Assembly: GCA_001802455.1 (NCBI GenBank)
Contig: MGXZ01000020.1
Span: 32,742 to 96,741 of the forward strand
Reading direction: 5' to 3'
DNA: 64,000 nt
DNA from: Gammaproteobacteria bacterium RIFCSPHIGHO2_12_FULL_39_24
GTDB lineage: Bacteria > Pseudomonadota > Gammaproteobacteria > Coxiellales > Coxiellaceae
Position numbers and translations under genes: made by a program. The first letter of the stretch is position 1, and the number at the start of each line of letters is the position of its first letter. Shown here piece by piece: positions 1-64,000 of this stretch. A model generated the notes under the pieces. The model saw only the letters and a list, made by a program, of their open reading frames with translations, had not been told where the DNA came from and searched no databases.

Positions 1-250
1 CCACACCATTTACTATTACAAAATAAAAAACTTCTTGATGTATTTTATTTTTTTCCGATTGAAATAAATAACGCCGACATAATAGATACGCAACCATCAT
101 TCCAATAAGATAGGCAATCACAATGGACCAGGCATATGAAAAAAAATTGCCTATAATAATTCGCGATCCTAAATTAATGAATGCAGCAAATCCATTCACC
201 AATAAAAATAATATAAATTTTTTATCGTAAAACTGACTGATAATCTTCAT
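1..250 (-). CDS. GtrA-like membrane protein, N-terminal part (gene continues past the left edge)
   Basis: Absent from the ORF track because it has no stop in the window. My own reverse-complement translation from the ATG at 250..248 gives MKIISQFYDKKFILFLLVNGFAAFINLGSRIIIGNFFSYAWSIVIAYLIGMMVAYLLCRRYLFQSEKNKIHQEVFYFVIVNGV, 83 codons without a stop. It has hydrophobic helices separated by a basic loop, as in GtrA-family proteins. The start overlaps the 3' end of the upstream ORF by 29 nt. Confidence 0.55.
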   Translation of the reverse strand, partial: MKIISQFYDKKFILFLLVNGFAAFINLGSRIIIGNFFSYAWSIVIAYLIGMMVAYLLCRRYLFQSEKNKIHQEVFYFVIVNGV

Positions 251-1565
251 GAACCAGTGTCGCTAACGTTGATCCCATTTTCACACTTTCCGACATACTG
301 CGATCTTCGGGATAATAATACGCCGTATCCGCCATATAAAATCCCTTTATTTCATCACATCGCATACGGGGTAATTTATCCAAGAAATTTATGCTACAAA
401 CGGTTTGTGAATACGCATAACGCGTTACTTTTGCAGCAATAATAGCTTCTTTAGTGAATGTATTCGATATCATACTAAGATAACGTGTTGCTTCTTTAAT
501 AAATCGTTCATCTTTCCAGCGATATTTTTCATGCGTAGATGGCATGTAATAAGGCACATAAATAATTCGTTCATCAGCTTGCGTAATACTGGAATTTAAA
601 TTGGTGTATTCAATGATACCTGGCAATGCAATACGAGAATCGTTGATGTTAACCCAAAAATGTTGTGTGATCGATTTTTTTGTTTTAAATAATACGCACG
701 CAACAGCAACGTTGGTGATAGCATTAATTTGATCATGCGTTTTTTTCGAAAAACTGGGGACTAACTTACTTACAAAAGGTAGTGGGATAGTTGAAACCAC
801 AATATCACTCTCAACCAGTTGTCCATTGATATTGACACCAATCACTTTATTATTTTCAGCAACCACTTCATCCACACCGGCGTTCAAATAAATATGTCCA
901 CCCATTTCGATAATACGATTTTTCATCGCGTCTAATAAAATTTCTGATCCGCCCTCAAGATAACCCAGCTGCTCTTTAAATAAATTACGTCGTGATAAAC
1001 CAACTCGTTTAATGCGTGTTCCTAACCAAGCAGCGGACAAATCATTTTTGTAATGATAAAATTTATAATAAAACAAACTGTCCCACAAAATTTCATATCC
1101 TTTTTTTCCCACCCATTTTTTTAGCCACGCAGTCGCTGTTATTTTATCAAGCTTATTCCAATTCTTGGTGTGCGACATTTTGAATGCCATTAATCCATAA
1201 CGCAATTTAGTCAGAAAATTCAATTTGGGAAAGGTTAACAATCCAATCGGTGTTCCCCACGGATACAACTTTCCATCGTAAAAAAAACCCATCGTCGTGT
1301 CTGTCCATCGCAACGCATGTTGCAAATTAAATTCAGACAACAGATCAAACAGTGGTTTATCTGTTTTACAAATAAAATGATAAAAACGTTCAATCTGAGT
1401 GCCATCGAAATCAAATGACGCAGACATTCCTCCGATACGATCATCGCGTTCGTACACACTCACGTGAAAACCTTTTTTTTGTAATTCATACGCTGCCATC
1501 AACCCCATGGGGCCGGCGCCAATGATAATGGCATTATTCGCGCGCATTGCCATATGACTCCTCAA
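222..1565 (-). CDS. FAD/NAD(P)-binding oxidoreductase (Rossmann-type flavoprotein, amine-oxidase/desaturase-like)
   Basis: 447-aa ORF with an N-terminal dinucleotide-binding fold, IIIGAGPMGLMAAYELQKKGFHVSVYERDDRIGG. It overlaps its neighbours by 32 and 29 nt, suggesting an operon. The start could be M1, M5 or M7. Confidence 0.8.
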   Translation of the reverse strand: MRSHMAMRANNAIIIGAGPMGLMAAYELQKKGFHVSVYERDDRIGGMSASFDFDGTQIERFYHFICKTDKPLFDLLSEFNLQHALRWTDTTMGFFYDGKLYPWGTPIGLLTFPKLNFLTKLRYGLMAFKMSHTKNWNKLDKITATAWLKKWVGKKGYEILWDSLFYYKFYHYKNDLSAAWLGTRIKRVGLSRRNLFKEQLGYLEGGSEILLDAMKNRIIEMGGHIYLNAGVDEVVAENNKVIGVNINGQLVESDIVVSTIPLPFVSKLVPSFSKKTHDQINAITNVAVACVLFKTKKSITQHFWVNINDSRIALPGIIEYTNLNSSITQADERIIYVPYYMPSTHEKYRWKDERFIKEATRYLSMISNTFTKEAIIAAKVTRYAYSQTVCSINFLDKLPRMRCDEIKGFYMADTAYYYPEDRSMSESVKMGSTLATLVHEDYQSVLR

Positions 1566-2466
1566 ACGCTTGACGTAATGGTGTTGGAGTTACCTTAAAT
1601 TCTTTTTCATAATCAACACCCACAAAATAATCACCTGCGGTTAATGCTTTTAATTGATCTGTGGTAAAAGGTGGTTTACTTGAAATCATTCCGGCGATTT
1701 TTATGATCCCATAAAAAAGACGATAGGGAATTTTAATAATCATGGTTTTTGATTTTTTGATTTTTTTAATTAAGTAAATAATATCGATATAATTCATTTC
1801 CTCTAATCCAGCAATATCAAAAATTTTTCCTGACGGTTTTTTTTCAAGCGCAGAAATAATGATTCTGCAAAAATCGCGACTGTATAATGGTTGACGTAAA
1901 TATTTTCCATCTCCTGGAATCGGAAAAATAGGTGTTTTTTCCATAAAACGAGACAACCAACCAAAATGTTTTGGGTCAAACCGTCCAAACATCAAGGTCG
2001 GTCTCAAAACACAACAAGCAATATTGCTGTCAAGCACCCTCTTTTCCTGTGCTTTTTTTGTGTTGGTGTAATCATCATTTGCAACTGAGTTAACAACAGA
2101 TGAACTGACATGAACGGTAAACACAATATTATTTTTTTTAATCGCATTTAAAACATGCTCTGTTGCAGTGAGATTATTTTTTTCAAATTCAGTTAAATAA
2201 AGACTCGTGACTTGTGCATGCAGAATAATGACGTATTGCGCATCGTTGAAATGATGTTCCCACTCACCCGGCACACTTAAATCGGCGCTCACGCACTGAA
2301 CGGATGGATTGCGTTTTTGAAGCAATGCCATATTCTCTGCATGCTTATCAATTGCAACCAGATTACAAAATCCTTTTTCACGCAACAGCAATAATAGATT
2401 TTGACCCACCAAACCTGCAGCGCCGGTGATAATGATTTTGTCTTGTGTATTCATGTTAATTATCAA
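1534..2466 (-). CDS. NAD(P)-dependent epimerase/dehydratase-family SDR
   Basis: 310-aa ORF with the glycine-rich motif IIITGAAGLVGQNL and YTNTK (YxxxK). An alternative ATG lies at 2454. Confidence 0.8.
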   Translation of the reverse strand: MIINMNTQDKIIITGAAGLVGQNLLLLLREKGFCNLVAIDKHAENMALLQKRNPSVQCVSADLSVPGEWEHHFNDAQYVIILHAQVTSLYLTEFEKNNLTATEHVLNAIKKNNIVFTVHVSSSVVNSVANDDYTNTKKAQEKRVLDSNIACCVLRPTLMFGRFDPKHFGWLSRFMEKTPIFPIPGDGKYLRQPLYSRDFCRIIISALEKKPSGKIFDIAGLEEMNYIDIIYLIKKIKKSKTMIIKIPYRLFYGIIKIAGMISSKPPFTTDQLKALTAGDYFVGVDYEKEFKVTPTPLRQAFEESYGNARE

Positions 2467-2480
2467 TCATTGGTTAAAAA

Positions 2481-2605
2481 TGAATTAAGCGCTGACAATT
2501 TGCATTCGTTCGTAGCCGTCACAACACCCTTGTTTTTCGTGAACATGACACAAAAACAAGGGATCTTGCAACGGCTTCTCACTACTTTAATTAGCGCTTA
2601 ATTCA
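2481..2605. repeat. Palindromic MITE/REP-like element, copy A (125 bp)
   Basis: Terminal inverted repeats are TGAATTAAGCGCT (2481..2493) and AGCGCTTAATTCA (2593..2605). The central hairpin is CCCTTGTTTTT / AAAAACAAGGG around the core TTTTTCGTGAACATGACACAAAAA. It lies in the 154-nt gap between two co-oriented genes. Confidence 0.85.
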
Positions 2606-2620
2606 CATTAGACAATCTAT

Positions 2621-4051
2621 TCACCCAATCGCCACCAGCGCTATTACAACAATAATAAATCCGATCACATACGTAACGCGATCTTTCAACGCAAACACAA
2701 TCGGATCATCATGCATTCTCCCCTCTGCGGTCATCAACCATGCACGCAAAATCCAATATAACAATAGCGGGCAAATTAAAAATAATAATTCGCTATAGTG
2801 ATACAAACGCAAAGATTCTTGCGACTGTACATATAACGCAAAAATTAAAATAGAGGCAAAACCACTGCAAATACCGAACATTTTGGTTTCTGACTCATGC
2901 TCAATCAAATAGGCACGACCTGGTAATCGTTCAAAACCATTTTCACTAAAACGTTTTAATTCACTGAGCCGCTTCATCAGAGCAAGGCTGGTAAAAAAGA
3001 AAAATGAAAATAATAACAACCACTGTGAATAACCCGTTTCACCCATAATCGTCATACCTGCAACAATGCGCGTGGTATACAATATTGCTAACGCAAACAC
3101 ATCCACTAACAATAATTTTTTTAATTTAAACGAATAAGCAACGGTAATTATGTAGTAGGAAATCAGTGCAATACAAAATACGGATGGTAACCACTCAAGC
3201 GCCAACACAACACCCGCCATAAAATTCACCGCCATCCCCAACAATGCGTATGAAATACTTAATTCGCCGCTGGCGACCGGACGAAATCGTTTGGTTGGGT
3301 GTAGTCGATCAGAAGGTAAATCCAATACATCATTTAATAAATAGGCGCTGGATGCAATCAATGAAAAACAAATAAATCCTAATACGGTAGATAAAATAAG
3401 TGGCGCATTATTAATTTCGTGCCCCAACAAAAGCGGCAAAAATATCAAAAGATTTTTTGCATACTGATGAATGCGCAACGCTTTTAAAAATGTTGAGAAA
3501 TTATTCATTGATGTTTTAAATACGATAGAAACGGGCGTTATTTTTTTTACTTTTTCAATAAAATGTGGGCTGTTGTTAACCACAACGGCTTCAGCAGCAT
3601 GTGCAAATACGGTTAAATCACATCGACCATTGCCAACATAAACGTACTGTCTTGAACCAAATTGTTGATCTAAGAAATCTCTTTTGCTGATACCACTTAA
3701 ATTAAGATCCCAATTCGTACCAAATGCTGTTTCAAAAATGGGGATTTGTTTTGCGATGGTATCTGCAATTTTTTGATCTGCCGCCGTAACCAAATATAAT
3801 TTGCATCCAGCCTCTTTTTGTTTTTTTAGCCAAAGTAAAAGTGGTTGATTCACCGGTAAATGTAATGTTGAAACATCAATGGATCCGGATAATTGTTTTT
3901 TGCAATAAACTCTTCCTTTTACCAATAACCAATAAAATATTTTAAAAACAATAAAAATATTTTTTTTAAAAGCGGCGATGGCAGTTTCATGCAATGTGTC
4001 TGTTAAAACAAGAGAACCATCCAGATCAACGCAAATGATTTTGTTTTCCAT
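2621..4051 (-). CDS. Fusion of a HAD-type phosphatase domain and a UbiA-superfamily polyprenyl-phosphate (phosphoribosyl)transferase-like domain
   Basis: 476-aa ORF. The N-terminus carries HAD motif I, VDLDGSL. The C-terminal ~280 aa are polytopic and carry the Asp-rich motif NDVLDLPSDRLHPTKRFRPVASG. From memory this resembles the Rv3806c-type phosphoribosyltransferase branch of the UbiA family. Confidence 0.7.
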   Translation of the reverse strand: MENKIICVDLDGSLVLTDTLHETAIAAFKKNIFIVFKIFYWLLVKGRVYCKKQLSGSIDVSTLHLPVNQPLLLWLKKQKEAGCKLYLVTAADQKIADTIAKQIPIFETAFGTNWDLNLSGISKRDFLDQQFGSRQYVYVGNGRCDLTVFAHAAEAVVVNNSPHFIEKVKKITPVSIVFKTSMNNFSTFLKALRIHQYAKNLLIFLPLLLGHEINNAPLILSTVLGFICFSLIASSAYLLNDVLDLPSDRLHPTKRFRPVASGELSISYALLGMAVNFMAGVVLALEWLPSVFCIALISYYIITVAYSFKLKKLLLVDVFALAILYTTRIVAGMTIMGETGYSQWLLLFSFFFFTSLALMKRLSELKRFSENGFERLPGRAYLIEHESETKMFGICSGFASILIFALYVQSQESLRLYHYSELLFLICPLLLYWILRAWLMTAEGRMHDDPIVFALKDRVTYVIGFIIVVIALVAIG

Positions 4052-4053
4052 CG

Positions 4054-5133
4054 CTAAGTGACCAAGACTGGCTCAAGCTGAGCACTAACTGATTGCGGAT
4101 GACAAGATTTGCTATAAATCACTCGACTTCCATGTTCTTGAAAAGCAATATCCAGCAATTTATGTTCAGATAATGCTTGCGTAATCTGTGGACGTTTTTC
4201 AGGGGGTGCTACCAACAACAAAAAGCCACCACCGCCCGCGCCACATAATTTTCCACCATAGGCACCAGCCGATAATGCTTTTGCATAAACGGCATCAACA
4301 TGAGGATTGCTGATGTGTGAAGCAATACTACGTTTCACTTCCCATGCGTAATGTAAAAGTTTACCAAAACGCTCAATCATTTCCGATGCAGTGTAATGAC
4401 TGTTTGTTAAAATTGAAAAAGCGTCGTCCACTTGCTCACACAATTTTTCAAGACGTTGGTTTCGATGATCTTTGCTGTTTTCATGAAAAGTTTGCGTTTG
4501 CATTTCAGCAGAAGATCGAAGACCGCCAATAAAAAACATCATGCAGGCTGATTCCAAAGCGCGTTTTTTTTCGTAGCTCAAACAAATGGGCTCGATATGA
4601 AAACGATTCTGCGAAAAAATAATTTTATTAAATCCACCACACGCTGCATAAACTTGATCTTGCCATCCACCGGTTTTTTGCAACTCACCACCCCGTTCAA
4701 TTTGAATGGCTTCTTCCGCCAACAATTCTGGCAATCGATAAATACCATGCAAAGCGTAAATTGCGTTGAGCATGCCAACGGTAAATGATGATGAAGATCC
4801 AACACCACTAGCCCCGGGTAAATCAGCAAACGTATTAATATCCAAAAAACTATTTTCATCTAAACAAGGATGCGTTTCTAAAATACGACGCGCTATTTCA
4901 TTCTCTAGTTGACTGGGTTGGTTTACATATTCTAATTTTGCATAAGATAATCGGATGCGTTTTTCAAAAAAACGCGCGAGCGAATTGACAGTCACATACA
5001 TATACTTATCAATGGCCGCTCCGAGAACAGCGCCACGCGACTGATTGAAAAAATCAGGAAAATCGGTTCCACCACCGAAAAAACCAATACGAAACGGTGT
5101 TTGCGTAATCACAATACCCTGCGTTCTCGTCAC
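4054..5133 (-). CDS. GHMP-family sugar kinase, HddA-like (D-glycero-D-manno-heptose 7-phosphate kinase type)
   Basis: 359-aa ORF with PFRIGFFGGGTDFPDF at the N-terminus and the GHMP motif LPGASGVGSSSS. Confidence 0.75.
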   Translation of the reverse strand: MTRTQGIVITQTPFRIGFFGGGTDFPDFFNQSRGAVLGAAIDKYMYVTVNSLARFFEKRIRLSYAKLEYVNQPSQLENEIARRILETHPCLDENSFLDINTFADLPGASGVGSSSSFTVGMLNAIYALHGIYRLPELLAEEAIQIERGGELQKTGGWQDQVYAACGGFNKIIFSQNRFHIEPICLSYEKKRALESACMMFFIGGLRSSAEMQTQTFHENSKDHRNQRLEKLCEQVDDAFSILTNSHYTASEMIERFGKLLHYAWEVKRSIASHISNPHVDAVYAKALSAGAYGGKLCGAGGGGFLLLVAPPEKRPQITQALSEHKLLDIAFQEHGSRVIYSKSCHPQSVSAQLEPVLVT

Positions 5134-5147
5134 TGTTCGTCCTTTAT

Positions 5148-5945
5148 TTAAATTAATATTTTTTCTTCAGTTTGTGTTTTTTTACCCAATGACAATCCCA
5201 TCAGCTCATGATAAAAATCAATTGCATCCGCAGGTTTTCCATCAAATCGTAATTCACCCTGGTGCATCACAAACACACGACTACATAATTCTTTTAACGT
5301 ATCAAATTCATGTGATGCAAAAATTAATAATTCCGCATTATCAATTAATGCGGTAATTCTTTTTTTTGCTTTAACAATAAATTTGGCATCCCCTGCCGAA
5401 AACACTTCATCCAATATTAAAATATCACCAGAAACTGATGTGGAGATCGAAAATGCCAGTCGAACAATCATTCCGGCTGAATACGTTTTAATAGGGTAAT
5501 CAATAAAATCGCCCAGCTCAGCAAATTCAATAATTTCATCAATCATCGCGCGCATTTCTTTCGGTTTTTTCCCCAACAACAAGCCGCGGTACATAATATT
5601 CTCGCGACCCGTTGCTTCCATTTCAAAACCCAAATTCAATTCAAACAATGAACGCACATCGCCAATAATATCAACAGAACCCGCTGACAAGGGATAAACC
5701 TGCGCGATTGTTTTCAGTAGTGTGCTTTTCCCTGCGCCATTATGTCCAATGAGTCCGATTCGTTCGCCGTGATAAATTTGAAATGATATGTTTTTTAACG
5801 CATGCACATCGGTAATTTCAACGTGATTTATTTTTTTTCGTGCCACTCGCCTGAATATAGTTTCTTTAAGCGAATGTGCTTTATACGCCAATGATGAATA
5901 GCGAACATCAACATTTTTTAAAATAATATGCGTTTTCTGCGTCAT
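5148..5945 (-). CDS. wzt: Polysaccharide ABC exporter, ATP-binding protein (Wzt/TagH/KpsT type)
   Basis: 265-aa ORF with Walker A GHNGAGKST, signature YSAGM and Walker B ILILDE. It overlaps the permease gene by 4 nt. Confidence 0.88.
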   Translation of the reverse strand: MTQKTHIILKNVDVRYSSLAYKAHSLKETIFRRVARKKINHVEITDVHALKNISFQIYHGERIGLIGHNGAGKSTLLKTIAQVYPLSAGSVDIIGDVRSLFELNLGFEMEATGRENIMYRGLLLGKKPKEMRAMIDEIIEFAELGDFIDYPIKTYSAGMIVRLAFSISTSVSGDILILDEVFSAGDAKFIVKAKKRITALIDNAELLIFASHEFDTLKELCSRVFVMHQGELRFDGKPADAIDFYHELMGLSLGKKTQTEEKILI

Positions 5946-6754
5946 AAATAATGAATCAATGTGTTTTCGTTTTTAATTAATAAACGAATAGCCCATGCCC
6001 AAAAAATTAATCCTGCGACAATGACATAAGCAAAATCAATTATCATGGGCGCGTGCCCATACAAAATCGGCGCACGAAATAATTCCAACAAGTGGTAAAT
6101 TGGATTGTAAGTGACGAGCACATGCAAATGTTTCGATTTCATCAGCAGTTTGTCAGAAATAAAAATCGGCGACACGTACCACACCATCTGAAAAATTAAA
6201 ACCAACAACCGTGCAAAATCGCGAAACTGAGTATTCGTAATGCCGCAAACAATGCAAACAGGTAATGCAATAAAAAATAACATGCAAAGCGCTGGAACAA
6301 TCCACACCAACGTAACCAATAAATGAAATGGTTGTTTTAACAACATCCATGCAGCTAAACCAATCAAAGCGTACATCATGTATATCATCGAAACGAGTAC
6401 CGTTCGAATCGAATAAATAATCATCGGATGCTTAAATTGTTTGATGTAACTGCTCGCTTTAAAAAAAGCATCACAGCCATCATTGCCACTACTCGTAATG
6501 ACTTCCCACACAATTAAACCAGAATAAACGTATGGTGCGTATGAAATCGCTTGTGACTTAAAAATAAAACTCATCACCAGCGTTAAAATGGCAGTGAGTA
6601 ATAGTGGCGTTAGTACTGCCCATGCAATTCCTAAGTAGGAGCGACGAAAGCGCGCACGAATATCAGACAACGCGAGATGCCACCAAAAATAGCGTGCAGA
6701 CCAAATTCGCTGTAAGTATTGCGGATAATTCGTTTCTATTTGTACATTTTGCAT
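5942..6754 (-). CDS. wzm: Polysaccharide ABC exporter, ABC-2 type permease (Wzm type)
   Basis: 270-aa polytopic ORF with about 6 hydrophobic helices, translationally coupled to the ATPase gene. Confidence 0.85.
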   Translation of the reverse strand: MQNVQIETNYPQYLQRIWSARYFWWHLALSDIRARFRRSYLGIAWAVLTPLLLTAILTLVMSFIFKSQAISYAPYVYSGLIVWEVITSSGNDGCDAFFKASSYIKQFKHPMIIYSIRTVLVSMIYMMYALIGLAAWMLLKQPFHLLVTLVWIVPALCMLFFIALPVCIVCGITNTQFRDFARLLVLIFQMVWYVSPIFISDKLLMKSKHLHVLVTYNPIYHLLELFRAPILYGHAPMIIDFAYVIVAGLIFWAWAIRLLIKNENTLIHYL

Positions 6755-6793
6755 GCTGTTGGACGAAACCTACCATGATCAAAAACGAATGAA

Positions 6794-7507
6794 TTATGGA
6801 ATAAATGCTTGATCTGCGTCAATCAATTTGAACTCAGCATAGCTCTCCGGCGTGCCGATATCATAGAACACGCCATCTAATTCTACGACACTGAGTTTTT
6901 TTCCCTGAGTTAACAACTGGGGATATAGCTCTGTTTCAAGTGAATAAGCTTGATTCTCAGGAATCGCAGAAAAAACAGCGGGTGATAATTTATAAATTCC
7001 CGCACTCACTAATCCATTCTGTTGTTGCTGCTTTTCTGCGAAAAATGCAATTTCATTGCTATGGGACTTTAAATAAATACTGCCAAAACGATCTGCTTCT
7101 TTTACTTTTTTGACACCAATGAGTGCTACATTATCATCGAGTGATTGCATAATAAAATTATTTAAATTTCCAGAAAAAAAAGTATCGCCGTTGAGAAATA
7201 AAAATGTTGATTCTGTTTTTAAATAAGGTGCCGCGAATAACAATGCGCCCGCTGTTCCCAGCAGGGTTTCTTCGCGAGAATAAATAATGTCTACACCCAA
7301 CTGATTTCCATTTCCACATGTACTTTCAATTTTGTCGTGCAGGTATCCCGTCAATAAAATAATATTTTTTATGCCATAGCTCGCTAACTTGCGAATCAAT
7401 AAAAATAAAAACGGCGTATCACCCACTGGTGCTAATGGTTTTGGCACATCGGAAATAACCGATTGTAGTCGAGACCCTTTTCCACCCACTAAAATAGCTG
7501 CGATCAT
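6794..7507 (-). CDS. Sugar-1-phosphate nucleotidyltransferase (HddC/RmlA-fold)
   Basis: 237-aa ORF with N-terminal ILVGGKGSRLQSVISDVPKPL (GxGxRL...K motif). It is the first gene of the minus-strand run 7507..~1. Confidence 0.8.
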   Translation of the reverse strand: MIAAILVGGKGSRLQSVISDVPKPLAPVGDTPFLFLLIRKLASYGIKNIILLTGYLHDKIESTCGNGNQLGVDIIYSREETLLGTAGALLFAAPYLKTESTFLFLNGDTFFSGNLNNFIMQSLDDNVALIGVKKVKEADRFGSIYLKSHSNEIAFFAEKQQQQNGLVSAGIYKLSPAVFSAIPENQAYSLETELYPQLLTQGKKLSVVELDGVFYDIGTPESYAEFKLIDADQAFIP

Positions 7508-7749
7508 TAGTTACCTGTTGTTATACCAATTCCATTAAACGTTCGTTTTTTGATTTTTCTTTAGCGCGGCAAATTCAGCATCCTACCTCATCTTGCCTAA
7601 AATTAATATCCTTGTTAACCTTGTCAGGAGTTTTTTGTAAAAAACAAAATAAAACAATATGTTATGTCTATTTCATCGATAACCTCCTGATTTAATATTT
7701 TCAAAAAAGATAAAATATTATCTGTATTTGATATAGAATTATGCTATAA

Positions 7750-8649
7750 ATGATGTCGTACATTTCGGACAAAATATTGTCATATATTTGGATGAAAACA
7801 GTAATGCGTGATGATCAAAAGAACATGATTGTGACCATCAAGCGCGAAGCTCGACCAAAAAAGCTAACCGTGGAAATGCGACGAAATCTTTTGAGTCGAT
7901 TTCTTAATGCGCAGCCTAGTTATGTATTGGGTCGAGATTTAGCTGCTCAAAGAATGTTGGATCACAACAATTCTTGCGAGGAAAGAATAGTGCATACATC
8001 TGATTTGATGCAACCCTTTCATCCTTTACTAATTCTGATGGTCCCCACCATGACAGGCTGCGCTTTCTTGTATAACGAATACTGTTTGTCTACATCCCTG
8101 CAAGAATCTGCTTTTTTTTGGATGCGGCTTTTTTGGATGAATCCTGTGTTGTCTTGCAGCCAGTATTTTCGTGAGAGGCAAATGGAAATCAATTTTGTTT
8201 TGATGGTACTTGCAAATATGCTTTTTGGTGAAGGTGTGGGTTTGAAAACATTGTTTATTGTTGGTTTATCACTCACATGTGCAAATGTTATTAACCCATG
8301 CGTGAAAAAATTAATTGATTGCTATTGTAAATCGCAATTGGCTGCACACTACGCGAGAGAATTATTTGCAACGCTCGCTTTTATTGTGGTGAGCGCTGCA
8401 GTGTTTGGCTATGCCGTTTACACTTACTCACCCAACTCAACAGATTTATTAAACAATGAAAAATTATGTGAGCGGTTTTTAAAAGAGTGTTGTCAGGCTG
8501 CGTTTGACGTATTTGGTTTGCCGGTTACTGCGACTCGAAGAGATCTATTTCGTGAACATAAAGAATGGTCGTCACGTTGTTTTGCAACAGGAACAGACAG
8601 AGAGACTATCAATGGCGCTTTAGCAATAGCGCGTGGGTGTGCGTCGTGA
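7750..8649 (+). CDS. Hypothetical Cys-rich polytopic membrane protein
   Basis: 299-aa ORF on the opposite strand to the surrounding locus. It has several hydrophobic segments and about 14 Cys. I see no family match by eye and no obvious SD, so the start is uncertain (ATG 7750 or 7792). Confidence 0.5.
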   Translation: MMSYISDKILSYIWMKTVMRDDQKNMIVTIKREARPKKLTVEMRRNLLSRFLNAQPSYVLGRDLAAQRMLDHNNSCEERIVHTSDLMQPFHPLLILMVPTMTGCAFLYNEYCLSTSLQESAFFWMRLFWMNPVLSCSQYFRERQMEINFVLMVLANMLFGEGVGLKTLFIVGLSLTCANVINPCVKKLIDCYCKSQLAAHYARELFATLAFIVVSAAVFGYAVYTYSPNSTDLLNNEKLCERFLKECCQAAFDVFGLPVTATRRDLFREHKEWSSRCFATGTDRETINGALAIARGCAS

Positions 8650-16864: not shown

Positions 16865-19537
16865 AACGATCGCTAATCCAACACTCAATTTACAGAGCTG
16901 GATAAATACGCTGGGATAAAATGTGAATCGTAAAACGCCCGATCCCGCCGGAACGTCTACTGCCATAAAATACCCATCCGCCAAATAAATTGGGATGGGT
17001 CGATGATTCCAGCTCGCTTTCCAATCCGGCGAGAAACTATCATCAAATAAAATGATTGAGGGATGCGCGAAATGTAAGTGTAGTTGAATATGATCAGTAT
17101 CAGAAGATTTAAATTGCAATGGAATAAACCGACGCTGATTGTCCGAAGCTAATGCAATACCACTGGTCACAATGATTTTATCTACATTAAATTTTGGAGA
17201 AGCAACCAATGTTAATTGTTGCTGAGTAGTTGGCAAGCTAATCGAATCAGAAAAAGCCGAAAATCGTGACAATGCATTCGGGCGAATAATTAATTTTTTC
17301 TGCGTATCAAAATCATATTTGACACCCATCAAATCTAAAAACCGCTGATTTTTACTCCGCGGAACAATACCCGCTCGTGTAAACCACGTTTCATGCGATT
17401 TCATTGCCAAAATAAATCGTTCCAATTTGTCACTGACAATGGAATCTACACCGCCATAACTACGCAATCCATATATCATAAAAATATTAGATTGCGCAGC
17501 TCCTGATGGATTGTGCGTATAAAGATGCGGCCTATTCATTCGATAATCCCACAAATCCAGTTTGTTTTGACGCGACATAATTGATTGATACATGTTTTCA
17601 TCACCCGGATAAATGGAATTCACCGACACAAAAGGCGGATTCATTCCGGCATATTCATACACTTTTGTATAAAACAACAAATCTCCAGCTGCGAAGAAAA
17701 AAATCAACGATAAAAACAACATCATTGAAATTTTTTTGTCACGAAGAAATAAAAATAAAACCCAGGTAACTGCAAAAACAGCAATAAATCGAAGTACAGC
17801 AAAAATAGAGTATGCAATCAAATAAGGATTTTGTTGATCCGATGATTTGGGATTGATAAAAATCATCACGATACAAAACAAGATACCCAAAACCAGTAAT
17901 ACATTTTTATGCAATTGTTTATCAGTATCGATATGGGTTAGCAAATAAAATGTGGCATAAGCCCAAATCATCGAGCACAGCGTGTAGAATAACGGCGTAA
18001 AGTTAATAACCACAGGATGATGCATCAACAGATAAATGACAAAACCAAACAAGTACAAAAACGCCACCAACAATACGCCCATTATAATACGCTGAGCCAT
18101 ATGAACAAGATTTTGTGTATCCAAATTAATTTTATTCACTGCAATAATTGTGCAAACAAACAATGCGGTCAGCACTAATTTTAAAAAAATAAAAAGGGGT
18201 AGCGCATAATGACTACCAGAAAGTATTAATCCAAAAACTCTACTGTAATAAGCGATAGCGGCACATAAAAATAAACCCGCAATAAGAATAGCGCCCTTCA
18301 AAAAAAGATCAAGACGAATATTATTCGTCTGTGTCATGCCATATAAAACATATCCAATAGAAGCAAACATAACAAATGACGTTACAATGCGAAAATATTC
18401 TGTGGTTACCAAGGGTGCCGTGATAAATCCAACAATATCGGATAATGGTTGTATTAAATAAACAAAAGTCACGCAACCGAGTATTGCCAAAAGACCCACT
18501 GTGCGAACTTTATAATCTATTCCACCAAATCCCGCTAATAAAATCACAAAAACGGCTGGCATGCCAAAATACAAAAGATTGTGCATTTGAATATGCACGG
18601 CCCCACTGCCCAACATCGAAAAGAATGTAGCGGATTCACCCAGGTAAGTGCCGAAAATACCGGGGATCATACCTGTTAATAAAAGATATCCATGCGTTCC
18701 ATCTACCGACTGCGGCCACAGGGAACCTTGCGCTGTTCCACTATGCAGCAATGCACTCAAAATGGGATACCATCGATATGCTGACATTGCCATCGAAAAT
18801 AAAAATGCACTAATCACTACGCTAACGGGATAGCGCCAGGGTTTCAGCAGAAATGGATAATTTTTTACAAAAAATACAGCGGCAATAATAGTTCCAAACG
18901 CAGCGATAAACCCAAAATGACCAATACCGAATAAAAAGAAAAAACCTAATACCAAATACACAAAATTAAATAAAACTGATCGGTTATCGAGTGTTAAAAA
19001 CAAATACAAAATCAGCATGGTGAGAAAAAAACCTTCCACCCCGATAAAAGTCATGGTGCAAAACCAAGTAAATCCGGATAATTGTGTTACCAGCGCTAAA
19101 AATAAAATACCAATTCTGGGAATAGCAAACAAATTAAAAATCTTAAAAGCGAGCACACCAATTAATGCTATCTCAATGAATTCAATTACTGTCAGCAAAG
19201 AGAAAATATATTTTTCTGGTACCAACAAAAGCGGCCAATTTGCTGGATTTAACAAATGATCGTGAAAACTCGTGGTAAAATCCATACCCGCAAAAATATA
19301 CGGATTCCAAAGACCCAACGAATGCTGATGCCATTCTCGATACCCATAAATAATATTGGGATAATGATTAAATAAACTATCGGTTGTAGAAACAATATAA
19401 GAGGCATAAATAAAAAATGGTGTGAAAATAAAAAATGAAAACAGCCAAAAAAGAATCCAGGTGTATTTTGATTCTGAAAAATTTTCCAGTTGCTTTAGAA
19501 AATATCGTGCCGTGAGTGGTTTATAAAACATGGTCAT
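16817..19537 (-). CDS. YfhO-like polytopic GT-C glycosyltransferase
   Basis: 906-aa ORF with more than 20 hydrophobic helices and a soluble C-terminal domain. That domain ends with the YfhO-like segment FSPDWKASWNHRPIPIYLADGYFMAVDVPAGSGVLRFTFYP and a final TM helix. Confidence 0.7.
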   Translation of the reverse strand: MTMFYKPLTARYFLKQLENFSESKYTWILFWLFSFFIFTPFFIYASYIVSTTDSLFNHYPNIIYGYREWHQHSLGLWNPYIFAGMDFTTSFHDHLLNPANWPLLLVPEKYIFSLLTVIEFIEIALIGVLAFKIFNLFAIPRIGILFLALVTQLSGFTWFCTMTFIGVEGFFLTMLILYLFLTLDNRSVLFNFVYLVLGFFFLFGIGHFGFIAAFGTIIAAVFFVKNYPFLLKPWRYPVSVVISAFLFSMAMSAYRWYPILSALLHSGTAQGSLWPQSVDGTHGYLLLTGMIPGIFGTYLGESATFFSMLGSGAVHIQMHNLLYFGMPAVFVILLAGFGGIDYKVRTVGLLAILGCVTFVYLIQPLSDIVGFITAPLVTTEYFRIVTSFVMFASIGYVLYGMTQTNNIRLDLFLKGAILIAGLFLCAAIAYYSRVFGLILSGSHYALPLFIFLKLVLTALFVCTIIAVNKINLDTQNLVHMAQRIIMGVLLVAFLYLFGFVIYLLMHHPVVINFTPLFYTLCSMIWAYATFYLLTHIDTDKQLHKNVLLVLGILFCIVMIFINPKSSDQQNPYLIAYSIFAVLRFIAVFAVTWVLFLFLRDKKISMMLFLSLIFFFAAGDLLFYTKVYEYAGMNPPFVSVNSIYPGDENMYQSIMSRQNKLDLWDYRMNRPHLYTHNPSGAAQSNIFMIYGLRSYGGVDSIVSDKLERFILAMKSHETWFTRAGIVPRSKNQRFLDLMGVKYDFDTQKKLIIRPNALSRFSAFSDSISLPTTQQQLTLVASPKFNVDKIIVTSGIALASDNQRRFIPLQFKSSDTDHIQLHLHFAHPSIILFDDSFSPDWKASWNHRPIPIYLADGYFMAVDVPAGSGVLRFTFYPSVFIQLCKLSVGLAIVLLLLVLFEIIRWKRV

Positions 19538-20273
19538 CTATCGCCAAAGTAAATCCCGCATTCACTGCATCATTTCGAAACATCTTGACGGTGTCGAGTG
19601 AATACTCTGATAACTCTTTTCCAATTAACGGTAATTTTTTTAATACATCATTTGTCACGGTAATAATATGGCAACCTATTTCATCTGCTTGAATAATATT
19701 AAGCAACTCTCTGGGACTGGCCCAAATTAATTCGAGCTGTGAATTGCTAGACATTATTTGTAAAGCGGTTTTCACAATGGGCAATGGATCACGACCCGTA
19801 TCGGCAATTCTTCCAGCAAATACGGAGATACACGCAGCAGGACCTTTCGCCAACGCATTATTTACAACTTCAACTTGTTGCAATGTCATGAGTGCCGTTA
19901 CATTTTGTTTCACACCTTCACTCGCTAATTCACGAATTAACGAAACAGAAGATTCGCCTTTTGTGTTTGACACAGGAATTTTGACATAAATATTTTTACC
20001 CCAACTCGCTATTTTTAAAGCTTGTGCATGCATCTCTTTAAAATCATCTGAAAATACTTCAAATGAAATGGGGCGATCAGGGATACAAGCAACCATTTCG
20101 CGCGCAAATTTTTCGTAGTCATTAATGCCGGCTTTGCGCATGAGTGTTGGATTGGTGGTAAATCCTTTAATAAAGGGTTGATGATACATTTCCATCATGC
20201 TAGATTTGTCAGCACCATCTGCAAAAATTTTTACTTTCATTTCTTGTTGCGTTTTCATTGCGTCACCTCTCAA
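19521..20273 (-). CDS. Transaldolase / fructose-6-phosphate aldolase family
   Basis: 250-aa ORF with KIFADGAD and NIYVKIPVS (Schiff-base Lys context). Alternative starts are at 20258 and 20240. Confidence 0.8.
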   Translation of the reverse strand: MRGDAMKTQQEMKVKIFADGADKSSMMEMYHQPFIKGFTTNPTLMRKAGINDYEKFAREMVACIPDRPISFEVFSDDFKEMHAQALKIASWGKNIYVKIPVSNTKGESSVSLIRELASEGVKQNVTALMTLQQVEVVNNALAKGPAACISVFAGRIADTGRDPLPIVKTALQIMSSNSQLELIWASPRELLNIIQADEIGCHIITVTNDVLKKLPLIGKELSEYSLDTVKMFRNDAVNAGFTLAIDDHVL

Positions 20274-20301
20274 AACACCTCCATCACAGCATCACTCGCT
20301 T

Positions 20302-20442
20302 CTTAAATGCGAATTAAGAGCTGAATTTGCATTTACTCGTGGGCGACTGGGGGGTACTTGTTTTTCGTGAAAATGACACAAAAACAAGCACACCCCAATT
20401 TCCCGCTCGCGCTTTTAATTTTGCTCTTAATTCGCATTTAAG
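20302..20442. repeat. Palindromic MITE/REP-like element, copy B (141 bp)
   Basis: It has perfect 20-bp terminal inverted repeats, CTTAAATGCGAATTAAGAGC (20302..20321) and GCTCTTAATTCGCATTTAAG (20423..20442). The core is TTTTTCGTGAAAATGACACAAAAA. It fills most of the 193-nt gap between two co-oriented genes. Confidence 0.9.
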
Positions 20443-20466
20443 ATATTTTCTTGAAGCGCAAAACTT

Positions 20467-21141
20467 TTATTTAGCAACCGACTCCCACTTTGTTTCCACT
20501 GTTTTTAACAAAGGATGCGAAACCAGCAAATGCCAAATCACTCCCTGAAACGCTTCTGCATGCGGCGTTGTATGTGATGCATTATCCACGGGTATTAACA
20601 CACAGGCATCTGCCATTTTTTTAGTATATCCGCCATCACGACTCACAATACCAACAATTTTTGCTTTTCTATCAACAGCCAGTTGAATAGCAAAAACCAA
20701 ATTAGGGCTCACATTTTTTTCTACATTGCCGCCACCCACTGAGAGAATAAAAATAGCGTCACGTTCATTTAATTTGCTAACTACCAACCAACTTGAAAAT
20801 GTGGTCTCCCATCCTTCATCATTGGTTCTGGCGGTTAATTCAGAAACATTATCCGTTGGCGCGTAAGCTTCCATACCCACAATTTTTCGAAAATCATTAA
20901 CGGCATGTGATGCATTAGCAGCGCTACCACCCACACCCAAAATAAAAAGACGACCATTATTTTTTTTCACGTCTGCAAGAATGCGCACCATGTTTTCAAT
21001 AGAGGCAACATCTAATTTATCAATGACTGTTTTTGCTTCGGCTAAAAATTGAGATGAAAATGTCATGGTTTTATTTCCTGTATTAATTTTGCGAATAATG
21101 GATCTTGCATCCGTTCGTTTATTTTTGTGAATTTTTATCAT
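20467..21141 (-). CDS. gmhA: SIS-domain sugar-phosphate isomerase (phosphoheptose isomerase-like)
   Basis: 224-aa ORF with LGVGGSAANASHAVNDFRK, typical of GmhA-type SIS proteins. It has an N-terminal extension of about 30 aa. Confidence 0.65.
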   Translation of the reverse strand: MIKIHKNKRTDARSIIRKINTGNKTMTFSSQFLAEAKTVIDKLDVASIENMVRILADVKKNNGRLFILGVGGSAANASHAVNDFRKIVGMEAYAPTDNVSELTARTNDEGWETTFSSWLVVSKLNERDAIFILSVGGGNVEKNVSPNLVFAIQLAVDRKAKIVGIVSRDGGYTKKMADACVLIPVDNASHTTPHAEAFQGVIWHLLVSHPLLKTVETKWESVAK

Positions 21142-21164
21142 ATAAGCCTGCGGGGAATCCGACT

Positions 21165-21223
21165 ATCGCAACACCCCATCGTTCTCGTCTTAAAAGACTC
21201 ACCCGATGGGGAAGTGTTGCGAT
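21165..21223. repeat. Imperfect hairpin / possible degenerate palindromic element
   Basis: ATCGCAACACCCCATCG (21165..21181) pairs with CGATGGGGAAGTGTTGCGAT (21204..21223) with a 2-nt bulge. No U-tract follows on the transcribed strand, so it is not a canonical terminator. Confidence 0.5.
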
Positions 21224-21278
21224 GTCACCTCCTCGGCTTTTGAGGAAAAATTCAAAAAATGCTCTCACTTCTTCAGCA

Positions 21279-22001
21279 TTATTCGCATTTTAAATGCATC
21301 GGTATATACCTTGAAAACGCTTCAATGCCTTCCGCAGAACCAATTTCATAAAATCGATTTTCAACTTCATAACTGGCCAATTCATTTCGCGATAATAATG
21401 CTTGATAGAGTTGCGCCAAATCAAATTTTTTTTCCTTCTTTTTTAAATCAAATGCCTTTTGATTAAAAATTCCAAGCCCATAATCGATATAATGCATATC
21501 ATCCGTTTTATTTAATTTATCGTATACACTGATTTCATTGTTTTGGTAAACAATATTACTCTTGTCCCCTTGATCACGATTATGATAAATGGTCATCAGT
21601 GATAGTTTTTTTGAAGTCACATATTTTTTTTGAACAGCTGCGAAATCACAATCAAGATAAGAATCCCCATACATAACAAAAAAATTTTCTGATTCAACAA
21701 CCGATAAAGCGTTTTTCACAGCACCTCCGGTTCCCAGTAATTGTTCTCCATCCAACGAATAACGCACATCCACATTATATTTTTTACCATCTCCAACCTG
21801 TTGCATAATGGAATCACATAAATAACCCAATGACAAAATAACTTTCGTAATACCTTTATTGCGTAATAACGTGAGTTGATAATCAATAAAGGGTTTTCCA
21901 TGAATAGAAATTAACGATTTCGGTATTGTTTTTGTGACGGGATAAAGTCGTGTGGCTAAACCACCCGCTACAATAATCATTGGAAAAAGCGTATTCGTCA
22001 T
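21279..22001 (-). CDS. Sugar-1-phosphate nucleotidyltransferase (HddC-like)
   Basis: 240-aa ORF with IIVAGGLATRLYPVTKTIPKSL. It has a 4-nt overlap with the upstream kinase gene. Confidence 0.8.
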   Translation of the reverse strand: MTNTLFPMIIVAGGLATRLYPVTKTIPKSLISIHGKPFIDYQLTLLRNKGITKVILSLGYLCDSIMQQVGDGKKYNVDVRYSLDGEQLLGTGGAVKNALSVVESENFFVMYGDSYLDCDFAAVQKKYVTSKKLSLMTIYHNRDQGDKSNIVYQNNEISVYDKLNKTDDMHYIDYGLGIFNQKAFDLKKKEKKFDLAQLYQALLSRNELASYEVENRFYEIGSAEGIEAFSRYIPMHLKCE

Positions 22002-22981
22002 GATTCTGCAACAACGTGAGTGCCATTAAAATCAAAATTAAAACGCACTTCTGGAAAGTTTGCTTCGCGCATAATTTTTCGTAACTGTTGTTTATTCTTA
22101 GCATAAAATAGCAAGAAACCACCGCCACCCGCACCAATCATCTTTCCACCCAACGCGCCATTTTTTAGTGCGAGATCATACAAGTCATCAATATGCGCAT
22201 TGCTCATACTTTTTGACCGTTTCTTTTTATGCTGCCAATGTACATTCATTAAATCAGCAAATGTTTCTGCATCACCCTTTTCTAAAGCAGTTTTACTTTT
22301 CAAACCAATTTCTTTCACAAAATGCAAATTATCAATCATCTCTTGATTGTTATCTTTGCTTTTATCATCTTGCTCTTTCAAAATGGACGACGCTGAACGA
22401 GAATATCCGGTAAAAAATAATAGTAAATTTTCTTCCAAATCAAACAAGGTATCTTGATCCACTTTTAAAGGATAGGCATTCACTTGATTATCTTTCGTGA
22501 ATTCAAAACAAGTTAAACCACCATAAGCGGCAATGTATTGATCTTGTTTTCCAATCGGTTCGTTCAATAAATTCAGTTCAATGTGACACGCTTCTTCTGC
22601 TAATTGCTTGGCATCAACAAGACCTTTATGTAACGTGTGTAATGCTTTCAGTAAAGCAGTGGTAAAACTGCCCGATGATCCCAAACCGGTTCCTGCTGGA
22701 ATGTCTGCCATACTGGTAATTTCTAATTGGAGGGGATGCACATTAAGATAACGTAATGTTTCGCGAATCAGCGGATGTTTAATTTGATTAATTTCGCTAA
22801 CACGTTCTAGTTCTGAATATTTGATAATTAAATCGGGAAAAAATGTTTTATGTAACGTGATATACACATATTTATTAATCGCTGCCGCAATTAAAAAACC
22901 GGAGTGATTTTGATAATATGACGGTAAATCAGTTCCGCCACCTCCCAAAGAAATTCTAAGCGGGCTACGCACCACAATCAT
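21998..22981 (-). CDS. GHMP-family sugar kinase, HddA-like (second copy)
   Basis: 327-aa ORF with SPLRISLGGGGTDLPSYY and the GHMP motif IPAGTGLGSSGSF. Confidence 0.78.
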   Translation of the reverse strand: MIVVRSPLRISLGGGGTDLPSYYQNHSGFLIAAAINKYVYITLHKTFFPDLIIKYSELERVSEINQIKHPLIRETLRYLNVHPLQLEITSMADIPAGTGLGSSGSFTTALLKALHTLHKGLVDAKQLAEEACHIELNLLNEPIGKQDQYIAAYGGLTCFEFTKDNQVNAYPLKVDQDTLFDLEENLLLFFTGYSRSASSILKEQDDKSKDNNQEMIDNLHFVKEIGLKSKTALEKGDAETFADLMNVHWQHKKKRSKSMSNAHIDDLYDLALKNGALGGKMIGAGGGGFLLFYAKNKQQLRKIMREANFPEVRFNFDFNGTHVVAES

Positions 22982-23954
22982 AGTGTGAGTCCTTGTAAAT
23001 TTTATCTACTATCACGAGCGCTGCATGCGCATCACCTAAATTTGCTTCGGGCGTTTTATTATGCTTAATGTCATCAAGAAAATGGATAAATTCAACTTCC
23101 CAAGAATTGTCCGCTGTTGGATATTCCCATGAAAATGCTTCCGGTGGCCCCATTTCAGGAAGCATTTTATAAAAAGTGATGCGTTCGATACCATAACTGC
23201 CACCCAAACCATCGATCGCGATCTTACCATTCTTCCCGTAAATCTCAAATGAAAAAGTATTTTTCCATTCGGTACAACTGACATGCAAAAATGCCGTTTG
23301 TTTTTTTGCTGTTTGTAAAATTAAAAATGCATTGTCATCAACGGGCATATTCCAAAAATACGTATGCGCATGTCCAACAACATCCGTAAAATCACCTAAA
23401 AACCAACGCGCGAGATCGATGACATGTACACCTTGATCGATTAATTCACCGCCACCCGATAATACAGGATTGGCACGCCATTCTTTTTCATAACCCAGTC
23501 TGCCGCCGTGACCGTAGCGCGCGCGCAGAAACATCAGTTCACCCAACGCACCTTCATTAATCAGTTCTTTTGCTTTTTGCATGGCGCGATGATAACGATG
23601 ATTAAATCCAACGCGCACCAACACATTATTTTTTTTTGCAGCATGAATAATTGGATCTAACGCTTTCGCATTTTTGGCAGCAGGTTTTTCAACTAAAACA
23701 TGTTTTTTGGCGTTGATTGCGGCCAGTGTTATTTCAGGCAATAAATAATGCGGTGTCGCGATAATAACAATATTAATCTCAGGATCATTAATCACATCGT
23801 GCCAATTATTAGATGCAATACAATTGGAAAAGACGGCTGCGAGTTTTTCTGCTTTTTGAATATCGTGATCCACGCACCGTTTCAAAATGCATTCTTGTAA
23901 TAACTGTGCGCGTTTATTGCCGATTAATCCGCAACCAATAATTCCGATATTCAT
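22965..23954 (-). CDS. Gfo/Idh/MocA-family NAD(P)-dependent oxidoreductase
   Basis: 329-aa ORF with IGIIGCGLIGNKRA and a VLVEKPAA (EKP) motif. Confidence 0.85.
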   Translation of the reverse strand: MNIGIIGCGLIGNKRAQLLQECILKRCVDHDIQKAEKLAAVFSNCIASNNWHDVINDPEINIVIIATPHYLLPEITLAAINAKKHVLVEKPAAKNAKALDPIIHAAKKNNVLVRVGFNHRYHRAMQKAKELINEGALGELMFLRARYGHGGRLGYEKEWRANPVLSGGGELIDQGVHVIDLARWFLGDFTDVVGHAHTYFWNMPVDDNAFLILQTAKKQTAFLHVSCTEWKNTFSFEIYGKNGKIAIDGLGGSYGIERITFYKMLPEMGPPEAFSWEYPTADNSWEVEFIHFLDDIKHNKTPEANLGDAHAALVIVDKIYKDSHYDCGA

Positions 23955-24844
23955 TTTTCATCACCCCACGACAAATTGCGATCTGTCGGTACAATGCGTC
24001 GCAACGTATACACATCCGTTTTTTGTAAATCGGATAAATGCATTTGTAAATCTTTCCAAGGATCCCACACCGCGCTGATTAATTTTCCGGTGATGTTATC
24101 ACTTTCGCTCGAAGCAAGATAAACACATAATTCAGCACCTGTTTCTAACGGCGATCCACCCGTTTCTTTTTGCTTGAGCAATTGCTGATAAAATGCATGG
24201 CCAACAATATCGGAGCCTGCTGTCAATACGTCATCCAGTAAGCGTGTATTTAATGCGCCGGGTGCCACGGCATTCACATCAATGTGATCTGTTTTTAATT
24301 CTTCTGCCAGTGTTTCTGCAAAACGCACAATCGCTGCTTTTGATACTGCATACGCACTTAAATTGGGCATGGGTTTGGTAGCACCACCACCGGATAAAAT
24401 AATAATTTTACTGCGCTTGTTTTTTTTTAGATAAGGAATAGCTGCTTTGCAAGAAAACACCGTCCCTTTTAAATTAATATCAATGGCGGTTGACCATTCA
24501 TCCCAATTAATTGTTTCAATCGAACCTTTAGGTCCATGAATTCCCGCATTACAAACCAAAACAGAAATTTTTCCGGTGGATTGATTTGCTAAATGCATTA
24601 GTTTTTCAACATCAGCGATTTTTGAAATATCAGCTCGGCAAGAAATGATTTTTTTATGATGTGGATTACAATTTGATAATTCAGCAACAGCCTCATTTAA
24701 TTTTTTTTCATCGCGCGCGCAAATCGTAATATCAGCACCTTCTGCTAAAAATGCTTTGCTGATGGCCAATCCCAAACCTTGATTAGCGCCCGTAATAACA
24801 GCTGAAACAGTGGATAGTTTCATTTGCGCTGCTCCAAGATCCAC
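23951..24844 (-). CDS. Classical short-chain dehydrogenase/reductase
   Basis: 297-aa ORF with VITGANQGLGLAI and YAVSKAA. The likely start is the ATG at 24823, which forms an ATGA overlap with the upstream stop. Confidence 0.85.
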   Translation of the reverse strand: MDLGAAQMKLSTVSAVITGANQGLGLAISKAFLAEGADITICARDEKKLNEAVAELSNCNPHHKKIISCRADISKIADVEKLMHLANQSTGKISVLVCNAGIHGPKGSIETINWDEWSTAIDINLKGTVFSCKAAIPYLKKNKRSKIIILSGGGATKPMPNLSAYAVSKAAIVRFAETLAEELKTDHIDVNAVAPGALNTRLLDDVLTAGSDIVGHAFYQQLLKQKETGGSPLETGAELCVYLASSESDNITGKLISAVWDPWKDLQMHLSDLQKTDVYTLRRIVPTDRNLSWGDEK

Positions 24845-25776
24845 TGATTACTTTTTAAATATTCTAGTGTATTGATAACCGCTTCTTTGATGGTGAGTTT
24901 AGGTTTCCATCCCAATGCATTTATTTTCTTGGTATCCAGAAAAATAAACGGGTTATCACCAATCCAACCGCGGTCACCGCCAGAATAAATTTTTTCTGGC
25001 GTGAGTCCTAAATGATTACAAATCCAATCAATAGAATTATTCACTTCACAATACGCATCAACTCCTAAATTAAAAATATTGATGCGATCCTGTGCGTGTT
25101 GTATTGCAACTTGAATCGCATCTAAACAATCTTGAATATACAAATAGGATTTTCTTTGTTTGCCGTTACCCAATATGTGTAATTTATGTGGGTTTTGCAG
25201 TAATTGTTTATAGAAATCAAATACGTGGCCATGCGTATACCGCTCACCTAAAATAGACACAAATCGAAAAATCCAAGATTGAAAATTAAATCCTTCGCAA
25301 TAAGCCTGAATTAATCCTTCTGCCGCTAACTTTGACGCACCATATAATGACGTTTGAGTTGGAAATGCGGTTGTTTCAGGTGTTGGAAATTCTGTTGCTT
25401 CTCCATAAATTGAACCCGTTGATGCAAAGACAATTTTTTTAATATTGTTTTTTCGCATTGCTTCCAGCACATGATAAGTAGCAATCGTATTTTGTTGTAA
25501 ATCTTTTTCGGGATAATCTGTTCCAAATCGTACGTCTGCATTGGCAGCAAAATGTATTACAAAATCACACCCCTTCATCGTTTCTGTTAATGCGGGCAAA
25601 TTTAATAAATCATTTTCTACGAACATGAAATGAGAATTTTTTTGAGCGGATTCAAGAAAAGCGGGTAATCCTGTCGAAAAATTATCATAACCTACCACAT
25701 CATTTTTTTCATGCAGCAGTCGATCTACTAAAGAACTACCGATAAATCCTGCGCTGCCTGTGACAAAATACTTCAT
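24820..25776 (-). CDS. NAD-dependent nucleotide-sugar epimerase/dehydratase-family protein
   Basis: 318-aa ORF with FVTGSAGFIGSSL and YGASKLA (YxxxK). The context ASTGSIYG looks epimerase/reductase-like. Confidence 0.85.
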   Translation of the reverse strand: MKYFVTGSAGFIGSSLVDRLLHEKNDVVGYDNFSTGLPAFLESAQKNSHFMFVENDLLNLPALTETMKGCDFVIHFAANADVRFGTDYPEKDLQQNTIATYHVLEAMRKNNIKKIVFASTGSIYGEATEFPTPETTAFPTQTSLYGASKLAAEGLIQAYCEGFNFQSWIFRFVSILGERYTHGHVFDFYKQLLQNPHKLHILGNGKQRKSYLYIQDCLDAIQVAIQHAQDRINIFNLGVDAYCEVNNSIDWICNHLGLTPEKIYSGGDRGWIGDNPFIFLDTKKINALGWKPKLTIKEAVINTLEYLKSNQWILEQRK

Positions 25777-25786
25777 ATTATTTTTC

Positions 25787-26161
25787 TTATTTAAAAACCC
25801 AATATCTCGCCATCATATATCCAGACAACACAGTGACACCAATAGCAGAAACCATACCAAAATAAGGTGAACATTGTAATTCAGAAACAATGAAATACAC
25901 AATCGTCATGGTGATGACGTAATTTACCATTACCATCACAACATATTTTACAATGTGTTTTTGTAAATTCTTTCCATTCACAGCAAATGTGAAATATCGA
26001 TTCATAGTAAAATGGGTTATCACAGACATGATATAAGCAAAAGAAATGGCGAGTTGATAATGAACATGAAATCCCTGAAAAAATAATGCAAACACGCCAA
26101 AATAAACGGTTGCTGATAATCCACCAATCAGACAATAAAAAATAACAGGGTGCATTCTCAT
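25787..26161 (-). CDS. GtrA-family membrane protein
   Basis: 124-aa ORF with four hydrophobic helices. It has a 4-nt overlap with the upstream GT2 gene. Confidence 0.7.
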   Translation of the reverse strand: MRMHPVIFYCLIGGLSATVYFGVFALFFQGFHVHYQLAISFAYIMSVITHFTMNRYFTFAVNGKNLQKHIVKYVVMVMVNYVITMTIVYFIVSELQCSPYFGMVSAIGVTVLSGYMMARYWVFK

Positions 26162-27138
26162 GATTCTTTTTTTTCTGTGGTTTGAAAACCAATCATACGA
26201 TCAATAATAAATATCGGTCGCTTTTTGGCTTCATCATAAATGCGCCCGATATATTCACCCACCAACCCAAGACAAAGTAATTGCACACCGGAAAAAAAAG
26301 TGATGGCCAAGATGGTGGTGGATAATCCTGGTGATAATTTAAAACCAAATAATTTTTGAATAACGTACCAAAAACCAATAATAAAACTCAGCAAAGCGGT
26401 CGATGCGCCCAATACAGACATTAATTGCAGAGGACGACTACTGAAACCAATCAACCCATTCAAACCAATCTTAAGTGATCCAGTAAAACGGTTATAATGA
26501 CCCCTGCCTGAAAAACGTGAATCGCGATCATACTCTACTGCAGTTTGTTTAAATCCCACATACGCCACTAACCCCCTTAGAAATCCATGTGATTCATTTA
26601 ATTTTCTTAATTCCTCGATCACTCTGCGCGTCATAATACGAAAATCACCTGTGTTTCTCGGTATGGAAACATCCGCTAATGCATTAATCATTTTATATCC
26701 GATGTGAGATATCAAACGTTTAATAACCGTTTCCCCTTTTCGTGAACGACGCTGTGCATAAACTACTTCATATCCCTCATTTAATTTTTGATACAATGTA
26801 GAAATTAATTCAGGTGGATCTTGCAAATCAACATCGATGACAACACACGTTTTTCCACAACAATATAAAATACCTGCCATCGTTGCAGCGGGTTGCCCAA
26901 AACGTCTTGAAAATTCAATTAACTTGATGCGAGTATCGCGCTGAATTTCATTCTCAATAGCGCGTGTTGTATTATCGGGTGATGGATCCAATGAAAATAG
27001 TATCTCATAATGCGGCGTAATACTTTGTAGTACAGGTTCTAATCTATTCAAAAAGGGCTTAATGTTATTGGCTTCCTTGTAAACCGGCACAACAACAGAA
27101 ATGGTCGTGGGATGATTAAGCAGAGATTGACTTGACAT
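26158..27138 (-). CDS. GT2 polyprenyl-phosphate glycosyltransferase (GtrB/ArnC/DPM1 type)
   Basis: 326-aa ORF with VVVPVYKEANNI, DVDLQDPPELI and two C-terminal TM helices. Confidence 0.82.
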   Translation of the reverse strand: MSSQSLLNHPTTISVVVPVYKEANNIKPFLNRLEPVLQSITPHYEILFSLDPSPDNTTRAIENEIQRDTRIKLIEFSRRFGQPAATMAGILYCCGKTCVVIDVDLQDPPELISTLYQKLNEGYEVVYAQRRSRKGETVIKRLISHIGYKMINALADVSIPRNTGDFRIMTRRVIEELRKLNESHGFLRGLVAYVGFKQTAVEYDRDSRFSGRGHYNRFTGSLKIGLNGLIGFSSRPLQLMSVLGASTALLSFIIGFWYVIQKLFGFKLSPGLSTTILAITFFSGVQLLCLGLVGEYIGRIYDEAKKRPIFIIDRMIGFQTTEKKES

Positions 27139-28324
27139 AATTACCTCTCGATTCCATCACTTCCGCTTTACGTAACACATCATAAACACGCTGAATATCC
27201 GCGCGCATATCTCTCGGATGATTTCCCACAAAAAAACCACGATCATGTGCTAAATTCGCATTGGTCATTTCACCAACGCAAGAATGATCACAATATTTTA
27301 TCACATCATGACGCAAGAAATTGCCGCCCGTGATGATGCGATATTGAATATCGGCTGCTTTCATCGCTTGCATGATTTTTTTTCGATCCAAATTATAGTG
27401 TGGATTTAAAATAATCGTAAAAGCAAACCAAGAACTTTTTCCATTTTCTTTTTGAATGATAAAACGATCATCATTACCGAATAATGATTTAAATGTTTCT
27501 GCATTTTTTCGTCTGATTTCAATAAAATGATCTAATTTTTTTAATTGTTCAATACCAATCGCACCTGATAATTCTAATGGACGTACATTGTAGCCCGGTA
27601 AAATAAATCGATAGGCTTCATAAAAATCATCATCAGATGGTGTAAATATGGTTGAATCTGTTGGTAAATCACGCGTCCAACCATGTGCGCGCATGGCTCT
27701 GGCGATGTGATAAATTTCTTCGTCATCCGTCATCACCACACCCCCCTCCATCGTGGAAATATGGTGCGAGAAAAAAGTGCTGAACGTATTCACATCACCA
27801 AATGTGCCGCACTGTTTTCCATTTAATTCAGCACCCATCGATTCACAATTATCTTCCAATAAATATAAATGATGCTTGTCGCAAAATTTTCTCAATATAT
27901 CTAATTTTGCAGGGTTTCCTAAAATACTCACCGCAACGACCATACGTGTTTTTGGCGTGAGTGCTTGTTCTAATTTACCGACATCGATATTTAAACTATC
28001 TAATTCAACATCAATAAATTTTAATGTTAAACCATATTGCATAAGTGGATAATAAGTGGTTGCCCACGAAATGGAGGGCACAATCACTTCATCGCCCGGT
28101 TTTAGGGGAGAATCCGATTTATAAAATAATGCGGCAACCGCAATTAAATTCGCAGATGAGCCTGAGTTCACCATTAATGCATACTTTCCGCCGAATTTTT
28201 TTGCAAAATCCGCTTCAAATTGTTTAACGTATTTTCCCATTGTAAAAATGCCGCCACGAATCACTTCTTGCATGGCATTCACTTCTTCTGATCCCCAAGT
28301 ACTACTGGCTAATTCATAACCCAT
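27116..28324 (-). CDS. PLP-dependent nucleotide-sugar 4-keto-6-deoxy 3-dehydratase, ColD-like (DegT fold, His in place of the PLP lysine)
   Basis: 402-aa ORF that is near-colinear with my memory of E. coli ColD (LASSTW, FTMGKYVKQFEADFAKKFG, LPGYNVRPLELSGAIGIEQLKKL). Its active-site context FFSHHISTMEGG has His where aminotransferases have Lys. Confidence 0.75.
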   Translation of the reverse strand: MGYELASSTWGSEEVNAMQEVIRGGIFTMGKYVKQFEADFAKKFGGKYALMVNSGSSANLIAVAALFYKSDSPLKPGDEVIVPSISWATTYYPLMQYGLTLKFIDVELDSLNIDVGKLEQALTPKTRMVVAVSILGNPAKLDILRKFCDKHHLYLLEDNCESMGAELNGKQCGTFGDVNTFSTFFSHHISTMEGGVVMTDDEEIYHIARAMRAHGWTRDLPTDSTIFTPSDDDFYEAYRFILPGYNVRPLELSGAIGIEQLKKLDHFIEIRRKNAETFKSLFGNDDRFIIQKENGKSSWFAFTIILNPHYNLDRKKIMQAMKAADIQYRIITGGNFLRHDVIKYCDHSCVGEMTNANLAHDRGFFVGNHPRDMRADIQRVYDVLRKAEVMESRGNYVKSISA

Positions 28325-28344
28325 TATTTTTACCTTTACTTATT

Positions 28345-29388
28345 TTATGATTTTACTAATGACACAATGGCCTCTTTGGTCGATGCAACCGTGGGATAAT
28401 AAAATTGTTCTAAATCAGCGCCAGCCGGTGAAGGACAGGCTGGTAAACCCAACCGTTTTACAGGTGCTTTCAAAAATGAGAAACCTTTTTCAGCAGCAAT
28501 AAAACCAATTTCAGCACACACACCACCAACAGCCCAACCTGTATCCACCACCAACAAACGACCTGTTTTTTTAAGCGACTCTAAAATAATCGTTTCATCT
28601 AATGGTTGGATAGTGCGAAGGTCAATCACATCAGCGTGAATATTTTTTTCTTTTTCTAATTCATTTGCGGCCGTCATTGCCAAATCGATTGCTTGTGATG
28701 CGCCTACAATAGTGACATCATTTCCGCGTCGACGATAAACACCTTTGCCCAATGGAATTTCATACGCTTCCGTTGGCACAACACCGGTTCTCTTCATCAA
28801 CCAACGATGCTCAATAATAATAGCGGGATTATTATCATTAATTGCCGAAATCATTAATCCTTTGACGTCATATGGTGTACTCGGCATCACAATTTTTAAA
28901 CCGGGAACACCTAACAATAAACCTTGAATCGCTTGTGAATGTTGCGGACCTGATCCCCACCCTCTTCCAATCGCAGCCCAAATTACCAGTGGTACGGAAT
29001 GTTGTCCGTTGTCCATCCAATGAATTTTTGATGCGTGATTGACTAATTGATTAAACGTTAATAATAAAAAATCAGGACGATTATGAAAATAAACAGGACG
29101 CATGCCTGTCATTGCAGCGCCGACACAAATTCCCGTCATCCCTTCTTCAGAAACCGGTGTATCAAAAACACGTGCAGCGCCATACATTTCTTTAAAACCT
29201 TTTGTGACACCAAACATGCCGCCTGGATCATCAACACCTTGACCCAATAAAAAAACTTTTTTGTCTTCATCCATTTTGTATGACAATGCTTCGCGAATCG
29301 CTTCAACGCTGCCGATCACACGACCATCCTGATTTACCGGGTCTTTTTGTTCGGCATTCGCAACCACTAATTTTTCATCCCACAACAT
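28345..29388 (-). CDS. ThDP-dependent 2-oxoacid dehydrogenase E1 component, beta-subunit-like
   Basis: 347-aa ORF with transketolase-like pyrimidine-binding and C-terminal domains (FDTPVSEEGMTGICVGAAMTGMRPV). Confidence 0.85.
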   Translation of the reverse strand: MLWDEKLVVANAEQKDPVNQDGRVIGSVEAIREALSYKMDEDKKVFLLGQGVDDPGGMFGVTKGFKEMYGAARVFDTPVSEEGMTGICVGAAMTGMRPVYFHNRPDFLLLTFNQLVNHASKIHWMDNGQHSVPLVIWAAIGRGWGSGPQHSQAIQGLLLGVPGLKIVMPSTPYDVKGLMISAINDNNPAIIIEHRWLMKRTGVVPTEAYEIPLGKGVYRRRGNDVTIVGASQAIDLAMTAANELEKEKNIHADVIDLRTIQPLDETIILESLKKTGRLLVVDTGWAVGGVCAEIGFIAAEKGFSFLKAPVKRLGLPACPSPAGADLEQFYYPTVASTKEAIVSLVKS

Positions 29389-29399
29389 GCGGCATTCCT

Positions 29400-30428
29400 C
29401 TAATCACAATAAACATAATTCATCAAATCATCTCGCGTTGGATGCGGACTTTGTTCCGCAAACGCGAAGGCTTTATTTATTTCTGCAGTGATTTGTTGTC
29501 TCAATTCTTCAACCTCTGATAATGGCAAAGAAAAATCTTCAATCAATACTTGTTGTAATAATGCAACGGGGTCTTTTGTTTTCCAATGCGCTAATTCTTC
29601 TGGTGTGCGATAACCCATATCTTCTTCTGAACCATGATGTCCGCGCCAACGATACGTAATGGCTTCAATAAAAGCAGGGCCAGAGCCATTATTGACATAA
29701 TCCAGCGCACGTTGCATCGCCTCATAAACAGCTAATACATTATTTCCATCAATGCATTCACTTTTTAATCCAAAGCTTTCTGCTTTTTTATAAATTCGAA
29801 TGTTGTCAGGTTGACGATAATGCAGTGGCGAACAAACAGAATAAAAATTATTTTCACAAAAATAAATCATCGGTAATTTGCGAACCGCCGCAAAATTCAT
29901 GCTTTCCCATGCCACTCCTTCTTCAACGCCCGCATCACCGGTGTACACGACTGTCTTGCGATGATTATTTTGCATTTGCGCTGATAATGAAAAACCCGTT
30001 GCAATGGGAATAGCGCCTGCAACAATCGCAGAAGAGCCCATCATACCAACAGACTTATCCATCAAGTGCATTGATCCACCACGAGAAGCAGTGCAACCTG
30101 TCATGCGACAATAAAACTCAGCAATCATTGCATTCAGATCACCGCCTTTTGCTAAATAAGCGCCATGTGTGCGATGACTGCAATAAATATAATCATCTTT
30201 GGTCAATAACGCACAACTTCCGACCACAGTGGCTTCTTGTCCAATCACCAGGTGAATGGGAGTTTTCATTTTATCTTCGTGATATCGTGCTGCAACGGTT
30301 TCTTCAATTAATCGAATGCGAAACATTTTGTAAAATAAATCCAACAAAAATGTTCGCGGATATTTTTTTGCTAATAATTTTAATGACGCAATGCCTTCGC
30401 CGTCATAGGGATATCGGATCATGGCCAT
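29400..30428 (-). CDS. ThDP-dependent 2-oxoacid dehydrogenase E1 component, alpha-subunit-like
   Basis: 342-aa ORF with the ThDP motif GDAGVEEGVAWESMNFAAVRKLPMIYFCENN. Confidence 0.85.
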   Translation of the reverse strand: MAMIRYPYDGEGIASLKLLAKKYPRTFLLDLFYKMFRIRLIEETVAARYHEDKMKTPIHLVIGQEATVVGSCALLTKDDYIYCSHRTHGAYLAKGGDLNAMIAEFYCRMTGCTASRGGSMHLMDKSVGMMGSSAIVAGAIPIATGFSLSAQMQNNHRKTVVYTGDAGVEEGVAWESMNFAAVRKLPMIYFCENNFYSVCSPLHYRQPDNIRIYKKAESFGLKSECIDGNNVLAVYEAMQRALDYVNNGSGPAFIEAITYRWRGHHGSEEDMGYRTPEELAHWKTKDPVALLQQVLIEDFSLPLSEVEELRQQITAEINKAFAFAEQSPHPTRDDLMNYVYCD

Positions 30429-30451
30429 TTTTTCCTTTATTTACACCATTT

Positions 30452-31399
30452 TTAATTTTTTTCAATCACTCGCTTTTCTGAAAAAAACCATTCATATGTT
30501 TTCTTAATTCCATCGCGAATAGCGATAGTGGGTTTCCATCCGAGTTCAGTTATTTTTTTGCTGTCTAATAATTTTTGCAACACACCATCTGGTTTTGATG
30601 TGTCCCACACAATTTCACCTCCAAAACCCACTGTTTCTGCAATCATGGTGGCAAGTTCACGAATAGACCAATCCATTCCAACACCCACATTCAGTGGCGC
30701 AGATGTTTCATCGCAACTTAAAACATGTATTACAGCACGCGCAATGTCATCCGCATGCACAAATTCACGACGCGGTGTTCCTGTTCCCCACAAAATAAGT
30801 TTGCTGAGATTTTTTTCTTTTGCGTCGTGCATTTTTGCCATCATCGCCGACATCACATGTCCCGCGTTAGGATCAAAATTATCAAATGGGCCGTAAGCAC
30901 TGTTTGGAATTAACGCGATAAAACGCTGTGTTTGATATTGCTGATTGTATGCATGACACAGTTGCACGCCCGCGAGTTTTGACATCGCGTAACTCATACT
31001 CGTCGCTTCTGGTTTTCCCGTCAACAATAAGTCTTCACTCATCGGCTGCACGCATTCACGCGGATACATGCAAGATGATCCAAAAAAAATAAGTTTATTC
31101 ACTTCAGCTTTTTGCGCTGCTTGAAACACGTTGAGTTGAATAGCGAGGTTGGTATTAATAAAATCAGCGGGCTTGGTTTTATTATAAAAAATACCGCCGA
31201 CCATTCCTGCTGCCAAAATAACGAATTGGGGTTTTATTTTTTCAACATACTGACTGACTGCGCTCGTATTCAATAAATTTAATTCAGCGCGCGTCGGATA
31301 ATGTAGGCGAGAAAACCCCAGCTCTTTAAGGTAACGCAAACAAGCTGAACCAATAAGACCTGTCGCACCCAGAATAAGAACTGAAGCTTCTCTGTCCAT
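30452..31399 (-). CDS. GDP-L-fucose synthase-like 3,5-epimerase/4-reductase (Fcl/WcaG family)
   Basis: 315-aa ORF with LILGATGLIGSA, GSSCMYP, YAMSKLAG and LWGTGTPRREFVHADD, closely paralleling Fcl. Confidence 0.8.
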   Translation of the reverse strand: MDREASVLILGATGLIGSACLRYLKELGFSRLHYPTRAELNLLNTSAVSQYVEKIKPQFVILAAGMVGGIFYNKTKPADFINTNLAIQLNVFQAAQKAEVNKLIFFGSSCMYPRECVQPMSEDLLLTGKPEATSMSYAMSKLAGVQLCHAYNQQYQTQRFIALIPNSAYGPFDNFDPNAGHVMSAMMAKMHDAKEKNLSKLILWGTGTPRREFVHADDIARAVIHVLSCDETSAPLNVGVGMDWSIRELATMIAETVGFGGEIVWDTSKPDGVLQKLLDSKKITELGWKPTIAIRDGIKKTYEWFFSEKRVIEKN

Positions 31400-32905
31400 T
31401 TACACAACCACTGCATTTGCTTCTTCAATCAATTGGCGACGCAATTTAATTTTCGTCATATCGGCAACATGATCATGCACGGCTTGTCCAAATTTTCTTT
31501 TCACCAACGCTAAATAGTTGGGATTAGTAAAATAACGATGGAAGGCGTTGTCACGGAATTTTAAAATTTCTGATGCAGGCAATGCTTCCGAACGCAATGG
31601 TTTGCTTTCGTATGCGTGTTGCGAATAACCAATCCACGAATCAGGCAATGCCCATTTTTTCTCGAGCGCGAGATCGTACAATTTCGATCCCGGATAAGCC
31701 ATCGCACAATAAAAATTAGCAAATTCACAATTCGCTTCAATGGCTAAATCCAATGTTTCATTCATCGATTCGGTCGTATCGTCGGGCAATCCAAAAATAT
31801 AATTACCAATAACATAAATACCAGCAGCTTGAATTTTGCGAACCACTTTGATGATGTCTTCACTGCCAAAACGACCTTTTTCAACACCATCACGCACATG
31901 CTTGCTGCCTGATTCGATACCGAGCGCCAACCAACGAATGCCGGCTGCACGCAATTTTTCTAAAAATTCATCTTTAACGGTATCCACGCGCGCATAGGCC
32001 CAAATATTTAAATCATAATTACGCTCAATTAATAAATCACAAATGCCAATGACATGATTTCTTTTTAAAACAAACATTTCATCAACAAATTTAATATTTT
32101 TAATGCCATACTCATTTACCAGCACATCAATTTCTTCCACCACTGTTTTGGGAGACCACATCCGATAAGAAGATTTTCCAAAGGGTGCATTAATGCAGCA
32201 AAATGTGCATTTGTAAGGACATCCTAAACTAGTATGGATCGATGCGTACGGTTGACGATCATTAATGTGATCGAAGCAATGCCAATTATGCGCGCGATAT
32301 TTATCCATTGGTAATAAATCCCACGCACCGCCCGGCATATCCGCATCTAAATTATCTAACAACAGTCCTTTTGGTGTAGACAACGCAACACCGCCGCGTT
32401 TGTACCACAAACTGGGCACCGCACTAAAATCAGTAGAGCCTGCTTTTAAAGCTTGAAATGTTTGCCAAATGGTTTGTGGACCTTCCTGACTGCACACAAA
32501 ATCAATTTGTTCTTCATTTAATGTTCTCGCCGGCAATGCAGCAGGATGCGTTCCCGTCATCATGATTTTGCATTGCGGCGATAATTGTTTTAGCGCAGTA
32601 CACGTTTCGCTGGCTGCCATCATGTTTTGTGTTGAAGCGGAAGGTTGAAAACCGTACACCACCATCACAATTAAAGTGGCATCATAATTATCCGCAATAT
32701 ACTTTGCTGTCATTGCAGGACTAAAATGACGAATTGGCGCATCAACAATATCGACTGTGCCGCCTTTTACGCGAACGTAAGTTGCAAACAGTGCTGCCAA
32801 AGAAGGGGGTTCGAACGCCGAAAATTCACTACTTAATTCTTGATATATCGCTGCTGGTGAGCCCGGATTAACTAACAGTACATCCACTTTTTGTTTGCCG
32901 CTCAT
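31400..32905 (-). CDS. B12-binding-domain radical SAM enzyme (class B, methyltransferase-like)
   Basis: 501-aa ORF with an N-terminal Rossmann-like cobalamin-binding region followed by GCPYKCTFCC (CxxxCxxC). Confidence 0.8.
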   Translation of the reverse strand: MSGKQKVDVLLVNPGSPAAIYQELSSEFSAFEPPSLAALFATYVRVKGGTVDIVDAPIRHFSPAMTAKYIADNYDATLIVMVVYGFQPSASTQNMMAASETCTALKQLSPQCKIMMTGTHPAALPARTLNEEQIDFVCSQEGPQTIWQTFQALKAGSTDFSAVPSLWYKRGGVALSTPKGLLLDNLDADMPGGAWDLLPMDKYRAHNWHCFDHINDRQPYASIHTSLGCPYKCTFCCINAPFGKSSYRMWSPKTVVEEIDVLVNEYGIKNIKFVDEMFVLKRNHVIGICDLLIERNYDLNIWAYARVDTVKDEFLEKLRAAGIRWLALGIESGSKHVRDGVEKGRFGSEDIIKVVRKIQAAGIYVIGNYIFGLPDDTTESMNETLDLAIEANCEFANFYCAMAYPGSKLYDLALEKKWALPDSWIGYSQHAYESKPLRSEALPASEILKFRDNAFHRYFTNPNYLALVKRKFGQAVHDHVADMTKIKLRRQLIEEANAVVV

Positions 32906-32921
32906 TTTCCTGTTCTCCTAA

Positions 32922-33866
32922 TCAAACATTTCCATAGACACTGTTTTTAATCATGGTAAATCCTTTTATTAATTCACGGATACCTTCTTCAATAGTGGTG
33001 TGCGGCTTAAATCCCGTTTTTTCTATTTTTTCATTCGAGACAATATAATTACGCTGATCAGGATCTTTACCCACCGTTGCTTCTACAAAAACAAAATCAG
33101 GAATAAATTGCTGTATTTTTTCACACAATTCTTTTTTGGATATATTGGCTTCTGATAAACCGACATTGTAAATCTGACCTTTCACGCGATCATGATTGGT
33201 AATCATGTGTAAAAATGCGCGCGCAACATCTCGAACATGCACATAGTTTCTTTTAAAGTGACCTTCAAACAACAAAACATATTTGTCGTACACAGCACGA
33301 TAAGTAAAATCGTTCACGAGCAAATCCGTACGCATGCGTGGCGAAATACCAAACACGGTTGCCAAACGCAAACTCACCGCATTCGGATGTTTCATTAATT
33401 CTTTTTCTACTTTTACTTTTTCTTGCGCGTAGTGCGAAATGGGATTGAGTGGAGATTCTTCTGTGCAAAAATTATTTTTATCACCAGAACCATAAGCACT
33501 GTTCGTTGTTGGCATATAAATTTTTTGCTCGCAGCTCATCAAATTGAGCATCATGATTATCGCATCGTAATTCACTGTCGTTGCTGTAATGGGATCTTGA
33601 TTGCACAATGGCGCACCGACCAACGCGGCCAACGGAATAACAATATCTGCTTTTTTTAAATAGGGTTGAATGGTTTCTTTAACACGAATATCGCCTTTAA
33701 CAATGTGAAAATTTTTGTAACGACACACAGCAGCAAGACTGTTTTGTTTGTACATGAAGTTGTCGATAACAGTGACTTCGTGTCCCAACTGTACTAATTC
33801 AGGCACTAAAGTTGAACCAATATAGCCTGCGCCACCGGTTACCACGATATTGTATTTTTTATCCAT
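32922..33866 (-). CDS. NAD-dependent nucleotide-sugar epimerase/reductase (extended SDR)
   Basis: 314-aa ORF with VVTGGAGYIGS and YAQEK. It is the first gene of the long minus-strand run 33866..~16817. Confidence 0.85.
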   Translation of the reverse strand: MDKKYNIVVTGGAGYIGSTLVPELVQLGHEVTVIDNFMYKQNSLAAVCRYKNFHIVKGDIRVKETIQPYLKKADIVIPLAALVGAPLCNQDPITATTVNYDAIIMMLNLMSCEQKIYMPTTNSAYGSGDKNNFCTEESPLNPISHYAQEKVKVEKELMKHPNAVSLRLATVFGISPRMRTDLLVNDFTYRAVYDKYVLLFEGHFKRNYVHVRDVARAFLHMITNHDRVKGQIYNVGLSEANISKKELCEKIQQFIPDFVFVEATVGKDPDQRNYIVSNEKIEKTGFKPHTTIEEGIRELIKGFTMIKNSVYGNV

Positions 33867-33900
33867 GAAAGTCCTTCGGTGACGAAAAATAGAGCGGTGT

Positions 33901-33915
33901 CATTCTACTGAACAA
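33901..33915 (-). promoter_or_regulatory. Conserved leader motif, copy 1 (minus-strand reading TTGTTCAGTAGAATG)
   Basis: It lies 35 nt upstream of the ATG at 33866 and is identical over 15 nt to 44091..44105. The flanks are also similar (GGTG upstream). Confidence 0.5.
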
Positions 33916-34024
33916 CCACCCATTCCACAAGACTGCTTCAACCTTACTTTATCGCTTTTTACCAGGTATGATCATCTCGTTCACTGGTCTTCACAAAATA
34001 GGCAAAAAGGCGCTGTATTGATAC

Positions 34025-36151
34025 ATGGATACCGTCAACAAAAATATTTTCTGTAAACAGTATGATTTGTTTCTCAATATTACGCTCTTGCTGTTATTGC
34101 TTTTTCTCACCGTAAAAATGAATTGTATTCCGGCGCATGATACTTTTTGGCAATATCAGTCATTTTTTGTTTTTTACAACCATTTTTATTTTTACAAAAC
34201 CATACTACAGTGGTTCCCTTATGGCTCATATGGCATACCAGCAATGCCGTTCAACTTGATGTCAATAACACCCGCTCTTTACTTAATAACATTTGTTGGA
34301 AAAGTCTTGGATGTGACAAACACATTACTTTTATTTGAAATGGGTATTTATATTGAAATTTTTATTTATTTTATTGGATTATATTTTCTGTTGATAGAAC
34401 TCAATGTCAGCAAGTCGATTCGTTTTATTGTTTTACTCTCAGCGCTCTCAACTACCGCATGGCAATGGCAAATTGGATTTATGCTCAATATTTTTTACTT
34501 GATTCCACTTATTTTATTTTGTTTTATTAGATTGGATAAAACAAAACAAATAAGGTGGTTATATTATTCTGGTTATATTTTCTTAATTAACATTATCGGT
34601 ATAGCAACTTATTTAATACTCATTCAATTTTATACACTGTTTTTCTTTTTTATTGGGCTGTTAATCACAAATCGTGCTTTATCTAAAACAGTATTTTCAA
34701 CTGCTATTTTTAAAACGAAATATTTTGCGCTGCTCATTATAATGTTGATTCCTTTTATCACCATGGCGCATTTCATCACACATGATTTGATTGATCTGAC
34801 ACCCGGCAGAATACATGGTTACAATACAGTGGATACCTTTATCCATTATGCTTTTCAACCCATTGGTAATGTCGTTTATGGATATCTGACTGGCAATATT
34901 TCACTCTCAGATAATACGTACTATATCGGACTTTTTTTATTAGCCGCTTTTATTTACGGAATTTTTTATTGCGACAATAAATACTTTCGAGCATTTTTAT
35001 TACCAATCATTTTTTTAATATGGCTTTCGATATCCGGTATTTTTGCACACATTGTTTATTTTTTTCCAGGAATGAAATACTATCGCCACATTGATCTCAC
35101 ATTCGGCATCACCAGTTGTTTAATGATCATTAGCGCGGCGATTATCATACAAAATATTGTTAATGATCATACGCGTCGTTTTGTGTGTCCGACATTTTTT
35201 ATTATAATATTTACGTTAATGATTGTTGATTTTTTAGTAAGTCACTTTGTCCTACACACTATTCCAACATTTCATTCTACTGTCCCCATAAAAATACTCA
35301 CTACAAAATTTAATCTTTATCAGCTTTTTTTCTGTATGCGAATTATTTTTTATTCAACATTTATTTTTTTTGCAGCACGCTCGCAACGACCCATTTGGAT
35401 TATCTTATTTTCTATTGCTATTTTTGATGTGATGAGCTACCAATTTCTACAACTATACGATATCAAACACAACTATTTTACAGCGACAAAAACAATCACC
35501 ACGGCTGAGAAAATAAAATATCAACCCAAACGAAGCGATACTGTTAAAAACATGACGCCGAATCAACTGGAACGTTGGAACTTATCGACCAACATGGCTT
35601 CTGTTAAAAATTCGTTGGATGATAATTCTGCAGTTTATTCCCAATCTACTTATTTATTTGCTTCATCAGACCCGTGTCATCCCAAATACCGAGTTGATTT
35701 ATTATCACCATCGATTGCACCGCTTTTTCAACAAATCAATCATGGGCACGGAACTAACAACCTGCTCAATATCATTGGCTGCCACTCATCAAAATTATTT
35801 TTAAATGGACTGCCGCTGTTTACGTTTCAATTAAATCACTTTAGTGGTGACACCGTTTCTTTTACCGTTGAAAATAAAAGTGATCGATCTCAACTGTTAA
35901 CCTATGCTGATGCTCAATATCCAGGTTGGACGGTATTTATTGATGGGCAACAAAAAAAACTGATGACAACACAGCATGGATTCAAAGCAGTCGTACTGTC
36001 ACCGGGGGTGCATACAGTATATTTTGAATATGCAAATTTACTTTATTTAATTTTATCGTGGTTTTTAGCGGGCGCCTCATTGTTATTTTTTCTCTCACTC
36101 ATTATGTCGCTATCAGTGTTTTTATCAAAATTAATTCGCTCTGCCACATAA
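34025..36151 (+). CDS. YfhO-like polytopic GT-C glycosyltransferase (second copy)
   Basis: 708-aa ORF with many TM helices. A C-terminal soluble segment carries YPGWTVFIDGQQKKLMTTQHGFKAVVLSPGVHTVYFEY and is followed by a terminal TM helix. Confidence 0.65.
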   Translation: MDTVNKNIFCKQYDLFLNITLLLLLLFLTVKMNCIPAHDTFWQYQSFFVFYNHFYFYKTILQWFPYGSYGIPAMPFNLMSITPALYLITFVGKVLDVTNTLLLFEMGIYIEIFIYFIGLYFLLIELNVSKSIRFIVLLSALSTTAWQWQIGFMLNIFYLIPLILFCFIRLDKTKQIRWLYYSGYIFLINIIGIATYLILIQFYTLFFFFIGLLITNRALSKTVFSTAIFKTKYFALLIIMLIPFITMAHFITHDLIDLTPGRIHGYNTVDTFIHYAFQPIGNVVYGYLTGNISLSDNTYYIGLFLLAAFIYGIFYCDNKYFRAFLLPIIFLIWLSISGIFAHIVYFFPGMKYYRHIDLTFGITSCLMIISAAIIIQNIVNDHTRRFVCPTFFIIIFTLMIVDFLVSHFVLHTIPTFHSTVPIKILTTKFNLYQLFFCMRIIFYSTFIFFAARSQRPIWIILFSIAIFDVMSYQFLQLYDIKHNYFTATKTITTAEKIKYQPKRSDTVKNMTPNQLERWNLSTNMASVKNSLDDNSAVYSQSTYLFASSDPCHPKYRVDLLSPSIAPLFQQINHGHGTNNLLNIIGCHSSKLFLNGLPLFTFQLNHFSGDTVSFTVENKSDRSQLLTYADAQYPGWTVFIDGQQKKLMTTQHGFKAVVLSPGVHTVYFEYANLLYLILSWFLAGASLLFFLSLIMSLSVFLSKLIRSAT

Positions 36152-37053
36152 ACCAAAGGGCGCTTCAGAATTTGCGTGTGAATACTGGCAACATATTCAC
36201 CGATGATTCCAAGAAAAAATAACAATATTGAAAAAAAGAAAAATAACGCGATCATAATGGGTGCGATACCCGCATAAAAATGATTCCAAAAAATAAGTTT
36301 TAAAATAAATAATGCAGCAGCACAAAACAGGCTAAATACAGATAAAAAAAGTCCTAGCATCGTTGCTAATCGGATCGGCACTTTTGAGTGACTCGTAAAC
36401 CCCAGTATCGCCCAATCAAAAAGAATATAAAAATTGGCTTTCGAAGCACCGCGTTTTCTAAGTGGTTGCAAAAAAGGAATTTCTTTAATTGGATAACCAA
36501 TCTCTGAAATAATTCCTCTGAAATAGGGATACGAATCACCCAGCTCTTTGATCGCATGAATAACTGTTTTGTCATATAAACCAAAGCCGGTGAAATTTTT
36601 AACGAGTTTTATATTCGCAATTTTATTGGCAAGCCAGTAATATAATTTTCTCACTCTAGCCATCAAAAAACCTTCTTGGGTTTTTGCTTTTGTCGCAACA
36701 ACAATTTTCCAACCCGCCTCCCACGCTGTCAAAAAATCCTTAATCAGTTCTGGCGGATCTTGTAAATCACACACAATCGAAATAACCACATCCCCTTTTG
36801 CCTGAAAATAACCATACACAGGTGAACGCACAGGACCAAAGTTTCTAGTATTAACAATAATTTTCACATTATTATCTTGTGCTGCGATTCTTTTTAAAAT
36901 AGAAACGGTTTTATCTTCAGAACAGTTATCAATAAAAATATGCTCATAATGATATTGCGGTAATTCAGAAAATATTTTTTTCACCTGCTCATATAGATCA
37001 GCAGCATTTTCTTCTTCGTTATAACAAGGCGTCACCACAGAGATCAGCTTCAT
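36043..37053 (-). CDS. GT2 polyprenyl-phosphate glycosyltransferase (GtrB/ArnC/DPM1 type), second copy
   Basis: 336-aa ORF with VVTPCYNEEENA, VCDLQDPPELI and two C-terminal TM helices. Its hydrophilic tail overlaps the convergent GT-C gene by 109 nt. Confidence 0.82.
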   Translation of the reverse strand: MKLISVVTPCYNEEENAADLYEQVKKIFSELPQYHYEHIFIDNCSEDKTVSILKRIAAQDNNVKIIVNTRNFGPVRSPVYGYFQAKGDVVISIVCDLQDPPELIKDFLTAWEAGWKIVVATKAKTQEGFLMARVRKLYYWLANKIANIKLVKNFTGFGLYDKTVIHAIKELGDSYPYFRGIISEIGYPIKEIPFLQPLRKRGASKANFYILFDWAILGFTSHSKVPIRLATMLGLFLSVFSLFCAAALFILKLIFWNHFYAGIAPIMIALFFFFSILLFFLGIIGEYVASIHTQILKRPLVYVAERINFDKNTDSDIMSERKNNNEAPAKNHDKIK

Positions 37054-37409
37054 AATACGTTCCTAAAAACAAAATGTTTATTCGCATAATAACTCGCGAA
37101 CGCCAATAGCACGATCGCTATTCCGCCATCAAGATAAAGATCAGAAATAAAATCATGCAACAAATGTATTATTCCGATGTTCAAAAAATACAGCACTAAA
37201 TACAAAAAACAAAATCGTAAAAAAAAATTGTCATTTTTAAAAACAAGTCTGCTGATGGTAAAAAAGTTAAAAATCACACCCAGTACCGTTGAACCCAGCG
37301 CTGCGAAGAGATAGGAGATGTTCAAAAAAACAAGAGCGCTAAAGATTGCGTACCCAAAAAGCGTGTTCAGGCCACCCACTAACAAAAAACGAATAAATCG
37401 AGCATTCAT
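37050..37409 (-). CDS. GtrA-family membrane protein
   Basis: 119-aa ORF starting MNARFIRFLLVGGLNTLFGYAIF (typical GtrA N-terminus), with four hydrophobic helices. It has 4-nt overlaps on both sides. Confidence 0.75.
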   Translation of the reverse strand: MNARFIRFLLVGGLNTLFGYAIFSALVFLNISYLFAALGSTVLGVIFNFFTISRLVFKNDNFFLRFCFLYLVLYFLNIGIIHLLHDFISDLYLDGGIAIVLLAFASYYANKHFVFRNVL

Positions 37410-39184
37410 GCACTTTGTTTCATCACTAGAAAATAATTTTCAACCATCTGATAGTGTGGTTCATATAATGGTCGCCAACTCAGGTAACCATCTTCTTTTA
37501 TTTCACGATACAAGGCTTGCCTACTTATTTCTTTGAAATTTAATTTTTTATAAAGATCAATCGCGCGCGAATTGTTTCCCAACACTTTTAAATAATATTG
37601 CTGAATATCTAAAAATATTTTTCCCCAGCTCATCATCGCCTCACATGCGAAAAGCATAACACCTTTGTGATAATTTATTTTTCCACGCACAATGTTATCT
37701 ATTTCGCACGCCTTGTTTTTCCAATCAAAACGATTCAAACCAACATGGCCAACATATTCCCCATTTTTCTCTCTCACAAAAAACAAAACCCTGTCTTTTG
37801 CTTTCGTGAGTAAATGCTCAAGCCATCGCTTTGTGCTTTCTACCGTTACATCAAACTCATCTAAAAATCCGTGTTGATTTTTCTTTCTCCACTCCATCAA
37901 GAACAATATTTTTTGGTCATTCAATCTGTCATTCTGACAAATTGCTTCCAGCGTAAATAACGCGCCGTTACAATTAAAATCAATTAAATATCCATTTTCC
38001 TTAATATCCGCTATTTTTTTTATAACTTCTTCTTTATGAGACATCCAGCCTTGCAATGCATGTTGGGCAGATGCTTGCTTCATCACCAGTTGTTTGATTG
38101 CACCGCAAACATAATCAATTTCTTCTTCTGATAAATTATGCCCACTTGGTAAATTAATTCCACGAGAACCAACAAAATAAGCATTGGGATTATTTTCGCG
38201 CTGAAACATTGGCATCGAGCTAAGTGGATGAAATACCGGTCTTGAATCAACCCCTTTTTCTTTTAATTTCTGAATAAAATCATCTCTGGTTTCTGGGATA
38301 TCATTACTCAAAATAATAGATGTCATCCAAAAGATATTATTCACATTTTTCTTTTCAACATTTAATTTCAGTAACTCAATATCATTCAATCGACTTTGAT
38401 ACCATTTGAATATTTTTTTTTTCTGGGCAACAATTTCTTCAACACGCTCAAGTTGCGCCAAACCCAATGCCGCTTGCATATTTGACATTTTATATTTAAA
38501 TCCAATGCTGGTATTAAACAGCGGAACTTTGGGATCTCGACCATGGTCACCAAAATATTGCGCCTTTTCAAAAAGAACTTTGTTGTTCGTTACCAGCATT
38601 CCGCCTTCGCCAGTCACAATCGCTTTTGCACCTTGAAAACTAAACGCAGCCGCATCACCAAATGATCCGGTTCGTTTTCCATGATAAGTTGCACCAATAC
38701 TTTGCGCTGCGTCTTCGATCACAAATAAATTATGTTTTTTTGCGAGTGCCAACAGTGGTTCCATATCACAAGGATGTCCGTATAAATGTACTGGCATGAT
38801 TGCAATCGTTTTGGGAGTAATTAATTTTTCAACTGATTCTGGCAACATTGTCCACGATTCTAAATCGATATCACAAAAAACAGGTGTTGCACCAACATAT
38901 TTCACAACCGATGCTGTTGCCACCCACGTTATCTCGGGAACAATAATTTCATCACCTTCTTTTATGTTCAGTGCTTTTAAAATAAGATGCATTGCGCCTG
39001 TGCAACTGGAAGTGGCTAATGCATGACTAACATCCAAATATTTTGCAAATTGATTTTGGAATTTACTCAGATAGTTTGCCCAACTGTGATTCCATCCATT
39101 GGCAACTGCGTCAGCAACATAAGCAATTTCTTTATTTGTAATGCTGGGACCTGCAGTTAAAATAACATCACTTATTTTACTCAT
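37406..39184 (-). CDS. Bifunctional DegT/DnrJ/EryC1-type sugar aminotransferase fused to a C-terminal GNAT N-acetyltransferase domain
   Basis: 592-aa ORF. The N-terminal ~380 aa retain the PLP lysine (FSFQGAKAIVTGEGG). The C-terminal ~190 aa are GNAT-like (VGHVGLNRFDWKNKACEIDNIVRG...NSRAIDLYKKLNF). Confidence 0.8.
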   Translation of the reverse strand: MSKISDVILTAGPSITNKEIAYVADAVANGWNHSWANYLSKFQNQFAKYLDVSHALATSSCTGAMHLILKALNIKEGDEIIVPEITWVATASVVKYVGATPVFCDIDLESWTMLPESVEKLITPKTIAIMPVHLYGHPCDMEPLLALAKKHNLFVIEDAAQSIGATYHGKRTGSFGDAAAFSFQGAKAIVTGEGGMLVTNNKVLFEKAQYFGDHGRDPKVPLFNTSIGFKYKMSNMQAALGLAQLERVEEIVAQKKKIFKWYQSRLNDIELLKLNVEKKNVNNIFWMTSIILSNDIPETRDDFIQKLKEKGVDSRPVFHPLSSMPMFQRENNPNAYFVGSRGINLPSGHNLSEEEIDYVCGAIKQLVMKQASAQHALQGWMSHKEEVIKKIADIKENGYLIDFNCNGALFTLEAICQNDRLNDQKILFLMEWRKKNQHGFLDEFDVTVESTKRWLEHLLTKAKDRVLFFVREKNGEYVGHVGLNRFDWKNKACEIDNIVRGKINYHKGVMLFACEAMMSWGKIFLDIQQYYLKVLGNNSRAIDLYKKLNFKEISRQALYREIKEDGYLSWRPLYEPHYQMVENYFLVMKQSA

Positions 39185-39198
39185 CTTTATTTCCTACA

Positions 39199-40098
39199 TT
39201 AATTTAACGTTATTTCTATCGACAACAAATCTCTAAAATGATTTTGATCGCCCACTAACTTTGGAATAAAATCTCGAAAGCCCAATCGATGCACCAAGGG
39301 TATTTTCGTTATTTCGCCTTTGAAAAATAATTCATGTATTTTTTCAAGAATAGCGCTACCGAAACCACCATCCAACTGATGTTCTTCTACCGTAAATATT
39401 TTTTTGGATTTTTTAACAATACTACTTATTCCTTGAATATCCATCGGCTTGATGACGGGAACACTATATAAGCTAAAAGCGAGTTTTTTTTCTTTCAAGA
39501 TGGTGTAAACAAAATGGGTGATCGTGCCGGTCGTTAAAATAGATATGTCTGAATTATTTTCAATAATGGGTAACACTCTTTCCACAGACTTAATTTCACC
39601 ATCATGCAAAACATCTGAACCGCCTTTATCTAAGCGAATATAACAAGGGCAGGAATATAACATCGCATTTTCTAGCGATGCTTTGGTTTCTCTGATATCA
39701 GCGGGCGTGTAGACACGTATGTTTGGTAATGCACGCAATATTGCCATGTCTTCAATTCCATGGTGCGTATACCCAGCACTACCATAAGTAAATCCTGCGC
39801 CAATCGAAATAATTTTTACATTAGCGTTGTGGTAACACAAATCATTTCGAATTTGTTCTAAACACCTGAGTGATGGGAAATTGGCAATGGAGTAAACAAA
39901 AACCGTTTTTCCCGCAAGCGCCATTCCAGAAGCAACACCAATCATATTCTGTTCTGCGACACCGGCATTAATAAATTGATTTGGAAATTGTTCCTGAAAT
40001 TTTTCAAGAACAGAGTATCCCAAATCACCCGTCATCAAAATAAGATTAGGATTATTTTTTCCCATTTCTACTAATGTATTAATTAAAACGGTTCTCAC
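39199..40098 (-). CDS. Split transketolase, C-terminal (pyrimidine-binding) subunit
   Basis: 299-aa ORF with FINAGVAEQNMIGVASGMALAGK, typical of the transketolase central domain. Confidence 0.85.
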   Translation of the reverse strand: MRTVLINTLVEMGKNNPNLILMTGDLGYSVLEKFQEQFPNQFINAGVAEQNMIGVASGMALAGKTVFVYSIANFPSLRCLEQIRNDLCYHNANVKIISIGAGFTYGSAGYTHHGIEDMAILRALPNIRVYTPADIRETKASLENAMLYSCPCYIRLDKGGSDVLHDGEIKSVERVLPIIENNSDISILTTGTITHFVYTILKEKKLAFSLYSVPVIKPMDIQGISSIVKKSKKIFTVEEHQLDGGFGSAILEKIHELFFKGEITKIPLVHRLGFRDFIPKLVGDQNHFRDLLSIEITLN

Positions 40099-40104
40099 AT
40101 TTTT

Positions 40105-40911
40105 TTACCCCAATTCTTTTTGCGCTAAATTAAATTGCTCGGCATTAGGAGAGGCATAATGCCACTGTAATTTATTTTCCATAAAACCAACGCCCCTTCC
40201 CTTCACGGTATGCGCAATAATGATGGTTGGTTTATTCGATATATTTTTCTTATTCAATTGTGTTTTAATATCAGCATGATCATGACCATCTATTTCAACC
40301 ACATTCCAACCAAATGCTTTCCATTTATCTGAAAATGGTTCAAGACGCATAATTTCTTCCACCGTTCCTAGTCCTTGTAATTTGTTATAGTCAACTATCA
40401 TGTTTACATTATCTAACTGATGATGCGCACAAAATAATGCTGACTCCCATGTTGTTCCTTCATCACATTCTCCATCACTCAATAAAACAAAAACACGATT
40501 AGATTTTTTATCCAACTTAAATGCTTTTGCAATTCCACTCGCTACTGGTAATCCATGACCTAATGATCCCGTAGAAAGTTCCACACCTGGAACACCATTT
40601 GCGGTGACATGACCAAATAATCGAGAATCATTTTGACAATACGTTGTCAGCTCTTCTTCCGAAATAAATCCGTAAGCAGCCAATGTCGCATACATTGCTG
40701 CAACACCATGTCCTTTACTTAAAATAAAATAATCTCGTTCAACTGAACGGTAAGTCGCTGGAGAAATACGAAGCACATCCGAATACAAAACGGCTAAAAT
40801 ATCAATCACAGAAAATGATGAACCGATATGCGAACTCTTCGATTCCGTAATCATTTTTAAAACTAGTTTTCTAATTTTAAGTGCGATAAATATAGAATCT
40901 TTTTTATTCAT
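40105..40911 (-). CDS. Split transketolase, N-terminal (ThDP-binding) subunit
   Basis: 268-aa ORF with SHIGSSFSVIDILAVLY, SKGHGVAAMYA and LSDGECDEGTTWESALFCAHHQLDNV. Confidence 0.85.
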   Translation of the reverse strand: MNKKDSIFIALKIRKLVLKMITESKSSHIGSSFSVIDILAVLYSDVLRISPATYRSVERDYFILSKGHGVAAMYATLAAYGFISEEELTTYCQNDSRLFGHVTANGVPGVELSTGSLGHGLPVASGIAKAFKLDKKSNRVFVLLSDGECDEGTTWESALFCAHHQLDNVNMIVDYNKLQGLGTVEEIMRLEPFSDKWKAFGWNVVEIDGHDHADIKTQLNKKNISNKPTIIIAHTVKGRGVGFMENKLQWHYASPNAEQFNLAQKELG

Positions 40912-40915
40912 ATTG

Positions 40916-42139
40916 TTATCGACTTTTTAAAAACAATGAAACAGATTCATGCATATGATCCAGCATAGCTTGTGTCAACCCATGATGACACGCTAATAAA
41001 ATACCACCTCGCATCACTTGATCCGCATTCGGATAATGATCTCGTTTTTTGCATACCATATTTTTGAATCCAGGTTGTCTTAAAATATTGCCTGTGAAAA
41101 CAGTACGCGTTTGTATATTTCTTTTTTCTAAAAATAGTTGTAATTCTGTTCGAGTAAACGGTGCATCATCTTTTACCATCACTGGAAAAGCTAACCAACC
41201 TGTGCGCGAATACTGGAGTTGTTTTGGTAAAATAAAATAGGATTCATGTTGTTTGAAAAAATTTTTTTGTTTTTCAAACCAATGAATGCGTGCATCAATA
41301 TTTTTTTGTAAATTATCTAATTGCACCAAACCAAAAGCGGCACACATTTCATTTGCTTCTAAATTATAACCTAACGCCTCAAAAACAAATTTTGCATCGT
41401 AGCGCATCCCCTCAACATCAACACTAAAGCGATTCTCAATCGACTCAGATTCAACAAATAAAGAAGAACTGCGTCCCCAACTTCTTAGTAATTTCGCACG
41501 ATTTGATAAACGGTCATCATTCACACACAACATACCGCCATTACCGCCACAACTAATCACATGCGATCCATAGAAGCTGGTCGTGGAGATATCAACAAAT
41601 TGTCCTGTAGTGTGATTATCAATCGTTGCGCTCAATGTGTCTGCTGAATCTTCAATCAGTATTAAATTATATTTATCTGCAATTGTTTTTATTTTTTTCC
41701 AATCCGGTAAATTACCCAATAAATTCGGGATCATCATCGCTTTTGTTTTTGAAGTAATCATCGATTCAATTTGATCAACATCGATATTAAATGTATCAGG
41801 TTCTACATCGATAAACACAGGCACTAAACCATTACGCACTAATGGCGCAATAGTTGTTGAAAAAGTTAAAACAGGTGTGATAATTTCAGAACCTGCTGGC
41901 AAATCTAGAATTTCCACCGCGAGATAATTCGCTGAGGAACCTGAGTTCACCATAATACCGTGCTTTTTTGCAAACAACGTTGCGATACGCGCTTCCATCT
42001 CATATACATGCTTTCCCATTTGCGTTGATGTATTTAACACGTGCATCACCGCATTTTTTTCTGCTTCACCCCAAACAGCTTTTCCGTATGGCACATGAAT
42101 GAATTGCTCTTGCATTTTACGCTCAACCACGGTTGTCAT
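40916..42139 (-). CDS. PLP/PMP-dependent NDP-4-keto-6-deoxyhexose 3-dehydratase, E1 (RfbH/DdhC)/SpnQ-like
   Basis: 407-aa DegT-fold ORF. Its active-site context TSFYGSHVISCGGNGG has His at the position of the Schiff-base Lys. It lies directly downstream of rfbF-rfbG. Confidence 0.7.
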   Translation of the reverse strand: MTTVVERKMQEQFIHVPYGKAVWGEAEKNAVMHVLNTSTQMGKHVYEMEARIATLFAKKHGIMVNSGSSANYLAVEILDLPAGSEIITPVLTFSTTIAPLVRNGLVPVFIDVEPDTFNIDVDQIESMITSKTKAMMIPNLLGNLPDWKKIKTIADKYNLILIEDSADTLSATIDNHTTGQFVDISTTSFYGSHVISCGGNGGMLCVNDDRLSNRAKLLRSWGRSSSLFVESESIENRFSVDVEGMRYDAKFVFEALGYNLEANEMCAAFGLVQLDNLQKNIDARIHWFEKQKNFFKQHESYFILPKQLQYSRTGWLAFPVMVKDDAPFTRTELQLFLEKRNIQTRTVFTGNILRQPGFKNMVCKKRDHYPNADQVMRGGILLACHHGLTQAMLDHMHESVSLFLKSR

Positions 42140-42142
42140 TGC

Positions 42143-43213
42143 TCACTCCTGCGTTACTAATTTTTCGTATTGTTTGATTTGCCCTATTGTTATTTCGCGC
42201 ATGTTTTTTTTATTCATCCACGCTTGATACCAAGTCGAAATCCACGCAATAGTCGCATCTATGTCTAACTGCGATTTCCACTTTAATTCGTTCATCGCTT
42301 TTGTTGTATCTAATTTCAAATAATGCGCTTCATGTAAATTTTCTTTATCTTGCTCAATAAGATAACCCCTGTTTTTTTCTGGCCACACAGAAAACATTTT
42401 TTTAATTATTTTTTCCACGCTCATTGCATCTTGTACAAAAGGTCCAAAATTCCATGCGCCACTTAATTTATCTGGATGATGAAATAATTTTTCAGCTAAC
42501 AATAAATATCCAAACAAAGGTTCCAATACGTGTTGCCAAGGACGAATTGCATTTGGATTTCGAATTACAACTGATCTGTTTTCAATAATACTGTTTATGA
42601 TATCGGGAATAAGGCGATCTTGAGACCAATCACCACCACCAATCACATTACCTGCTCGTGCAGAAGCCAATCCTTTTTTTAATTTTTGAAAATAGGATTT
42701 TTGATAGGCCGTTGTCACTAATTCAGAACATGCTTTACTACTACTGTAGGGATCCTCTCCGCCGACATTTTCATTTTCACGATACCCCCACATCCATTCT
42801 TTATTCTCGTAACATTTATCCGTTGTCACATTCACAACAGCCTTCACTGATTCGGTGGTTTTTGCAGCTTCTAATACATACGCTGTTCCCATCACATTGG
42901 TAGAATAAGTTTCAATAGGATTGTGATACGAATACCGAACAAGCGGTTGCGCAGCCATGTGGATAATAATTTCTGGTTCGAAATCATGAATGATTTTTTT
43001 GATCTGCGAAAATTCACGCACATCTGCAATACAATTTTTCATGTGCTGTGCAACATCAGCAAGTGAAAATAAATTGGGTGTTGTTGTAGGTTCAAGCGAG
43101 ATGCCACACAAATGCGCATTCAGTTGCTGCAACCACAGTGATAACCAAGATCCTTTAAATCCAGTGTGACCCGTGATTAATACACGGCGATTTTTCCAAA
43201 ACAATGCATTCAC
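42143..43213 (-). CDS. rfbG: CDP-glucose 4,6-dehydratase
   Basis: 356-aa ORF with FWKNRRVLITGHTGFKGSWLSLWL, VTTDKCYEN and YSSSKAC. Confidence 0.88.
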   Translation of the reverse strand: MNALFWKNRRVLITGHTGFKGSWLSLWLQQLNAHLCGISLEPTTTPNLFSLADVAQHMKNCIADVREFSQIKKIIHDFEPEIIIHMAAQPLVRYSYHNPIETYSTNVMGTAYVLEAAKTTESVKAVVNVTTDKCYENKEWMWGYRENENVGGEDPYSSSKACSELVTTAYQKSYFQKLKKGLASARAGNVIGGGDWSQDRLIPDIINSIIENRSVVIRNPNAIRPWQHVLEPLFGYLLLAEKLFHHPDKLSGAWNFGPFVQDAMSVEKIIKKMFSVWPEKNRGYLIEQDKENLHEAHYLKLDTTKAMNELKWKSQLDIDATIAWISTWYQAWMNKKNMREITIGQIKQYEKLVTQE

Positions 43214-43233
43214 ATTCAGCTACTCACGTTGGA

Positions 43234-44043
43234 CTACATCTCCATAAAATCCTTTTCTATAATAGATGAATGATTACCCCACACTTTCCACGGCGCCTTT
43301 TGTTTATTCCACAATGATTCCAATAAAATTTTCTCGCGCAATGTGTCCATCGGCTGCCAAAATCCTTCATGAAAATACGCTTTCATTTGACCCGCTTCAG
43401 CCAACCGACGCATTGGCTCTTGCTCCCACACTGTCGTGTCATCCTTGATATAGTCAATTACTTTAGGAGATAAAATAAAAAATCCGCCATTAATCCAACC
43501 ACCATTTCCCTGGGGTTTTTCTTGAAACCCAACTACGGAAGTTCCTTCTACTTCCAAAGAACCAAAACGAGCGGCTGGTTTAACAGCGCTCACTGTTGCA
43601 AGCTTACCATGCGCTTGATGAAATCGAATTAAATCTTGAATATCAATATCACTCACGCCGTCACCATAAGTGAAACAAAAATCGTCTTCGCCTAAATAAG
43701 ATTGAATGCGTCTTAAACGCCCACCAGTCATTGTTGCTTCACCCGTATCAACTAATGTCACTTTCCATGGTTCGGCATTTTTCTGATGTACATGCATTTG
43801 ATTATGTTCCATGTCAAAAGTAACATCTGACATATGCAAAAAATAATTCGCGAAATATTCTTTAATGACATAACTTTTATAACCAAGACAAATAATAAAA
43901 TCACGAATGCCATATACAGAATAAATTTTCATGATATGCCACAGAATTGGTTTTCCACCGATTTCAACCATAGGCTTTGGTTTGTGATCCGTTTCTTCAC
44001 TAATACGAGTGCCGTACCCACCCGCTAGAATGACCACTTTCAT
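43234..44043 (-). CDS. rfbF: Glucose-1-phosphate cytidylyltransferase
   Basis: [42 protein letters not shown] prefer the ATG at 44043 over the track start at 44067. Confidence 0.88.
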
Positions 44044-44090
44044 GAAAAAACTTCCTATGAAAATCACAACCCATTGAGAAATAAGCAGGC

Positions 44091-44105
44091 CATTCTACTG
44101 AACAA
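44091..44105 (-). promoter_or_regulatory. Conserved leader motif, copy 2 (minus-strand reading TTGTTCAGTAGAATG)
   Basis: It lies in the short gap between the GT2 stop (44107) and the rfbF start, and is identical over 15 nt to 33901..33915. Confidence 0.5.
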
Positions 44106-44106
44106 A

Positions 44107-44898
44107 TCACCACCATACAAGCGCAAGCAATCGACGCTTCACCTTTCTGAAAAAGGTGCCGTCCTGTTCTAAAAATTGTTCGGTATTTTTATTTAAACTG
44201 GTTGGCGTGCGGCGATTTTGGCTGAGTTTTTTATTAATTGGATAAATAGGTGTTAACGCACCACATTTTTCCATAAAAATACCATCCGCATGTGATTCTG
44301 TATCTTTACCTTCTGGCCACCATTCACAATTTGAAATCTTCTCCACTAAACTTCGACGATGACAAAATTGCAAATAATCCACTTTGTTATCCAACCGAAC
44401 ACCACCACAACATTTTCCCGCTTTTTTCAGCGCTAATCGTTGACCAAAAATTTTTGTTTTTCCATCAGGATAAACCACGCTATAATCTTGTGAGGCATAC
44501 ATCGCTTCTACGGTTGGATTAGATTGCGCAAATTCTACCAATGTTGCAAAGGCATTCGGATAAAAAATATCATCATCAGAAAGATAAACAATTAAATCAC
44601 CTTTCACTTTTCCGTTACGAAAACATTCATTAAAACACCATGGCGCCATCGCTTTTGTTTTTCGAATTATTGCTGTTTCTGTTGAACGAATTAATTGAAT
44701 ACGTGAATCGGTTATCCAAGAAAACTGATGGTAATATCCTTGATCGTACAGCACGCCACTATCAACCAAAAGACATTCCCAATTTTGATATGTTTGATTT
44801 AATAAACTCTGCACGGCTTCATGGCAAATATCAGGTTTATTGTGACTGACTAAAATGCAACTGACTAACATAAATAATTTTCCAACGCTATCTCCCAA
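44107..44898 (-). CDS. GT2-family glycosyltransferase
   Basis: 263-aa ORF with ILVSHNKPDICHEAVQSLLNQTYQNWECLLVDSG and LSDDD. An alternative start lies at 44871. Confidence 0.8.
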   Translation of the reverse strand: MGDSVGKLFMLVSCILVSHNKPDICHEAVQSLLNQTYQNWECLLVDSGVLYDQGYYHQFSWITDSRIQLIRSTETAIIRKTKAMAPWCFNECFRNGKVKGDLIVYLSDDDIFYPNAFATLVEFAQSNPTVEAMYASQDYSVVYPDGKTKIFGQRLALKKAGKCCGGVRLDNKVDYLQFCHRRSLVEKISNCEWWPEGKDTESHADGIFMEKCGALTPIYPINKKLSQNRRTPTSLNKNTEQFLEQDGTFFRKVKRRLLALVWW

Positions 44899-45728
44899 TG
44901 CGGAATTTCTCCTATCACTTCACTGATTTTTTTATTACTTAAAACACTATACGGTGGTCGCATCGCGATGGTTGGAAATTGCGATGAAGCAATAGGATCA
45001 ACGACCGCAGTAATCTTGGTTTTCTCGATAATTTTTTTTGCAAATTCATACCACGTTGCTTGACCCGAATTCACAACATGATACGTTCCTGCAACACCTT
45101 GTGATTTTAAAAAACAAAATAAAATACGGGCGACTTCCGCCGTTGAAGTGGGTGACATGACTTGATCATTCACAACCGATATCTTTCCTTTTTCTTTCGC
45201 AAGACGAATCATAGTCTCAACAAAATTACCGCCTTTTCCGCTTGCACCGGCAATACCAAATAATGACGCAACGCGAAAAATAATGGTGTCATGATGATTG
45301 ATCAATGCTAATTTTTCACCCATTAATTTTGATGCACCATATACATTTAATGGCGCAGGATTATTTTTTTCAGTCAGTGGTTCACGCTCTTCCCCACCGC
45401 CAAAAACATAATCTGTACTCACATGCACAAACCGTGTTTTTTTTTCGTGACACACTTTCGCCATTTCACGTACCGCAAATGCATTAATTAAAAATGCTTT
45501 ATCGGCATGCGATTCCACCTCATCGGTTTTGTGATAACCAGTGCAATTAATTAATATGTCAAATGAATGTGATGTTAATTTTGCTTGTATTTCTGCTAGA
45601 TTGCTGATATCTAATTCAGCGCGCGTCCAATTTGTCAGCGAAAAATCTGGTTTATTTTTTTCAAATTCACGACAAATATCCGTTCCCAATTGTCCATTTG
45701 CACCCAGTAATAATAAATGCATCATCAA
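44865..45728 (-). CDS. rfbD: dTDP-4-dehydrorhamnose reductase
   Basis: 287-aa ORF with LLLGANGQLG, STDYVFGG and YGASKLMGE. Confidence 0.85.
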   Translation of the reverse strand: MMMHLLLLGANGQLGTDICREFEKNKPDFSLTNWTRAELDISNLAEIQAKLTSHSFDILINCTGYHKTDEVESHADKAFLINAFAVREMAKVCHEKKTRFVHVSTDYVFGGGEEREPLTEKNNPAPLNVYGASKLMGEKLALINHHDTIIFRVASLFGIAGASGKGGNFVETMIRLAKEKGKISVVNDQVMSPTSTAEVARILFCFLKSQGVAGTYHVVNSGQATWYEFAKKIIEKTKITAVVDPIASSQFPTIAMRPPYSVLSNKKISEVIGEIPHWEIALENYLC

Positions 45729-45731
45729 ACC

Positions 45732-46283
45732 TCAAAAATTAATTTCCGCATCGCGCAGCAAGGGTGCGTGTTTATCTTTTTCTGATAATTGAATGCCATC
45801 CAAAAACGGCCATGCAATATTAATAACAGAATCATTCCACAAAATTTGTCGATCGTCTGCAGGCGAATACTCATTGGTTGCGCGATAAAGCAAATGGGTA
45901 TTTTCTTCCAATACCAACACACCATGCGCAAATCCTTCTGGCACCCACAACATATGATGATTGTCGGCAGTTAAGATTGCAGAAACCCATTTTCCAAACG
46001 TGGGTGAATTTTTTCTAATATCCACCGCAACATCAAATACCGAACCGGATATGACACGCACCAATTTACCCTGCATTTTAGGATGTAATTGATAATGTAA
46101 TCCACGCAACACGCCACGACCTGATGACGAATAATTATCTTGCTGAAAATCACCCACAATACCATTTGCTTCAAAATCACTGCGTTTATACGTTTCCATA
46201 AAAAATCCACGATCATCATTGAAGACGCGTGGTTTTATTAAAATAACGTCAGGAATAACTTGTTTAATAAATTCAAATGGCAT
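45732..46283 (-). CDS. rfbC: dTDP-4-dehydrorhamnose 3,5-epimerase
   Basis: DDRGFFMETY, RGLHYQ, KLVRVISGSVFDVAVDIR and PEGFAHGV. I prefer the start at ATG 46283 (MPFEFIK). Confidence 0.88.
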   Translation of the reverse strand: MPFEFIKQVIPDVILIKPRVFNDDRGFFMETYKRSDFEANGIVGDFQQDNYSSSGRGVLRGLHYQLHPKMQGKLVRVISGSVFDVAVDIRKNSPTFGKWVSAILTADNHHMLWVPEGFAHGVLVLEENTHLLYRATNEYSPADDRQILWNDSVINIAWPFLDGIQLSEKDKHAPLLRDAEINF

Positions 46284-46312
46284 GTGCTCACCTCTTCTCA
46301 CTTACCGCTTTA

Positions 46313-46513
46313 ATGAATTAAGCGCTGATTTCTTTACATCCGCTCGCAGATGATATAACTGCTTTAAACATCTGAATGCTTGCGGGTGACTTGGGCATAT
46401 CTATTTTTCGTGAACATGACACAAAAATAAATATGCCCAATTTCCCACTCGCTTGAAAGTTTATCAAAGCAGTCATATCATCACTCACTACTTCAAGTCA
46501 GCGCTTAATTCAT
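46313..46513. repeat. Palindromic MITE/REP-like element, copy C (201-bp long form)
   Basis: Terminal inverted repeats are ATGAATTAAGCGCTGA (46313..46328) and TCAGCGCTTAATTCAT (46498..46513). A nested imperfect inverted repeat pairs 46349..46369 with 46459..46482. The inner perfect 10-bp stem TTGGGCATAT / ATATGCCCAA flanks the core TTTTTCGTGAACATGACACAAAAA. Confidence 0.9.
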
Positions 46514-46530
46514 TTCAGCATTATTCACAT

Positions 46531-47559
46531 TTAAATATTAATCATCCCATTATGCAATTCCAGTTTTTTAATAATCGGGTACCACTTTTCGAGATCCTTA
46601 TACCAATCTAATGTGATGGTTGTTTCGGTGCGATCTAATTCACCCGACATTAATTTTTCCAAAATTTGTTCCACCCCTTTTTGCGCCGTCCACTGTGGTT
46701 CCCACTTTAATTTATTTTTAATTTTATCGAATGACACATAATAACTACGATGATCTATATCACCATACCACTGAATTTCCACGTCTTTTTTCGTTTTTTC
46801 TCGAACAACTTTCGCAATCATTTCCGCAAGTGGGCCAACTTGATAATTCATCGCATCACCACCAACATTAAAAATTTCTCCATTTATTTTTTCAGTAGAT
46901 GCTATTAACAACATCAACATCACATCCGTCGTATCATCGATATGAACCATGGGGCGATATTGTTTTCCATCGCGCATTAAAGGCAATATCCCATTTTTCC
47001 ATGCGCTTTGCGTCATTGCATTAATCGCTAAATCAAAACGCATGCGCGGACTATATCCAAACACAGTGGATTGACGCATGACCGTAACCATAAATTGATT
47101 ATCCGCTAATCGCAACACATCTTGTTCCGCTTTTTCATTTGCTTTTGCGTACGTGGTGAGTGGATTTGTTTTTGCAGTTTCACTTACCTTATTATCTTGA
47201 AAACCATAAATGCTACAACTCGACGGCAAAATATAACGTGAAACACCCGCAGCTTTTGCAAGTTTTGCGGCGTTTGCGCGCGCAACATGATTAATTTCCC
47301 AAGTTGCTTTATCAAACACCTCACCCGCCGGATCATTTGAAATCGCAACCAAATCAATCACAGCATCAATATTATGAAAATGCGACTGATTTAAACATCG
47401 CGCATCTTCTCGAATTATTCTTAAATTGGGATGCGCTGCTATTTTTTCTGCGCCAAAAAAATAACGATCGATTGCATGAACACCATAACCTGCATTTAAT
47501 AATTTCGGCACCAAAACACAACCAATATATCCACCTGCCCCGGTTACCAACACCCTCAT
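46531..47559 (-). CDS. NAD-dependent nucleotide-sugar epimerase/reductase (extended SDR)
   Basis: 342-aa ORF with VLVTGAGGYIGCVL, SSCSIYG and YAKANEK. Confidence 0.82.
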   Translation of the reverse strand: MRVLVTGAGGYIGCVLVPKLLNAGYGVHAIDRYFFGAEKIAAHPNLRIIREDARCLNQSHFHNIDAVIDLVAISNDPAGEVFDKATWEINHVARANAAKLAKAAGVSRYILPSSCSIYGFQDNKVSETAKTNPLTTYAKANEKAEQDVLRLADNQFMVTVMRQSTVFGYSPRMRFDLAINAMTQSAWKNGILPLMRDGKQYRPMVHIDDTTDVMLMLLIASTEKINGEIFNVGGDAMNYQVGPLAEMIAKVVREKTKKDVEIQWYGDIDHRSYYVSFDKIKNKLKWEPQWTAQKGVEQILEKLMSGELDRTETTITLDWYKDLEKWYPIIKKLELHNGMINI

Positions 47560-48767
47560 TTTACTTTCTCCATAATATGTTTACGCACAATATGTTCCGC
47601 TATTGCCATGGATGAAGTAAATGCGGGTGAAATGGCATTTAATAAATGCAGCGAATGATCGGTTTCTTCAAACACATAATCCATCACCAATTCTTTTGTT
47701 TTCCAGTTTACCAATTGTGGTCTGATTCCCACTTTCGAACAATTCACCAACCAATCTGATTGTAATTCTTTTACTAATGATTTTGCGCAGCGATAAAAAT
47801 ACGATTTAAAATATTTTCTTGGCTCTGTTAAAGCAACTTGTCTGAATTTTTTATTAGTGAAAAATAAATTGGTGGATTTGGCAATAATAGATCCTAATTC
47901 AACATCCATACCTGATAAAATACCGTAATTTTCGCGACCAAAAGCAGGAATGGCAGTAGGTCCAATATACACATCACTATGAATATTTTTAGTAAAATGC
48001 ACACCCAAAAAAGGATTGTGAATATCAGGAACAGGGTAGATATTGCCATTTAAGCGATAAATTTGATCTTGTTTTAATTTACGATAAATTCCTTTAAAGG
48101 GAATCATCACAAATTGTTGTGCGATACCAAAATGCTGCGCAACTTTTTCAGCATACGCACCCGCTGCATTAATTAAAAAATCAAAATGAATAAGTTGATG
48201 ATTAGTTATTGCGATATTGTTTACTTTCAAACCAATTAATTTTTCGTTAAATAAAAAACGCACTTTTTTTGAAGCAAGTAATGTTTGTTTGAGTGATTGC
48301 ATAATTCGCTTAGGATCCACAACAGCGGTGTTATATGAATATAGCGCTTTTTCATGTGTTTTCGCCCAAGGTTCAATTTCTGAAAGTTGTTTTTCATCAA
48401 TTAATTCAACTTTTGCGCCATTGTCTGTTGCACGTTCGAATAATGTATACAGTGTTTTTAATTCTTCTGTATTTTTTGCCACCACTACTTTACCACAATG
48501 ATGAATCGGTAACTGATGTTGCTCACAATACGCCTGCATTTTTAGATTACCGGTTAAACAAAATTTCGCCTTAAGCGAATCTTGCACGTAATAAATGCCA
48601 GCATGCAGAACACCGCTGTTTCGTCCAGAAGCATGCAATGCCAATTCTGATTCTTTTTCAAGAATCAAAATATCATCACAACCATGGGATAGAAGTTCGC
48701 GTGCAATCGTGAGAGACAATATACCGCCGCCTACAATTAAGATGCACGCGCTTTCTTGTACAGTCAT
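47556..48767 (-). CDS. FAD-dependent oxidoreductase, L-2-hydroxyglutarate oxidase (LhgO)-like DAO family
   Basis: 403-aa ORF with ILIVGGGILSLTIAREL, LEKESELALHASGRNSGVLHAGIYY and C-terminal LLNAISPAFTSSMAIAEHI. Confidence 0.75.
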   Translation of the reverse strand: MTVQESACILIVGGGILSLTIARELLSHGCDDILILEKESELALHASGRNSGVLHAGIYYVQDSLKAKFCLTGNLKMQAYCEQHQLPIHHCGKVVVAKNTEELKTLYTLFERATDNGAKVELIDEKQLSEIEPWAKTHEKALYSYNTAVVDPKRIMQSLKQTLLASKKVRFLFNEKLIGLKVNNIAITNHQLIHFDFLINAAGAYAEKVAQHFGIAQQFVMIPFKGIYRKLKQDQIYRLNGNIYPVPDIHNPFLGVHFTKNIHSDVYIGPTAIPAFGRENYGILSGMDVELGSIIAKSTNLFFTNKKFRQVALTEPRKYFKSYFYRCAKSLVKELQSDWLVNCSKVGIRPQLVNWKTKELVMDYVFEETDHSLHLLNAISPAFTSSMAIAEHIVRKHIMEKVK

Positions 48768-48864
48768 CTTGAATTATTCCATGGTTAAATCGCGCAATAA
48801 TACCGCGACTTCTCAAAAAAAACACGTATAATTGCGACACTCCTTATTTTTGTGAGAGTGAATA

Positions 48865-49803
48865 GTGAATACAAACTCAACTCCCTGTGTCGCAATATTG
48901 TTAGCCACCTATAATGGCCAAGTTTTTTTACCAGAACAACTCAATTCTTTTCTGTCTCAAACGCACAGTAATTGGAAAATTCTTGCATCCGATGATGGTT
49001 CATGTGATCAAACACTCACAATACTAGAGCAATTCAGGATGGATCACGGCACAGAAAAATTATCTATTGTGAGTGGTCCTGGAAAAGGATTTGTGGCAAA
49101 TTTCTTTTCAATGGTTTGTAGTGAGACTTGTTCGGCTGATTATTATGCTTTTTCAGACCAAGATGATGTGTGGGAAAATGATAAATTGCAGCGCGCTATT
49201 GATTGGTTAAAAACCATTCCCAACAATACTCCCGCCTTATATTGTGCACGCACGCGCTTAGTTGATCAAGATAATCGTGAAATTGGTTTATCACCTTTAT
49301 TCCCTAAAAAACCCTGTTTTGAAAATGCGTTGGTGCAAAGTATTGCGGGTGGTAACACTATGGTTTTTAATGATGCAGCACGATGTTTATTTAAAACAGT
49401 AAGTGATAATACAGAACTCAATAGTCATGATTGGTGGTATTACATTATAATCACAGGATTAGGTGGTCAATTTTTTTATGACCATCATTGCTCGCTGCGC
49501 TATCGTCAACATAGTGGTAATTTAACAGGGATGAACACTTCTTTTTCCGCTAAATTATTTCGCATTCGTATGTTGTTTGAGGGTCGATTTAAAAAATGGA
49601 ATGATGAAAATATGATGATGCTGGCAAAGTCACAACATCTGCTCACACCAGAAAATAAAATTATTTTTGATCGGTTTGTTCAGGCTAGAAAAAGTAATTT
49701 ATTTTCGCGGCTCATTGTGTTTTTTATTAAAATTAAAATTCATCGTCAGACTTTTTTTGGAAATATCGCATTAATTGCAGCAGCGATTGTTAATAAGGTG
49801 TAA
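48865..49803 (+). CDS. GT2-family glycosyltransferase (rhamnosyltransferase-like)
   Basis: 312-aa ORF with a GTG start. It contains VAILLATYNGQVFLPEQLNSFLSQTHSNWKILASDDGS and FSDQDDVW. It is divergent from 47556..48767 across a 97-nt gap that contains TATAAT (about 48828). Confidence 0.8.
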   Translation: MNTNSTPCVAILLATYNGQVFLPEQLNSFLSQTHSNWKILASDDGSCDQTLTILEQFRMDHGTEKLSIVSGPGKGFVANFFSMVCSETCSADYYAFSDQDDVWENDKLQRAIDWLKTIPNNTPALYCARTRLVDQDNREIGLSPLFPKKPCFENALVQSIAGGNTMVFNDAARCLFKTVSDNTELNSHDWWYYIIITGLGGQFFYDHHCSLRYRQHSGNLTGMNTSFSAKLFRIRMLFEGRFKKWNDENMMMLAKSQHLLTPENKIIFDRFVQARKSNLFSRLIVFFIKIKIHRQTFFGNIALIAAAIVNKV

Positions 49804-50682
49804 TCACACAAACATTTTCTGCTTCAATAAATTCATCAAATACTGCCCATAACCCATTTTCAAAAGAGGTGTGGCGAGTTTTTGAAGTTGTGCATCATCG
49901 ATATACCCTTTTCGCCATGCGATTTCCTCTGGACACATAATGCGAAGTCCTTGGCGTTTTTCTAAAATTGAAACATATTGTGCTGCATCCAGTAATGATT
50001 GATGCGTTCCGGTATCTAGCCACGCATAACCACGATGCATTAATTCCACTTTTAATTTATTTTGTTGTAAATAAATTTTATTCACATCGGTAATTTCTAA
50101 TTCATGTCTGGCTGATGGATGAAGTGATTTTGCAATCGACACCACATTGTTATCATAAAAATATAAACCGGTAATTGCATAATTTGATTTTGGTAGTACT
50201 GGCTTTTCAATTATATCAATCACATTACCATTTTGATCAAACTCAACAACACCATAACGCTCAGGATCATTGACATAATACCCAAACACCGTTGCACCCA
50301 GTATTTCATCTCGTGCTTTGGTGAGCATCGCTTCAAGTCCAGTGCCATAAAAAATATTATCACCCAAAATTAAAGCGACAGGATTATTTCCAATGAATTT
50401 TTCACCCAATATAAACGCTTGCGCTAACCCATCCGGTGAAGGTTGTTCAATATAAGAAAATGAAACACCCCATTGTGAACCGTCCTTTAATAATTTTTTA
50501 TAATGGGGTAAATCGTTTGGTGTTGAGATAATTAAAATATCGTTGATGTGCGCAAGCAGTAAAGTAGAGAGCGCATAGTAAATCATGGGTTTATCAAAAA
50601 TAGGGAGTAATTGTTTGCTCACCACTTGTGTTAACGGATAAAGTCGCGTGCCTAAACCACCCGCTAAAATAATTCCTTTCAT
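49804..50682 (-). CDS. rfbA: Glucose-1-phosphate thymidylyltransferase
   Basis: [36 protein letters not shown]. The ATG at 50682 is preferred because it avoids overlap with the upstream lipoprotein gene. Confidence 0.9.
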
Positions 50683-50689
50683 GATATTC

Positions 50690-50914
50690 TCAATTGGTGA
50701 TTGTTTCACAATGTGTCGAACACCAACCATTATGACACCATTGATTGCATTTTTGATTTTGCGGTGGTGTGGTTGTTGTTTGTGGCGTAGTTGTTTTTAT
50801 TGAACCCGCATTTTTATTAGAAATATTGGTTAAATAGTGCTGACCCCAATTACCACAACCAGTGAGTGATAACACACTTATCACAATAGTAAATAAAATA
50901 ATTATTCTTTTCAT
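50690..50914 (-). CDS. Small lipoprotein with a Thr/Pro tract and a Cys-rich C-terminus
   Basis: 74-aa ORF with a signal peptide and lipobox LSLTGC. This is followed by [15 protein letters not shown] and [14 protein letters not shown]. Confidence 0.55.
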
Positions 50915-50931
50915 ACTATCCTTTTAAAAAA

Positions 50932-51336
50932 TTAGGATTGCGAACACGAATCTGGGTTGACGTGACAGCCGCCCAATCCGCTATTGTGTCGACACGCATC
51001 ACGTGCACCATTAATCGCAATTTGTTTACTAAATGAAGTCCAATACCATGTGCCTTGTTTTGGCGCCTGTGCATTCTCTTTCACAGTTGGGATCGTGTCA
51101 TGTGATAAACACCGCCAATATTCACGTGGTGGAAAACAAACAATCTCGCAAGGCTTGTGGTCATTGTAATAAACACATGCCCGCTCAACTGCTCTACGCG
51201 TCTCTAAATGATTAAGACCGTATTGATTCCACACAGCGCCATTCACGTTACTCGCTGTACAGTGCCACAACGGCGTTGCTAAGCTAATGGATGAAAATAC
51301 AGTAGGTAAAGTGAGTAGTAGAATGCGTTTCAACAT
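50932..51336 (-). CDS. Small secreted Cys-rich protein
   Basis: The likely start is the ATG at 51336 (MLKRILLLTLPTVFSSISLA, signal-peptide-like). The mature part contains 8 Cys. I recognise no family. Confidence 0.5.
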   Translation of the reverse strand: MLKRILLLTLPTVFSSISLATPLWHCTASNVNGAVWNQYGLNHLETRRAVERACVYYNDHKPCEIVCFPPREYWRCLSHDTIPTVKENAQAPKQGTWYWTSFSKQIAINGARDACRHNSGLGGCHVNPDSCSQS

Positions 51337-51549
51337 AGATGAAATTCCAAAATAGAAAATCATACTGTGTTAGGTTGAATTACTCAATACTCACAACACC
51401 ATATATCTATATCTTTATTCTTAGATATTTAAGTAGTAGTAGTTATATAGGCTTTTTTCTGTGTATAACTCTATAATAGTTAAATTAATTATAGTGTTGT
51501 AATTAAATTTATGTTTTGTAAAAGTGGTCTGGTTTAGTGTTGATAATTT

Positions 51550-51558
51550 TGTGGATAA
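51550..51558 (-). promoter_or_regulatory. Perfect DnaA-box 9-mer (TTATCCACA on the minus strand)
   Basis: TGTGGATAA on the plus strand, in the AT-rich 242-nt gap between rsmB and the Cys-rich protein gene. Confidence 0.4.
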
Positions 51559-51605
51559 CTTTACCTACTGATTTATACCGACTTTTCTTTATGGTAATAC
51601 CGATC

Positions 51606-52910
51606 TTATCCACAGGATTTTTGAAGTATTGAATAGAAAAAACCATCACGATTGTGATCACCAGTGAGAACTTGTTGACCATACTGGAGGTTAATTCCCC
51701 AATTATTATTAATGGGAATGATTTTTGCATTAGGTTGCGCAGCGAGAAATAATTGAATCACCTGTTCATTTTCATTAGGTAAAATAGAACAGGTTGTGTA
51801 AATTAATTTTCCATTGGGTTTTAATAGAGGCCAGATTGTTTTTAACATAATCAATTGTTGTTCTGATAAATTTTTAATATCTGTTTTTTTTCTTAAAATT
51901 TTAATATCTGGATGTCGTCTAATCACTCCTATTGCAGAGCAGGGCGCATCTAATAAAATACGATCAAAAACATTTTCAGAAAATTCTTGTTGAATAGACA
52001 AAATATCCACCACCATTAATTTTACGTTTTGCGAATTCAGTTGTAAGCGTTTTATATTTTCGTTAATTTTCGCTAAACGCGATTGACTACTATCAACTGA
52101 AATTAATTTTTTAATAATGGGATAGCATTCTAAAATATGGGTTGTTTTACTACCAGGTGCAGCACACGCATCTAAAATAATATGATCTGATTGTAAATCC
52201 AAATAGTCGATGACTTTTTGTCCGCTTGCATCTTGCACGCTGAATAATCCATCATAAAAACCCGGTATTTTTTCAATGGGAATGGCTTTGGTAATTAAAA
52301 TCGCTTGGGGTAAATCCTCTATTAATTCTGACGCAATATTTTCTGCTGATAATTTTTTTTGAAATTGTTTTGAATTAATTTTTGTTTTATTAACACGTAA
52401 AAATAAAGGTGCTTTTTGATTATTAGCTTCCAAGATATTTTTCCAATTTTCTGGCCACGCATTTTTAATAGCATCTATTATCCAGTTTGGATGTGAAAAT
52501 TCTGCTGTTATTCCTTTTATTTTTAAGGTATTTTCTTTTTGTTGTGTAATCACTATTCGTAAAATTTTATTTACCAAACCAGACGCCCACGCTTTTTTTA
52601 ACGCGCGCGTTGCAGTAACAGTTTCATCGACCAACGCATGTTTCGCAATACGCATAAATAAAATTTGATACAAACCCACACACAATAAACATTCAATGTC
52701 TTTATCTTCTTGTTTTAGTGGTTTTTCTAACACTGTTTTTAAAATAACTTGCAGTTGAATCCAAAAACGAATCACTCCAAAACACATTTCTTTAATAAAT
52801 GGAATTTCACCATTAGGTAATGTTGTTTCTAACAATACTTCTGACAGTGAGAGATGGTTATAACAAACACGGTGAATAATGGTTGCGGCAATCGCGCGTG
52901 AGTTTGTCAT
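51606..52910 (-). CDS. rsmB: 16S rRNA (cytosine967-C5)-methyltransferase
   Basis: 434-aa ORF with FSVQDASGQ, DACAAPGSKT, LLDAPCSAIGVIRRHPDIK and YTTCSILPNENE. Confidence 0.9.
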   Translation of the reverse strand: MTNSRAIAATIIHRVCYNHLSLSEVLLETTLPNGEIPFIKEMCFGVIRFWIQLQVILKTVLEKPLKQEDKDIECLLCVGLYQILFMRIAKHALVDETVTATRALKKAWASGLVNKILRIVITQQKENTLKIKGITAEFSHPNWIIDAIKNAWPENWKNILEANNQKAPLFLRVNKTKINSKQFQKKLSAENIASELIEDLPQAILITKAIPIEKIPGFYDGLFSVQDASGQKVIDYLDLQSDHIILDACAAPGSKTTHILECYPIIKKLISVDSSQSRLAKINENIKRLQLNSQNVKLMVVDILSIQQEFSENVFDRILLDAPCSAIGVIRRHPDIKILRKKTDIKNLSEQQLIMLKTIWPLLKPNGKLIYTTCSILPNENEQVIQLFLAAQPNAKIIPINNNWGINLQYGQQVLTGDHNRDGFFYSILQKSCG

Positions 52911-54985
52911 GATGATAAAAGAGAAATATCCGCGACTTTGGTAAACAAGGTTCGAATAGAGGCGAGTAATGCTAAACGATTTTGTTTTTTCTTCTCATCA
53001 TCCACCATAATCATCACAGAATCAAAAAATTGATCGATGGGTTCTTTTAAGGCGGACAACTCAGTTAATGCTTTTTCATAATCAGTTTTATCGTATAATG
53101 CATCTACAATTTTAGTACGCTCGGCTAATTGTTTTGCTAATTCATGCTCTGCTGGAAATTCAAATAATGTTGTGTTGGTTTTTTTAAATTCTTTTTTATC
53201 TAATTTTTTTAGAATATTGCTGACGCGTTTATTGGCTGCCGCTAAGCTTGCCGCTTCAGGTAATTTTTGAAATTGTAAAACCGCTTTGACTCGATGATCA
53301 AAATCAATAAGCGATGCAGGTTGACAAACAGAAACGGATTCAAATACTTCAACTGAAACACCTTGTTCGATATACCACGATTTTAAACGTGTCAAAATAA
53401 ACTCATGCGCTTCTTTTACAACTGCGTGGTTGGTTAATGCAGTGGTATATAATTTTTTAGATTCGGTTAATAACACCGACAAATCCACCTCTATTTTTTT
53501 CTCAATTAAAATACGAACAATACCGTGTGCTGCACGACGTAATGCAAATGGATCTTTATCACCCGTTGGTGTTTTTCCTATTCCTAATACACCAATGACA
53601 GTATCTATTCGATCTGCTAATGCCAAACCACTTCCGATTTCTGAAGCTGGCAATACATCACCTGAAAATTTTGGCAAATAATGTTCGCGAATTGCTTCTG
53701 CCACTACTTCAGATTCGTGATCATTGAGTGCGTAATAACACCCCATCACGCCTTGCAAGTTGGGAAATTCGCCCACCATATCTGTTACCAAATCACATTT
53801 ACATAAAGTCGCCGCGCGTTTCATCTCATTTATTTCACTATTCATTTTTTTTGCGATTACGCTTGCGAGTTTTATTAATCGTTGTGTTTTATCACCCAAA
53901 CTACCTAATTGATCTTGAAAAATAGTGTGTTCTAATTTCGGTAAACGATTAATCAATGTTTGTTTACAATCTTGTTGATAAAAAAACGCAGCATCAGATA
54001 AACGCGCGCAAATCACACGCTCATTTCCTTTTACCACCATTTCAGAATTTTTACTCACAATATTGCAAACAATAACAAATAAGGGTTGTAAATTACCACT
54101 TAAATCAGTCACTGGAAAACAACGCTGATGTGTTTTCATTGATGTAATTAATACTTCTTTTGGTATTGATAAAAATGGTTTATCGAATTTACCTTTTAAA
54201 ATAATAGGCCATTCAACCAATGCGGTTACTTCATTTAATAAATCTTCATCTAAAACAACCTGTTGATCTGAATTCACTGAAGACAAAATCGCTTTTTTTA
54301 TTGTGTTTTTTCGCGATTCAAAATCAGCAATCACAAATCCTTGTGAATAAAGCAACATAGCATAATCACTGGGTTTGGTGATGCGAATGGGTTTGGGATG
54401 ATGAAAACGATGTCCGATTGTGTCACGCGATGTTTGAATGCCGAAAATAGTAGCTGAAATAACTTCTTCACCGAATAACATCACAATCCACTGTACCGGA
54501 CGAATAAAAGTAGCGGTGTTTTTTCCCCAACGCATCGGTTTTGCAATCGGTAATGTTGAAATTACTGTTGAAACTATTTCTGGTAATAATGTTTTTGTTT
54601 GCAATCCAGGTTTTTCACACACACACGCTAATCGTTTTCCCTTTGGTGTTTCTTTTATAGTTAATTGATCCACCGACACACCACAAGATTTTGCAAAACC
54701 CAAACACACTAAAGTGGGAATGCCACTTTTGTCATACGCTTCTTGTAACGAAGGACCTTGGCGTTCGATAGTTTGGGGTGCTTGTGTGGTATCTAATCCG
54801 GTAATTAAAATCGCTAAACGACGCGGTGTTGAAAAACATTTTATATCACTAAAAGTTAATTTATTTTCTGATAAAATTTGTGAAAATTGATCGTGCAATG
54901 CACATGATAAATTTTGTTGTGCACGCGCTGGAATTTCTTCACAGCCTAATTCTAATAGAAAATCTTGTTTGTTTGTAAATACCAT
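52907..54985 (-). CDS. glyS: Glycine--tRNA ligase beta subunit
   Basis: DFLLELGCEEIP near the N-terminus, about 690 aa, directly downstream of glyQ. The start at ATG 54985 is preferred. Confidence 0.92.
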   Translation of the reverse strand: MVFTNKQDFLLELGCEEIPARAQQNLSCALHDQFSQILSENKLTFSDIKCFSTPRRLAILITGLDTTQAPQTIERQGPSLQEAYDKSGIPTLVCLGFAKSCGVSVDQLTIKETPKGKRLACVCEKPGLQTKTLLPEIVSTVISTLPIAKPMRWGKNTATFIRPVQWIVMLFGEEVISATIFGIQTSRDTIGHRFHHPKPIRITKPSDYAMLLYSQGFVIADFESRKNTIKKAILSSVNSDQQVVLDEDLLNEVTALVEWPIILKGKFDKPFLSIPKEVLITSMKTHQRCFPVTDLSGNLQPLFVIVCNIVSKNSEMVVKGNERVICARLSDAAFFYQQDCKQTLINRLPKLEHTIFQDQLGSLGDKTQRLIKLASVIAKKMNSEINEMKRAATLCKCDLVTDMVGEFPNLQGVMGCYYALNDHESEVVAEAIREHYLPKFSGDVLPASEIGSGLALADRIDTVIGVLGIGKTPTGDKDPFALRRAAHGIVRILIEKKIEVDLSVLLTESKKLYTTALTNHAVVKEAHEFILTRLKSWYIEQGVSVEVFESVSVCQPASLIDFDHRVKAVLQFQKLPEAASLAAANKRVSNILKKLDKKEFKKTNTTLFEFPAEHELAKQLAERTKIVDALYDKTDYEKALTELSALKEPIDQFFDSVMIMVDDEKKKQNRLALLASIRTLFTKVADISLLSS

Positions 54986-55033
54986 ATTTTCTCGTATTTT
55001 TACGCACTCATTGTCGCGCATGCTTCTGAAGCA

Positions 55034-55939
55034 TCACCCCACCTTATATAACGGAAACCCTAATTTTTCCCGCGCCGCATAATACGCATTCGCCACACCG
55101 AAACTTAATTTACGCACGCGCAAAATAAAGCGTTGTCGTTCTGAAACTGAAATAGCTTGTCGTGCATCCAGTAAATTAAAGGTGTGCGATGCTTTCAATG
55201 TCATTTCATAAGCAACCAAGGGCAATTGCAATTCAATTAAGCGAGCTACCTCTTTTTCGTAATAATCAAATAATTCAAATAGTTTTTTGGTGTCAGCATG
55301 TTCAAAATTATACGCAGACATTTCTACTTCATTTTGATGAAAAACATTTCCATACGTGACAACACCTTGTGGACCTTCAGTCCACACTAAATCAAAAATA
55401 CTATCTTTGCTTTGTAAGAACATCGCGAGACGTTCAAGTCCATACGTGATTTCACCCGTCACTGGATTGCACGGCAAACCACCCACTTGCTGGAAATAAG
55501 TAAATTGCGTGATTTCCATTCCATCTTGCCACACTTCCCAACCCAATCCCCACGCGCCCAATGATGGTGATTCCCAATTATCTTCGACAAAGCGAATGTC
55601 GTGCAACAACGGATCAATTCCTAAAACACGTAATGAATCTAAATAAAGTGTCTGAATGTTATTGGGTGACGGCTTTAACATCACTTGAAATTGATAGAAG
55701 TGTTGCACACGATTGGGATTTTCACCATAACGACCATCGGTTGGACGACGCGATGGTTGCACAAATGCGGTGTTCCATGGTTCAGGACCAATTGCACGCA
55801 AAAAAGTATTCGGATGAAATGTGCCCGCACCCACTTCTAAATCAAGCGGCTGCAAAATCACACAACCTTGCTCACTCCAAAATTGTTGCAGTGTTAAAAT
55901 AATTTCTTGAAAAGTGAGTGATTTTTTTTGATGTTGCAT
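55034..55939 (-). CDS. glyQ: Glycine--tRNA ligase alpha subunit
   Basis: [24 protein letters not shown]...[13 protein letters not shown]. The start at ATG 55939 is preferred. Confidence 0.93.
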
Positions 55940-55998
55940 AACATTTTTGTGATTGAGGTGAGTGTGAATTAATTTCCACACTCACGCATCAATAATTG

Positions 55999-56853
55999 TT
56001 ATTGAACCGATTTAAGTTGATCTTGTAAATCTTTCAATGTTGTTGCGCCTGGAATATAAGCAAATTTTGTTTGTGCTTTATTGCCAATCACAAAAGTAGG
56101 CGTTCCCATGATTTTTAAATTTTGCGCTAATTGAAAATTCGCTTTCAATTGTTTTTGAATATCAGGTGATGCCATATCTTTTTTAACGATTGCCACATCA
56201 AAACCCGATTTTTTCACCATCGCTAAAATACTGTCCTGTGTGAGCGGATTGCTGCTGGTTAGTAACGCTTGATGTAATCCATAATATTTTGCTTGATTCG
56301 ATTTTGCAGCAGCCAATGCTACTTTTGCAGCAAAATCCGATACGCCGCCAAAAATAGGCAGTTCTTTGAAAATCACATGAATGTTTTTATCTTCTTTTAC
56401 TAATTTTTCAATCGTGGGTTGCATTGCGCGACAATGACCGCATTGATAATCAAAAAATTCAACTATTGTCACGGGCGCTTCTTTGCTGCCGATGCTGGGT
56501 GATTGTGTGTCATCAAATAAGGCTGTTTTATTTTGTGCTATTGCTGTCATCGCAGCGGTTTGCATTTTCTTTTCTTGTTCTGCTTGCAATGTTTGTGATG
56601 CTTCGACTAATACTTGTGGATTGGCTACTAAATAATCATGAATGATTTTTTGTAATTGCGTCACTTGATCAGGTGTAAACGCGCGCACGTTGTCGGGAGT
56701 TAATGTCGACGCATCAGTGGTTGATGCTGCTGTGGTTGTTGTGCTAGCAGCAACCGGTGTTGTTGTTACCGTTACTGCATCAGCAGCACACACAAGATTG
56801 CTAACGCCAGCAATAACAGTAGAAAGTAATAAAATGCGGATTATTTTTTTCAT
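55999..56853 (-). CDS. DsbA-family periplasmic thiol:disulfide oxidoreductase, Com1-like
   Basis: It has a signal peptide MKKIIRILLLSTVIAGVSNLVCA, then a Thr-rich tract, then the thioredoxin fold with FFDYQCGHCRAM (CxxC). From memory it resembles the Coxiella Com1 27-kDa protein. Confidence 0.8.
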   Translation of the reverse strand: MKKIIRILLLSTVIAGVSNLVCAADAVTVTTTPVAASTTTTAASTTDASTLTPDNVRAFTPDQVTQLQKIIHDYLVANPQVLVEASQTLQAEQEKKMQTAAMTAIAQNKTALFDDTQSPSIGSKEAPVTIVEFFDYQCGHCRAMQPTIEKLVKEDKNIHVIFKELPIFGGVSDFAAKVALAAAKSNQAKYYGLHQALLTSSNPLTQDSILAMVKKSGFDVAIVKKDMASPDIQKQLKANFQLAQNLKIMGTPTFVIGNKAQTKFAYIPGATTLKDLQDQLKSVQ

Positions 56854-56965
56854 GAGTTTTAGTCCTTTTATCAAAATCAAGATGGGTAACTATAACGATT
56901 TCATTTATGAACTGCAATTAATGTGTGTTCCAAATGAGTAATCGATGTTTTTTTGGTATGCGTAA

Positions 56966-57110
56966 GTGAATTAATAAAGAACCGCGCATGAGTGCGAAGC
57001 ACTAAATAAGCGGAGCAGAAAATCATTACTCACATCCGCTCGCTATGCTCGCGGTTCCGTACTGTTACACTGGCGCAAACTATGTCTCACTTTATTTAGT
57101 GTGTTGAACG
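56966..57110. repeat. Possible degenerate relative of the palindromic element family
   Basis: It contains GTGAATTAA (similar to the family terminus) and ACATCCGCTCGC, which is identical to 12 nt in copy C. It also has imperfect inverted repeats (GAACCGCG / CGCGGTTC; CACTAAATAAG / CTTTATTTAGTG). The conserved core is absent. Confidence 0.3.
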
Positions 57111-57153
57111 CTAAATCTCATTTTTAATCAATCAGTAATAGTAGTTGTTAATA

Positions 57154-57215
57154 TGTGGATAAAACTTATATTTTTATAAAAATCAAATAGTTGTAGTGCG
57201 TACTTTTGTGGATAA
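57154..57215 (-). promoter_or_regulatory. Two perfect, same-orientation DnaA boxes flanking an AT-rich spacer
   Basis: TGTGGATAA occurs at 57154..57162 and 57207..57215 (TTATCCACA on the minus strand). The spacer is AACTTATATTTTTATAAAAATCAAATAG. The site lies in the 468-nt non-coding region upstream of the Com1-like gene. Confidence 0.55.
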
Positions 57216-57321
57216 GAATAAGTGATTTCGGTTGGTTGTTTGGGGAAAAAGTGGTGAGAATGAGATTATCCGCCGATCAGAAAACATCGGCGGATATCCA
57301 TTGAGCGTTAGATATCAATTA

Positions 57322-57759
57322 TTATCTTGGTGATGGCGGTGGTGTTGGTGTTGGTGTTGCTGTTGTGCTCACGATAGGAAACCTTTTTGTTGTATCATCA
57401 AAGTCGACTACTGTTGATGAAGCATTACTATTATTATCATCTCTATTAGCATTATTAGCATTAAGCAGCTGTTGTTCAGCTGGCGTTGCCTGACGGAACG
57501 TTCTGTTATAAAAACCAGTTATTTTTTCAGCAATAACATTTCGGTTTTTGTAACCAACACAACCAATTGCAAAGATAGAAACTGTAATGGCCGTGATACA
57601 TAGAAGACCATCACGAGTCAGATCCCGCGGTTTTGGCTCTTTTGTATCATCTGATGGTATTGGCGCCGATGTGTTTGTGCTATTTGTACCATTGTTAAGT
57701 GTAATCCCAACAAGCCAAGCAACACCTGGTTGTAAATTCAGTTGTACAGGTAAAGGCAT
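57322..57759 (-). CDS. Hypothetical single-pass membrane protein with low-complexity Asn-rich and Thr/Pro-rich regions
   Basis: 145-aa ORF with a central TM helix LLCITAITVSIFAIGCVGY. Its C-terminus reads STTATPTPTPPPSPR. Confidence 0.45.
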   Translation of the reverse strand: MPLPVQLNLQPGVAWLVGITLNNGTNSTNTSAPIPSDDTKEPKPRDLTRDGLLCITAITVSIFAIGCVGYKNRNVIAEKITGFYNRTFRQATPAEQQLLNANNANRDDNNSNASSTVVDFDDTTKRFPIVSTTATPTPTPPPSPR

Positions 57760-57853
57760 GTAACTTTCTCCAAAATTAATTTTAAAGACATTATATTGAC
57801 CAGTTTCTTAGAAGTAAGATATTAATACAAATTTTATACGGTAGCAACAGAAT

Positions 57854-58717
57854 TTATACAGAAATAAAAGACCGTATTCTATTCATTGCGTTTTTTTCGA
57901 TCTGACGAACGCGCTCGATGGAGATGGTGAACATTTCAGACAACTCTTCAAGGGTGGATTTTTCCTCATTCAACCAGCGTCGCTGAATGATGATTTGACT
58001 GCGCTTATCTAATGCCGCGATGGCTTTATGTAGTTGCGTGCTTTGTTGTGTTTCCAACTCAGTTGAAGCTAGCGCATTTTCAGGACTAGCGCTTTGATCT
58101 TCAAGATAATTGATCGGTGCTTGCCAAGCGTGATCCTCTTCACCGCTATCAGAAGAAAATTCCAGTGATTGATCATGATTATTCAAACGCATTTCCATTT
58201 GACGCACATCGTGATGCGATACATTTAATGCTTCCGCAACCACCGCAACTTCTTCATTACTAAACCAATCTCGTTTTTTTGCCGCTTTTCGCAGATTAAA
58301 AAACAATTTACGTTGCGCTTTCGTTGTTGCAATTTTTACAATGCGCCAATTGCGAATAATAAACTCATGCATTTCCGAACGAATCCAATGCACGGCAAAC
58401 GACACCAATCGCACACCCACTTTGGGGTTAAATCGTTTGACGGCTTTCATCAAACCAATATTACCTTCTTGGATTAAATCCGCTTGTTGTAAACCATAAC
58501 CGGCGTACGTTCGAGCAATTTTCACCACAAAACGCAGGTGCGATAAAACGAGCTGACGAGCTGCTGCCAAATCGTTATGCTCTTGTAGACGAGTCGCCAG
58601 CGCTTGTTCTTCCGTTTCGGTGAGTAAAGGGATTTGGTTAACCCAGTGAATATAAGCGCCTAAACTACCAACGGATAACGCGCCTGCTGTTGCGAATAAC
58701 GCTGTATTATTTTTCAT
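57854..58717 (-). CDS. rpoH: RNA polymerase sigma-32 (heat-shock sigma factor)
   Basis: 287-aa ORF with the RpoH box QRKLFFNLRK and region 2 IQEGNIGLMKAVKRFNP. It is syntenic with ftsYEX. Confidence 0.93.
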   Translation of the reverse strand: MKNNTALFATAGALSVGSLGAYIHWVNQIPLLTETEEQALATRLQEHNDLAAARQLVLSHLRFVVKIARTYAGYGLQQADLIQEGNIGLMKAVKRFNPKVGVRLVSFAVHWIRSEMHEFIIRNWRIVKIATTKAQRKLFFNLRKAAKKRDWFSNEEVAVVAEALNVSHHDVRQMEMRLNNHDQSLEFSSDSGEEDHAWQAPINYLEDQSASPENALASTELETQQSTQLHKAIAALDKRSQIIIQRRWLNEEKSTLEELSEMFTISIERVRQIEKNAMNRIRSFISV

Positions 58718-58755
58718 GCTGCGGATTCTAGCATAAGTGATTTAAAGTCGGCAAC

Positions 58756-59709
58756 TCAATCCATTTGCTCGGGTTGATTTAAAAATTGTGTGCTGATAAT
58801 CCACGCACTGAAAAATCCCAGCAACGCAGAAACCAATAAAAGTAATAACCCAATTGAAATTGAAATAGTGTGAAGATGAAAAGGTGTGTGATACGTTTGC
58901 GCTAATTGTGAAATGGGCGGCTGAATTTGTGCGAGAAAAATTGTGATAAACATCCACGCAACCGTTCCACCTAAAAAACCATATAGCGTGCCACGATACA
59001 ATAACGGACGTCGAATGTAAGCATGTGTTGCTCCCATTAATTTCATCACTAAAATTTCTTTGGTGTGCGCAGCAAGTGATGAACGTAATGCGTGACCAAT
59101 AATTAATACCACACTAAAGCCAAATAACAGTGATAATGCTTTTGTTATTTTTTTCCCGACTAAGATAATATCGTACAAACGCGTCACCCAGTTCATATCG
59201 AGTTGGGCGATATCAACTCCCGGTAATATTTTTAGCGCTGAAAATAATGTGTTAGTGGCAGCAGGATCGCGATCATTTTTCGCGGGCAAAATAGTAATGA
59301 CACCTGGAATTGGATTTTTCTGAAATAATTTGACGACACTACCAAACGAAGCATTTTGTTGAAATTCAGCCAGACCTTGCTCAGGCGAAATATATTTTAC
59401 TTGCGCAATATGCGGATTATTTTGCAACTGTTGCATGAGCGCATCGACTTGTGTTTGCGCGATATCGGTTTTCAGAAATAATGAAATTGTCGGCGAACTC
59501 GTGTTCCACTGATGATCCACATATTGCAAATTTTCCAACAACACATAAAAACCCATCGGTAATGCAATAGCGATACCAATCACACTAATTACAATAAAGT
59601 TAGAAACAGGTGCTCTCGTGAGTTCAATGAATGCGAAACGAATTGCACGCCAATGTGATATTAACCAGCGAGAAAAACCATCGTGAATATGATTTGTTTT
59701 GTTTATCAC
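58756..59709 (-). CDS. ftsX: Cell division ABC transporter permease-like protein FtsX
   Basis: 317-aa ORF with four TM helices and a periplasmic loop. It has a 4-nt overlap with ftsE. Confidence 0.88.
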   Translation of the reverse strand: MINKTNHIHDGFSRWLISHWRAIRFAFIELTRAPVSNFIVISVIGIAIALPMGFYVLLENLQYVDHQWNTSSPTISLFLKTDIAQTQVDALMQQLQNNPHIAQVKYISPEQGLAEFQQNASFGSVVKLFQKNPIPGVITILPAKNDRDPAATNTLFSALKILPGVDIAQLDMNWVTRLYDIILVGKKITKALSLLFGFSVVLIIGHALRSSLAAHTKEILVMKLMGATHAYIRRPLLYRGTLYGFLGGTVAWMFITIFLAQIQPPISQLAQTYHTPFHLHTISISIGLLLLLVSALLGFFSAWIISTQFLNQPEQMD

Positions 59710-60365
59710 AACCTGTCCTGCTGAGTGGTACCATTGTGTAACGTGATCATGCGATAAGGCATTTGCGCGATGAGCGATAAATCATGTGTTGCAATTAATA
59801 CCGTAACACCGACTGCGTGAAATGCTTCAAACAATCGTAAAATTTCTATCGACAACTGCGGATCTAAATTTCCGGTTGGCTCATCCGCTAATAAAATATC
59901 CGGTTTATTGACTACCGCGCGTGCAATCCCAATGCGCTGCTGTTCTCCGCATGATAATGCATCTGGATAATATTTTTCTTTGGATAATAATCCCACTTTG
60001 TCGAGTGCTGCATGCACACGACGACGCATTTCACGCGTACGATAACCCTGAATTTCCAGTGGCAACGCAATATTGTCAAACACCGTTCGCGTGTTAATCA
60101 ATTGCGGATTTTGATAAATCATACCAATGCGACGACGCAGTGATGGAATTTGTTTTTTTGATAAGCGTGATAAATTATGTTGATTGACTTGAATTTGTCC
60201 GCGCGTTGGAGATTCAATTTGCATTGCAAGTTTCAACACGGTGGATTTTCCAGCGCCAGAATGTCCCGTTAAAAAAACCATCTCGCTCGATTTAATTGAA
60301 AACGACACATTGGATAATGCGGTGTGTCCGCTGTATTCTTTTGCAACGTTATTAAATTCGATCAT
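59706..60365 (-). CDS. ftsE: Cell division ATP-binding protein FtsE
   Basis: 219-aa ORF with GHSGAGKST, LSCGEQQRIGIARA and LLADEPTGNLD. Confidence 0.92.
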   Translation of the reverse strand: MIEFNNVAKEYSGHTALSNVSFSIKSSEMVFLTGHSGAGKSTVLKLAMQIESPTRGQIQVNQHNLSRLSKKQIPSLRRRIGMIYQNPQLINTRTVFDNIALPLEIQGYRTREMRRRVHAALDKVGLLSKEKYYPDALSCGEQQRIGIARAVVNKPDILLADEPTGNLDPQLSIEILRLFEAFHAVGVTVLIATHDLSLIAQMPYRMITLHNGTTQQDRL

Positions 60366-60386
60366 ATTTAAGCTATCCGTAATTGC

Positions 60387-61328
60387 TCATTCACCAAACA
60401 ACGCCTCAACAAAATCGTGTGCCACAAACGGTTTCAAATCATCCAGTTGTTCACCCACACCAATAAAGCGAATCGGTAATTGTGTTTTTTGTGTAATCGC
60501 AAAAACCATTCCACCGCGCGCAGTCCCATCTAATTTTGTCACACTGATACCATTTAATCCAATGGCGTCATGAAATTCTTTCGCTTGTATTAATGCGTTT
60601 TGTCCAATACCCGCATCTACAATCAACATGGTTTCATGCGGATAATTCACATCCATTTTTTGCATCACCCGTTTTATTTTTTTCAATTCACTCATTAAAT
60701 GTGATTGGGTATGCAGCCGTCCTGCAGTATCGGCAATTAAAATATCGTAATTTTTTGCGATTGCTGATTGCAGTGCATCGTAAATGACTGAAGCGCTATC
60801 AGCACCTGGTTGTTGCGCAATCACTGTGACATGATTGCGTTCGCCCCACACCTGTAATTGATCAATAGCGGCAGCACGAAACGTATCCCCTGCTGCGAGC
60901 ATCACTGTTTTTCCCTGAGTTTTATAATAATGCGCGAGTTTTGCAATACTGGTTGTTTTTCCCGCACCATTCATGCCGACCATCAAAATCACAAATGGTT
61001 TTTGATTGATGATCAGCGGCGCTTCATATGGTTTCAATAGATCAATCATTTCTGCTTTGAGTGAAGCGATTAATGCAGTAGGATCGGATAATTGTTTGCG
61101 ATCCACTTTTTCAGTCATTTTCTTTAATAAATAATTTGTCGATTCAATGCCGATATCGGCCGACAATAAAATCGTTTCAAGTGATTCAAGCAATTCCGCA
61201 TCAATGGTTTTTTTGCCGAGAATTAAGTTAGCCAATCTATCTGAAAAATTTTTTCGGGTGCGTTTTAATCCGTCGGCGAGTCGCCCGAACCAACTGGGTT
61301 CAGAGGTGGATTTTAGAAACTGGAACAT
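60387..61328 (-). CDS. ftsY: Signal recognition particle receptor FtsY (short form)
   Basis: 313-aa ORF with GMNGAGKTTSIAKLA, DTAGR and TKLDGTARGG. Confidence 0.92.
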   Translation of the reverse strand: MFQFLKSTSEPSWFGRLADGLKRTRKNFSDRLANLILGKKTIDAELLESLETILLSADIGIESTNYLLKKMTEKVDRKQLSDPTALIASLKAEMIDLLKPYEAPLIINQKPFVILMVGMNGAGKTTSIAKLAHYYKTQGKTVMLAAGDTFRAAAIDQLQVWGERNHVTVIAQQPGADSASVIYDALQSAIAKNYDILIADTAGRLHTQSHLMSELKKIKRVMQKMDVNYPHETMLIVDAGIGQNALIQAKEFHDAIGLNGISVTKLDGTARGGMVFAITQKTQLPIRFIGVGEQLDDLKPFVAHDFVEALFGE

Positions 61329-61345
61329 GTTTGTTTTACCTATAA

Positions 61346-64000
<2,655 letters not shown>

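Follow-up and report, generated by a model that had tools for sequence, protein, structure and literature searches.

The eight-gene run at 36043-44067 on the minus strand of the window appears to encode all the steps that lead from glucose-1-phosphate to a 3,6-dideoxyhexose that is branched at C-4, N-acetylated and lipid-linked, and that would decorate a periplasmic glycan acceptor. We place the probability of this reading at about 0.58. The window is the whole 64,000-nt stretch of DNA that was analysed, from an uncultured groundwater bacterium, and all coordinates are positions in it. An earlier sequence-only reading had suggested a yersiniose-like branched, aminated and acetylated sugar delivered by a lipid route. 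Comparative genomics supports the outline of that suggestion, through the replacement of the transketolase by a YerE-like enzyme in related loci, the aminotransferase-GNAT fusion or SDR that accompanies it, the co-conservation of GT2 and GtrA, and the transketolase subfamily. The class of the dehydratase, the label of the convergent membrane protein, the boundaries of the operon and the novelty of branching by a transketolase are corrected below.

The run encodes, in order, RfbF, RfbG, a DegT-fold dehydratase, the two subunits of a transketolase-like ThDP enzyme (TK-N and TK-C), an aminotransferase-GNAT fusion, GtrA and GT2, and the genes follow one another as the proposed reactions do. From RfbF on, the intergenic gaps are 20, 3, 4, 6 and 14 nt, followed by two 4-nt overlaps. 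The ORF layout and the family profile scores match the earlier description of eight minus-strand genes with gaps of 20 nt or less or overlaps. The arrangement is not due to chance, because related gene orders recur across independent genomes. The boundaries of the operon are likely wider than proposed. Directly upstream of RfbF lie another GT2 (44107-44898), an RmlD-like gene (44865-45728) and RmlC (45732-46301), all assigned by Pfam, all on the minus strand and likely in the same transcription unit. These genes are also close-packed, with a 39-63-nt gap between RfbF and GT2, a 34-nt overlap between GT2 and RmlD, and a 3-nt gap between RmlD and RmlC. Since close packing extends through 44107-46301, the transcription unit is probably wider than the eight genes and begins upstream of 44067.

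The first two steps are assigned by family membership. The glucose-1-phosphate cytidylyltransferase RfbF/DdhA (43234-44067, minus strand) scores 462 bits against the TIGR02623 equivalog (cutoff 300), matches Pfam NTP_transferase, and would produce CDP-glucose from glucose-1-phosphate. Its true start is likely near 44043; the gene call of identical metagenome contigs starts at M9 (~44043) and gives 269 aa. The CDP-glucose 4,6-dehydratase RfbG/DdhB (42143-43213, minus strand; TIGR02622 equivalog, 505 bits, cutoff 278) would convert CDP-glucose to CDP-4-keto-6-deoxy-D-glucose. The third enzyme is an E1/ColD-like PMP/PLP-dependent 3-dehydratase of the DegT fold (E1L; 40916-42139, minus strand; Pfam DegT above cutoff), with His193 of its TTSFYGSH motif at the PLP-lysine position. 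It is predicted to remove the 3-OH, yielding CDP-4-keto-3,6-dideoxy-D-glucose.

The assignment of this dehydratase to the E1 type is not borne out. Its closest PDB relative is Yersinia E1 (3bcx, 220 bits, against 163 bits for ColD), but E1 carries four [2Fe-2S] cysteines. In the alignment, C193, C251, C253 and C261 of E1 correspond to A166, S225, L227 and I234, so that all four are gone, and the Cys-less segment is invariant across the dehydratase family (64-84% identity). The E1 type is rejected on this family-wide loss. Against the RfbH equivalog the protein scores 320 bits, under the cutoff of 423. The earlier observation that the window holds no E3 (AscD/RfbI-type) gene is confirmed by motif and profile scans. 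Fer2/FNR-type Pfam domains are absent from the annotated window genes, and ORFs with a plant-type 2Fe-2S motif are absent from the window and from 80 genome loci related to it by the dehydratase, save one spurious antisense ORF. No E3-like gene was found near any of these 80 loci. The lack of both an Fe-S cluster and an E3 partner makes a reductase-free, ColD-type mechanism most likely. The missing E3 is then explained and is not a gap in the pathway, because a dehydratase without the Fe-S cysteines needs none. As in ColD, a PMP adduct would be dehydrated and the enamine hydrolysed to ketone and ammonia, with glutamate restoring PMP. Counting against this reading, Cys197 and Cys205 are invariant in the family and Cys384 is nearly so, and they may bind a metal.

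The split transketolase consists of TK-N, the N-terminal PP-domain subunit (40105-40911, minus strand; Pfam Transketolase_N, 145 bits), and TK-C, the C-terminal subunit with Pyr and C domains (39199-40098, minus strand; Pfam Transket_pyr and Transketolase_C). The best PDB match of TK-N is the split transketolase of C. hydrogenoformans (6yak, 247 bits), and TK-C scores 161 bits against 6yaj. As in the split transketolase of known structure, the subunits would form an alpha2beta2 tetramer and generate a ThDP-bound two-carbon carbanion, whose attack on the C-4 ketone would yield a 4-C-(hydroxyacetyl) tertiary alcohol. TK-N keeps the equivalents of H26, H66, H100 and H261 of E. coli transketolase (EcTK) and the Asp of the GDG motif. 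In TK-C, by human transketolase numbering, H416 is replaced by Gly, D424 by Ala and R474 by Lys, and the equivalent of EcTK H473 is retained. This signature (H416G, D424A, R474K) occurs in 150 of the 150 top library representatives. The loss of acceptor and phosphate-binding residues, with cofactor and donor histidines kept, suggests a remodelled acceptor pocket. Asp424 and His416, whose equivalents are lost here, also provide contacts for canonical ketose-phosphate donors, and this counts against the preferred reading. The subfamily has epimerase/dehydratases, DegT, Bac_transf, GT2 and TylF genes as neighbours, whereas canonical split transketolases neighbour transaldolase and PCNA. By these sequence comparisons, the enzyme belongs to a large uncharacterised subfamily set in sugar-nucleotide clusters and not in pentose-phosphate contexts.

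Also counting against the preferred reading, we know of no transketolase with demonstrated activity on a ketone acceptor, and the proposals made for Streptomyces are still hypothetical. The earlier statement that no characterised pathway uses a two-subunit transketolase for sugar branching stands to the extent that such a role has never been demonstrated. The idea itself is not unprecedented, because split-gene transketolases have been proposed to install the hydroxyacetyl branch on keto sugars of miharamycin and amipurimycin (PMC12247030).

The same 80 loci link the ThDP enzyme to its neighbours; 44 have a ThDP enzyme and 36 do not. An AHAS/YerE-type enzyme adjoins RfbF-RfbG-dehydratase in 42 of the 80, and in two others (L012 and L060) a split transketolase occupies this position. 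Direct pairing of dehydratase and split transketolase is limited to these two loci and the window, which counts against the preferred reading. Another lineage has RfbF-RfbG-GT2 and large multi-TM proteins adjoining TK-N/TK-C, an independent recurrence. In Legionellales loci, a YerE-like enzyme replaces the transketolase behind the RfbF-RfbG-dehydratase core, and after it comes an SDR or an aminotransferase-GNAT fusion, plus GT2 and GtrA. An SDR or fusion is present in 33/44 loci with a ThDP enzyme and 3/36 without, and a GT2 of at least 50% identity in 32/44 and 5/36 (Fisher p=1e-7, phylogeny ignored); such counts are confounded by the ancestry that the Legionellales loci share. For YerE, the acceptor of activated acetaldehyde is CDP-3,6-dideoxy-4-keto-D-glucose (PMC12247030). 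In yersiniose A synthesis, YerE with pyruvate plays the role proposed here for the transketolase-like enzyme. Yersiniose A occurs in the LPS of L. micdadei and L. maceachernii, according to the title of a paper cited in PMC7867332 (its reference 59).

The position shared with pyruvate-using YerE-like enzymes raises an alternative in which branching proceeds as proposed with a DXS-like enzyme and pyruvate, giving an acetyl branch and finally a 4-C-(1-acetamidoethyl)-3,6-dideoxyhexose. The scores of TK-C differ little between the DXS and transketolase models (130 and 132 bits), and another module of the window contains a PDH-E1-like, pyruvate-type enzyme. We consider this version unlikely, given that each of the 48 members of the subfamily that were examined has the EcTK His100 equivalent; His100 contacts the hydroxymethyl group of the donor, and DXS has Phe in its place (PMC7661550). 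The retention of His100 makes dihydroxyethyl-ThDP the probable intermediate, formed from a ketol, for example hydroxypyruvate or a ketose phosphate.

The hydroxyacetyl ketone would then be the substrate of the fusion protein (37406-39184, minus strand), a DegT-family sugar aminotransferase (residues ~1-370; Pfam DegT, 383 bits; catalytic Lys within SFQGAK) joined to a GNAT N-acetyltransferase (~440-590; Acetyltransf_3, 36 bits). Amination of the side-chain ketone and acetylation by the fused GNAT would give CDP-3,6-dideoxy-4-C-(1-acetamido-2-hydroxyethyl)-hexose. In the PDB, the best match of the aminotransferase domain is GDP-perosamine synthase (3bn1, 312 bits), a C-4 aminotransferase of a 4-keto-6-deoxy sugar, and so the domain could instead act on C-4 of the unbranched ketone. 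The GT2 would then load a 4-acetamido-3,4,6-trideoxyhexose, and the transketolase would do housekeeping pentose-phosphate work, as split transketolases do in many organisms (PMC7661550), or supply sugar-phosphate precursors. This is improbable: the transketolase has lost the equivalents of His416 and Asp424, groups with sugar-cluster and not transaldolase-linked enzymes, and sits between dehydratase and aminotransferase with gaps of 4-14 nt. Two loci (L018 and L020), ordered GtrA-RfbF-RfbG-dehydratase-(GNAT/AT fusion)-GT2-YerE-like, have ~600-aa fusions that are 49-50% identical to the window protein in the aminotransferase part and 31-32% in the GNAT part. By sequence, they follow the window's logic with another ThDP enzyme. 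In other sister loci a ketoreductase (YerF-type SDR) stands where the window has the fusion. Such alternation beside a ThDP enzyme is hard to explain unless the ThDP and tailoring enzymes share a substrate.

For the preferred branched sugar, family membership supports delivery by a lipid carrier. The GT2 (36043-37053, minus strand; Pfam Glycos_transf_2) is of the polyprenyl-phosphate GtrB/ArnC/DPMS type, with CDLQDPPE and two C-terminal hydrophobic/TM helices, and would load the sugar onto undecaprenyl phosphate. It matches Synechocystis GtrB (5ekp, 169 bits, residues 4-305), ArnC (100 bits) and DPMS (55 bits) in the PDB, and NCBIfam PgfS (185 bits) and ArnC (114 bits) under their equivalog cutoffs. 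We know of no GtrB/ArnC-type enzyme that uses a CDP-sugar, and we infer this specificity here. GtrA (37050-37409, minus strand; Pfam GtrA_DPMS_TM, 57.8 bits, cutoff 26.1; 44% identical to GtrA in a Legionella drozanskii locus) is a small membrane protein and candidate flippase that would help to flip the lipid-linked sugar. A 708-aa polytopic membrane protein on the plus strand (34025-36151) may then pass it to O-antigen or core in the periplasm. Its gene converges on the end of the run as described earlier, sharing 109 nt in antisense with the GT2 3' end. The YfhO-like GT-C label is weak, since only the C-terminus matches Pfam YfhO (26.9 bits, cutoff 28.5); one homolog (P0243) passes at 29.0 bits. 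Only 4 homologs exist among 5.8 billion proteins, and the AF2 model (pLDDT 45) is unusable.

The resemblance of the GT2 to the UDP-sugar users ArnC and PgfS, and the other GT2 just upstream, would fit two unrelated adjacent pathways, with RfbF to TK-C serving a cytoplasmic glycosyltransferase and the fusion, GtrA and GT2 acting Arn-like on a UDP-sugar. We regard this as very unlikely, because Pfam and NCBIfam profiles find in the run no dehydratase or oxidase making a keto-UDP-sugar, and because GT2 and GtrA show a statistical association with loci that have both dehydratase and ThDP enzyme. GT2 genes 55-63% identical to that of the window occur in 37 of the 80 loci, and GT2 and GtrA are interleaved with the genes of these enzymes in several orders, such as dehydratase-GT2-SDR-GtrA-YerE-like in Tatlockia and Legionella. 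Conservation of GT2 and GtrA goes together with that of the ThDP enzyme (32/44 loci against 5/36). Least probable of all is an unbranched sugar in which the transketolase supplies an activated glycolyl unit and the GNAT N-glycolylates a 4-amino sugar: split transketolases reportedly deliver glycolaldehyde-derived units to carriers in naphthyridinomycin (NapB/NapD) and quinocarcin (QncN/L) biosynthesis and the aminotransferase does carry a fused GNAT, but the same profiles find no lipoyl/E2-like or ACP gene in the run, and the positional match to branching enzymes of the YerE-like kind and the alternation with an SDR favour C-C bond formation on the sugar.

The branched-sugar route has a parallel within the window itself. 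A downstream module contains a ColD-like dehydratase, a two-subunit PDH-E1-like ThDP enzyme, a GT2, GtrA and a weakly YfhO-like protein. This module is an internal replicate of the design of the run and supports its reading as a pathway to a lipid-linked branched sugar.

The eight minus-strand genes at 36043-44067 probably encode a full pathway from CDP-glucose to a C-branched amino sugar. According to this reading, to which we give a probability of about 0.58, the branch is a hydroxyacetyl unit that is aminated and acetylated, and the sugar is delivered by a lipid carrier. The ORF map and family matches bear out the gene run as the sequence-only reading had described it: successive gaps of 20, 3, 4, 6 and 14 nt give way to two 4-nt overlaps. 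The glucose-1-phosphate cytidylyltransferase RfbF/DdhA (43234-44067, minus strand) is a full-length match to the TIGR02623 equivalog (462 bits, cutoff 300), and the CDP-glucose 4,6-dehydratase RfbG/DdhB (42143-43213, minus strand) matches TIGR02622 with 505 bits against 278. The chemical steps from the third enzyme, a dehydratase, onward are what we infer from sequence. Comparative genomics supports the order and logic of the pathway first proposed; its E1-type dehydratase did not survive, its GT-C assignment is weak, and branching by split transketolases had already been put forward elsewhere.

The dehydratase (40916-42139) is a DegT-fold protein with the motif TTSFYGSH, in which histidine occupies the PLP-lysine position of aminotransferases. 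This residue, His193, aligns with E1 His220, and equivalents of E1 Tyr217 and Asp194 are present too. Among solved structures it is closest to Yersinia E1 (220 bits), with ColD second (163 bits). Opposite E1 Cys193, Cys251, Cys253 and Cys261, which we take to be its [2Fe-2S] ligands (motif C-X57-C-X-C-X7-C) and which are reportedly the cluster positions of Agnihotri et al. 2004, the alignment places Ala166, Ser225, Leu227 and Ile234. The segment that replaces the cysteines, RSWGRSSSL..ESE..ENRF, is invariant in 22 members of the dehydratase family, which is 64-84% identical across Legionellales, Coxiellaceae, Thiotrichales, Bacteroidota and Chlamydiae. The four-Cys motif is present in E1 and SpnQ and absent from ColD, which has His for the PLP lysine and neither an Fe-S cluster nor a reductase partner (PMC8987622). 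Against the NCBIfam RfbH equivalog the window dehydratase scores 320.5 bits, under the cutoff of 423. Across the 64-kb window, and up to 10 kb from the gene in 80 species-representative genomes, a regular expression for the plant-type 2Fe-2S motif of E3, unvalidated on a real E3, picked out no real candidate ORF, and the Pfam annotation of the window genes contains no Fer2 or FNR-type domain. The earlier observation that the window has no E3 is thus upheld. With the four cysteines missing, the RfbH cutoff missed and no E3 nearby, the E1-type assignment has to be abandoned; in sequence the protein remains nearest to E1, but the Fe-S and reductase criteria place it with ColD.

Because both the Fe-S cysteines and E3 are absent, a ColD-type mechanism is the simplest reading by analogy. 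Glutamate would be consumed to regenerate PMP, ammonia released and a CDP-4-keto-3,6-dideoxy sugar formed with no reductase, which would resolve the puzzle of the missing E3. RfbF and RfbG each lie beside the dehydratase in 65 of 80 genome loci that encode the family, pointing to a CDP-sugar rather than a GDP-sugar as the substrate. ColD itself is a GDP-4-keto-6-deoxymannose 3-dehydratase; it shares with the window enzyme the His-for-Lys substitution, the lack of an Fe-S motif and the lack of a detected reductase, whereas the window enzyme is nearer E1 in sequence and sits among CDP-glucose genes. A literature search for an already described Fe-S-less CDP 3-dehydratase found none. Within the family Cys197 and Cys205 are invariant and Cys384 nearly so, none of them at an E1 cluster position.

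The evidence for what follows dehydration comes from the same 80 loci, which were scored by tblastn with the window proteins and the proteins of a Legionella drozanskii locus as queries. An AHAS-family, YerE-like ThDP enzyme with Pfam TPP_enzyme_N/M/C domains lies within 10 kb of the dehydratase in 42 of the 80, usually a few genes away. In two others (L012 and L060) a split transketolase directly follows the dehydratase, as in the window, and is itself followed by an SDR. Two loci from Coxiellaceae-like MAGs, L018 and L020, have the order GtrA, RfbF, RfbG, dehydratase, GNAT-aminotransferase fusion, GT2 and YerE-like enzyme. When the ThDP enzyme (YerE-like or split transketolase) is crossed with the tailoring enzyme (SDR or aminotransferase plus GNAT), sister loci fill three of the four combinations, and the window is the fourth. 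A tailoring enzyme is present in 33 of 44 loci with a ThDP enzyme and in 3 of 36 without one, and a GT2 at least 50% identical to that of the window in 32 of 44 and 5 of 36, respectively (Fisher p=1e-7 for the GT2), both comparisons being uncorrected for shared ancestry. That the split transketolase appears in the YerE position across loci speaks more strongly than any other evidence for the transketolase as the branching enzyme.

Legionella supplies a link to a known structure. The LPS of two species, L. micdadei and L. maceachernii, is reported to contain yersiniose A (Sonesson and Jantzen 1992, as cited in reference 59 of PMC7867332). Loci of L. drozanskii (L006/L017), L. nautarum (L019) and Tatlockia MAGs (L022/L024/L025/L039) encode RfbF, the Fe-S-less dehydratase, GT2, SDR, GtrA and a YerE-like enzyme; in L. 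drozanskii and L. nautarum the YerE-like gene is followed by large membrane proteins, one with DUF7024. This gene order predicts that yersiniose A of L. micdadei would be made without E3 and added periplasmically from an Und-P donor.

The sixth gene product of the run is a fusion of a DegT sugar aminotransferase (Pfam 383 bits), with its catalytic lysine in SFQGAK, and a GNAT domain at residues 445-551 (Acetyltransf_3 36.0 bits against 25.4; Acetyltransf_1 27.6 against 20.7). The aminotransferase may act directly at C-4, as its best match, GDP-perosamine synthase (312 bits), would suggest. The alternation of this enzyme with an SDR downstream of the ThDP enzyme fits amination of the side-chain ketone better, and that ketone is the only carbonyl left after branching. 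On the preferred reading, the ketone of the hydroxyacetyl branch would be transaminated and then acetylated by the fusion protein to give a 4-C-(1-acetamido-2-hydroxyethyl)-3,6-dideoxyhexose. A literature search for a branched LPS sugar made by a ThDP enzyme plus an aminotransferase found none. The corresponding fusions of L018 (11241-13046) and L020 (11221-13020) are about 600 aa long, 49-50% identical to the window protein in the aminotransferase part and 31-32% in the GNAT part. Positions of their tblastn matches put the GNAT domain N-terminal, opposite to the window order. This suggests that the fusions arose independently and that the two activities are tightly coupled in function.

Of solved structures, the split transketolase of Carboxydothermus hydrogenoformans, PDB 6yak/6yaj, is nearest to both split transketolase subunits of the run, TK-N (40105-40911) and TK-C (39199-40098), with 247 and 161 bits. 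Their Pfam architecture is Transketolase_N plus Transket_pyr/Transketolase_C instead of the three-domain TPP_enzyme_N/M/C of YerE-type proteins, so the pair lies outside the YerE family and is probably a functional analogue of its members. The ThDP/metal site and the equivalents of E. coli transketolase (EcTK) H26, H66, H100, H261 and H473 are all kept, and the ThDP-binding and donor-site histidines are those of the C. hydrogenoformans enzyme. The acceptor side is different. The equivalents of human transketolase R318 and S345 are kept in the alignment, but Gly, Ala and Lys replace H416, D424 and R474, in contrast to C. hydrogenoformans; canonical split transketolases in the same alignment read S-H-E/G-D-H-R at these positions. 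In human transketolase H416 serves phosphate binding and D424 the acceptor C2-OH.

YerE takes activated acetaldehyde from pyruvate and attaches it to CDP-3,6-dideoxy-4-keto-D-glucose, an established reaction (PMC12247030). The same pathway with acetyl in place of hydroxyacetyl as the branch is an unlikely variant for the window. Transketolases have His, and DXS has Phe, at the position of EcTK H100, which discriminates hydroxypyruvate-type from pyruvate donors (PMC7661550); retention of the His here favours a ketol donor and hence, as far as the residue can predict, the hydroxyacetyl branch. An ordinary pentose-phosphate transketolase is rejected on the changed residues at H416, D424 and R474 and on the sugar-nucleotide neighbourhood.

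Relatives of both subunits show that the window pair belongs to a large group. Among 80 metagenome loci encoding the nearest relatives of TK-N, active-site signature and gene neighbourhood go together, and the loci divide cleanly. Neighbours of the canonical S-H-E/G-D-H-R group are dominated by transaldolase, PCNA and formyltransferase, and transaldolase occurs beside this group only. The group with x-G-x-(L/Q/A)-H-(K/R) has mainly NDP-sugar epimerase/dehydratases, Polysacc_synt_2, DegT, Bac_transf, GT2, TylF and nucleotidyltransferases as neighbours; the window, too, differs from canonical split transketolases in its context of sugar-nucleotide genes rather than transaldolase. A whole-library phmmer search with TK-C returned 1551 representatives at E<=1e-30. 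The signature was read in the best 150 of the 1551, and all have it: 148 of the 150 carry Gly at position 416, and none carries Asp at 424. In eight loci of another lineage, on freshwater or soil metagenome contigs (L103, L109, L110, L112, L118, L128, L133 and L148), the transketolase pair is divergent from RfbF-RfbG and accompanied by a two-TM GT2 (about 40% identical) and by 660-684-aa proteins with 10-13 TM segments. A 3-dehydratase is absent from these contigs, so the transketolase there would act on CDP-4-keto-6-deoxyglucose. In these loci the association of a CDP-sugar, a split transketolase and a polyprenyl-phosphate route recurs independently.

Transketolase branching of sugars is not without precedent. 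Split-gene transketolases have been proposed, and never demonstrated in vitro, for miharamycin, amipurimycin and 13 other Streptomyces clusters (PMC12247030, section 2.3); the proposals in that review concern Streptomycetes only. Compared by description only, the miharamycin and amipurimycin enzymes resemble the window pair in being two-subunit transketolases of sugar-modifying clusters, with a proposed transfer of a hydroxyacetyl unit onto a keto sugar that forms a tertiary alcohol. They belong to actinomycete nucleoside-antibiotic clusters, whereas the window has a Gram-negative surface-glycan locus and a CDP-sugar.

Delivery by a lipid carrier is suggested by the end of the run. Synechocystis GtrB 5ekp (169 bits, residues 4-305) and ArnC (100 bits, residues 2-307) match the GT2 along its whole length. 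The GT2 has DLQDPPE and two C-terminal hydrophobic helices, and falls under the equivalog cutoffs for ArnC and PgfS. It is of the GtrB/ArnC/DPMS type, with a predicted place in the CDP pathway from synteny. The preceding protein matches Pfam GtrA_DPMS_TM with 57.8 bits against a cutoff of 26.1. The candidate GT-C, a 708-aa polytopic protein (34025-36151, plus strand), does converge on the run as first noted, but its family assignment is weak, since it matches Pfam YfhO at the C-terminus only, with 26.9 bits under the 28.5 cutoff. A homolog, P0243, scores 29.0 bits against YfhO, over threshold. A search of 5.8 billion proteins turned up just four homologues of the 708-aa protein, 25-29% identical to it, which makes it almost an orphan. 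Its AF2 model, built from a 5-sequence alignment, is unusable (mean pLDDT 45) and shows a mostly helical protein, then a C-terminal beta-domain and a final helix.

The polyprenyl-phosphate GT2, the GtrA-family protein and the large polytopic candidate GT-C resemble the GtrA/GtrB/Gtr*, ArnC/ArnT and CsbB/GtcA/YfhO systems. Donors of known three-component systems are UDP-Glc, UDP-Gal, UDP-GlcNAc, UDP-Ara4FN and PRPP-derived pentoses (PMC11127046, PMC5836110), and no example of a CDP-derived or branched sugar in these systems was found in the literature. The window differs from them in its predicted donor, a CDP-linked branched amino sugar, and in its nearly orphan GT-C candidate.

The locus contains what can be regarded as an internal replicate, a second module at 16817-33866, downstream of the run and likewise on the minus strand. 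It encodes GmhA-like, HddA-like and HddC/MurU-like proteins for heptose activation and a transaldolase-like protein (19521-22981), several SDRs and a GFO/IDH/MocA oxidoreductase, GtrA (25787-26161), a GT2 (26158-27138) that is 25% identical to the run GT2, and a second His-for-Lys DegT dehydratase (27116-28324; FSTFFSHHISTMEGG). The latter is 32% identical to the first dehydratase and, with its RAHGWTRDLP motif, the more ColD-like of the two. Further upstream are PDH-E1 beta-like (28345-29388, 288 bits) and alpha-like (29400-30428, 298 bits) ThDP subunits, an Fcl-like epimerase/reductase (30452-31399), a B12-radical SAM enzyme (31400-32905) and an SDR (32922-33866). A 906-aa protein (16817-19537) with a weak C-terminal YfhO match (21 bits) is a candidate GT-C for the second sugar, and pairwise comparison with the 708-aa protein gave no significant similarity. 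Thus, a dehydratase without Fe-S, a two-subunit ThDP enzyme, a GT2, a GtrA and a large membrane protein occur together twice, with different ThDP families, which supports the functional coupling of these genes. Heteromeric ThDP enzymes of the two-subunit alpha-keto-acid-dehydrogenase type, such as those of aldgamycin, avilamycin and kibdelomycin (KbDH-alpha/beta), attach an acyl group to keto sugars (PMC12247030), and the second module has such a pair; these enzymes are PDH-E1-like and use pyruvate, whereas that of the first module is transketolase-like. The product of the second module looks like a nucleotide-heptose-derived 3-deoxy C-branched sugar, possibly C-methylated, that would also be delivered by a lipid carrier.

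The eight-gene packing stands, but not its proposed limits. On the upstream side, a GT2, an RmlD-like gene and RmlC extend the tight packing to 46301, so the transcription unit is probably longer than first stated. A scan of 33.5-49 kb for sigma-70 promoters and terminators gave sites fewer than or equal to those in shuffles and does not inform the operon boundaries. The convergent GT2 and 708-aa YfhO-like genes overlap by 109 nt (36043-36151), the last 36 codons of each, leaving no room for an intergenic terminator between them. Horizontal transfer or an artefact is rejected, as the run has a GC content of 0.35-0.38, like the remainder of the locus. The run sequence is also found on at least five metagenome contigs from ENA and JGI samples among the matches listed. 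Upstream of RmlC, a DAO-family FAD oxidoreductase (47556-48767, minus strand) overlaps an SDR epimerase/dehydratase (46531-47559, minus strand) by 4 nt, an unusual pairing for a sugar locus.

The left end of the glycan locus (222-7507, minus strand) encodes an amine-oxidase-like flavoprotein and an SDR, together with a 476-aa UbiA-family prenyltransferase, a GHMP kinase, a nucleotidyltransferase, and an ABC-transporter ATPase whose 270-aa partner is without a Pfam match. The UbiA-family protein may be a sign of a third route to a lipid-linked sugar, one of the polyprenyl-phosphopentose type (cf. PMC11127046), and the ABC pair suggests ABC-transporter-dependent O-antigen export. Two plus-strand ORFs with no Pfam match, of 299 aa (7750-8649) and 1368 aa (8565-12671), lie mid-locus on the opposite strand, in a stretch with a GC content of 0.43 against about 0.37. 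An IF-2B/MtnA-like isomerase (12673-13686, minus strand) is translationally coupled to a class II aldolase (13683-14336, minus strand) inside the glycan locus; the pair might supply a sugar-phosphate or ketol precursor.

The proposed window pathway has its nearest known counterpart in yersiniose A synthesis of Yersinia pseudotuberculosis (DdhA-D, YerE, YerF). Both start from CDP-glucose and proceed through 4,6-dehydration and 3-deoxygenation, followed by ThDP-dependent two-carbon addition at the C-4 ketone of CDP-4-keto-3,6-dideoxy-D-glucose and processing of the side-chain ketone (PMC12247030). The likeness extends to the sister loci, where YerE-like enzymes and an SDR accompany the window-type dehydratase. 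In contrast to the Yersinia pathway, the window has a 3-dehydratase with neither Fe-S cluster nor E3, and a two-subunit transketolase-like enzyme where YerE is an AHAS-family flavoprotein. For its side-chain ketone, amination and acetylation are predicted instead of reduction, and for its delivery, a path by Und-P, GtrA and GT-C rather than a cytoplasmic O-unit glycosyltransferase. The pathway would be a combination of yersiniose-type branching and three-component glycosylation, both known in kind, and not a new category.

A broader joint reading is more tentative, and we hold it as possible rather than probable. It would have a large unrecognised split-transketolase subfamily, of at least 150 clusters at 50% identity with Gly and a non-Asp residue at the human 416 and 424 positions, C-branch nucleotide-activated keto sugars in surface glycans. 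The product here would be the undescribed 4-C-(1-acetamido-2-hydroxyethyl) sugar, made with an E1-like dehydratase that needs neither Fe-S cluster nor reductase and exported as a single sugar on Und-P, and the yersiniose A of Legionella/Tatlockia would likewise be added periplasmically by GtrA/GT2/GT-C. ThDP biocatalysis has sought transketolase-type tertiary alcohols on sugars without a working enzyme (PMC12247030). If correct, the finding on the eight-gene run would give this reaction its first physiological context outside actinomycete antibiotics and offer hundreds of sequences as candidates, recognisable by their active-site signature. It would also provide a reductase-independent route to CDP-3,6-dideoxyhexoses and extend three-component periplasmic glycosylation to CDP-derived, C-branched sugars. 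Its predictions would be testable in the culturable L. drozanskii, L. nautarum and Tatlockia (L. micdadei) group, which carries the YerE version of the locus. Since branched sugars are strong serological determinants, it would also bear on antigenic diversity in Legionellales and Coxiellaceae.
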